From the IMG/VR virus record IMGVR_UViG_2728369185_000014: a DNA stretch of 42,922 nt; one strand, written 5' to 3'. The notes under the pieces are model-generated. The model was not told the DNA's origin. It was given only the letters and a program-made list of their open reading frames with translations, and searched no databases. The DNA is from a virus. Taxonomy: Duplodnaviria; Heunggongvirae; Uroviricota; Caudoviricetes. Shown piece after piece: positions 1-42,922 of the stretch. The translations under genes and the position numbers were made by a program. The first letter of the stretch is position 1. The number at the start of each line of letters is the position of its first letter.

Positions 1-1143
1 CTATGCTGTTTTGATATCTACGATAATCCAGTCTTTACCACGATCATCATTGTATCGGTCGGTCATTTTTCTGGATTTATGGCCTAACAACTTTTGCGTA
101 TCCAGACCCTGTTCCCGATATAACCGTTCTGACAGAGATCGCTGCTCATGAAATGTGGGCGCAGTTCCTTGCTCCCATTTTATGCCACATTTTTCCCGGG
201 CCTTTTTAAAAGCCGTTGTCAGAGTATTCGCAGAAACCTGGTCTCCTCTGTTTGCTTGAGAGGTAGTGTGACGGTAATGGACCAGATATTTACTAACAAC
301 AGCATCCCTGCACTGAGATATAACTTCACGAAGGGTAATATTCAGAGCATCGCATTTCAGGTTAAGCGGAATAGCAAGTTTTGAACCGGTTTTTTCCTGA
401 GTAATGTGCAACATGTCGTCCCATATATCAGAGAATTTCAAATTGCAGATATCGCCTAAACGTTGTCCAGTAACAAGAGCAAGTAGCATGCCGCATTTTA
501 AATAGGGCTGCCGTCTGCTTACGCTGTCAAATATTGCCTGCCATTCGGGCAGTGACAATCTTTGGCGGTTTACTCGATTTCGCGGTTGTTTTGTTGCCTG
601 CGCTGGGTTAAATCCTGGCGGAACATGTCCTGCGTGTTGTGCTTCTTTGAAGACGTCGATCAACACCATTCTCACGACTTGCGCCATCCTGTTATGACCT
701 TCAGCCTTTACAGCATCAATTATTTCGGCAATATCAAGTGCGGTAATATCCTTGAGGTGTTGCATTCCACAATGCTCACGGAAAAGACGAATGGGTTTGC
801 CTTTTTGCCGATAGGAGTTGGGTCTTAGTTCATTATGTTGCAGCCTGTCCTCTTGGATAGAAATATATTTATCAAGCCATTCTGTCACCGTAATGTCTGA
901 GCGCCTGCCTTTCATTCTTTCCAGACGCTCATTGACGCTTAATATTTGTCTGGTACGTTGTTCAGCAATAATGGTATTTGCTTCAGTAGCAACTTGTTTT
1001 GCTTCATTCTCATCAGTTCCTAAGCTATGAAAACGACCGGATAGTGGATGTTTGTATTGCCAATATACCTTTCCGGTTCGCTTATCTAATTTGCAATATA
1101 AATTGGGTATAGAGATTTTGTGAGATCGGGGTCTAGCAGCCAT
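1..1143 (-). CDS. int: Prophage tyrosine integrase
   Basis: 380-aa ORF at the prophage left end; C-terminal region (...LLGHKSRKMTDRY...) looks like the catalytic end of lambda-family tyrosine recombinases; start overlaps the xis-like gene. Confidence 0.85.
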   Translation of the reverse strand: MAARPRSHKISIPNLYCKLDKRTGKVYWQYKHPLSGRFHSLGTDENEAKQVATEANTIIAEQRTRQILSVNERLERMKGRRSDITVTEWLDKYISIQEDRLQHNELRPNSYRQKGKPIRLFREHCGMQHLKDITALDIAEIIDAVKAEGHNRMAQVVRMVLIDVFKEAQHAGHVPPGFNPAQATKQPRNRVNRQRLSLPEWQAIFDSVSRRQPYLKCGMLLALVTGQRLGDICNLKFSDIWDDMLHITQEKTGSKLAIPLNLKCDALNITLREVISQCRDAVVSKYLVHYRHTTSQANRGDQVSANTLTTAFKKAREKCGIKWEQGTAPTFHEQRSLSERLYREQGLDTQKLLGHKSRKMTDRYNDDRGKDWIIVDIKTA

Positions 1144-1369
1144 CAGCGATTATCCTTTGGAGTTTTGGGTTTGCGTTTATTGGGAGTTGCGGTTCTGCAA
1201 GCGTTCCTACAAAACGGGAATTTCGGTCAATCATCCAGTAGCGACCAACTTTTATAGCGGGTGGGGCCATCATTTTCCCTTGCGCGTATTTTTTCAGAAC
1301 TCGCTCACTTGGTGCTAAGTCCCCAAATTCTTCTTTAGCCCAGTCCTGTAAAGTGATTAGTCGAGACAT
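1133..1369 (-). CDS. xis: Excisionase-like DNA-binding protein
   Basis: 78-aa ORF directly upstream of int and overlapping it by 11 nt (classic xis-int arrangement); sequence is not lambda Xis. Confidence 0.6.
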   Translation of the reverse strand: MSRLITLQDWAKEEFGDLAPSERVLKKYAQGKMMAPPAIKVGRYWMIDRNSRFVGTLAEPQLPINANPKLQRIIADGC

Positions 1370-1508
1370 TTGTCCTCCTCTTAGCTGCTGAGGGAGTTTG
1401 TGACCGATATATCTGACATGATATTAAGCTCATGGCAGGTACATCTCTTGACTGGTCATAGAGATAAATTTAATGCTGAGAAATGCAGTATTGAATTTAT
1501 CAATTTTT

Positions 1509-1748
1509 CTATTTCCTGCGCATGTCACGTAACTTCTTAATGTGTTCTGCCGTTTCGATCTCTTCTGCTATCCGATCTGCATCAGCTTTATTCACAGGTT
1601 CAAAGTCATGATTAAAGCGGAACATGCTGGCGATACATGTTCTGCCTTTTCGGATGTAGTGAACTTTGTTGTGGGTAGAACGCAGGATTTTGCAGGGAGT
1701 GCCGTGGTGGTCGACGTACCAGGTGTTAGGGTCAATCACTCTGAACAT
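1509..1748 (-). CDS. Hypothetical early-left phage protein (79 aa)
   Basis: ORF on the same strand as the early-left operon; no motif recognised. Confidence 0.4.
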   Translation of the reverse strand: MFRVIDPNTWYVDHHGTPCKILRSTHNKVHYIRKGRTCIASMFRFNHDFEPVNKADADRIAEEIETAEHIKKLRDMRRK

Positions 1749-2061
1749 TCTTGACCTTGTGTTGTGCGGATTGATATTCAGTGCTGATATTCACCTTTAT
1801 AGCGAACACCTTTACCGGTTTATCGCCAAAGTGCGGATGTGTGATTGTCTTCACTTCATATCCGTCATACGGAACATCAATTCTGCGACTGGAATCGTCG
1901 CGCTTCGGATATCCCTTTGTGATAATCAGGCGGTCATATTCCCGGAACATAATTCGCTTATTCCAGTAGTCATTACACAAGCGATACTCTTCCGTTTTCT
2001 CTCCGCGAATCATGGCATCGAAGTATTCACTTTTAACAGCAAGTTGCAGGTTAGCCATCAC
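1732..2061 (-). CDS. ASCH-domain-like protein (109 aa)
   Basis: N-terminal ...LAVKSEYFDAMIRGEKTEEYR... resembles the G-x-K-x-x-E-x-R signature of ASCH domains; tentative. Confidence 0.45.
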   Translation of the reverse strand: MMANLQLAVKSEYFDAMIRGEKTEEYRLCNDYWNKRIMFREYDRLIITKGYPKRDDSSRRIDVPYDGYEVKTITHPHFGDKPVKVFAIKVNISTEYQSAQHKVKNVQSD

Positions 2062-2279
2062 TTAATCCCCCTTTGTTTGCGGATAAGCTCCAGATCTTGC
2101 TGGCAACTGGCGCAAGTCCGACAACCCTGAACGGCCAGGCGTCTTCGTTCATCTATCGGATCGCCACACTCACAACAATGAGTGGCAGATACAGCCAGGT
2201 AGTTCAGGCGGCGCATTTTTATTGCTGTGTTGCGCTGTAATTCTTCTATTTCTGATGCTGAATCAATGATGTCTGCCAT
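2058..2279 (-). CDS. TraR/DksA-family C4 zinc-finger protein
   Basis: 73 aa with CxxC...CxxC spacing (CCECGDPIDERRRLAVQGCRTCASC) typical of phage TraR/DksA-like proteins. Confidence 0.7.
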   Translation of the reverse strand: MADIIDSASEIEELQRNTAIKMRRLNYLAVSATHCCECGDPIDERRRLAVQGCRTCASCQQDLELIRKQRGIK

Positions 2280-2659
2280 CTTTCATTAATCCCTGAACTG
2301 TTGGTTAATACGCTTGAGGGTGAATGCGAACAATAAAAAAGGAGCCTGTAGCTCCCTGATAATTTTGCTTTTCATGTTCATCGTTCCTTAAAGACGCCGT
2401 TTAACATGCCGATTGCCAGGCTTAAATGAGTCGGTGTGAATCCCTTCAGCGTTACCGTTTCGCGGTGCTTCTTCAGTACGCTACGGCAAATGTCATTGAC
2501 GTTTTTGGAAACTGCTGTCTGACTTTTTTGATTTCAGAATTAGCCTGACGGGCAATGCTGCGAAGGGCGTTTTCTTGCTGAGGTGTCACTGAACAAGCCC
2601 CATGTCGGCAAGCATAAGCACACAGAATATGAAGCCCGCTGCCAGAAAAATGCATTCAG

Positions 2660-2771
2660 NNNNNNNNNNNNNNNNNNNNNNNNNNNNNNNNNNNNNNNNN
2701 NNNNNNNNNNNNNNNNNNNNNNNNNNNNNNNNNNNNNNNNNNNNNNNNNNNNNNNNNNNNNNNNNNNNNNN
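2660..2771. other. Assembly gap (112 N)
   Basis: Run of n characters. Confidence 0.99.
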
Positions 2772-2786
2772 AATCAATACTCGTTC

Positions 2787-2975
2787 TTAACTCAACAGGA
2801 GATGCTTTGTGCATACCGCCCCCCGTTTATTATTTATCTCCTCAGCCAGCCGCTGGGCTTTCAGCGGATTTCGGATAACAGAAAGACCGTGAAATACCCA
2901 GCCTCGCTTTGTAACGGAGTAGACGAAAGTGATCGCGCCTACCCGGATATTATCGTGAGGATGGGTCATCGCCAT
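2787..2975 (-). CDS. Small early-left protein (lambda orf60a-like)
   Basis: 62-aa ORF immediately upstream of and overlapping exo; resembles the small ORF at this position in lambda, from memory. Confidence 0.5.
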
Positions 2976-3646
2976 TGCTCTCCAAATACAAAACCAATTT
3001 CAGCCAGTGCTTCGTCCATTTTTTCGATGAACTCCGGCACCATCTCGTCAAAACTCGCCATGTACTTTTCATCCCGCTCAACCACGACATAATGCAGGCC
3101 TTCACGCTTCATTCGTGGGTCATAGTTGGCAAAGTACCAGGCATCTTTTCGTGTCACCCACATGCTGTACTGCACCTGGGCCATGTAAGCCGACTTTATG
3201 GCCTCGAAACCACCGAGCCGGAACTTCATGAAATCCCGGGAGGTAAACGGGCATTTCAGCTCAAGGCCATTGCCGTCACTGCATAAACCATCGGGAGAGC
3301 AGGCGGTGCGCATACTTTCGTCGCGATAGATGATCGGGGATTCAGTAACATTCACGCCGGAAGTGAATTCAAACAGGGTTCTGGCGTCGTTCTCGTACTG
3401 TTTTCCCCACGCCAGCGCCTTAGCATTAACTTCCGGAGCCACACCGGTGCAAACCTCAGCCAGCAGGGTGTGGAAGTAGGACATTTTCATGTCAGGCCAC
3501 TTCTTTCCTGAGCGGGGCTTTGCTATCACGTTGTGAACTTCTGAAGCGGTGATGACGCCGAGCCGTAATTTGTGCCATGCATCATCCCCCTGTTCGACAG
3601 CTCTCACGTCGATCCCGGTACGCTGCAGGATAATGTCCGGTATCAT
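2966..3646 (-). CDS. exo: Lambda exonuclease (Red-alpha, 5'-3' dsDNA exonuclease)
   Basis: 226-aa protein matching my recollection of lambda Exo almost throughout ([40 protein letters not shown]...GEQWR). Confidence 0.95.
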
Positions 3647-4428
3647 GCTGCCACCTTCTGCTCAGTGGCTTTCTGTTTCAGGAATCCAAGAGCTTTCACT
3701 GCTTCGGCCTGTGTCAGTTCTGACGATGCGCGAATGTCGCGGCGAAATATCTGGGAACAGAGCGGCAATAAGTCGTCATCCCATGTTTTGTCCAGGGCAA
3801 TCAGCAGAGTGTTAATCTCCTGCATGGTTTCATCGTTAACCGGAGTGATGTCGCGTTCCGGCTGACGTTCTGCAGTGTATGCGGTATTTTCGACAATGCG
3901 CTCGGCTTCATCCTTGTCATAGATACCAGCAAATCCGAAGGCCAGACGGGCACACTGAATCATGGCTTTATGCCGTAACATCCGTTTGGGATGCGACTGC
4001 CACGGCCCCGTGATTTCTCTGCCTTCGCGGGTTTTGAATGGTTCGCGGCGGCATTCATCCATCCACTCGGTAACGCAGATCGGATGATTGCGGTCTTTGC
4101 GGTAAATCCGGCATGTACATGATTCATTGTCCTGCTCAAAGTCCATACCATCAAACTGCTGGTTTTCATTGATGATGCGGGACCAGCCATCAACGCCCAC
4201 CACCGGAACAATGCCGTTCTGCTTATCAGGGAAGGCGTAAATTTCTTTCGTCCACGGATTAAGGCCGTACTGGTTGGCGACGATCAACAATGCGATGAAC
4301 TGCGCATCGCTGGCATCACCTTTAAATGCCGTCTGGCGAAGAGTGGTGATCAGTTCCTGTGGGTCGACAGAATCCATGCCGACACGTTCAGCCAGCTTCC
4401 CTGCCAGCGTTGCGAGTGCTGTACTCAT
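3643..4428 (-). CDS. bet: Lambda Bet (Red-beta single-strand annealing protein)
   Basis: 261-aa protein, near-identical to lambda Beta as I recall it; start overlaps the exo stop. Confidence 0.95.
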
Positions 4429-4433
4429 CCGTT

Positions 4434-4730
4434 TTATACCTCTGAATCAATATCAGCCTGATGGTGAGCAATGGTTTCAACTATGTACCGGATGTGTTCT
4501 GCCATGCGCTCCTGAAACTCAACATCGTCATCAAACGCACGGGTAATGGCTTTTTTGCTGGCCCCGTGGCGTTGTAAATGATCGATGCATAGCGATTCAA
4601 ACAGGTGCTGGGGCAGGCCTTTTTCCATGTCGTCTGCCAGTTCTGCCTCTTTCTCTTCACGGGCGATCTGCTGGTAGTGACGCGCCCAGCTCTGAGCCTC
4701 AAGACGATCCTGAATGTAATAAGCGTTCAT
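4434..4730 (-). CDS. gam: Gam, short isoform (RecBCD inhibitor)
   Basis: 98 aa, [21 protein letters not shown]... matches lambda GamS; the upstream extension for the long isoform is out of frame here (see findings). Confidence 0.9.
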
Positions 4731-4805
4731 GGCTGAACTCCTGAAAATGGCTGTGAAAATATCGCCCGCGAAATGCCAGGCTGATTAGGAAAACAGGAAA
4801 GGGGG

Positions 4806-4949
4806 TTAGTGAATGCTTTTGCTTGATCTCAGTTTCAGTATTAATATCCATTTTTTATAAGCGTCGACGGCCTCACGAAACATCTTTTCATCGCCAATAA
4901 AAGTGGCGATAGTGAATTTAGTCTGGATAGCCATAATTGTTTGATCCAT
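4806..4949 (-). CDS. kil: Kil (host cell-division inhibitor)
   Basis: 47-aa [50 protein letters not shown] nested in the 89-aa track ORF; matches lambda Kil; start placed by hand. Confidence 0.75.
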
Positions 4950-5082
4950 TTTTTGGGACTCCTGGCTGATTAAGTATGTCGATAAGGCGTTTCCATCCGT
5001 CACGTAATTTACGGGTGATTCGTTCAAGTAAAGATTCGGAAGGGCAGCCAGCAACAGGCCACCCTGCAATGGCATATTGCAT
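4918..5082 (-). CDS. cIII: CIII (inhibitor of FtsH-mediated CII degradation)
   Basis: 54-aa [51 protein letters not shown].. translated by hand from the minus strand; below the 60-aa track cutoff; overlaps the kil start as in lambda. Confidence 0.75.
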   Translation of the reverse strand: MQYAIAGWPVAGCPSESLLERITRKLRDGWKRLIDILNQPGVPKNGSNNYGYPD

Positions 5083-5154
5083 GGTGTGCTCCTTATTTAT
5101 ACATAACGAAAAACGCCTCGAGTGAAGCGTAATTGGTATGCGGTAACGCCGCGC

Positions 5155-5523
5155 TCAGGCGGCCTTGATAGTCATATCATCTGAATCAAATATTCCTGAT
5201 GTATCGATATCGGTAATTCTTATTCCTTCACTACCATCCATTGGAGGCCATCCTTCCTGACCATTTCCATCATTCCAGTCGAACTCACACACAACACCAT
5301 ATGCATTTAAGTCGCTTGAAATTGCTATAAGCAGAGCATGTTGCGCCAGCATGATTAATACAGCATTTAATACAGAGCCGTGTTTATTGAGTCGGTATTC
5401 AGAGTCTGACCAGAAATTATTAATCTGGTGAAGTTTTTCCTCTGTCATTACGTCATGGTCAATTTCAATTTCTATTGATGCTTTCCAGTCGTAATCAATG
5501 ATGTATTTTTTGATGTTTGACAT
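5155..5523 (-). CDS. ea10: Ea10-like early protein
   Basis: 122-aa acidic protein (MSNIKKYIIDYDWKASIEIEIDHDVMTEEKL...) matching lambda Ea10 as I recall it. Confidence 0.75.
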   Translation of the reverse strand: MSNIKKYIIDYDWKASIEIEIDHDVMTEEKLHQINNFWSDSEYRLNKHGSVLNAVLIMLAQHALLIAISSDLNAYGVVCEFDWNDGNGQEGWPPMDGSEGIRITDIDTSGIFDSDDMTIKAA

Positions 5524-5705
5524 CTATTCATATCCTCATAGATAAAAAATCGCCCTCACACTGGAGGGCAAAGAAGATTTCCAATAATCAGAACAAGTCG
5601 GCTCCTGTTTAGTTACGAGCGACATTGCTCCGTGTATTCACTCGTTGGAATGAATACACAGTGCAGTGTTTATTCTGTTATTTATGCCAAAAATAAAGGC
5701 CACTA

Positions 5706-5906
5706 TCAGGCAGCTTTGTTGTTCTGTTTACCAAGTTCTCTGGCAATCATTGCCGTCGTTCGTATTGCCCATTTATCGACATATTTCCCATCTTCCATTA
5801 CAGGAAACATTTCTTCAGGCTTAACCATGCATTCCGATTGCAGCTTGCATCCATTGCATCGTTTGAATTGTCCACACCATTGATTTGTATCAATAGTCGT
5901 AGTCAT
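5706..5906 (-). CDS. ral: Ral (restriction alleviation protein)
   Basis: 66 aa MTTTIDTNQWCGQFKRCNGCKLQSECMVKPEE... matching lambda Ral. Confidence 0.85.
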   Translation of the reverse strand: MTTTIDTNQWCGQFKRCNGCKLQSECMVKPEEMFPVMEDGKYVDKWAIRTTAMIARELGKQNNKAA

Positions 5907-5976
5907 ACGGATAGTCCTGGTATTGTTCCATCACATCTTGAGGATGCTCTTCGAACTCTTCAAATTCTTCTTCCAT
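5890..5976 (-). CDS. Small acidic ORF (lambda orf28-like)
   Basis: 28-codon ORF MEEEFEEFEEHPQDVMEQYQDYPYDYDY read by hand; its stop overlaps the ral start. Confidence 0.4.
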   Translation of the reverse strand: MEEEFEEFEEHPQDVMEQYQDYPYDYDY

Positions 5977-6119
5977 ATATCACCTTAAAGAGTGGATTGC
6001 GGTAGTAAAGATTGTGCCTGTCTTTTAACCACATCAGGCTCGGTGGTTCTCGTGTACCCCTACAACGAGAAATCGGATAAACTCTATTCACCCCTACAGA
6101 GAGCAAAAGAGAAACGCCG

Positions 6120-6701
6120 ATGAACAACTCATGGTGGCAGGAACTAATGCATTTTTTCCTGCAAGGAATGACACTTAAACAGTTGATTCATATGCTAATC
6201 ATCCTGATCATATTGATTATTGTTATGCCGGTAAGCGTAAAAGAATGGATAAACCTGCATAATCCAGAAATCCTTCCTCATTACTGGATGTATTACATCC
6301 TGTTGTTTTGCGTTAGCTATGTGCTTAACGGCGTTGTTAATTCCGCTTATCACGCTGTGACTGAAAGAATTGAGGTATTCGCTGCTCAGAAGCGCAAATC
6401 TAAAGAAGAAAAATATGTGCAAGATTTGTTTGATTCGTTAACTCTTGGAGAAAGAGCGTATTTGGCATTCGCTGTAGCCGCTAATAACCAGCTACAAACG
6501 GAAAAGGGCGCTCATGAATCAATTTCATTGCTCAAAAAAGGACTCCTCGTTCGAAGGCCTCCTGCTGTTGGATATCCTGATACCGACCGTTTCGTTATCC
6601 CTGAAAGCTATAGACATGAGTGCTACATTAGGTTTGCCGGGAAGGCAGACAGCCTTATGGATGAACTTATCGCTCAGGATAAGCATGGCAAAAACAAGTA
6701 A
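6120..6701 (+). CDS. sieB: SieB superinfection-exclusion protein
   Basis: 193 aa with an N-terminal membrane segment (MLIILIILIIVMPV), matching lambda SieB; plus-strand, opposite to the flanking early genes. Confidence 0.85.
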   Translation: MNNSWWQELMHFFLQGMTLKQLIHMLIILIILIIVMPVSVKEWINLHNPEILPHYWMYYILLFCVSYVLNGVVNSAYHAVTERIEVFAAQKRKSKEEKYVQDLFDSLTLGERAYLAFAVAANNQLQTEKGAHESISLLKKGLLVRRPPAVGYPDTDRFVIPESYRHECYIRFAGKADSLMDELIAQDKHGKNK

Positions 6702-6717
6702 TTAGCAAATGAATTTA

Positions 6718-6990
6718 TCATCTCGCCGTCAGTTGTTTTGATTTCCGGTAGCCTGCCGCGTAAAGAGCTACGTTCGGAAGACAAGTTGAACCTTCATATT
6801 TTCTGGTCAACGTTGTCAGAGTTATCACTTCTGCTCTCATTGCTGGTTTGAGCTTGCATTGCAAGACCACTCGTGAAGGGGTTGGCCTGTGTAGCTTGTC
6901 GGAGCTGATCGCCTCCTGACTTTGCAGATTTGCGCGACGAGCTCTACGGCGAGAAGCTGCGGTGCCTTTAAATTCTGTTTTTCTGGACAT
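6718..6990 (-). CDS. N: N-like transcription antiterminator (non-lambda specificity)
   Basis: 90-aa basic protein with an arginine-rich motif near the N-terminus (KGTAASRRRARRANL) like N-protein boxB-binding motifs; sits between sieB and the left operator as N does in lambda; start taken at the internal Met of the track ORF. Confidence 0.65.
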   Translation of the reverse strand: MSRKTEFKGTAASRRRARRANLQSQEAISSDKLHRPTPSRVVLQCKLKPAMRAEVITLTTLTRKYEGSTCLPNVALYAAGYRKSKQLTAR

Positions 6991-7106
6991 GGATTCCTCC
7001 CGAATAAACTTTGGCGATGCAATCTCGAAGCTCCTCCTGAGACGGTTGCTTCGGCATTGCATCCCACAGCTTATGTGGTTGGGTGATCTGGCTTTTCAGC
7101 CACGTA

Positions 7107-7133
7107 GTCGAGAGTCGACGTTGTTTAAAGAGC
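7107..7133 (-). promoter_or_regulatory. Putative nutL (boxA plus boxB hairpin)
   Basis: On the minus strand, GCTCTTTAAACAA (boxA-like) followed by the inverted repeat GTCGACTCTCGAC, just upstream of N; placed by hand. Confidence 0.4.
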
Positions 7134-7149
7134 CTGCCAGTCTGTTCCA

Positions 7150-7260
7150 TTTGGCTTCCAGCGTCCTGCTGACGGTTAAATAGTACGATATGTACTTTAC
7201 AAGATCAATACAATTTGTTGTAAGTTGGCGTGGTTTTTTATAACGCTTTGTATTTAATAG
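7150..7260 (-). promoter_or_regulatory. Putative pL/oL region
   Basis: A 15-mer AAAGTACATAT(C/T)GTA is shared with the cI-cro intergenic region (9498..9512), consistent with a common repressor operator; promoter hexamers not confidently assigned. Confidence 0.4.
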
Positions 7261-7426
7261 TGTTGTTTTTTAGCGTGGATGTATTGCCTCGGCGATGTAA
7301 GGAGAGATCAGAATTGCGTGGTTTAGTGGGTTGCATCTATTTATTTTTCAATAAATATAATTGGTTATGTGTTTTTAGGTGGGCGAACGTGAGGCAAAGA
7401 AAACCCGGCGCTGAGGCCGGGTTGTA

Positions 7427-8179
7427 TTATGCTGCAAGTCTCTTAACCCAAGTCTCTCTTTTGGAGAATGGTAGAACTTGGCTTGATTCATGGAAGAGTA
7501 AGGAGAGTTGTTGCATTTGATCACCAATTGCTTCGCTGTCTATAACAACAAATCTGTTGTTATACTCCTCACTTGAAGCTTTAAGATCAATTAGTTTCCC
7601 AAGCAATGAGTAAGCACTATTCCAGCTTCCTCCGTGTTTCACGCTTGATGTAAAAACGTATTTAGGTATGTCGGTTTTTATTGTTACAGGGACGGTAATT
7701 TGATGTCCACTCAAGCCATATACGTTTTCACGAAGAGAAAGTGCGTCTCTAAGCTCTGTGTGATATAGATAATCAATAACCATACTTTCAAACTTTTCAG
7801 CTTGAACTGGCTGATACCAGTCTAACGACAAAGTTGATGCGAGTATACCAGCTCTAATTATGTTCGATGTAATCGCACCGACATCCTTTTCTGTTGCCCA
7901 AGCAATGATTTCTCCTCGAGCATTGAGTTCTGCGCCTTCTTTAAGCAGTAATTGTCGTATCTCATCAAGTCGTTTTTTGGTAAGCGAGATCCCTCTTGCC
8001 TCCATATTCATTAAGGCATCGCATCTGTCACTAACTAAATACCTACCATTGACTTCACGGATAAAGGCACCGACATGCTCTCCATCATCACAGTAAGTGA
8101 ATGGACTGATAATTCTCAAGGTCTTGCCTATTGGATGGCATTCGAAACCTAGTTGTGAGATCACTGTTGAGCACATCAT
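7427..8179 (-). CDS. Uncharacterised protein, second gene of the cassette in the rexAB position (250 aa)
   Basis: ORF whose start overlaps the stop of the upstream 185-aa ORF by 4 nt (ATGA); AT-rich; no transmembrane segment or catalytic motif recognised; not RexA/RexB-like. Confidence 0.6.
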   Translation of the reverse strand: MMCSTVISQLGFECHPIGKTLRIISPFTYCDDGEHVGAFIREVNGRYLVSDRCDALMNMEARGISLTKKRLDEIRQLLLKEGAELNARGEIIAWATEKDVGAITSNIIRAGILASTLSLDWYQPVQAEKFESMVIDYLYHTELRDALSLRENVYGLSGHQITVPVTIKTDIPKYVFTSSVKHGGSWNSAYSLLGKLIDLKASSEEYNNRFVVIDSEAIGDQMQQLSLLFHESSQVLPFSKRETWVKRLAA

Positions 8180-8733
8180 ATTCCAAACCCCATTTGCCCC
8201 GACTCATCTTCAAGCGGTAAAGGTATTCTCCCAGAGTAAGTTATGTTCAGATGTTTACAGAAGTAATTCCAATACCCTACCAGGTCATCTGGGTTTATGT
8301 CATCTTCGATTGGAAACGCTATTCTATCACTATAGTATCCAGCTTCTTCATAGTATACATGGTAGTGAGCACCGTAAATGATATCTTGGTACTTCGGATG
8401 ATCGACCTTGTAACTATTCGTGTGTTTGTCAAAGTGATAGGTATCTACCGCGAAAACCCTCTTGTTATGATAGAAAGCAATAATATTTATTTTAGGGTAA
8501 GAAATCGGGTCATCAGGTTCTGAATCCTGATCTGGTTTCCATTTCAGTTCAAACTTTAGCCCTTGTATAGGTATACAATCCTCATCCAAGGGGATGATAT
8601 GGGCTTGTAGCCACATATCAGAGCGACTTGGTTTCTGTTTCCATTTAACGCCAGAAAAGTTAACTATTTTTTTACAATAAAGTACTTTATCAACTTCTAC
8701 TTGGCTTGGCTGATAATCATCTATTTTTGCCAA
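8176..8733 (-). CDS. Uncharacterised protein, first gene of the cassette in the rexAB position (185 aa)
   Basis: Begins 39 bp downstream of the cI stop on the same strand; apparent TTG start; Tyr/His/Asp-rich soluble protein; no homologue recognised. Confidence 0.55.
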   Translation of the reverse strand: MAKIDDYQPSQVEVDKVLYCKKIVNFSGVKWKQKPSRSDMWLQAHIIPLDEDCIPIQGLKFELKWKPDQDSEPDDPISYPKINIIAFYHNKRVFAVDTYHFDKHTNSYKVDHPKYQDIIYGAHYHVYYEEAGYYSDRIAFPIEDDINPDDLVGYWNYFCKHLNITYSGRIPLPLEDESGQMGFGI

Positions 8734-8772
8734 TGTTTACCGCCCTGTAAATTGTAGATAAAAGTGGTTTCA

Positions 8773-9426
8773 TCACCCAAACGTCTCTTCAGGCCATTGG
8801 CTGGCGATAACTTTCCCCACAACGGAACAACTCTCATTGCATGGGATCATTGGGTATTGTGGGTTTAGTGGCTGTAGAAACACCTGACCGCTATCCCTGA
8901 TCAGTTTCTTGAAGGTAAATTCATCACCACCAAGTCTGGCTATGCAGAAATCGCCGGGCTCAACAGCTTGCTCAGGGTCAACCAGAATTAACATCCCGTC
9001 AGGAAAGCTGGGTTTGGAACCTGTTGGTGCGGTCATTGAGTTACCTTCAACCTCAAGCCAGAATGCAGAGTCACTGGCTTTTTTGGTTGTGCTTACCAAT
9101 CTCTCCGCATCGCCTTTGGTAAAGGTTCTGAGTTCTGGAGAGAACATCCCAGCCTGAACATGAGAAAAAACAGGGTACTCATATTGTTTTTTAACTGGGG
9201 CCGATGAGTATTCGCCAACAGGTGAAAATGTCCCGTCGTGGTTGAATGATATGTTATCAATACCAAGGTATTTAAACACCACACCAATATCACTAAGAGA
9301 TGGATGACGAGATCCGCGCAACCAGTGTCCAATCCCACCCTGCGTCATACCTAGCTCTTCGGCTAACTTCTCTTGAGTTATGCCGAGCTCTTTCATTCTG
9401 GATCTAGCCAGTTCATACCATTTCAT
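8773..9426 (-). CDS. cI: CI-type prophage repressor (S24 LexA-like peptidase domain)
   Basis: C-terminal ~130 aa match the lambda cI autocleavage/dimerisation domain (...[30 protein letters not shown]...WPEETFG); N-terminal HTH domain differs from lambda; start taken at the Met 7 nt after an AAGGA (9432 is an alternative). Confidence 0.85.
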
Positions 9427-9543
9427 TTTCATGTCCTTATTATTACGCTCTGTACTGGAACCATCCATGCACAATGTGTATTTTTACTTGTATTCGCAAA
9501 GTACATATTGTATTTTTTTATTCGTGTTTACTATGGAGGGCAT
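9427..9543. promoter_or_regulatory. cI-cro divergent promoter/operator region (oR-like)
   Basis: Intergenic region between divergent cI and cro, with palindromic elements (TACTTGTATTCGCAAAGTA; AAAGTACATATTGTA) and a GGAGGG ribosome-binding site before cro. Confidence 0.55.
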
Positions 9544-9759
9544 ATGAGCAACCTACGAAAATATCGAGAGTCACTGAATATCTCTCAAACAACACTTGCT
9601 AAGGCAGTTGGATGCACACAGGGAGCTATCGGACATTGGGAATCTGGTCGTCGCTTCCCAGACCTTAAAACATGCCGTGCTCTTGTTGCGTGCCTAAACA
9701 AGTTAGGCGCAAAAGTCAGTCTTGATGACGTGTTCCCGCCGGAACACAAAGCCGCTTAA
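9544..9759 (+). CDS. cro: Cro-like HTH repressor
   Basis: 71-aa protein with an XRE-type helix-turn-helix (SQTTLAKAVGCTQGAIGHWESG), divergent from cI. Confidence 0.8.
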   Translation: MSNLRKYRESLNISQTTLAKAVGCTQGAIGHWESGRRFPDLKTCRALVACLNKLGAKVSLDDVFPPEHKAA

Positions 9760-9900
9760 TAAGCGGATCCGCTCTTTGTAACAACGGACATTCGTCCTAC
9801 GTCGCTGAAAAGCGAGTTCCAAGATATCTGACCAACTAAGGCCATATGCGTTTCCACGCATACCTTTCAACTAACTATTCACTATTGGAAATCTTAAGAA

Positions 9901-10197
9901 ATGGAAAGAACAAGTTACAGCAAACTATCACAGCGTGACGTTGATCGCGCAGAAACAGATTTACTTATCAATCTGTCAGCTATTACCCAGCGCGGTCTGG
10001 CAAAGATGATTGGCTGTCATGAATCGAAGATAAGCAGAACGGACTGGAGATTTATTGCTTCGGTCTTGTGTGCTTTCGGAATGGCATCAGACATCAGTCC
10101 GATTAGCAGGGCTTTTAAGTATGCGCTTGATGGACTCACCAATAAAAAACGCCCGGCGGCAACCGAGCGTTCTGAACAAATCCAGATGGAATTCTGA
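9901..10197 (+). CDS. cII: CII transcriptional activator (hybrid)
   Basis: 98 aa; the C-terminus (...LTNKKRPAATERSEQIQMEF) matches lambda CII, the N-terminal DNA-binding part differs. Confidence 0.8.
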   Translation: MERTSYSKLSQRDVDRAETDLLINLSAITQRGLAKMIGCHESKISRTDWRFIASVLCAFGMASDISPISRAFKYALDGLTNKKRPAATERSEQIQMEF

Positions 10198-10229
10198 GGT
10201 CATTACTGGATCAATCCACAGGAGTCATT

Positions 10230-11129
10230 ATGACAAATACAGCAAAAATACTCAACTTCTGCAGAGGTAACTTTGCCAAACAGGAGCGTAATGTGGCAGA
10301 TCTCGATGATGGTTACGCCAGACTATCAAATATGCTGCTTGAGGCTTATTCAGGCGCAGATCTGACCAAGCGACAGTTTAAAGTGCTGCTTGCCATTCTG
10401 CGTAAAACCTATGGATGGAATAAACCAATGGACAGAATCACCGATTCTCAACTTAGCGAGATTACAAAGTTACCCGTCAAACGGTGCAATGAAGCCAAGT
10501 TAGAACTCGTCAGAATGAATATTATCAAGCAGCAAGGCGGCATGTTTGGACCAAATAAAAACATCTCAGAATGGTGTATCCCTCAAAACGAGGGAAAATC
10601 CCCTAAAACGAGGGATAAAACATCCCTCAAATTGGGGGATTGCTATCCCTCAAAACAGGGGGACACAAAAGACACTATTACAAAAGAAAAAAGAAAAGAT
10701 TATTCGTCAGAGAATTCTGGCGAATCCTCTGACCAGCCAGAAAACGACCTTTCTGTGGTGAAACCGGATGCTGCAATTCAGAGCGGCAGCAAGTGGGGGA
10801 CAGCAGAAGACCTGACCGCCGCAGAATGGATGTTTGACATGGTGAAGACCATCGCGCCATCAGCCAGAAAACCGAATTTTGCAGGGTGGGCTAACGATAT
10901 CCGCCTGATGCGTGAACGTGACGGACGTAACCACCGCGACATGTGCGTGCTGTTCCGCTGGGCATGCCAGGACAACTTCTGGTCCGGTAACGTGCTAAGT
11001 CCGGCCAAACTCCGCGACAAGTGGACCCAACTCGAAATCAACCGTAACAAGCAACAGGCAGGCGTGACAGCTAGCAAACCAAAACTCGACCTGACAAACA
11101 CAGACTGGATTTACGGGGTGGATTTATGA
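10230..11129 (+). CDS. O: Replication initiator O
   Basis: 299 aa, near-identical to lambda O as I recall it; contains the ori iterons. Confidence 0.95.
   Translation: MTNTAKILNFCRGNFAKQERNVADLDDGYARLSNMLLEAYSGADLTKRQFKVLLAILRKTYGWNKPMDRITDSQLSEITKLPVKRCNEAKLELVRMNIIKQQGGMFGPNKNISEWCIPQNEGKSPKTRDKTSLKLGDCYPSKQGDTKDTITKEKRKDYSSENSGESSDQPENDLSVVKPDAAIQSGSKWGTAEDLTAAEWMFDMVKTIAPSARKPNFAGWANDIRLMRERDGRNHRDMCVLFRWACQDNFWSGNVLSPAKLRDKWTQLEINRNKQQAGVTASKPKLDLTNTDWIYGVDL
10576..10705 (+). repeat. Lambda-type origin: four ~19-bp iterons plus an AT-rich region inside O
   Basis: Tandem ATCCCTCAAAACGAGGG-like repeats (four copies) followed by an A/T-rich stretch; placed by hand. Confidence 0.8.
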
Positions 11130-11827
11130 AAAACATCGCCGCACAGATGATTAACTTTGACCGTGAGCAGATGCGTCGGATCGCCAACAACATGCCGGAA
11201 CAGTACGACGAAAAGCCTCAGGTACAGCAGGTAGCGCAGATCATCAATGGTGTGTTCAGCCAGTTACTGGCAACTTTCCCGGCGAGCCTGGCTAACCGGG
11301 ACCAGAACGAACTGAACGAAATCCGCCGCCAGTGGGTTCTGGCTTTCCGGGAAAACGGGATCACCACAATGGAACAGGTTAACGCAGGAATGCGCGTAGC
11401 CCGTCGGCAGAATCGACCATTTCTGCCATCACCCGGGCAGTTTGTTGCATGGTGCCGGGAAGAAGCATCCGTTATCGCCGGACTGCCAAACGTCAGCGAG
11501 CTGGTTGATATGGTTTACGAGTATTGCCGGAAGCGAGGCCTGTATCCGGATGCAGAGTCTTATCCGTGGAAATCGAACGCGCACTACTGGCTGGTTACCA
11601 ACCTGTACCAGAACATGCGGGCCAATGCGCTGACTGACGCGGAATTACGACGCAAGGCTGCCGATGAACTGACCTGTATGACAGCGCGAATTAACCGTGG
11701 TGAGACGATACCTGAACCAGTAAAACAACTTCCTGTCATGGGCGGCAGACCTCTAAATCGTGTTCAGGCGCTGGCGAAGATCGCAGAAATTAAAGCTAAG
11801 TTAGGACTGAAAGGAGCAAGTGTATGA
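11126..11827 (+). CDS. P: Replication protein P (DnaB helicase loader)
   Basis: 233 aa, matching lambda P. Confidence 0.95.
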   Translation: MKNIAAQMINFDREQMRRIANNMPEQYDEKPQVQQVAQIINGVFSQLLATFPASLANRDQNELNEIRRQWVLAFRENGITTMEQVNAGMRVARRQNRPFLPSPGQFVAWCREEASVIAGLPNVSELVDMVYEYCRKRGLYPDAESYPWKSNAHYWLVTNLYQNMRANALTDAELRRKAADELTCMTARINRGETIPEPVKQLPVMGGRPLNRVQALAKIAEIKAKLGLKGASV

Positions 11828-12114
11828 CGGGCAAAGAGGCAATTATTCATTACCTGGGGACGCATAATAGCTTCTGTGCGCCGGACGTTGCCGCGCTAAC
11901 AGGCGCAACAGTAACCAGCATAAATCAGGCCGCGGCTAAAATGGCACGGGCAGGTCTTCTGGTTATCGAAGGTAAGGTCTGGCGAACGGTGTATTACCGG
12001 TTTGCTACCAAGGAAGAACGGGAAGGAAAGATGAGCACGAACCTGATTTTTAAGGAGTGTCGCCAGAGTGCCACGATGAAACGGATATTGGCGGTATATG
12101 GAGTTAAAAGATGA
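11824..12114 (+). CDS. ren: Ren
   Basis: 96 aa, matching lambda Ren; start overlaps the P stop. Confidence 0.85.
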   Translation: MTGKEAIIHYLGTHNSFCAPDVAALTGATVTSINQAAAKMARAGLLVIEGKVWRTVYYRFATKEEREGKMSTNLIFKECRQSATMKRILAVYGVKR

Positions 12115-12187
12115 CCATCTACATCACTGAGCTAATAACAGGCCTGCAGGTAATCGCAGGCCTTTTTATTTGGGGGAGAGGGAAGTC

Positions 12188-12290
12188 ATGAAAAAACTAA
12201 CCTTTGAAATTCGATCTCCGGCACATCAGCAAAACGCTATTCACGCAGTACAGCAAATCCTTCCAGACCCAACCAAACCAATCGTAGTAA
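12188..12290 (+). CDS. ninB: NinB (Orf) 5' fragment, truncated by a gap
   Basis: MKKLTFEIRSPAHQQNAIHAVQQILPDPTKPIVV matches the lambda NinB N-terminus; runs into the 10-N gap. Confidence 0.7.
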
Positions 12291-12300
12291 NNNNNNNNNN
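12291..12300. other. Assembly gap (10 N), probable scaffold join
   Basis: Run of n characters; the sequence on each side belongs to different parts of a phage map. Confidence 0.99.
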
Positions 12301-12706
12301 CCTGCCATCACCCGGGCAGTTTGTTGCATGGTGCCGTGAAGAAGCATCCGTTATTGCCGGACTGCCAAACGCCAGCGAGCTGGTTGATATGGTTTACGAG
12401 TATTGCCGGAAGCGTGGCCTGTATCCGGATGCAGAGTCTTATCCGTGGAAATCAAACGCGCACTACTGGCTGGTTACTAGCCTGTACCAGAATATGCGGG
12501 CCAATGCGCTTACTGATACGGAATTACGGCGCAAGGCTGCCGATGAACTGACTTGTATGACCGCGCGAATTAACCGTGGTGAGGCGATCCCTGAACCAGT
12601 AAAACAACTTCCTGTTATGGGCGGTAGACCTCTAAATCGTGCACAGGCTCTGGCGAAGATCGCAGAAATTAAAGCTAAGTTCGGACTGAAAGGAGCAAGT
12701 GTATGA
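12301..12706 (+). pseudogene. P-like replication gene, 3' fragment (second, diverged copy)
   Basis: Encodes ...LPSPGQFVAWCREEASVIAGLPNASELVDMVYEY...KAKFGLKGASV, a paralogue of the C-terminal part of P (11126..11827); no 5' end is present. Confidence 0.7.
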
Positions 12707-13005
12707 CGGGCAAAGAGGCAATTATTCATTACCTGGGGACGCATAAGAGCTTCTGTGCACAGGACGTTGCCGCGGTAACAGGCGCAACCGTAACCAGCAT
12801 AAATCAGGCTGCGGCTAAAATGGCGCGGGCAGGAATCCTGGTCGTTGATGGTAAGGTCTGGCGAACGGTGTATTACCGGTTCGCTACCAGAGAAGAACGG
12901 GAAGGAAAGGTGAGCACGAATCTGATTTTTAAGGAGTGTCGCCAGAGTGCCGCGATGAAACGCTTATTGAGGGTATATAAAAGAACATCAATGGGTACAC
13001 AATGA
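12703..13005 (+). CDS. Ren-like protein (second, diverged copy)
   Basis: 100-aa paralogue of ren (11824..12114), following the P-like fragment as in the DLP12-type nin arrangement. Confidence 0.75.
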   Translation: MTGKEAIIHYLGTHKSFCAQDVAAVTGATVTSINQAAAKMARAGILVVDGKVWRTVYYRFATREEREGKVSTNLIFKECRQSAAMKRLLRVYKRTSMGTQ

Positions 13006-13072
13006 TGAAACAGGTGAGTTGATTTCAAACTGTAGTACAATTCTCTCCAGTTTGAACAGGAAAGAATATGCT

Positions 13073-13405
13073 ATGAACCCTTATATTTATCTTGGTGGTG
13101 CAATACTTGCAGAGGTCATTGGTACAACCTTAATGAAGTTTTCAGAAGGTTTTACACGGTTATGGCCATCTGTTGGTACAATTATTTGTTATTGTGCATC
13201 ATTCTGGTTATTAGCTCAGACGCTGGCTTATATTCCTACAGGGATTGCTTATGCTATCTGGTCAGGAGTCGGTATTGTCCTGATTAGCTTACTGTCATGG
13301 GGATTTTTCGGCCAACGGCTGGACCTGCCAGCCATTATAGGCATGATGTTGATTTGTGCCGGTGTGTTGGTTATTAATTTATTGTCACGAAGCACACCAC
13401 ATTAA
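13073..13405 (+). CDS. emrE: EmrE small multidrug-resistance efflux transporter
   Basis: 110 aa, four hydrophobic helices, MNPYIYLGGAILAEVIGTTLMKFSEGF... matches E. coli EmrE, a prophage-borne gene in DLP12. Confidence 0.9.
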   Translation: MNPYIYLGGAILAEVIGTTLMKFSEGFTRLWPSVGTIICYCASFWLLAQTLAYIPTGIAYAIWSGVGIVLISLLSWGFFGQRLDLPAIIGMMLICAGVLVINLLSRSTPH

Positions 13406-13661
13406 AAATAATTTGTTTCTAAACGACTAAAATATGGAGGCTCTTATATTTATATGAGCCTCGTTTTATGCTTTTTGTTAATGTCTTTATTTTTTTATGT
13501 ATTCTTTTGTGCTTTCAAGATTATGGCGTAAGAAAATTGCAATACGATTATTGTTGTATATTCAAGATAATGTGACCTTAATTGTCTTTTTAAATAAAAA
13601 TTAAACAAAAATTATATCTCACCACTAAGGTTTATAAAAGCATACGTTAGCAGGTGTCACC

Positions 13662-15188
13662 ATGAAAAAAGCCATAGCATATATGCGATTTTCATCACCA
13701 GGTCAGATGTCTGGCGACTCATTAAACCGACAGAGAAGACTTATTGCTGAATGGTTAAAGGTAAATAGTGATTATTATCTTGATACCATAACATATGAAG
13801 ATTTAGGATTAAGTGCATTCAAAGGAAAGCATGCACAATCAGGAGCTTTTTCGGAATTTTTAGATGCTATAGAGCATGGTTATATATTGCCAGGAACTAC
13901 ATTGTTAGTTGAAAGTCTGGACAGACTTTCAAGAGAAAAAGTCGGTGAAGCGATTGAGCGTCTGAAATTGATTTTGAATCACGGTATTGATGTTATAACT
14001 CTTTGCGATAATACAGTCTATAATATTGACTCTTTGAATGATCCATATTCATTAATAAAAGCCATACTTATAGCACAAAGGGCAAATGAAGAAAGCGAGA
14101 TAAAGTCAAGTCGGGTTAAATTATCATGGAAGAAAAAACGGCAGGATGCACTGGAGTCAGGCACGATTATGACGGCGTCTTGTCCGAGATGGCTCTCCTT
14201 AGATGACAAAAGAACGGCTTTTGTTCCAGACCCCGACAGGGTGAAAACTATTGAGCTAATTTTTAAACTCAGGATGGAAAGGCGCTCATTGAATGCAATA
14301 GCCAAGTATTTAAATGATCATGCTGTAAAGAATTTCTCAGGAAAAGAAAGTGCATGGGGACCTTCTGTAATTGAAAAATTATTAGCGAATAAAGCTCTGA
14401 TAGGTATATGCGTACCTTCATATCGTGCAAGAGGTAAAGGAATAAGTGAAATCGCTGGCTATTATCCCAGAATCATATCAGATGATTTGTTTTACGCTGT
14501 GCAGGAAATTCGGTTGGCACCTTTTGGTATTAGCAATAGTAGCAAAAATCCTATGTTGATAAATCTACTTCGAACAGTTATGAAGTGCGAGGCTTGTGGT
14601 AATACCATGATTGTTCATGCGGTATCTGGAAGTTTGCATGGCTATTATGTTTGTCCGATGAGAAGACTGCATCGATGTGACAGGCCATCAATAAAGAGAG
14701 ATTTGGTTGATTATAATATCATTAATGAGTTGCTTTTTAATTGTAGTAAAATCCAACCAGTTGAAAACAAGAAAGATGCTAATGAAACTTTAGAGTTGAA
14801 AATTATTGAGCTCCAGATGAAAATTAATAATTTAATTGCTGCATTATCTGTTGCGCCTGAAGTTACCGCTATAGCAGAAAAAATCAGAGTATTAGATAAG
14901 GAATTACGAAGGGCTTCTGTATCATTAAAAACTTTGAAGAGTAAAGCGGTGAGCTCACTTGGTGATTTTCATGCTATTGACTTAACCAGTAAAAATGGGC
15001 GAGAGCTATGTCGTACACTTGCCTATAAAACATTCGAAAAAATCATAATCAATACAGATAATAAAACCTGTGATATCTATTTTATGAATGGCATTGTTTT
15101 TAAACACTATCCTTTAATGAAAACAATATCCGCCCAGCAGGCGATAAGTACTCTCAAATATATGGTTGATGGTGAGGTTTATTTTTGA
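13662..15188 (+). CDS. ybcK: Large serine recombinase (YbcK-like)
   Basis: 508 aa; N-terminal resolvase-type catalytic region (AIAYMRFSSPGQ...) and a Cys-rich C-terminal extension; AT-rich. Confidence 0.8.
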   Translation: MKKAIAYMRFSSPGQMSGDSLNRQRRLIAEWLKVNSDYYLDTITYEDLGLSAFKGKHAQSGAFSEFLDAIEHGYILPGTTLLVESLDRLSREKVGEAIERLKLILNHGIDVITLCDNTVYNIDSLNDPYSLIKAILIAQRANEESEIKSSRVKLSWKKKRQDALESGTIMTASCPRWLSLDDKRTAFVPDPDRVKTIELIFKLRMERRSLNAIAKYLNDHAVKNFSGKESAWGPSVIEKLLANKALIGICVPSYRARGKGISEIAGYYPRIISDDLFYAVQEIRLAPFGISNSSKNPMLINLLRTVMKCEACGNTMIVHAVSGSLHGYYVCPMRRLHRCDRPSIKRDLVDYNIINELLFNCSKIQPVENKKDANETLELKIIELQMKINNLIAALSVAPEVTAIAEKIRVLDKELRRASVSLKTLKSKAVSSLGDFHAIDLTSKNGRELCRTLAYKTFEKIIINTDNKTCDIYFMNGIVFKHYPLMKTISAQQAISTLKYMVDGEVYF

Positions 15189-15299
15189 GTAATAATCACT
15201 TTTTCAACCGTGCTATAGTAAGAAAGTTAGGTAAGTACAATAAAATTATCTATCCTGAACGAAGCGTCCTGAGCTATGGTTTTACTATAGGGACTGCCA

Positions 15300-15617
15300 A
15301 TGGATGCTGGCGTTCTCGTTCTAGCAGTTCAACAATCCCCAATCACAAAACAATTCACTGATAACGAACTTTGCACACTCGCCTGGTTATGGCGAGCAGG
15401 GAATGTGATGTTAATTGCCTACCAGAACGTTACTCATCTTCTTCAGGATGCGGAGCATGGTGAAGCTGGTCACTTCACTTCCATCGAGCAAGAATATCCC
15501 CAGATACTCAACAGAGCGCGAGCAATCCTCGTCCGAGAAACGGCACATGTAAAACTTCAGCCGTGGCAGGATGATAAGTGGAGTCGAGTATTGCCGTATT
15601 TGCGTCAAATCTGTTAG
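15300..15617 (+). CDS. Hypothetical protein (105 aa)
   Basis: Track ORF only; no motif recognised; could be a gene remnant. Confidence 0.3.
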   Translation: MDAGVLVLAVQQSPITKQFTDNELCTLAWLWRAGNVMLIAYQNVTHLLQDAEHGEAGHFTSIEQEYPQILNRARAILVRETAHVKLQPWQDDKWSRVLPYLRQIC

Positions 15618-15821
15618 GAGTATAGCCGCCAGCCATGAGTGTTGTATTAAAACAAGGATGTCTATATATGGGATAGCGAGAGTATGAATATCAGTTATTT
15701 TGAGAGTTAACTGATTGTGAAATTAGTTTTTTTCACAAACGAGTGGGGTTACTATGATGAGTGTTCTAATGCATAGGGAACACCTAATTTTTTCAATGAA
15801 TTCAAATTGATAGGATCAAAA

Positions 15822-16751
15822 ATGGCACAACAGAGAACTACCTCCCTCAGATCCATACCTTTAGACTTAGATGTTAAGCAAGAGGCTGTCATTAACGGTA
15901 TAGAAATGGGGGTACTCGATAACGGAATTCCGTACCTTACTCAGAATGGGTTGGCAAATGTTTGTGGTGTTCAGCGTTTGCGAATCAAGGAAATTACCGA
16001 TGAGTGGGCTCAATCTGTTGAGAACGGTATTTTCAAAAAAGGAAGAATGACTTTTATTGGTACATATCTTCTTAATGAAGGTTTTACAGATGAAAAACTT
16101 TATATACCAATAATTCGAAATGGTGTTGAGTACCATGCTTATCCAGATGTTGTATGCATGGCTATACTTGAATACTATGCCTTTGAAGCAAAACAAGCAG
16201 AAAGTGAGACTGCAATTAGATCTTACAGAGAGCTTGCTAAAAAAGGCCTCAAGACATTTATATACGAGGCGCTAAAATATCAACCGGAGGACCCGTGGAG
16301 GCATTACCATGACAGAGTATCTTTATTAAAAGATAAGGGAACCATACCTGATGGGTATTTCATTATATTTAATGAAATTGCAGGTATGATGGTAGATCTC
16401 ATCAATGCTGGATTAGCGATTAATCAGCATACCGTACCTGATGGCAGTGTTGGTTCTTGCTGGGCGCGTCACTGGAAAGCAAAGGGGTTAGCAACAGAAT
16501 TTGGAGAAAGAGTAGACTGTGAGCATTATTACCCTGAAGATTTTCTTCAGGCAAGTTCCAATCCTCAGATCATTAATGCCTATCCTGATTCTGCATTGTC
16601 AGAGTTTCGTAGATGGTTTAAGCATGAATATTTAACCACAAAGTTCCCACCGTATATTCTTAAAAAATCAAACGTGCTTCCTGGTGGTACAGAAGATGCT
16701 AATCGTCTGATAGAAGCTTTCAAAAAATCAGAGCTAGAAAATAAACCATAA
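15822..16751 (+). CDS. Uncharacterised nin-region protein with a possible KilA-N/Bro-N-like N-terminal domain
   Basis: ~309-aa ORF from the ATG 6 nt after AGGA (the track ORF starts at an upstream TTG); N-terminal ...INGIEMGVLDNGIPYLTQNGLANVCGV... resembles phage KilA-N/Bro-N DNA-binding domains; AT-rich. Confidence 0.5.
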   Translation: MAQQRTTSLRSIPLDLDVKQEAVINGIEMGVLDNGIPYLTQNGLANVCGVQRLRIKEITDEWAQSVENGIFKKGRMTFIGTYLLNEGFTDEKLYIPIIRNGVEYHAYPDVVCMAILEYYAFEAKQAESETAIRSYRELAKKGLKTFIYEALKYQPEDPWRHYHDRVSLLKDKGTIPDGYFIIFNEIAGMMVDLINAGLAINQHTVPDGSVGSCWARHWKAKGLATEFGERVDCEHYYPEDFLQASSNPQIINAYPDSALSEFRRWFKHEYLTTKFPPYILKKSNVLPGGTEDANRLIEAFKKSELENKP

Positions 16752-16947
16752 TTGTTTTTTGGCTTTTGATTTTACATAATCATTTTGCCATAATCATGTC
16801 ATCGGAGCCTGAACAACTCCGGTGACTTCTGCGCTAAACGGGGACGTTTATGCGCACATACAATCCAAACTCTCTTCTCCCTTCACAGATGCAGAGATGC
16901 ACCTGCGATTTTTTGCATCCAGCGTTTGACCTCTGCGGAGGTGAAGC

Positions 16948-17403
16948 GTGAATCTCCCACAAGATGGCATCAAATTACATCGCGGTAACTTCACCGCTAT
17001 CGGTCGGCAGATCCAGCCTTATCTGGAGGAGGGCAAATGCTTTCGCATGGTGCTTAAACCGTGGCGTGAGAAACGCAGTCTTTCCCAGAATGCACTCAGC
17101 CACATGTGGTACAGCGAAATCAGTGAATACCTCATCAACAGGGGTAAAACGTTCGCCACTCCAGCTTGGGTAAAAGATGCTCTCAAACACACATATCTCG
17201 GTTATGAAACCAAAGACCTGGTTGATGTCGTAACCGGTGATATCACCACTATCCAGTCGTTACGCCATACCTCCGATCTTGATACCGGAGAGATGTATGT
17301 CTTCCTGTGTAAGGTTGAAGCCTGGGCGGTGAATATTGGCTGCCACCTGACTATTCCGCAGAGCTGCGAGTTCCAGCTGCTCCGTGACAAGCAGGAGGCG
17401 TAA
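16948..17403 (+). CDS. ybcN: YbcN-like nin-region protein
   Basis: 151-aa ORF (GTG start) matching the DLP12 YbcN family as I recall it. Confidence 0.75.
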
Positions 17404-17573
17404 TGGCTACACCGCTTATTCGTGTCATGAACGGACACATCTACAGAGTATCAAATCGTCGTAAGCGTAAGCCTGAGCCGAAGCCATCCGAAATACCAAC
17501 ACTGCTCGGATATACCGCTAGCCTGGTTGATAAAAAATGGTTGCGACTGGCAGCAAGGAGGAATCATGGCTGA
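17403..17573 (+). CDS. ninE: NinE
   Basis: 56-aa [33 protein letters not shown]... read by hand; overlaps the ybcN stop and the ybcO start. Confidence 0.7.
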   Translation: MATPLIRVMNGHIYRVSNRRKRKPEPKPSEIPTLLGYTASLVDKKWLRLAARRNHG

Positions 17574-17856
17574 TTTGAGAAAAGCAGCGCGTGGTCGGGA
17601 ATGCCAGGTAAGAATCCCTGGCGTATGTAATGGCAATTCTGAAACGTCTGTACTGGCACATATCCGGCTGGCTGGATTGTGCGGTACCGGTATCAAACCG
17701 CCAGACCTGATTGCCACCATTGCATGTTCTGCCTGCCACGACGAAATCGACCGCCGCACACATTTTGTCGATGCTGCATATGCAAAAGAATGCGCGCTGG
17801 AAGGTATGGCGAGAACACAGGTTATCTGGCTGAAAGAGGGGGTTATTAAGGCGTGA
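17566..17856 (+). CDS. ybcO: YbcO-like Cys/His-rich nin-region protein
   Basis: 96 aa from the internal ATG ([23 protein letters not shown]...). Confidence 0.7.
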
Positions 17857-18215
17857 ATACCTACAGTATCACATTACCCTGGCCGCCGAGCAATAATCGC
17901 TATTACCGCCATAATCGCGGGCGCACGCACGTCAGCGCAGAGGGGCAGGCATACCGCGATAACGTCGCCCGAATCATTAAAAACGCAATGCTGGATATCG
18001 GCCTAGCTATGCCTGTGAAAATCCGCATTGAGTGCCACATGCCGGATCGCCGTCGCCGTGACCTGGATAATCTGCAAAAAGCCGCTTTTGACGCACTCAC
18101 TAAAGCAGGTTTCTGGCTGGATGATGCTCAGGTCGTTGATTACCGCGTTGTGAAGATGCCTGTTACCAAAGGTGGGAGGCTGGAACTGACCATCACCGAA
18201 ATGGGGAATGAATGA
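17853..18215 (+). CDS. rusA: RusA Holliday-junction resolvase
   Basis: 120 aa [36 protein letters not shown]... matching E. coli RusA; GTG start. Confidence 0.9.
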
Positions 18216-18352
18216 TGTTTGAGTTTAATATGGCAGAATTTCTTCGCCACCGCTGGGGGCGTCTGCGCTTATATCGTTTCCCCGGTTCTGTTTTGACCGA
18301 TTACCGAATACTGAAGAATTACGCCAAAACCCTGACAGGAGCAGGAGTATGA
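18212..18352 (+). CDS. ylcG: YlcG-like small protein
   Basis: 46-codon [26 protein letters not shown]... overlapping the rusA stop; read by hand. Confidence 0.55.
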
Positions 18353-18411
18353 AGTCAGAGATAACAATCAACTAATACTGTTTTGTTGATTTTTGCTTGT
18401 AATTGGCGTTC

Positions 18412-18421
18412 NNNNNNNNNN
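18412..18421. other. Assembly gap (10 N)
   Basis: Run of n characters between ylcG and Q. Confidence 0.99.
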
Positions 18422-18443
18422 CCTGATTTTGTGGAGAAAGTTG

Positions 18444-18800
18444 ATGCGTGATATGTATGAAGTAATGGATCGTTGGGGAGCTTGGGCTGCTTCAGACAAT
18501 AGCGGAGTGGACTGGCAGCCGATAGCGGCTGGTTTCAAGGGACTTTTACCTCATGGCAAAAAGTCACGGATTCAGTGTGATGATGACGAAGGCATCATGA
18601 TAGACAGTTGTGTGGCTCGGTTGAGAAGGTATAAACCAGAGGAATATGAGCTCATCATCGCCCACTTTGTTATCGGTATCTCATTACGCACTATTGCGAA
18701 GAAGAGAAAATGCTCTGATGGCACAATTAGGAAGGAACTGCAAACTGCAATGGGGTTTGTTGACGGCTGTTTAGCAATGTTAGCTTATAGTATGGCATAA
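18444..18800 (+). CDS. Q: Q-like late-gene antiterminator (short type)
   Basis: 118 aa MRDMYEVMDRWGAWAASDNSGVDWQPIAAGFKGLLP...; W-G-A-W-A motif and Cys cluster as in short Q/QuuD-type antiterminators; position after nin and before lysis genes. Confidence 0.7.
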   Translation: MRDMYEVMDRWGAWAASDNSGVDWQPIAAGFKGLLPHGKKSRIQCDDDEGIMIDSCVARLRRYKPEEYELIIAHFVIGISLRTIAKKRKCSDGTIRKELQTAMGFVDGCLAMLAYSMA

Positions 18801-19994
18801 AAAATAAAATAGATTTACTGCCGATTTTTCAAAAAAGACTGGGAACTGTTTATATCCAACGTAAATAAGGCCTCCATAAAACATGGCTGATGCGAGATAT
18901 TTAACAGTTCTCATCCTTTTTTTAGCTTTATCAATCAAACCTGTAATGCTACTCTTAATACTATCTGCATTATCTTTGATTTCTTTATTTTCTTCAAACT
19001 TTAAATACTTATCGAAAGCGGACTCCACTCGAGAACGTAAGTTGTCGAATGTTTCATTGAATATCTCAATAGAAATGTAATTGACTTTTTTTATCATCCA
19101 AAGTCCTGCGATAATCAATATTGCTTCGGTTGTTTCATTAGCCTTCACTAAGCCACCAGCTGCTATTAATGCACCGGGAATAGTCAATGCTTTTGTCTGA
19201 TTAGATGATATGAATTCGTTAATTTTACTCGTGAACTCAAGATTTTTCTCATCGAGTTCGTTAAGAATTTTATTTACAGAAAACCTCTTTGTGTAAATCT
19301 CATATAGTTCATCATATTTTTTCCTGACGAGTTCAGTAGAGTTAAGCAAGTCAAAGAAATTGAACGTACCATTTGCTTTAAATACTTCGTTTATGGCTGA
19401 GCGTATAACGAGCTTGCGCTCGCTTTTGTGTAAATCATTGATTTTTATTGTGTCGAGAAGCTCCTTTATAATTTCATATTTAAGAGACGAGTTCGATAAG
19501 CGATTAATCTCGCTATATTGTAAAAAATGCGTGAGTTCGACTGTATAACTTTTGTCTTCATTGGTGAAAAATAAGACAGAGCAGTCACTGTTATGATGAT
19601 CAGCAATTAATGAAAGGATATCTTTCCACATAAAGAAAATATGGATTTTTTCGATGCTTTCATTCTTAGAAGTAGGGAGTATTAACGGCGTTCCGATGAT
19701 ATAATTTTTCGGAAGAGCGTTTTGGGTGTTTACTCTAGACCAAAAAGACTCAACATTCTCATAAATTATAGCATCATCCCAAGATGAAGCTTGGCGATCT
19801 AGCCAAATTTCATTATTTTCGATGCAGGTTGTTGCCTTTTTATAACCTATAGATTGTAACAGTCTAATTATTTCAGAACTATTTACAATAACAATGCTTT
19901 CTTCAAGACTTATGACAGTGTAGTAGCCCTCAACTCTGCTTGAGGCTCCGTTAATAATCTGCGCTAATCTTGATAAGTCATCAGCAATTGTCAT
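18780..19994 (-). CDS. Uncharacterised protein with C-terminal transmembrane helices (404 aa), second gene of the Q-S cassette
   Basis: AT-rich ORF; hydrophobic segments near the C-terminus (ALTIPGALIAAGGLV, AILIIAGLWMI, YLASAMFYGGLIYVGY); its 3' end overlaps the Q 3' end convergently. Confidence 0.55.
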   Translation of the reverse strand: MTIADDLSRLAQIINGASSRVEGYYTVISLEESIVIVNSSEIIRLLQSIGYKKATTCIENNEIWLDRQASSWDDAIIYENVESFWSRVNTQNALPKNYIIGTPLILPTSKNESIEKIHIFFMWKDILSLIADHHNSDCSVLFFTNEDKSYTVELTHFLQYSEINRLSNSSLKYEIIKELLDTIKINDLHKSERKLVIRSAINEVFKANGTFNFFDLLNSTELVRKKYDELYEIYTKRFSVNKILNELDEKNLEFTSKINEFISSNQTKALTIPGALIAAGGLVKANETTEAILIIAGLWMIKKVNYISIEIFNETFDNLRSRVESAFDKYLKFEENKEIKDNADSIKSSITGLIDKAKKRMRTVKYLASAMFYGGLIYVGYKQFPVFFEKSAVNLFYFLCHTIS

Positions 19995-19996
19995 TA

Positions 19997-21172
19997 TTAG
20001 CTGTCTCTATATCTTTTGAGTTCATCATAATTTGCCTGACTCAATTTTATCACAATTTCGCATTTGTTGTCAGTGAGAATTACAGGCTTATTTGACTTTT
20101 CGTCTCCAATAGCTCCACGCATTATTTTCAACTTAAAATTATTGTCGTTATCTGCCACTTCAATTGTAAGCGCGCTTTCAGCTGCTTTAGGAGTTGGTTC
20201 AAATTGAGGGTCAATCTGGAAACCATTAAGATTAACAAAATCGACAAACGTTCCCTTACATTTGTGTGAATCAGTCAGGCATGAGTCAATTATTTTTGAA
20301 ATATCCTCTATCTTAACGGACTTATTTCCGTGTTTATCTTTTGATTTTTTTTCCAGTAAGGATTTAACTTCATTGTCAATAGTATCACGCAGTACACGAC
20401 CGAGTGAGTTTTTACTAGCAAAAATATCTATAGCACTGAATAATTGCTGAATGCTTCTTTTATTGTCCGAATCATGTCGGCAACCTAATGAGTCTTTGAA
20501 AAAATCGCTTTTAGATTTACCTTGCAAGAAATGTACATATGAGTCACCCTTGTTTTCTGGATAACTGGCTTCGAATAAAGTTAAATCGAACATCGCAGCC
20601 TGCCGTAAGGCATCGGTATTAATTGGATTTAATCTTGTTGGGGTCAACTTATCCGAATCAAAGTCATAGGCGCTTTGTTTATCAACCATTACGATTAGAA
20701 GTTTCCCCAAATCCTCTGGTTCGGTAGACTTATAGTGGATGAAAACAACGCTCCCCCCCTGAAGTTGGGCAACTCTCGATTCGTTATTAGCATTATGTTT
20801 AAGCTTCTCTATTATAGCTCTAGATAAATCAATGAATTCATTATTCTTATTAATGTATTTTTTTAGGATCGTAGGAATGGATGAAGGGTTGTGATCTGAG
20901 TCTAGGAAGTTATGAAATTTGTTTTTTCGGCTAAATTTTTTCTCAATTCTGGTTATGAATTCAGATGTGACTTCATTTTTTAGATCCCAAACTTCACCTA
21001 ATCGATAATCAAATGCTCTTGAATCATTTTTTTCAAGATTTGCTGTTACAGCACCAATAGGAAAGTACGATTGTTTGCCCAGCACTACAACATGAGGCGT
21101 GGCACCGCATTTATCGCAAGCTACAGTTGGGTCGTCAAGAACATTGCCACATTCTAAACAAGTTATATCCAT
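19997..21172 (-). CDS. Zinc-ribbon protein with a possible NdpA/YejK-like nucleoid-associated domain (391 aa), first gene of the Q-S cassette
   Basis: N-terminal CxxC...CxxC (CLECGNVLDDPTVACDKCG); central ...GGSVVFIHY...YVHFLQGKSKSDFF... resembles the YejK/NdpA family as I recall it; 2-nt gap to the downstream ORF. Confidence 0.55.
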   Translation of the reverse strand: MDITCLECGNVLDDPTVACDKCGATPHVVVLGKQSYFPIGAVTANLEKNDSRAFDYRLGEVWDLKNEVTSEFITRIEKKFSRKNKFHNFLDSDHNPSSIPTILKKYINKNNEFIDLSRAIIEKLKHNANNESRVAQLQGGSVVFIHYKSTEPEDLGKLLIVMVDKQSAYDFDSDKLTPTRLNPINTDALRQAAMFDLTLFEASYPENKGDSYVHFLQGKSKSDFFKDSLGCRHDSDNKRSIQQLFSAIDIFASKNSLGRVLRDTIDNEVKSLLEKKSKDKHGNKSVKIEDISKIIDSCLTDSHKCKGTFVDFVNLNGFQIDPQFEPTPKAAESALTIEVADNDNNFKLKIMRGAIGDEKSNKPVILTDNKCEIVIKLSQANYDELKRYRDS

Positions 21173-21288
21173 TATATATCCCGAATTATAAGAATGAATT
21201 TTTATGTGGCTGAAAATTCTATCAAAACACTAACGCGTACGCAAAAAATATCGTAATCTGTTAAGTGTGCTCACTTCGCCACACAGCT

Positions 21289-21320
21289 TAAACCCGCCAT
21301 CGAGCGGGTTTTGTCGTTTC
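21289..21320 (+). terminator. Putative intrinsic terminator (possibly tR'-like)
   Basis: AAACCCGCCATCGAGCGGGTTT hairpin followed by a T-rich tract on the plus strand, upstream of the holin; placed by hand. Confidence 0.4.
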
Positions 21321-21463
21321 TGGGTCTGGGGATTCCTTGGTCCTAGCCTATCCCGCAGTTATCCATTGACTCGGCTTCTTTGACGTTTCCGCTTCTGATT
21401 TGCGGTACATGATGTTTCCTCAATTTGCACCTGCTGTATCAGCGAGGTGAGAGATAACTACAA

Positions 21464-21790
21464 ATGCCTCATAACCCAAATACATGGCTGGAGTTGGTCC
21501 AGAGCTGGTGGCGTGGAGACACACCGCTGGGCGCAGTGATTATGTCGATTGTTATGGCTGGTTTACGTATTGCCTATTTTGGCGGTGGTGGCGGCTGGAA
21601 GCGAAAAACACTCGAAATTCTACTCTGTGGCGCTCTGACGCTGACTTTTGCATCCGCTCTTGAGTATGTCGGATGGCCTAAATCACTATCTGTTGCCATT
21701 GGTGGTGGGGTGGGGCTGATCGGTGTTGATGCTATTCGTGGGGCTGCAATGAGAGTAATCGGTAACAAGTTTGGTGGCTCTAAGGAGTAA
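21464..21790 (+). CDS. S: Holin (lambda S-like, class I)
   Basis: 108-aa track ORF with hydrophobic helices and a charged C-terminus, directly upstream of the endolysin; true start may be internal (dual-start holins). Confidence 0.7.
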   Translation: MPHNPNTWLELVQSWWRGDTPLGAVIMSIVMAGLRIAYFGGGGGWKRKTLEILLCGALTLTFASALEYVGWPKSLSVAIGGGVGLIGVDAIRGAAMRVIGNKFGGSKE

Positions 21791-21793
21791 TTT

Positions 21794-22270
21794 ATGCAGG
21801 TACTAAATTCCCAGCGTAAAGCTTTCCTTGATATGGTGGCATGGTCAGAGGGAACGGATAACGGGCGACAACCGACACGTAACCACGGTTATGACGTTAT
21901 TGTCGGTGGAGAACTCTTCACTGATTACTCCGATCACCCTCGCAAACTTGTCACGCTAAACCCGAAACTCAAATCAACAGCTGCAGGCCGTTATCAACTT
22001 CTTTCACGCTGGTGGGTTGCTTACCGCAAGCAGCTTGGCCTGAAAGACTTCTCTCCGAAAAGCCAGGACGCTGTGGCACTGCAACAGATTAAAGAGCGTG
22101 GCGCTTTACCGATGATTGATCGCGGTGATATTCGTCAGGCTATCGACCGTTGCAGCAATATCTGGGCTTCACTTCCGGGCGCTGGTTATGGTCAGTTCGA
22201 GCATAAGGCTGACAGCCTGATTGCAAAATTCAAAGAAGCGGGCGGAATGGTCAGAGAGATTGAGGTATGA
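21794..22270 (+). CDS. R: Endolysin R (lytic transglycosylase)
   Basis: 158 aa, near-identical to lambda R (...[22 protein letters not shown]...). Confidence 0.95.
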
Positions 22271-22728
22271 ACAGATTAACCGCGATTATCTCCGCTCTGG
22301 TTATCTGCATCATCGTCTGTCTGTCATGGGCGGTTAATCATTACCGTGATAACGCCATTACCTACAAAGCCCAGCGCGACAAAAATGCCAGAGAACTGAA
22401 GCTGGCGAACGCGGCAATTACTGACATGCAGATGCGTCAGCGTGATGTTGCTGCGCTCGATGCAAAATACACGAAGGAGTTAGCTGATGCGAAAGCTGAA
22501 AATGATGCTCTGCGTGATGATGTTGCCGCTGGTCGTCGTCGGTTGCACATCAAAGCAGTCTGTCAGTCAGTGCGTGAAGCCACCACCGCCTCCGGCGTGG
22601 ATAATGCAGCCTCCCCCCGACTGGCAGACACCGCTGAACGGGATTATTTCACCCTCAGAGAGAGGCTGATCACTATGCAAAAACAACTGGAAGGAACCCA
22701 GAAGTATATTAATGAGCAGTGCAGATAG
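22267..22728 (+). CDS. Rz: Rz (inner-membrane spanin subunit)
   Basis: 153 aa, matching lambda Rz; N-terminal membrane anchor. Confidence 0.9.
22487..22669 (+). CDS. Rz1: Rz1 (outer-membrane lipoprotein spanin subunit)
   Basis: 60-aa ORF embedded in Rz in another frame; lipobox (VVGC) and a Pro-rich region, matching lambda Rz1. Confidence 0.85.
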
Positions 22729-22759
22729 AGCTGCCCATATCGATGGGCAACTCATGCAA

Positions 22760-23040
22760 TTATTGTGAGCAATACACACGCGCTTCCAGCGGAGTATAAA
22801 TGCCTAAAGTAATAAAACCGAGCAATCCATTTACGAATGTTTGCTGGGTTTCTGTTTTAACAACATTTTCTGCGCCGCCACAAATTTTGGCTGCATCAAC
22901 AGTTTTCTCCTGTCCAATTCCCGAAACGAAGAAGTGATGGGTGATGGTTTCCTTTGGTGTTACTGCTGTCGGTTTGTTTCCAACAGTAAACGTCTGTTGA
23001 GCACATCCTGTAATAAGCATTGCCAGAGCGGCAGAAAACA
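22760..23040 (-). CDS. bor: Bor lipoprotein (serum-resistance factor), 5' end lost in a gap
   Basis: The readable 92 codons (...LITGCAQQTFTV...ARVYCSQ) match lambda Bor; the N-terminus runs into the N-run. Confidence 0.8.
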
Positions 23041-23192
23041 NNNNNNNNNNNNNNNNNNNNNNNNNNNNNNNNNNNNNNNNNNNNNNNNNNNNNNNNNNNN
23101 NNNNNNNNNNNNNNNNNNNNNNNNNNNNNNNNNNNNNNNNNNNNNNNNNNNNNNNNNNNNNNNNNNNNNNNNNNNNNNNNNNNNNNNNNNNN
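23041..23192. other. Assembly gap (~152 N)
   Basis: Run of n characters; the lower boundary may be 23040. Confidence 0.95.
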
Positions 23193-23467
23193 TATAGGTG
23201 TACGCTCAGACTATTGGAGGAAGTTGGGGACACTCAGAATCCTGTGGAATGAAATAAACCGGTCTATCCGTCTATTACCCTTTTAGCTGCGCTGTATCGT
23301 CGCCGTATTCCCGCATTAACCATGACCGTAGCCCGACGGGGAATTCCTTCTGCGTGAGTGTGCGGGAATAATCAAAAACGATGCACACCGGGTTTTACTG
23401 TGCTGACAGACGCAGGGTTACCCTCATAGTCGCTTTTCCGGTGCGATGGTGGAAGAAACCGGGATGT

Positions 23468-23662
23468 TCATCCATCATCACTTTGGATTGATGTATATGC
23501 TCTCTTTTCTGACGTTAGTCTCCGACGGCAGGCTTCAATGACCCAGGCTGAGAAATTCCCGGACCCTTTTTGCTCAAGAGCGATGTTAATTTGTTCAATC
23601 ATTTGGTTAGGAAAGCGGATGTTGCGGGTTGTTGTTCTGCGGGTTCTGTTCTTCGTTGACAT
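23468..23662 (-). CDS. Small basic protein upstream of cos (lambda orf-64-like)
   Basis: 64 aa MSTKNRTRRTTTRNIRFPNQMIEQINIALEQ...; same position and strand as the small ORF before cos in lambda. Confidence 0.65.
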   Translation of the reverse strand: MSTKNRTRRTTTRNIRFPNQMIEQINIALEQKGSGNFSAWVIEACRRRLTSEKRAYTSIQSDDG

Positions 23663-23830
23663 GAGGTTGCCCCGTATTCAGTGTCGCTGATTTGTATTGT
23701 CTGAAGTTGTTTTTACGTTAAGTTGATGCAGATCAATTAATACGATACCTGCGTCATAATTGATTATTTGACGTGGTTTGATGGCGTAGATGCACGTTGT
23801 GACATGTAGATGATAATTATTATCATTTTG

Positions 23831-23990
23831 CGGGTCCTTTCCGGCGATCCGACAGGTTACGGGGCGGCGACCTCGCGGGTTTTCGCTATTTATGAAAATT
23901 TTCCGGTTTAAGGTGTTTCCGTTCTTCTTCGCCGTAACCTAATGTTTTTATTTAAAACACCCCCTGAAAAGAAAGGAAACGACAGGTGCT
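23831..23990 (+). promoter_or_regulatory. cos packaging site (cosQ-cosN-cosB); cosN 12-mer at about 23862..23873
   Basis: GGGTCCTTTCCGGCGATCCGACAGGTTACG followed by GGGCGGCGACCT and CGCGGGTTTTCGCTATTTATGAAAATTTTCCGG, matching the lambda cohesive-end region as I recall it, immediately upstream of Nu1. Confidence 0.85.
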
Positions 23991-24050
23991 GAAAGCGAGC
24001 TTTTTGGCCTCTGTCGTTTCCTTTCTCTGTTTTTGTCCGTGGAATGAGCA

Positions 24051-24570
24051 ATGGAAGTCAACAAAAAGCAGCTGGCTGACATTTTCGGTGCGAGTATCCG
24101 TACCATTCAGAACTGGCAGGAACAGGGAATGCCCGTTCTGCGAGGCGGTGGCAAGGGTAATGAGGTGCTTTATGACTCTGCCGCCGTCATAAAATGGTAT
24201 GCCGAAAGGGATGCTGAAATTGAGAACGAAAAGCTGCGCCGGGAGGTTGAAGAACTGCTGCAGGCCAGCGAGACAGATCTCCAGCCAGGGACTATTGAGT
24301 ACGAACGCCATCGACTTACGCGTGCGCAGGCCGACGCACAGGAGCTGAAAAATGCCAGAGACTCCGCTGAAGTGGTGGAAACCGCATTCTGTACTTTCGT
24401 GCTGTCGCGTATCGCAGGTGAAATTGCCAGTATTCTCGACGGGATCCCCCTGTCGGTGCAGCGGCGTTTTCCGGAACTGGAAAACCGACATGTTGATTTC
24501 CTGAAACGGGATATCATCAAAGCCATGAACAAAGCAGCCGCGCTGGATGAACTGATACCGGGGTTGCTGA

Positions 24571-24596
<26 letters not shown>
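24051..24596 (+). CDS. nu1: Terminase small subunit Nu1
   Basis: 181 aa, matching lambda Nu1 (MEVNKKQLADIFGASIRTIQNWQEQGMPV...). Confidence 0.95.
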
Positions 24597-28277
<3,681 letters not shown>

Positions 28278-28297
<20 letters not shown>

Positions 28298-29597
28298 TCT
28301 CCCGCATATTGCCAGCATGGCCTTTAATGAGCCGCTGATGCTTGAACCCGCCTATGCGCGGGTTTTCTTTTGTGCGCTTGCAGGCCAGCTTGGGATCAGC
28401 CGCCTGACGGATGCGGTGTCCGGCGACAGCCTGACTGCCCAGGAGGCACTCGCGACGCTGGCATTATCCGGTGATGATGACGGACCACGACAGGCCCGCA
28501 GTTATCAGGTCATGAACGGCATCGCCGTGCTGCCGGTGTCCGGCACGCTGGTCAGCCGGACGCGGGCGCTGCAGCCGTACTCGGGGATGACCGGTTACAA
28601 CGGCATTATCGCCCGTCTGCAACAGGCCGCCAGCGACCCGATGGTGGACGGCATTCTGCTCGATATGGACACGCCAGGCGGAATGGTGGCGGGGGCATTT
28701 GACTGCGCTGACATCATCGCCCGTGTGCGTGACATAAAACCGGTATGGGCGCTGGCCAACGACATGAACTGCAGTGCAGGTCAGCTGCTTGCCAGTGCCG
28801 CCTCCCGGCGTCTGGTCACGCAGACCGCCCGGACAGGCTCCATCGGCGTCATGATGGCTCACAGTAATTACGGTGCTGCCCTGGAGAAACAGGGCGTGGA
28901 AATCACGCTGATTTACAGCGGCAGCCATAAGGTGGATGGCACTCCTTACAGCCATCTTCCGGATGACGTCCGGGAGACACTGCAGTCCCGGATGGACGCA
29001 ACCCGCCGGATGTTTGCGCAGAAGGTGTCGGCATATACCGGCCTGTCTGTGCAGGCTGTGCTGGATACCGAGGCTGCAGTGTACAGCGGTCAGGAGGCCA
29101 TTGATGCCGGACTGGCTGATGAACTTGTTAACAGCACCGATGCGATCACCGTCATGCGTGATGCACTGGATGCACATAAATCCCGTCTCTCAGGAGGGCG
29201 AATGACCAAAGAGACTCAATCAACAACTGTTTCAGCCACTGCTTCGCAGGCTGACGTTACTGAGGTGGTGCCAGCGACGGAGGGCGAAAACGCCAGCGCG
29301 GCGCAGCCGGACGTGAACGCGCAGATCACTGCAGCGGTTGCGGCAGAAAACAGCCGCATTATGGGGATCCTCAACTGTGAGGAGGCTCACGGACGCGAAG
29401 AACAGGCGCGCGTTCTGGCAGAAACCCCCGGTATGACCGTGGAAACGGCCCGCCGCATTCTGGCCGCAGCACCACAGAGTGCACAGGCGCGCAGTGACAC
29501 TGCGCTGGATCGTCTGATGCAGGGTGCACCGGCACCGCTGGCTGCAGGTAACCCGGCATCTGATGCCGTTAACGATTTGCTGAACACACCAGTGTAA
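28278..29597 (+). CDS. C: Head protease/scaffold protein C
   Basis: 439 codons from an internal GTG (VTAELRNLPHIASMAFNEPLML...), matching lambda C; the track ORF has an upstream extension overlapping B. Confidence 0.9.
29202..29597 (+). CDS. nu3: Scaffolding protein Nu3 (in-frame C-terminal product of C)
   Basis: Internal ATG preceded by GGAGGG; the 131-aa product (MTKETQSTTVSATASQ...) matches lambda Nu3. Confidence 0.75.
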   Translation: MTKETQSTTVSATASQADVTEVVPATEGENASAAQPDVNAQITAAVAAENSRIMGILNCEEAHGREEQARVLAETPGMTVETARRILAAAPQSAQARSDTALDRLMQGAPAPLAAGNPASDAVNDLLNTPV

Positions 29598-29606
29598 GGG
29601 ATGTTT

Positions 29607-29939
29607 ATGACGAGCAAAGAAACCTTTACCCATTACCAGCCGCTGGGCAACAGTGACCCGGCTCATACCGCAACCGCGCCAGGCGGATTGAGTGCGAAAG
29701 CGCCTGCAATGACCCCGCTGATGCTGGACACCTCCACCCGTAAGCTGGTTGCGTGGGATGGCACCACCGACGGTGCTGCCGTTGGCATTCTTGCTGTTGC
29801 TGCTGACCAGACCAGCACCACGCTGACGTTCTACAAGTCCGGCACGTTCCGTTATGAGGATGTGCTCTGGCCGGAGGCTGCCAGCGACGAGACGAAAAAA
29901 CGGACCGCGTTTGCCGGAACGGCAATCAGCATCGTTTAA
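29607..29939 (+). CDS. D: Head decoration protein D
   Basis: 110 aa [27 protein letters not shown]..., matching lambda D. Confidence 0.9.
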
Positions 29940-29956
29940 CCTTACCCTTCATCACT

Positions 29957-29982
29957 AAAGGCCGCCTGTGCGGCTTTTTTTA
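29957..29982 (+). terminator. Hairpin plus T-tract between D and E
   Basis: GGCCGCCTGTGCGGC followed by TTTTTTT; placed by hand. Confidence 0.5.
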
Positions 29983-29994
29983 CGGGATTTTTTT

Positions 29995-30239
29995 ATGTCG
30001 ATGTACACAACCGCCCAGCTGCTGGCGGCAAATGAGCAGAAATTTAAGTTTGATCCGCTGTTTCTGCGTCTCTTTTTCCGTGAGAGCTATCCCTTCACCA
30101 CGGAGAAAGTCTATCTCTCACAAATTCCGGGGCTGGTAAACATGGCGCTGTACGTTTCGCCGATTGTTTCCGGTGAGGTTATCCGCTCCCGTGGCGGCTC
30201 CACCTCTGAATTTACGCCGGGATATGTCAAGCCGAAGCA
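29995..30239 (+). pseudogene. E: Major capsid protein E, 5' fragment (codons 1-82) cut by an insertion
   Basis: MSMYTTAQLLAANEQKFKFDPLFLRLFF...TPGYVKPKH matches the lambda E N-terminus, then diverges into 9 unrelated codons and a stop at 30270. Confidence 0.9.
30230..30239 (+). repeat. Left copy of a 10-bp direct repeat AGCCGAAGCA (putative att core)
   Basis: The same 10-mer is at the right junction (41118..41127); both copies lie exactly where E homology is lost and regained; placed by hand. Confidence 0.7.
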
Positions 30240-30402
30240 CTTAGCATGGCTTTCTGAGGCTTTCGTGTAGTTGCTGGTTTTTACACTTAATCTTTTGATA
30301 ATAAAGAATAAGTTTATCTGGTGCTTTCACTGAATTTTCCTCGTTATCTGTGTGTTGCAATCATCTCTGTATTGCAGCTTGTATTGCTTTTTGGGGCTAA
30401 AA

Positions 30403-31638
30403 ATGGCTGGCGAGAACAAACTGAGCGACAAAGCGCTTAAAGGATATCTGGGGAAACCCAGAGAAAAGCAGATCACCATTGCTGATGGAAAGGGGCTTTC
30501 TATTCGTGTGAGTACTAAAGGGGCTGTGAGCTTTGTTTTCTTCTACAGGTTAGCAGGTGGCCGGGCTGCTCCGGTCTGGCTAACGTTGGGTAAATATCCT
30601 GATATGTCACTCAAACAGGCAAGGGAAAAGCGCGACGAGTGCCGTGGTTGGTTGGCTGACAAACGTGATCCGCGTATCCAGATTAAGATTCAGGCTGAAG
30701 AACGCTTAAAGCCGGTCACTGTGGAGGATGCACTAAATTACTGGTATGAAAATTACTGTAAGGTGCGTCGTAAAACTCATGCTGTAACGCTTGGCAGATT
30801 TCGAAAGCATATCTTTCCCTATATCGGTCATTTGCCCGTAAATGACACTCACCTATATGAATGGCTGGACTGTTTTGACCGAATTAAACGTAATGCACCA
30901 GTTATGGCGGCGTATGTTTTTTCTGACACTAAATTAGCTCTTCGTTTTTGTCGGGTACGCCAGTACGCGACGTGTGATGCTTTAAAGGATTTGCGCATGA
31001 GTGATGTGGGGCAGATTGCAGGTAAGCGGGATCGGGTTCTGGATGAAGCCGAACTCGGCCAGCTCTGGAAGGCAATTTTTGTCGAGCCTGATTTAAAACT
31101 AATGTCTGAATACACGCGAAAAATGTTTGTGCTTTGTACAGTATTTGGATGTCGAATGAGTGAAGCCCGATTATCAGAATGGAGCGAATGGGATCTCGAA
31201 AGTTGGGTTTGGACTGTACCAAAAGATCACTCAAAAACTGGTGTTGAAATCGTCAGACCAGTACCTGAAATTCTACGACAGTGGGTAACGGATGTTCACG
31301 AAGAGACAAAACATACTGGTTATGTGCTGGGAAGTCTGCGAATTAGAGAAAGCGTAAGCAAGATTGGGGGGAAAATCGGTAAACGTTTGGGCCATGAAAA
31401 ACAATGGTCACTACACGACCTTAGAAGAACGCTATCTACTCATCTAAGTGATCTCGGTGTTGAATTTTATGTAGTAGAACAACTGTTAGGCCATGCGCTA
31501 CCTGGCGTGGCAGGTGTTTACAACCGGAGTAAGTTTATGGCTAAAAAACTGGATGCTCTGGAACTCTGGACTACATATCTCAATAGCATCGCAGGTGCTG
31601 ATTCAAAAGTGACAATCCTCAAACAAAAGGTTGGTTAA
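30403..31638 (+). CDS. int: Tyrosine integrase (P4-family type) of the inserted element
   Basis: 411 aa from the internal ATG; N-terminal arm-binding-type region and a C-terminal ...HDLRRT...LLGH...GVYNRS region typical of tyrosine recombinases; first gene inside the left junction. Confidence 0.85.
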   Translation: MAGENKLSDKALKGYLGKPREKQITIADGKGLSIRVSTKGAVSFVFFYRLAGGRAAPVWLTLGKYPDMSLKQAREKRDECRGWLADKRDPRIQIKIQAEERLKPVTVEDALNYWYENYCKVRRKTHAVTLGRFRKHIFPYIGHLPVNDTHLYEWLDCFDRIKRNAPVMAAYVFSDTKLALRFCRVRQYATCDALKDLRMSDVGQIAGKRDRVLDEAELGQLWKAIFVEPDLKLMSEYTRKMFVLCTVFGCRMSEARLSEWSEWDLESWVWTVPKDHSKTGVEIVRPVPEILRQWVTDVHEETKHTGYVLGSLRIRESVSKIGGKIGKRLGHEKQWSLHDLRRTLSTHLSDLGVEFYVVEQLLGHALPGVAGVYNRSKFMAKKLDALELWTTYLNSIAGADSKVTILKQKVG

Positions 31639-31639
31639 C

Positions 31640-31867
31640 ATGAAAAAAATGGCAATTGTTGATAAAAAGGGTCTGGAGTACATTCCTAACATTGACCGAA
31701 TGATCCGTGAGAAAGAATGTCGGGAGCTAACCACTCTTGCGAACAGCACACGCTGGAAGCTGGAGAAGGAAGGAAAATTTCCTAAGCGGATCAAGATTGG
31801 TTCCACTGCTGTTGCATATCGTCTTTCAGAAGTGCAGGCATGGATTCGAGGTGAGTGGGTAGTTTAA
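31640..31867 (+). CDS. alpA: AlpA-family transcriptional regulator/excisionase
   Basis: 75 aa starting 2 nt after the int stop; ...RELTTLANSTRWKLEKEGKFPKRIKIGSTAVAYRLSEVQAWI... fits the AlpA/Vis winged-helix family. Confidence 0.7.
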   Translation: MKKMAIVDKKGLEYIPNIDRMIREKECRELTTLANSTRWKLEKEGKFPKRIKIGSTAVAYRLSEVQAWIRGEWVV

Positions 31868-31936
31868 ATTATCTCAGAATAAAATATTATGAATTACTGA
31901 TTTGAGAATTTGTACTCAAATCAGTAATAACATTCT

Positions 31937-32473
31937 TTATAAGAGATTAAATCCAAATAAAGAGTAATCATATACCGGGGTGCATTGCATTCCACTGAAT
32001 ATGCTGATGTTTTTTTCTGTTTCTATCCTTTTTTCAATAAGTTGTTGTATATTTTTACAGTACAATTTGTGTGTGATGTTATTATCGTAAGCCTGATATA
32101 GCAACGTCAATGTTGACGCTAGGAAACATACAGATAAAATTAAAGTAACATATGCGGTTTTTTTATTTTTTGTCCATGATCTATTTGTTTGTGAAATATA
32201 AAGAATTCTGATGTGGATAATGGTGAGAGACAATAGCAGGCCACTCAATAAAATAAGTATTGGGTTTGCGTATTTTATTAATGGTTGAGAGCAAAAAACT
32301 ATTATAGCTCCTGTGACTGCGTATGAGAAAAAGGAGTAATTAAACTTCTTACTCCTTCTCTCAAGTATTTTAATTTCATCTTGTGTGGGGGTTTTAGATG
32401 CCTCTAATATAAGTTTATTGAATGTTTCTGTTATCTTGTTTTTTGTGTTTGTGGCTATTTTTTTTAGATTCAT
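31937..32473 (-). CDS. Accessory membrane protein (178 aa, about three TM helices)
   Basis: Very AT-rich ORF with hydrophobic segments (AVTGAIIVFCSQPLI, ILILLSGLLLSLTIIHI, YVTLILSVCFLASTLTLL); no homologue recognised. Confidence 0.5.
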   Translation of the reverse strand: MNLKKIATNTKNKITETFNKLILEASKTPTQDEIKILERRSKKFNYSFFSYAVTGAIIVFCSQPLIKYANPILILLSGLLLSLTIIHIRILYISQTNRSWTKNKKTAYVTLILSVCFLASTLTLLYQAYDNNITHKLYCKNIQQLIEKRIETEKNISIFSGMQCTPVYDYSLFGFNLL

Positions 32474-32823
32474 AGCATTCTAACTCCCTTAACTTATTTA
32501 TTACTTTCTCTTTATGATAAGAGAGGGGAATGACTTGGTAAAGTGATTTGTCATTAATAATGATAATCCTTGCGATAAATATTTCTGCAAGTTATTTATC
32601 TGTTTGTTGCTATCTTGTTAAGCGTTGGGTGTGGTTTATGTTTGGAGCGACTTTATTTAATCGTGATTTTATGGATTTATATTTATATCCTGTAAGATAA
32701 GCGCATGTTAGTTCAGGAGTAGTGTCAGATAAAATTATTCGGAGTAGAACTACCTTTTCTGTTTATTGCCAGTATTTACATAGCAATGCGCCGTAGTTAC
32801 TCACATCACGGCGCTGATACTAA

Positions 32824-33126
32824 TTATTCAGATTCTTTGGCTTTACGCCGCTGGAGTTCTTCACGAGCGACGGCTACGAGTTGCCCGATTTCCTCCGCTG
32901 CCTTGATGCCGATTTGTTCGACCTTAGCTAAGGCATCCAGTGAAGACACGAGGGGATTTTCTCCGCTTCCTTCTGCCTGGCGGCGGGCGATCTCACCGCG
33001 CATGGCGGTTACTATGAATCCGGCGTTGCTCTCGCCGTCCAGTTTTACGGATTCCATGCCCTCCATAACATCGTGGGGAACCCTGATCGTTGTCATTTGC
33101 GATTTTGCATTTTTGTATACAGACAT
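32824..33126 (-). CDS. Ribbon-helix-helix-type DNA-binding protein (100 aa)
   Basis: N-terminal ...MTTIRVPHDVMEGMESVKLDGESNAGFIVTAMR... has the pattern of CopG/Arc-type RHH domains; divergent from the rightward operon. Confidence 0.5.
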   Translation of the reverse strand: MSVYKNAKSQMTTIRVPHDVMEGMESVKLDGESNAGFIVTAMRGEIARRQAEGSGENPLVSSLDALAKVEQIGIKAAEEIGQLVAVAREELQRRKAKESE

Positions 33127-33334
33127 AGTTAATCACCAATTTGTTATGTGTATATCACTATACACAAAAGTGATATATAAAAACACTTGCAATGTATATC
33201 ACCACAATATAATGTATATCTCACATTATGGTCGCTATGTATCTCACAATGATCGATTCATAAAAACGACGAAACCCGGCAGTGCGCGAACACTAACCGG
33301 GCTTCTAACCAAACCGTTAAACGAGGTAACGATT
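33127..33334. promoter_or_regulatory. Divergent promoter region with TGTATATCAC/GTGATATA repeats
   Basis: AT-rich intergenic segment with at least four copies of TGTATATC(A/T)C in both orientations, between the RHH gene and the rightward operon. Confidence 0.45.
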
Positions 33335-33700
33335 ATGGCTGGAACACAGCATACCCAAACTCACCCTAAATTTATATACACCTTTCTGGCACTACACCAC
33401 GACCGCATGGCAGATGGAGCAACTACGGTACATGTAGCCGCTGACACGCTGGTTGATGCCCGCAAGATGGTTAAGGAGATGGGCTATACTGCGGCTTTCT
33501 GGAAAGGGCGTGAAGAAAACACGCTGTTTATTCAGAAATGCGAAAACAATTTCATCTGGCGTTTTATCGCCCTGAGTACGGCACAACCGCGCGTGATTCA
33601 CATCGTGGCCACCAGCGAACAGGAAGCCCGCCAGCAATCCCCGGCTGGTTGCGTGAGGGTATTCGCCGCCCGTATTCGTCAGGAGGTATGCCGTGCTTAA
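33335..33700 (+). CDS. Hypothetical protein (121 aa), first gene of the island rightward operon
   Basis: Internal ATG of the long track ORF; the upstream part of that ORF is antisense to the RHH gene. Confidence 0.45.
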   Translation: MAGTQHTQTHPKFIYTFLALHHDRMADGATTVHVAADTLVDARKMVKEMGYTAAFWKGREENTLFIQKCENNFIWRFIALSTAQPRVIHIVATSEQEARQQSPAGCVRVFAARIRQEVCRA

Positions 33701-33878
33701 AACCTTCCGTGTATTTGCCCGAGCGGTTAACCCACGAGGCCACACAATTGGTATCACTCAGAACGTGAAGGCTGTTAATGTTCAGACGGCTATTGCTGTG
33801 GTGAGAAGCGAATCATCAGAATATGGCTTATCACAAGTCATTATTTCAGCAGTGTATGAATTAAAAGAGGTGCATTAA
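33693..33878 (+). CDS. Hypothetical small protein (61 aa)
   Basis: Track ORF overlapping the previous stop; same operon. Confidence 0.4.
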   Translation: MLKTFRVFARAVNPRGHTIGITQNVKAVNVQTAIAVVRSESSEYGLSQVIISAVYELKEVH

Positions 33879-34069
33879 TGCAGGAAATTACATTACACGA
33901 AGCCGCTGAACGTGCGCACCAGACAGAAATTATTTGCCGCCTTCTTGAGGTATACCCGAACAAAATTACAGATGCTGATATATCCGCACTGGCGAGCCTA
34001 CTGGCGCGTCTTTCGGGAAGTGTCGCTAGTTTTTTGATTGAGGAAGAAAGTAAGCTGGTGGGGGATTAA
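33878..34069 (+). CDS. Hypothetical small protein (63 aa)
   Basis: Track ORF with stop/start overlap to its neighbours. Confidence 0.4.
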   Translation: MQEITLHEAAERAHQTEIICRLLEVYPNKITDADISALASLLARLSGSVASFLIEEESKLVGD

Positions 34070-34291
34070 ATGAATACAGAACGGGAAGTCTTTTTTAAAT
34101 TGTTAGCATGTGCAGAAAGTTCATTAACTTTAAATAATTCAGCAAAAGCAATATTAAATATGTGGCTTGATTGCATAAATGACAATGAAGATGCAAATAT
34201 TGCTTATGGCCTGTTGTCACTTATTGATGAAGCAGCAGAAAAACTCAATGACGCAATAAATAGTGCCCTGTTATCAAATAAGTCGAGTTAA
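34070..34291 (+). CDS. Hypothetical small protein (73 aa)
   Basis: Track ORF, AT-rich, contiguous in the operon. Confidence 0.4.
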   Translation: MNTEREVFFKLLACAESSLTLNNSAKAILNMWLDCINDNEDANIAYGLLSLIDEAAEKLNDAINSALLSNKSS

Positions 34292-34308
34292 GTCGAGGAA
34301 TAAATAAT

Positions 34309-34608
34309 ATGGAAATGAAAAATTCTGGCTTTATTGCCAGCGGCCCCGCTCGGCCTGAATTTATGAACGGCGATATTTACCGCGATAAATACGGCGGCAC
34401 GGTAACGATTAAAGGCGTGGCAGAACGGCGCATCACTTACCGCCGTGAGGGGTATAGCTATGACTGCGTGATGCCTGTTTATCAGTTCCGGCGTGATTTT
34501 TCCCTGGTATATGCCGCACCTCGCAGTAAGCCCACCAGCAGGGAAAAAGCGCGGGGAAACATCCAGAAAATGAAAAGCATGATTAACGCATTCAGGGGCA
34601 AAAAATGA
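34309..34608 (+). CDS. Hypothetical basic protein (99 aa)
   Basis: Track ORF whose stop overlaps the primase start. Confidence 0.4.
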   Translation: MEMKNSGFIASGPARPEFMNGDIYRDKYGGTVTIKGVAERRITYRREGYSYDCVMPVYQFRRDFSLVYAAPRSKPTSREKARGNIQKMKSMINAFRGKK

Positions 34609-36356
34609 AACTGGCACCGAACTTAAAAAAACAGCCACGCGACAGACTGACAGAGGTAATCATCTTTGCAGGTAGTGATGCGTGGAGCCATGCGAAAGAG
34701 TGGCAGGAATGGGCGGGTAAACATATTGCCGCCGACGATGTGCCGCCTGTCGTGCTGGCTGATGAGCAACTGAAAAACATCATCGATTACCGGATCATTG
34801 ATGAAGATCGTCAGTGTGTGCGTGTTTACCGCGCAGGACATATCACAGAGCACAGCATGACGCAGATTGTTACGTTACTGGCTGTGGCTGGAGTGAAGAC
34901 CGTACACGAATACGCGGGGATTACTGACACCAGCCCCGTGGATTTATCCGACCAGTTGCCGCGACTCAAAGAGGAATGCGAGCGTGGGGAAAGTCTGGTG
35001 CTTAATCTTCCGACGAAGCAAAAGGCGCAACTTTCACAGATGGCAGACAGTGAACGTGCACAACTACTTGCCGATCGCTTTGATGGTGTGTGTGTTCATG
35101 CAGAAAGTGAAATCGTCCACGTATGGCGCGGCGGGGTATGGTGTCCGGTCAGCACAATGGAGCTGAGCCGCGAAATGGTGGCGATCTATTCAGAGCACAG
35201 GGCCACGTTCAGCAAACGTGTAATCAATAACGCCGTGGAAGCGTTAAAAGTTATTGCCGACCCCATGGGGGAGCCGTCCGGTGATTTACTACCGTTCACT
35301 AATGGTGTGCTTAACCTGAAAACGGGGGATTTTTCTCCGCACTTACCGGAGCACTGGAGCACCACGCACAATGGCATTGAGTACACGCCACCAGTAGCAG
35401 GGGAAAACATCCGCGATAATGCGCCAAATTTCCATAAATGGCTTGAACATGCTGCAGGAAAAGACCCGCGCAAGATGATGCGTATATGTGCCGCGTTATA
35501 CATGATTATGGCGAACCGCTACGACTGGCAGATGTTCATTGAGGCCACCGGAGACGGGGGAAGCGGTAAGAGTACATTTACCCATATTGCCACCCTGCTT
35601 GCTGGCAAACAGAACACCGTAAGCGCAGAGATGACATCACTCGATGATGCAGGAGGGCGCGCGCAGGTTGTCGGGAGTCGTCTTATCGTCCTTGCCGATC
35701 AGCTGAAATATACGGGGGAAGGCACGGGCATCAAGAAAATCACGGGAGGCGATCCCGTTGAAATTAACCCGAAATATGAGAAGCGATTCACGACGATAAT
35801 AAGGGCGGTGGTACTGGCAACCAATAACGACCCGATGATCTTTACCGAACGGGCCGGAGGTGTGTCACGCCGTCGGGTGATTTTCCGGTTCGACAACATT
35901 GTAAGGGAGGACGAAAAAGACAAGGAATTACCGGAAAAGATAGCGGCAGAAATCCCCGTAATTATCCGCCGCTTGCTGGCTAATTTTGCTGACCCTGAAA
36001 AGGCACGGGCTTTATTACTGGAACAGCGTGACGGTGATGAAGCTCTGGCAATAAAGCAGCAAACGGATCCGGTTGTTGAGCTTTGCGCGGCGCTGGAGTT
36101 TCTGGAGGAAGCTCGTGGGCTAATGATGGGCGGTGGTGGTGACACCGTGAAGTACACGACCAGAAACAGCCTTTACCGTGTCTATATGGCCTTCATGGCA
36201 TATACAGGAAAGGGGAAATGTTTGAGCGTGAATGAGTTCGGAAAGGCTATGAGGTCAGCGGCGAAAGTTTACGGATATGAATATATTACGCGAAAAGTTA
36301 AGGGAGTCACGCAGACCAACGCAACGACTACTGATGATTGCGATGCGTTTTTATAA
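34605..36356 (+). CDS. Primase-helicase (P4-alpha/D5-type NTPase)
   Basis: 583 aa with Walker A GDGGSGKST and downstream helicase-like motifs; immediately followed by an iteron array. Confidence 0.8.
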   Translation: MKLAPNLKKQPRDRLTEVIIFAGSDAWSHAKEWQEWAGKHIAADDVPPVVLADEQLKNIIDYRIIDEDRQCVRVYRAGHITEHSMTQIVTLLAVAGVKTVHEYAGITDTSPVDLSDQLPRLKEECERGESLVLNLPTKQKAQLSQMADSERAQLLADRFDGVCVHAESEIVHVWRGGVWCPVSTMELSREMVAIYSEHRATFSKRVINNAVEALKVIADPMGEPSGDLLPFTNGVLNLKTGDFSPHLPEHWSTTHNGIEYTPPVAGENIRDNAPNFHKWLEHAAGKDPRKMMRICAALYMIMANRYDWQMFIEATGDGGSGKSTFTHIATLLAGKQNTVSAEMTSLDDAGGRAQVVGSRLIVLADQLKYTGEGTGIKKITGGDPVEINPKYEKRFTTIIRAVVLATNNDPMIFTERAGGVSRRRVIFRFDNIVREDEKDKELPEKIAAEIPVIIRRLLANFADPEKARALLLEQRDGDEALAIKQQTDPVVELCAALEFLEEARGLMMGGGGDTVKYTTRNSLYRVYMAFMAYTGKGKCLSVNEFGKAMRSAAKVYGYEYITRKVKGVTQTNATTTDDCDAFL

Positions 36357-36364
36357 AAAATGGC

Positions 36365-36615
36365 AATGGTTATCTACCTTGTCTACCTGACTGAAATAAA
36401 ATACTTTTATTTCAATGTATTAATGCAGGTAGATAACTATTTTTCACTGTCTACCTGTTATCTACCTTATCTACCCATTTTTGTAGACAGGTAAGGAGAC
36501 GGGTAGAGATGAGGTAGACAGCTATTTGGGGCTGTCTACCTCCCTGAAACCCGCGCCATTACTGGCCTGATAACTAATCAGGTAGACAAGGTAGACAAGG
36601 TGGTGGTGCACAAAA
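36365..36615. repeat. Iteron array (GGTAGACA/TGTCTACC, at least 10 copies) with an AT-rich spacer: putative island origin
   Basis: Repeated 8-9-mers in both orientations (TTGTCTACC, AGGTAGATA, CAGGTAGACAAGGTAGACAAGG...) flanking an A/T-rich segment directly after the primase gene. Confidence 0.7.
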
Positions 36616-36645
36616 AACTTTTTAAACGAGGGGGTAAAAATAAAA

Positions 36646-36888
36646 ATGCACACATCAGGAAAACTGAACAAACATATAAAGCCACATTACCGCGCCCTTG
36701 ATATGGCTGAACACTGGCTAAGGGTGGCGATTAAGGCAATAGACCGCAACGCCGGGGAAGGATACGCGAAAGCACATCCCGAACTGATAAGCGCATTCAT
36801 GACAACGGCGGCTGCAAACTTTGCCACGCTGACCGAACGGGAGATTGCCGAAGCGGAGGAAGTGACAACCATCAATATTAAGTCCTGA
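36646..36888 (+). CDS. Hypothetical protein (80 aa)
   Basis: Track ORF between the origin and ssb. Confidence 0.35.
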   Translation: MHTSGKLNKHIKPHYRALDMAEHWLRVAIKAIDRNAGEGYAKAHPELISAFMTTAAANFATLTEREIAEAEEVTTINIKS

Positions 36889-36899
36889 GAGCAGGCAGC

Positions 36900-37349
36900 A
36901 TGACGGCGCAAATAGCAGCTTACGGGCGGCTGGTGGACGACCCACAGGTAAAACATACCAGCAAGGGAACACCCATGACACTGGCACGGATGGCGGTATC
37001 TTTGCCATGCAGCCAGGCAGATGACGGAACGGCGACGATGTGGTTATCTGTGCTGGCGTTTGGCAGACAAGCCGACGCGCTGGCAAAGCATCACAAAGGC
37101 GAACTCCTGAGCGTGGCGGGTAATATGCAGGTGAGCCAGTGGAGCGGACAGAACGGGGAAACGCGGCAGGGCTGGCAGGTTATCGCAGACAGCGTAATCA
37201 GTGCCAGAACGGTGCGACCGGGCGGCAAAAAAGGTCAACAGGGGCAGGCTACTGATGCACTGAACAGAGCAAAACAACAGGCAGATCAGCAAGGAAGCCA
37301 TCCACCAGTGGGAGATAATGAGCAATGGGGAGATGATATTCCGTTTTAA
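36900..37349 (+). CDS. ssb: Single-stranded DNA-binding protein
   Basis: 149 aa with an OB-fold-like N-terminal region, a Gly/Gln-rich linker and the acidic C-terminal tail ...DDIPF characteristic of bacterial/phage SSB. Confidence 0.75.
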   Translation: MTAQIAAYGRLVDDPQVKHTSKGTPMTLARMAVSLPCSQADDGTATMWLSVLAFGRQADALAKHHKGELLSVAGNMQVSQWSGQNGETRQGWQVIADSVISARTVRPGGKKGQQGQATDALNRAKQQADQQGSHPPVGDNEQWGDDIPF

Positions 37350-37565
37350 ATATTGCCAATAAAAAAGGCCGGAAAAAATATATTTTCCGGCATGCTACAT
37401 AAATCCCGACCAAAGGGAGTGAAGATATTAACACTAATTATCCGCGCTGAAGTTGTCATCCCAAAACTTTATACAACATTGCACTCGGTTGCATGTGTTA
37501 GCATGACAAATATCGGTGATAGCATATATCCACAATTATTTTTAATGAATGTAAAGAGGATGAGT

Positions 37566-38606
37566 ATGGTTGATTTATATTCGCCTGCCCAGCTTGTGCA
37601 GGTGGCTAATGCAGAAGAGGTGCAAAAAAAATTAAATGCATTGTTTACCAGTTTGTTTTTCACTCGCTCGGTAATGTTTGAATCAAGAGACATTATTCTT
37701 GATACAATCGACGATCCAAATATCCCAATTGCAGCGTTTTGTTCTCCTATGGTGGGTAGTAAAGTTTCACGTGACGAAGGGTACGAATCAAAGACAATTC
37801 GTCCAGGCTATATGAAGCCGAAAAGCAGCATTGATCCAAATAAGTTAGCTGTGCGCCCTGCTGGTGTATCACCTGAGCAATACAATGCTTTTGGAGCGCG
37901 TAATATTAAAGTTAAACAGGCGATTGTAAATCAGGCTAAAGCTATTCGTGCACGTATTGAATGGCTTGCCGTTCAGGCAATCACAACGGGGAAAAATATC
38001 ATTGAGGGCGATGGCATTGAACGCTATGAACTGGACTGGAATATAAAACCACAAAATATTATCACGCAGTCCGGCGGTGCTGAGTGGTCAGGTAAGGATA
38101 AAGAAACTTTTGATCCAAATGATGATATTGAGAGCTACGCAGAATTTAGTGAGGGCGTCACTAATATCATCATTATGGGCGGTAATGTATGGAAGAAATA
38201 CCGTTCATTCAGAGCGATAAAAGAGGCTCTGGATACCCGTCGTGGTTCTAATTCCGAACTGGAAACGGCCCTTAAAGACCTTGGTGATTCGGTGAGTTTT
38301 AAAGGGTATATGGGCGATGTTGCGATTGTTGTATACAGCGGGCGTTATACCGACGAGGACGGAACTGAAAAACATTTCCTTGATCCTGATTTGATGGTGC
38401 TTGGCAATACGGCTCTTCAGGGGATTGTCGCCTATGGCGGTATTCAGGATCCGGAGCTAATCCGAATGGGGCTGACTAAAGCCGAACTTGCACCGAAAAA
38501 CTATATTGTGCCTGGTGATCCGGCTATTGAATATGTGCAGACACATTCAGCACCACAGCCAATACCGGCCCGCATCAATCGTTTTGTTACCGTTCGCATT
38601 GGCTAA
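37566..38606 (+). CDS. Major capsid protein homologue (lambda E-like)
   Basis: Alignable to lambda E along its length (e.g. ITQSGGAEWSGKDKETFDPNDDIESYA vs ITQSGGTEWSKRDKSTYDPTDDIEAYA; DTRRGSNSELETALKDLG vs DTRRGSHSELETAVKDLG; GDVAIVVYSG); start at the ATG 6 nt after AAGAGG. Confidence 0.8.
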   Translation: MVDLYSPAQLVQVANAEEVQKKLNALFTSLFFTRSVMFESRDIILDTIDDPNIPIAAFCSPMVGSKVSRDEGYESKTIRPGYMKPKSSIDPNKLAVRPAGVSPEQYNAFGARNIKVKQAIVNQAKAIRARIEWLAVQAITTGKNIIEGDGIERYELDWNIKPQNIITQSGGAEWSGKDKETFDPNDDIESYAEFSEGVTNIIIMGGNVWKKYRSFRAIKEALDTRRGSNSELETALKDLGDSVSFKGYMGDVAIVVYSGRYTDEDGTEKHFLDPDLMVLGNTALQGIVAYGGIQDPELIRMGLTKAELAPKNYIVPGDPAIEYVQTHSAPQPIPARINRFVTVRIG

Positions 38607-38615
38607 GGGGGAGCA

Positions 38616-38957
38616 ATGGCTACTCATTACACTGAACTCATGGCTGGCACTGAAGCACTGGTGACTACGCTGGGGATATTTTCAGCTAATAAAGGGGTAA
38701 TTCCTGCATTTACGCCACTGATGCAGGAAGATGCAACAGGTGCACTGGTGGTATGGGATGGTTCGAGCGTAGGTAAAGCGGTTTATGTTTCCGCTGTACA
38801 AATCGACACCGCGAAAAAAACACAGGCTCAGGTCTATAAGACAGGTGTCTTAAATGTTGATGCTCTGAACTGGCCTGAGTCTGTAAAAGAACTGTCAGTA
38901 AAGATTGCAGCGTTTGTTGGCTCAGGTATTTCTGTTCAGCCGCTGGCTCGTGTGTAA
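38616..38957 (+). CDS. Head decoration protein homologue (lambda D-like)
   Basis: 113 aa; ...VVWDGSSVGKAVYVSAVQ...AFVGSGISV parallels lambda D ...[18 protein letters not shown]...[10 protein letters not shown]; directly downstream of the capsid homologue, as D precedes E in lambda. Confidence 0.65.
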   Translation: MATHYTELMAGTEALVTTLGIFSANKGVIPAFTPLMQEDATGALVVWDGSSVGKAVYVSAVQIDTAKKTQAQVYKTGVLNVDALNWPESVKELSVKIAAFVGSGISVQPLARV

Positions 38958-38968
38958 AGGGGGATACA

Positions 38969-39352
38969 ATGCAGAATCATTACAATGACCTTAAGCCAAT
39001 TGCCGAAATGATGTATCCGGATCCAGCAGTAGAGGAATTAAAGGCTATTGCTGACAAAATGCGTTTAAGCGAGCGTCTTGTTGATATGAATCAGGTGATG
39101 GAACTTACAACCCTGAGTCGTCGTACACTGCTAAACCTTGAAGCACGTGGAGAGTTCCCCGAACGCGTGCAGGTTACGGAAGGGCGTAAGGCCTGGTATT
39201 TAAGCGAAGTGATCGACTGGATAAACAATATTCCGCGCGCTTCTGAATATTGCCGCGTACCTGTCCCAAAAAAGCCAGATGCGGCGCTATGCCTCAAGAT
39301 TGAGCGTGTACGCCGCAATGCGCGGGATGGTCGCTATAAGCTGATTGGTTGA
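38969..39352 (+). CDS. AlpA/excisionase-like winged-helix protein (127 aa) next to the island cos
   Basis: Central ...MNQVMELTTLSRRTLLNLEARGEFPERVQVTEGRKAWYLSEVIDWI... fits the AlpA/Xis-type HTH; sits immediately upstream of the island cos. Confidence 0.5.
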   Translation: MQNHYNDLKPIAEMMYPDPAVEELKAIADKMRLSERLVDMNQVMELTTLSRRTLLNLEARGEFPERVQVTEGRKAWYLSEVIDWINNIPRASEYCRVPVPKKPDAALCLKIERVRRNARDGRYKLIG

Positions 39353-39379
39353 TGAAATTAGGGCCCGTTCTGGCTGGCG

Positions 39380-39445
39380 GGTCCTTTCCGGCGATCCAGA
39401 ACGTTACGGGGCGGCGACCTCGCGGGTTTTCGCTATTTATGAGCA
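39380..39445 (+). promoter_or_regulatory. Island cos site (cosN 12-mer at about 39408..39419)
   Basis: GGGTCCTTTCCGGCGATCC...TTACGGGGCGGCGACCTCGCGGGTTTTCGCTATTTATGA is nearly identical to the prophage cos at 23840..23900, then diverges. Confidence 0.75.
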
Positions 39446-39568
39446 TTTTTAGGGGACTGGTGGTGGTTTTGTTGTTCGCTATATCTGTATGAATAATAAG
39501 AGAAAAACACAATCAACACACCAACCTGAAACAGTAATTAAGTTGTGGTATCAATGAAATTGCACCTG

Positions 39569-40096
39569 ATGAACAAAAAAAACATGGCAAAAAGTTGCCG
39601 TGTAAGCGCCACTGCGTTCGATAAGTGGGGAGTGATTCCCGTCGAGCGTAAGGGCCGCGAGGCGTTTTATGATGTCGCCAGTGTAATAGATAATCGGGTT
39701 AACAATGCAATCAGCCAGATTACAAACGAAACGGGCGAGATTGATGATGATGAACTCCTACGAGTCAGGATCAGATTGCTGACAGCACAGGCAGAGGCGC
39801 AGGAGCTTAAAAACGAGCGCGAACGCGGCGACGTTATTGATACAGCGTTTTGTATATACGTGCTTTCAAAACTGGCGAGTCAGATTTCTTCAATCATGGA
39901 CAGCCTGCCGCTTGCCATGACAAGGAAGTTTCCCGACATGAAGCCGTCTATGCTGGATGGACTGAAAAAAGAAGTTATCAGAGCCTGTAACGCATGCGCA
40001 AAACTTGACGAAAACATACCGCTGATGCTGTCCGATTATCTGATGGAAACTGCCGGAAACGTACCGGATAAGTTGCAGCTGAATAAAGATAAGTAA
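39569..40096 (+). CDS. Terminase small-subunit paralogue (Nu1-like)
   Basis: MNKKNMAKSCRVSATAFDKWGVIPV... and ...RLLTAQAEAQELKNERERGDVIDTAFCIYVLSKLASQISSIMDSLPLAMTRKFPD... parallel lambda Nu1; start uncertain (the track ORF begins at 39545). Confidence 0.7.
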   Translation: MNKKNMAKSCRVSATAFDKWGVIPVERKGREAFYDVASVIDNRVNNAISQITNETGEIDDDELLRVRIRLLTAQAEAQELKNERERGDVIDTAFCIYVLSKLASQISSIMDSLPLAMTRKFPDMKPSMLDGLKKEVIRACNACAKLDENIPLMLSDYLMETAGNVPDKLQLNKDK

Positions 40097-40107
40097 CGTA
40101 GTACGCT

Positions 40108-40389
40108 ATGACTGAATCCGAAATACTGCGATTAATCCGCCGTGCTTGTGGAATCAGCAAGCAGCATGACGAACAGGCCACGCAGCCGGACAGCGTGATC
40201 GCCGAAAATTACGCGCGTGTTGTTGCTGATGTGATGCGCCGTGATGGTATTGAGCTTAACGGCGTGGATATGCGCGACATACGGATCAGATTCCTTGAGT
40301 TGCTGGCATACCGTCGCCGTTCTCAACAACGAAGGGAGAGCGCGAAAAACACTTATCAGTGGAAGAAGCCGGAACGGTTGCGGCGGTAG
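40108..40389 (+). CDS. Hypothetical basic protein (93 aa)
   Basis: Track ORF downstream of the Nu1-like gene. Confidence 0.35.
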   Translation: MTESEILRLIRRACGISKQHDEQATQPDSVIAENYARVVADVMRRDGIELNGVDMRDIRIRFLELLAYRRRSQQRRESAKNTYQWKKPERLRR

Positions 40390-41117
40390 ATTCCTGATAT
40401 TCAGGAAAACCACGAATCCGGGGGTTTTACTGGCGCGGTGTACACGGTGGAACGTATAGCGTTACCTGACTTATTGCATTGTAAAAAGTTGAAAGGCACG
40501 GCCTGTAAGATGGGATGTTGTGAGTAGTTTAAAGCTACCCGCAAATTCTTTCGTTGTGCTGGCACAGGCGGTTAAACCGTCGGTAACTGGATAATCCCCA
40601 CTGGGGGAAAAGCTGGCTACATCCCTCACATCTGAGGACTGATAACGCAAAATTGCGTTGGCTGGCAGAGTGCAAATTTGCACGATGGCCTAACCCATTG
40701 ATTCTTTCGAAAACCCCCATTGGGGGAGAACGGGGGAATAAACCTGACTCATTGATTTTTCCACAATCCTTAATTTGAGGAAGCTGGATAGTTGCACTAC
40801 CCAAAAAGTGCAGTACCCACATAGCTGCTTAATAGCGTTTATTTTTTCCGCACACCTCAAATCTGAGAAGGCCGGAATGATGACATGGCAGGATTATGAT
40901 TCCTTGATTTCAAGGAGTCCTCCAGTGTGAAAATGAAATTATCTGGGCTGGTGGGTGAGTTGCTGATCTGCAACTCGGCTATGAAACTTAATAATCGAAC
41001 AGCATGTAAATTCATTTCTGTGTATTGCAGCATGTATTGCAACATAGTCATTCTGGTAGAGATTATGCTCTATTTTTCCTCTTATATCATTCACATACTT
41101 ACGTCATTGACTCATGT

Positions 41118-41127
41118 AGCCGAAGCA
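41118..41127 (+). repeat. Right copy of the 10-bp direct repeat AGCCGAAGCA (putative att core)
   Basis: Identical to 30230..30239; E codons resume immediately after it; placed by hand. Confidence 0.7.
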
Positions 41128-41908
41128 TGAGGTGAATCCGCAGATGACCCTGCGTCGCCTGCCGGATGAAGATCCGCAGAATCTGGCGGACCCGGCTTAC
41201 CGCCGCCGTCGCATCATTATGCAGAACATGCGTGACGAAGAGCTGGCCATTGCCCAGGTCGAAGAGATGCAGGCAGTTTCTGCCGTGCTTAAGGGCAAAT
41301 ACACCATGACCGGTGAAGCTTTCGATCCGGTTGAGGTGGATATGGGCCGCAGTGCGGCCAACAACATCACGCAGTCCGGCGGCACGGAGTGGAGCAAGCG
41401 TGACAAGTCCACGTATGACCCGACCGACGATATCGAAGCCTACGCGCTGAACGCCAGCGGAGTGGTGAATATCATCGTGTTTGATCCGAAAGGCTGGGCG
41501 CTGTTCCGTTCCTTCAAAGCCGTCAAGGAGAAGCTGGATACTCGTCGCGGCTCTCATTCCGAGCTGGAGACAGCGGTGAAAGACCTGGGCAAAGCGGTGT
41601 CCTACAAGGGGATGTATGGCGATGTGGCCATCGTCGTGTATTCCGGACAGTACGTGGAAAACGGCGTCAAAAAGAACTTCCTGCCGGACAACACGATGGT
41701 GCTGGGGAACACTCAGGCACGCGGTCTGCGCACCTATGGCTGCATTCAGGATGCGGACGCACAGCGCGAAGGCATTAACGCCTCTGCCCGTTACCCGAAA
41801 AACTGGGTGACCACCGGCGATCCGGCGCGTGAGTTCACCATGATTCAGTCAGCACCGCTGATGCTGCTGGCTGATCCTGATGAGTTCGTGTCTGTACAAC
41901 TGGCGTAA
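41128..41908 (+). pseudogene. E: Major capsid protein E, 3' fragment (codons 83-341)
   Basis: ...EVNPQMTLRRLPDEDPQNLADPAYRRRRIIMQNMRDEELAIAQ...DPDEFVSVQLA matches the rest of lambda E and is in frame with the 5' fragment once the insert is removed. Confidence 0.9.
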
Positions 41909-41949
41909 TCATGGCCCTTCGGGGCCATTTTCTCTCTGTGGAGGAGTTC

Positions 41950-42348
41950 ATGACGAAAGATGAACTGATTGCCCGTCTTCAGGAGCTGGGTGAGCAACTG
42001 AACCGCGATGTCAGTTTGACGGGAACGAAAGAAGAACTGGCGCTTCGTGTGGCAGAGCTGGAAGAAGAGCTTGATGACACGGATGAAACTGCCGGTCAGG
42101 ACACCCCTCTCAGCCGGGAAAATGTGCTGACCGGGCATGAAAATGAGGTGGTATCAGCGCAGCCGGATACCGTGATTCAGGATACGGCTGAACTGGTCAC
42201 GGTTGTGGCACTGGTGACGCTGCATACTGATGCACTTCACGCCACGCGGGATGAACCTGTGGCATTTGTGCTGCCGGGAACGGCGTTCCGTGTCTCTGCC
42301 GGTGTGGCAGCTGAAATGACAGAGCGCGGCCTGGCCAGAATGCAATAA
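41950..42348 (+). CDS. FI: DNA-packaging protein FI
   Basis: 132 aa from the internal ATG (MTKDELIARLQELGEQLNRDVSLTG...), matching lambda FI. Confidence 0.85.
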   Translation: MTKDELIARLQELGEQLNRDVSLTGTKEELALRVAELEEELDDTDETAGQDTPLSRENVLTGHENEVVSAQPDTVIQDTAELVTVVALVTLHTDALHATRDEPVAFVLPGTAFRVSAGVAAEMTERGLARMQ

Positions 42349-42359
42349 CGGGAGGCGCT

Positions 42360-42713
42360 GTGGCTGATTTCGATAACCTGTTCGATGCTGCCATTGCCCG
42401 CGCCGATGAAACGATACGCGGGTACATGGGAACGTCAGCCACCATGACATCCGGTGAGCAGTCCGGTGCTGTGATACGTGGTGTTTTTGATGACCCTGAA
42501 AATATCAGCTATGCCGGACAGGGCGTGCGCGTTGAAGGCTCCAGCCCGTCCCTGTTTGTCCGGACTGATGATGTGCGGCAGCTGCGGCGCGGCGACACGC
42601 TGACCATCGGTGAGGAAAACTTCTGGATAGACCGGATTTCGCCGGATGATGGCGGAAGCTGTCATCTCTGGCTTGGGCGGGGCGTACCGCCTGCCGTTAA
42701 CCGTCGCCGCTGA
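42360..42713 (+). CDS. FII: Head completion protein FII
   Basis: 117 aa, matching lambda FII (MADFDNLFDAAIARADETIRGYMG...). Confidence 0.9.
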   Translation: MADFDNLFDAAIARADETIRGYMGTSATMTSGEQSGAVIRGVFDDPENISYAGQGVRVEGSSPSLFVRTDDVRQLRRGDTLTIGEENFWIDRISPDDGGSCHLWLGRGVPPAVNRRR

Positions 42714-42724
42714 AAGGGGGATGT

Positions 42725-42922
42725 ATGGCCATAAAAGGTCTTGAGCAGGCCGTTGAAAACCTCAGCCGTATCAGCAGAACGGCGGTGCCCGGTGCCGCCG
42801 CAATGGCCATTAACCGCGTTGCTTCATCCGCGATATCGCAGTCGGCGTCACAGGTTGCCCGTGAGACAAAGGTACGCCGGAAACTGGTAAAGGAAAGGGC
42901 CAGGCTGAAAAGGGCCACGGTC
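42725..42922 (+). CDS. Z: Tail assembly protein Z (5' part, runs off the window)
   Basis: MAIKGLEQAVENLSRISRTAVPGAAAMAINRVASSAISQSASQVARETKV... matches the lambda Z N-terminus; truncated by the window end. Confidence 0.8.
   Translation, partial: MAIKGLEQAVENLSRISRTAVPGAAAMAINRVASSAISQSASQVARETKVRRKLVKERARLKRATV

Follow-up and report, generated by a model that had tools for sequence, protein, structure and literature searches.

We consider it likely that positions 39431-40096 of the window, the whole 42,922-nucleotide stretch of viral DNA analysed here (IMG/VR record IMGVR_UViG_2728369185_000014), form a packaging-specificity cassette, in which a satellite island pairs a private cosB with a small terminase that would recruit the large terminase, gpA, of its helper prophage. 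This island small terminase (TerS) would probably make the helper packaging motor load satellite DNA. An earlier note on this DNA had proposed such a redirection module, in which TerS reads the island cos and borrows gpA. The proposal is supported, at the level of sequence comparison, by the strict co-inheritance of TerS with its candidate site R3', by sister islands that carry a lambda-type cosB, by the constraint on the DNA-binding domain of TerS and by the absence of a large terminase (TerL) gene from the island. The type of element (11capE; PMC10111431) and the gene ("TerS" of EcCIIHE3034; PMC6092414) have already been published, and what would be new is the proposed mechanism of the packaging variant.

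The satellite and the relevant helper features are located as follows.

30230-41127, + strand: satellite of ~10.9 kb, delimited by att core repeats and a split prophage gene E
31640-31867: AlpA gene of the satellite
23830-24596, + strand: helper cos and Nu1, with cosQ, cosN (23862-23873), lambda-type R3/I1/R2/R1 and the Nu1 gene (24051-24596)
24571-26496, + strand: ORF of gpA, the large terminase of the helper, presumably recruited by the island small terminase

The helper cos and Nu1 are the system with which the island cassette would compete. The N-terminus of the helper gpA looks lambda-type. The satellite carries a 10-bp att core, AGCCGAAGCA, at both ends (30230-30239 and 41118-41127). It interrupts prophage gene E, and rejoining the flanks gives back ...GYVKPKHEVNPQMTLRRL... 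in that gene. Further, the satellite is co-oriented with the late gene E of the lambdoid prophage, and its insertion site (E:Phage_cap_E:80) is that of helper-embedded PICIs (HE-PICIs). The gene set is also that of an HE-PICI, with a P4-type integrase (Arm-DNA-bind_3 and Phage_integrase domains), AlpA and a D5-type primase but without a full virion module; the other genes include those for an SSB, a capsid-E-like and a decoration-like protein. Between 30240 and 41117, the only virion-type genes are the capsid-E-like, decoration-like and small terminase genes. We assign the satellite, which lies in prophage gene E, to the published 11capE type of helper-embedded PICIs. Its bounds and insertion site agree with the description of 11capE by the HE-PICI authors, who detected zero plaque-forming units from their composite (10.1101/2022.07.18.500453). 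In the window, the helper portal gene contains an in-frame stop (annotated as "internal stop" in RefSeq), so that the composite may be unable to package anything alone.

The island cos region and its neighbours contain the following features.

38969-39352, + strand: gene of a 127-aa AlpA/excisionase-like winged-HTH protein (Pfam Phage_AlpA), the second AlpA paralogue of the island
39379-39391, + strand: cosQ-like GGGTCCTTTCCGG, identical to prophage 23832-23844 and kept in all aligned island cos
39409-39420, + strand: cosN 12-mer GGGCGGCGACCT, the cohesive-end sequence, identical to the helper cosN
39431-39443, + strand: block CGCTATTTATGAG, at bp 23-35 counted from the nick, invariant in 15 aligned island cos
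39457-39476, + strand: R3', CTGGTGGTGGTTTTGTTGTT, bp 49-68 from the nick, at the R3 position of lambda and N15
39490-39494, + strand: TGAAT/TGATT motif in conserved columns, at the centre of the R3'-R2' dyad
39514-39528, + strand: R2', CAACACACCAACCTG, bp 106-120, an inverted, degenerate copy of R3'
39554-40096, + strand: island small terminase TerS, Nu1 family, 180 aa (Pfam Phage_Nu1; "terminase small subunit" in RefSeq)
40108-40389, + strand: gene of a 93-aa protein of unknown function (PHROG 1561), downstream of and outside the swapped cassette

The cosN 12-mer occurs twice in the window, at 23862 in the prophage cos and at 39409 in the island, where ~0.11 occurrences would be expected by chance; two copies were found in 0/100 shuffles. 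A repeat search paired 23830-23932 with 39377-39479 (81% over 103 nt), and within this pair 39377-39442 is identical to the prophage cos at 62/66 bases, including cosQ and the cosN 12-mer. The earlier note had described a ~65-bp segment (39380-39445) as nearly identical to the prophage cos, and over that interval we counted 60 matches in 66 bases with the cosN 12-mer present. The shared block comprises cosQ, cosN and CGCTATTTATGA, and the similarity between the island and helper cos ends about 35-42 bp past the nick. The last stretch common to island and helper is the CGCTATTTATGAG block, which is also, as judged from the alignments, the putative left recombination boundary of the cassette. 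The island cosN was the same as that of the co-resident helper in both available pairs, namely this window and the Kosakonia pair L003/L037, which carries the rare cosN GGGCGGCAGACT.

Downstream of the prophage cos lie R3, R2 and R1 of the lambda type (GTTTCCGTTCTTCTT and similar sequences), which are missing from the island, as had been noted before. The previous description of an absent cosB was incomplete in that cosB is replaced by an N15-like R3 and an inverted R2-like element. This island cosB' consists of a conserved (GGT)3-TTGTTGTT at the R3 position and an inverted copy near the R2 position. R3' is unique within the window, and we propose it as the binding site of TerS. It is in register with R3 of N15 (7/10 at bp 51-60), the (GTT)3T of N15 R3 aligning with the (GGT)3T of the island; N15 R3 has been mapped to bp 48-60 (PMC9026076). 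The position of R2' is fixed despite the divergence of the spacer: zero indels were found between the nick and R2' in 12 lineages with diverged spacers, even where cosN differs. The core of lambda R2 lies at a comparable position (bp 114-119).

The dyad formed by bp 49-63 and bp 106-120 is centred at bp 84.5, where the TGAAT/TGATT columns are conserved. Because inspection of the R3'-R2' spacer by eye for an IHF consensus made just this conserved motif evident, we infer only that it is a possible bend or IHF-type site. R3'/R2' was also considered as a promoter and rejected as an obvious one, since a search of the + strand at 39350-39560 detected nothing like a sigma-70 promoter. An Rfam scan gave no match in the island cos region; the sole match in the window was the lambda cIII thermoregulator (5037-5095).

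The TerS gene begins 146 bp after the nick. It encodes an orphan small subunit: no large terminase gene was found in the island, nor after TerS in 54 evaluable loci. The ORF is intact, without disruption between start and stop. Of its two start candidates, 39545 and 39554, the ATG at 39554 is most likely the real start, because WP_001588504.1 has a length of 180 aa in RefSeq and members of the family share the N-terminus M-x-x-H-L-(M/L)-N-K-K. The protein matches Pfam Phage_Nu1 (PF07471; 87 bits, cut-off 30, profile positions 33-162) and, at E 2.3e-51, PHROG 57 ("terminase small subunit"). Its identity with the helper Nu1 is 38% over the whole length, C-terminus included, which agrees with the earlier description of a diverged Nu1 homologue that keeps the C-terminal pattern.

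TerS is predicted to consist of an N15-gp1-type winged-HTH domain followed by a Nu1-like C-terminal part for oligomerisation and TerL binding. The DNA-binding domain aligns with those of Nu1 and N15 gp1 and keeps the conserved Trp and the wing Lys; it is 72-79% conserved within the family and 32-41% identical to that of the helper Nu1. The central self-association region is the part closest to the helper Nu1 (54%). The C-terminus can be aligned over its full length with residues 141-181 of Nu1, with which it shares the motif IP-x-(L/M)-L-x-(D/E)-Y. Over the C-terminal 40 residues the identity with the helper Nu1 is 39% and the tail is the least conserved part of the protein, so that binding of TerS to gpA is plausible but not assured. 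Comparison with the divergent E. coli alleles L070/L071 gave dN/dS values of 0.16-0.21 overall and 0.02-0.035 for the DNA-binding domain, which is the most constrained part of TerS. The TerS of Superficieibacter is a mosaic in which the core and tail are lambda-like (84% and 63%, respectively).

With a pLDDT of 66.6, the AF2 model of TerS has moderate to low confidence, and none of its Foldseek matches reached significance; we used it for secondary structure only. Residues 5-58 were modelled as helix-helix-hairpin-helix (pLDDT ~70-80), for which the Foldseek matches to MerR-type winged-HTH proteins were not significant (E 0.2). A sequence search of the PDB with the single protein gave no meaningful match, and a profile built from island proteins only matched lambda TerS weakly (6hn7_B, E 0.013). 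A profile that included the helper Nu1 also matched lambda TerS in the PDB, but this result is circular.

When IMG/VR was scanned with R3' as the anchor (109 loci with 10 cosN variants), island-type TerS was present downstream in 103/103 evaluable loci and R2' in 107/109 loci. Further, R3' was present in 26/26 TerS-bearing loci checked. Among 50 cos sites, all island-TerS loci have R3', nearly all phage Nu1 loci have the lambda R3, and the RppA-type islands have a site of their own; the CFT073 prophage, with a different type of Nu1, matched neither R3' nor lambda R3. As many of these loci are related by descent, the counts overstate the number of independent events. R3' is exact in divergent loci of Scandinavium and Buttiauxella, though cosN differs there. 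Three islands on the L075 backbone that have no TerS carry the lambda R3/R2/R1. Homology to the Rpp-type and lambda-cosB-type islands stops at ~bp 41-42 and resumes just before the gene of the 93-aa protein, which is 73% identical to its EcCICFT073 homologue and common to Rpp-type islands. The cassette thus appears to be swapped as a whole unit between island types.

The TerS gene was found in about 14% of complete E. coli genomes, O157:H7 and ExPEC lineages included, and is under purifying selection in at least seven genera (that of E. coli and at least six other enterobacterial genera). None of the 50,697 phage records examined was >48% identical to TerS. Of the loci from a scan of genome contigs, only two were of the island type and most were true lambda Nu1 loci, many of which lay in unrelated taxa and are probable lambda contamination. 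As virion-derived evidence, we searched virome contigs for ends at the island nick and for circular assemblies of 10-11 kb, and found neither.

The 127-aa gene beside the island cos is an intact ORF and, as had been claimed, encodes an AlpA-like winged-helix protein (Phage_AlpA, PF05930; 34.9 bits, cut-off 21; PHROG 2790). Its sequence matches that of PDB 8c3t (E 1.6e-10), the GIsul2 excisionase, which was also the top Foldseek match of its AF2 model (pLDDT 71.9; TM 0.86). The two superpose with an rmsd of 0.9 Å over 52 columns at 44% identity, and the protein has the excisionase-type winged-helix fold. Canonical AlpA is without the 34-aa N-terminal and 40-aa basic C-terminal extensions of this protein. 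The suggestion that the HTH protein might assist in recognition of the island cos was not supported. In EcCIIHE3034, O157:H7 and 38/109 IMG/VR loci, an unrelated gene (137 aa) fills the slot next to cos and TerS; the replacing gene is c1502-like in those 38 loci and in L070, L071 and L081. BLASTP revealed no similarity between c1502 and the AlpA-like protein. The slot was taken by an unrelated gene in roughly half of the sampled occurrences. Since such a gene occupies it beside the same pair of cos and TerS, the cassette does not require the AlpA-like gene, which we rejected as a member of the packaging module. The most likely role of the AlpA-like protein in this island lineage is that of an excisionase or a regulator of transcription, not that of a packaging factor.

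In the mechanism that we favour, the island would retain cosQ and cosN of the helper, which are the parts read by gpA, and the helper cosB would be exchanged for R3' and the inverted R2' around the central motif. The winged-HTH domain of TerS would bind R3'/R2', while the Nu1-like C-terminal two-thirds of the protein would oligomerise and recruit the helper gpA. The large subunit would then nick the island cosN, and concatemers of the island would be packaged into heads made by the helper. The helper Nu1 should not use the island cosB', by analogy with the inability of lambda to package N15 DNA, so that packaging of the island would depend on, and be favoured by, its own TerS, and helper packaging may suffer interference. 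Two marked TerS-encoding PICIs of E. coli (IHE3034 and 18098) were not transferred after induction of resident prophages (PMC6092414; Fillol-Salom 2018), and the IHE3034 island encodes a TerS of the present family. The right helper may simply have been missing in these strains.

Another way of obtaining R3' specificity would be that TerS is active only when assembled with the helper Nu1 into mixed oligomers, thereby poisoning helper packaging, as in the Rpp systems. The TerS gene lies exactly at the position of rppA, downstream of a similarly laid-out cos, heterocomplexes of RppA and TerS provide a precedent (PMC6739421), and the closeness of the central self-association region to that of the helper Nu1 would suit mixed oligomers. 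Nevertheless, we regard this mode as rather unlikely. TerS keeps the full Nu1 C-terminus, whereas Rpp proteins (139-154 aa) have no TerL-binding tail, so that a bridge through the helper TerS is not needed. Further, BLASTP of TerS against RppA (c1503) produced no alignment at E ≤ 100, the island-only profile gave no PDB match to the RppC chain, and the linker by which RppC grips lambda TerS is ~17 residues shorter in the island protein. This mode is compatible with the recruitment of gpA by TerS, and both could operate together.

It is very unlikely, in our view, that TerS serves interference only, as a decoy that titrates gpA or the helper Nu1, the island cos being read by the helper Nu1 if it is used at all. 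Factors that interfere with packaging are common in satellites (Ppi of SaPIs, Rpp) and a Nu1-like C-terminus would permit competition for gpA, but such a decoy leaves the invariant R3'/R2', the strict co-inheritance and the strong constraint on the DNA-binding domain unexplained. Moreover, the sister islands without TerS have switched to the helper cosB, implying that the helper Nu1 does not use R3'. We consider it highly improbable that the cos-terS region is a relic without current function, either the captured left end of an N15-like phage or a leftover of recombination with a helper, even though the "late zones" of HE-PICIs are reported to capture late genes of helpers and the DNA-binding domain of TerS is N15-like. 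A relic would be hard to reconcile with an intact ORF under purifying selection in many genera, its frequency among E. coli genomes, the lack of a close relative in phages and the fact that the TerS gene is never beside a large terminase gene in the evaluable loci.

Returning to the favoured mechanism, in which TerS reads the private cosB and recruits gpA, we tentatively extend it to a joint reading that, as a whole, is more doubtful than its starting point. CosB and its reader might form a hot-swappable cassette, exchanged by recombination at the universally conserved cosQ-cosN-CGCTATTTATGA segment and existing in at least three forms: helper cosB alone, an R3-PICI with Rpp, and N15-type R3'/R2' with an orphan TerS. 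The full-length TerS might resemble the ancestor of Rpp, which could have arisen by replacement of the C-terminus, and it might permit satellite packaging independent of Nu1. Such a cassette might also exploit a known one-way specificity, in which an N15-type TerS reads the lambda cos while lambda TerS does not read the N15 cos.

Only one solution to the packaging of cos satellites in Gram-negative bacteria is known, namely Rpp, which requires the helper small terminase. The cassette appears to be a second, widespread solution, in which the satellite would come with both an entire small subunit and an N15-like cosB to match it. If confirmed, it would explain how the "TerS-encoding" PICIs of E. 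coli, so far untransferable in the laboratory, are mobilised, and would give a direct handle on the origin of Rpp proteins. It would also provide a natural R3-plus-R2 variant of N15 recognition for dissecting the positioning of the large subunit at cosN, and an orthogonal cos/TerS pair for engineered transducing particles.

The Rpp system of EcCICFT073 shares its backbone and gene order with the island, a capsid-like and a decoration-like gene being followed by the slot gene, cos, the specificity gene and the 93-aa gene. In both, cosQ and cosN resemble those of the helper, another sequence takes the place of cosB and the specificity gene directly follows cos (PMC6739421; PMC9026076). Thus, the position after a PICI cos with a differing cosB is common to the two, whereas sequence similarity and the short, tail-less form are not. 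RppA of EcCICFT073 (144 aa) has only a Nu1-like N-terminal HTH, without a tail that binds TerL, and depends on forming heterodimers with the helper TerS (PMC6739421), whereas the island TerS is full-length. In addition, the Rpp type has a single CACCACCACCAC site, in contrast to R3' and the inverted R2' of the island.

The phage small terminase closest to TerS is N15 gp1 (47.6% overall, ~59-61% in the DNA-binding domain). The recognition helix (AFDKWGV) is identical in the two proteins, which also have a short wing and deletions in the linker in common. Both cosB are compact, and N15 R3 has a G-x-T triplet repeat like that of R3', in register at bp 51-60. In contrast to the orphan TerS, gp1 is followed by its own large terminase. 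Further, N15 cosB contains R3 only, to which the island adds the inverted R2', and the C-terminal part of gp1 is 68% identical to that of lambda Nu1, compared with 38-43% for TerS. N15 packages lambda DNA, but lambda cannot package N15 DNA (PMC9026076). Lambda Nu1 belongs to the same protein family as TerS and has the same domain order, and lambda cosB (R3-I1-R2-R1) has an R3 and an inverted R2 spaced from the nick around a central conserved site in a comparable manner. However, the recognition-helix residues of TerS differ from those of Nu1 and its wing is 3 residues shorter, the island has no R1 and other R sequences, and TerS starts at bp 146 but lambda Nu1 at bp 191.

In SaPIs of Staphylococcus aureus, the satellite small terminase TerS_S pairs with the helper TerL and recognises satellite DNA only, as proposed here, but packaging of SaPIs is of the headful (pac) type, their small terminase belongs to an unrelated protein family and interference is the task of a separate protein (Ppi), whereas the island system is of the cos type. 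The cf-PICIs and P4 are also satellites of enterobacterial phages with cos; cf-PICIs likewise encode a small terminase, and P4 uses the helper cos in unaltered form and is not known to carry a terminase gene. The cf-PICIs carry a whole capsid and packaging set, and the island, without portal, protease and large terminase, is not one of them. The published 11capE resembles the present island in the gene E site, the 10-bp att core, the size and the gene order (Tommasini, Mageeney & Williams 2023; PMC10111431). It corresponds to the L076-type variant with lambda cosB: the published element is described as having no terS and 258 bp (90%) in common with the helper cos (PMC10111431), whereas the present island carries the TerS/R3' cassette.

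The window contained two copies of the cosN 12-mer GGGCGGCGACCT, at 23862 and 39409 (approximately 0.11 occurrences expected by chance). The surrounding sequences (23830-23932 and 39377-39479) were 81% identical across 103 nt, and 62 of the first 66 positions of this pair of cos repeats were identical, consistent with the near-identical cos segment described in the earlier note. The 66-nt block common to the helper and the island contained three elements.

Elements of the shared 66-nt block (coordinates of the island copy)
39379-39391, cosQ, GGGTCCTTTCCGG
39409-39420, cosN
Third element, CGCTATTTATGA

The helper and island cos diverged approximately 35-42 bp past the nick. The prophage cos ran on into the lambda R3-I1-R2-R1 array and then Nu1 (24051-24596), and this continuation was not present 3' of the island cos. 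Alignment of both regions thus confirmed divergence past cosN and absence of the lambda-type array. The claim that cosB is absent held for R3-I1-R2-R1 only, because conserved sites, R3' (39457-39476) and R2' (39514-39528), stand in its place. As the earlier note had proposed, the island cos was bracketed by an AlpA-like gene and a Nu1 homologue, both intact.

Over its full length, the Nu1 homologue (TerS, 39554-40096) shared 38% identity with Nu1 of the co-resident helper. The TerS start was best set at the ATG at 39554, in agreement with the RefSeq call and the conserved N-terminus of the family, giving an ORF of 180 aa that was not disrupted. TerS covered positions 33-162 of the Nu1 Pfam model and aligned to the extreme C-terminus of Nu1. 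Conservation within the family was highest in the DNA-binding domain (72-79% when distant members were compared with the window; 32-41% identity to helper Nu1) and lowest in the last 40 residues (35-42%). In comparison with the divergent E. coli alleles (L070, L071), dN/dS was 0.16 for the whole protein and 0.02-0.035 for the DNA-binding domain (dS approximately 0.9). The AF2 model (pLDDT 66.6) comprised an N-terminal helix-helix-hairpin-helix and then long helices; MerR-type wHTH proteins were its matches in the PDB, none of them significant. No large terminase gene was found in the island, or after TerS in any of the 54 loci with enough downstream sequence. In Superficieibacter sp. (L004:6001-6504), TerS was a mosaic of an island-type DNA-binding domain and a lambda Nu1-like core (84%) and tail (63%), a pattern that points to recombination with the Nu1 gene of a helper and agrees with the TerL-facing part being replaced as a module. 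Very short contigs from unrelated taxa (L009-L055; Kitasatospora, Paenibacillus, Bradyrhizobium, Oceanobacillus and others) carried many lambda Nu1 matches of approximately 38% identity, which look like lambda DNA contamination of assemblies.

Among 50,697 phage records, the protein closest to TerS was gp1 of phage N15 (47.6%; lambda, 38.9%). Identity in the DNA-binding domain was approximately 59-61%, the recognition helix AFDKWGV was identical, the wing was equally short and the linker deletions were alike.

We gathered island-type loci from other genera (Kosakonia, L003; Superficieibacter, L004; Enterobacter/Citrobacter, L056-L069; Scandinavium, L072; Buttiauxella, L074) and E. coli variants (L070, L071, L075-L081), and stacked their cos sequences gap-free from the nick onward. 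R3', CTGGTGGTGGT(G/T)TTGTT, was invariant at bp 49-65, TGA(A/T)T was kept at bp 82-86, and R2', CAATACACC(C/A)AC(C/T)TG, an inverted, degenerate copy of R3', lay at bp 106-120. These elements were kept while the spacers diverged beyond recognition, and the R3'/R2' features persisted in Scandinavium and Buttiauxella despite a different cosN. Further, the interval from the nick to R2' contained no indels across 12 lineages. The length of the (GGT)n tract varied on its 5' side, with five GGT repeats in L070 and a G-run in L071. The R3' motif occurred once in the window, and no promoter-like site overlapped the island R3'/R2' region on the + strand. Since the positions match those of the lambda R3 and R2 cores (bp 54-59 and 114-119), the island has a putative R3-bend-R2 layout like that of lambda; however, its R sequences differ and it has no R1.

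N15 R3 was located at bp 48-60 by linker scanning (PMC9026076). Its sequence is GAGGTTGTTGTTT, in which (GTT)3T lines up at bp 51-60 with (GGT)3T of the island (7/10 identical). N15 packages lambda DNA but lambda is unable to package N15 DNA (PMC9026076), which provides a precedent for a cosB that helper Nu1 cannot use.

When 50 cos sites were compared, R3' was present at every island-type TerS locus and lambda R3 at nearly every phage Nu1 locus. The CFT073 prophage, with a different Nu1 type, had neither, and the rppA locus of EcCICFT073 (L002) was paired with the site CACCACCACCAC. An independent IMG/VR scan anchored on R3' yielded 109 loci with ten cosN variants; R2' was present in 107, and island-type TerS lay 3' of R3' in 103/103 evaluable loci. 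In the two cases in which the same contig bore a helper cos, island cosN was identical to helper cosN, and in Kosakonia the rare cosN GGGCGGCAGACT was common to the island and its co-resident helper. Thus, cosN goes with the large subunit of the helper, and R3' with the small subunit of the island.

Up to bp 41 past the nick, three loci (L076, L077 and L080) showed 99.7% identity to the TerS-bearing island L075, yet they had no TerS and bore lambda-type R3/R2/R1. In these sister helper-embedded PICIs (HE-PICIs), an Abi_C-domain gene followed the lambda-type cosB, with no terminase gene (4345-5276). This arrangement matches the published 11capE element, which 'lacks terS' and has 258 bp at 90% in common with the helper cos (PMC10111431). 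Further, EcCICFT073 and an O157:H7 island (L070) showed 95% homology up to approximately bp 42, which was absent over cosB and rppA/terS and returned just before the gene for a 93-aa protein, indicating that the cassette is the unit of exchange. An inverted partial cosQ-cosN copy (published as 'cos2') lay just 3' of rppA/terS in both (L002:8275-8339; L070:9690-9764), so that inverted cos repeats flank the cassette there. No 'cos2' copy is present in the window island; 11 nt separate the TerS stop from the start of the 93-aa gene.

The AlpA-like gene 5' of cos (38969-39352; 127 aa) matched Pfam Phage_AlpA. Its central domain has a good excisionase/AlpA fold (AF2 pLDDT near 90 at residues 40-80; match to 8c3t, TM 0.86), with family-specific N- and C-terminal extensions. 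Homologues formed a tight 127-aa family across Enterobacteriaceae, and the gene order was capsid-like, decoration-like, AlpA-like, cos in every context examined. The earlier note had suggested that this HTH protein might take part in recognising the island cos. However, EcCIIHE3034, an O157:H7 island and SCU-122 carried a c1502-like gene in this slot, yet the same R3' and TerS, and we rejected the AlpA-like protein as a packaging component because the cos/TerS pair was found without it. The slot gene in the IMG/VR loci was AlpA-like in 59, c1502-like in 38 and other in 8; among 5,426 complete E. coli genomes, TerS occurred in 762-792 and the AlpA-like gene in 365-407; and L076, L077 and L080 had the AlpA-like gene without TerS. 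The AlpA-like gene is therefore not an obligatory companion of the cos/TerS pair. The helper-embedded (gene E) state was found in 14/18 evaluable AlpA-like loci versus 0/6 c1502-like loci, which were chromosomal islands (IMG/VR, L083 onward). This association may reflect lineage rather than function, although a functional reading, e.g., a role in leaving the helper late operon by excision or in transcription across it, could be considered. We conclude that the AlpA-like protein most likely serves its lineage as a regulator or recombination directionality factor. In EcCICFT073, c1502 (L002:7083-7496; homologues in L070, L071 and L081) matched the C-terminal end of PHROG 'head maturation protease' (positions 495-567 of 583, E 1e-8), the Nu3/scaffold-like part; the slot thus carries a scaffold-like or an AlpA-like gene.

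The prophage's major capsid gene, E, was split, with codons approximately 1-90 ending at 30230-30239 and the rest restarting at 41118-41127; the 10-bp core AGCCGAAGCA was present at both junctions. The 10.9-kb island encodes a P4-type integrase, canonical AlpA, D5-type primase and SSB, followed in our inventory by capsid-E-like, decoration-D-like and AlpA-like proteins, cos, the Nu1-like protein and the 93-aa protein. It is an HE-PICI of the 11capE type (site E:Phage_cap_E:80), published by Tommasini, Mageeney and Williams (PMC10111431); E. coli GN06489 and bloodstream isolates related to it carry an identical sequence. While splitting helper E, the island brings a capsid-E-like gene (346 aa) and a decoration-D-like gene (113 aa) of its own (37566-38957); no portal, protease or scaffold gene was found within it. 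According to the literature, EcCICFT073 transfer does not need the PICI capsid genes.

The helper portal gene (lambda B homologue, 26696-28297) contained an in-frame stop at 27164-27166 and is labeled a pseudogene in RefSeq ('internal stop'). The helper in this strain probably cannot build heads, so that mobility of the composite may require a second helper. Elsewhere in the prophage, a 508-aa large serine recombinase (Resolvase, Recombinase and Zn_ribbon_recom; 13662-15188) in the early-right region is unusual for a lambda-like nin region. Two antisense cargo genes between the late regulator and the lysis genes (18780-21172, - strand; 404 aa, no Pfam match; 391 aa, NA37 nucleoid-associated-protein-like domain) may be a moron or defence locus. 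A 300-nt direct repeat (11423-11722 and 12302-12601; 95% identity, 879 bp apart) lay in the replication/nin region.

In the mechanism that these comparisons best support, and that we consider probable, TerS would bind R3'/R2' via its N15-type winged helix and its Nu1-like C-terminal part would assemble with helper gpA; this assembly would direct cosN nicking and packaging of island DNA, and helper Nu1 would be unable to initiate on the island cosB. An Rpp-like mode, in which mixed oligomers of TerS and helper Nu1 would be required, is compatible with this mechanism but considerably less likely. The constraint on the DNA-binding domain and R3', together with the change to lambda cosB in islands that have no TerS, is hard to square with TerS acting purely as a decoy, which we regard as improbable, and equally with cos-terS being a functionless relic, which seems more improbable still. 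Caution regarding packaging by TerS and gpA comes from the portal stop and from the two TerS-encoding PICIs tested in 2018, which showed no transfer (PMC6092414); one of these, the IHE3034 island, has the same TerS protein family as the window. Further, the HE-PICI authors saw no plaques from their composite (PMC10111431), and we found no virion-type contig ends.

Prior publications cover the element type, the Rpp mechanism, the existence of E. coli PICIs that 'encode TerS' and, for SaPIs, the concept of a small terminase carried by a satellite. In the searchable literature, we did not find a cognate N15-like cosB' with R3' and R2', strict R3'/R2' pairing with an orphan TerS, a cassette that comes in three forms with a fixed recombination boundary, or the N15 affinity of the TerS DNA-binding domain.

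The gene order of EcCICFT073 equals that of the island (capsid-like, decoration-like, c1502 of 137 aa, cos1, rppA of 144 aa, 93-aa gene), and the 93-aa proteins are 73% identical. The cos-flanking genes, c1502 and rppA, are unrelated to the AlpA-like gene and TerS. The proposed Rpp site (bp 53-64; L002:7603-7622) is the reverse complement of the (GGT)3 core (window 39459-39467) at an almost equal distance from the nick, which may reflect chance, slippage-prone low complexity or shared ancestry. RppA retains the Nu1-like N-terminal HTH alone (weak Pfam match, Nu1 positions 3-36). Rpp is without the TerL-binding tail and acts as a heterodimer with helper TerS (PMC6739421). Judged from its alignment to the C-terminus of Nu1, the island TerS would possess the part that is missing in Rpp.
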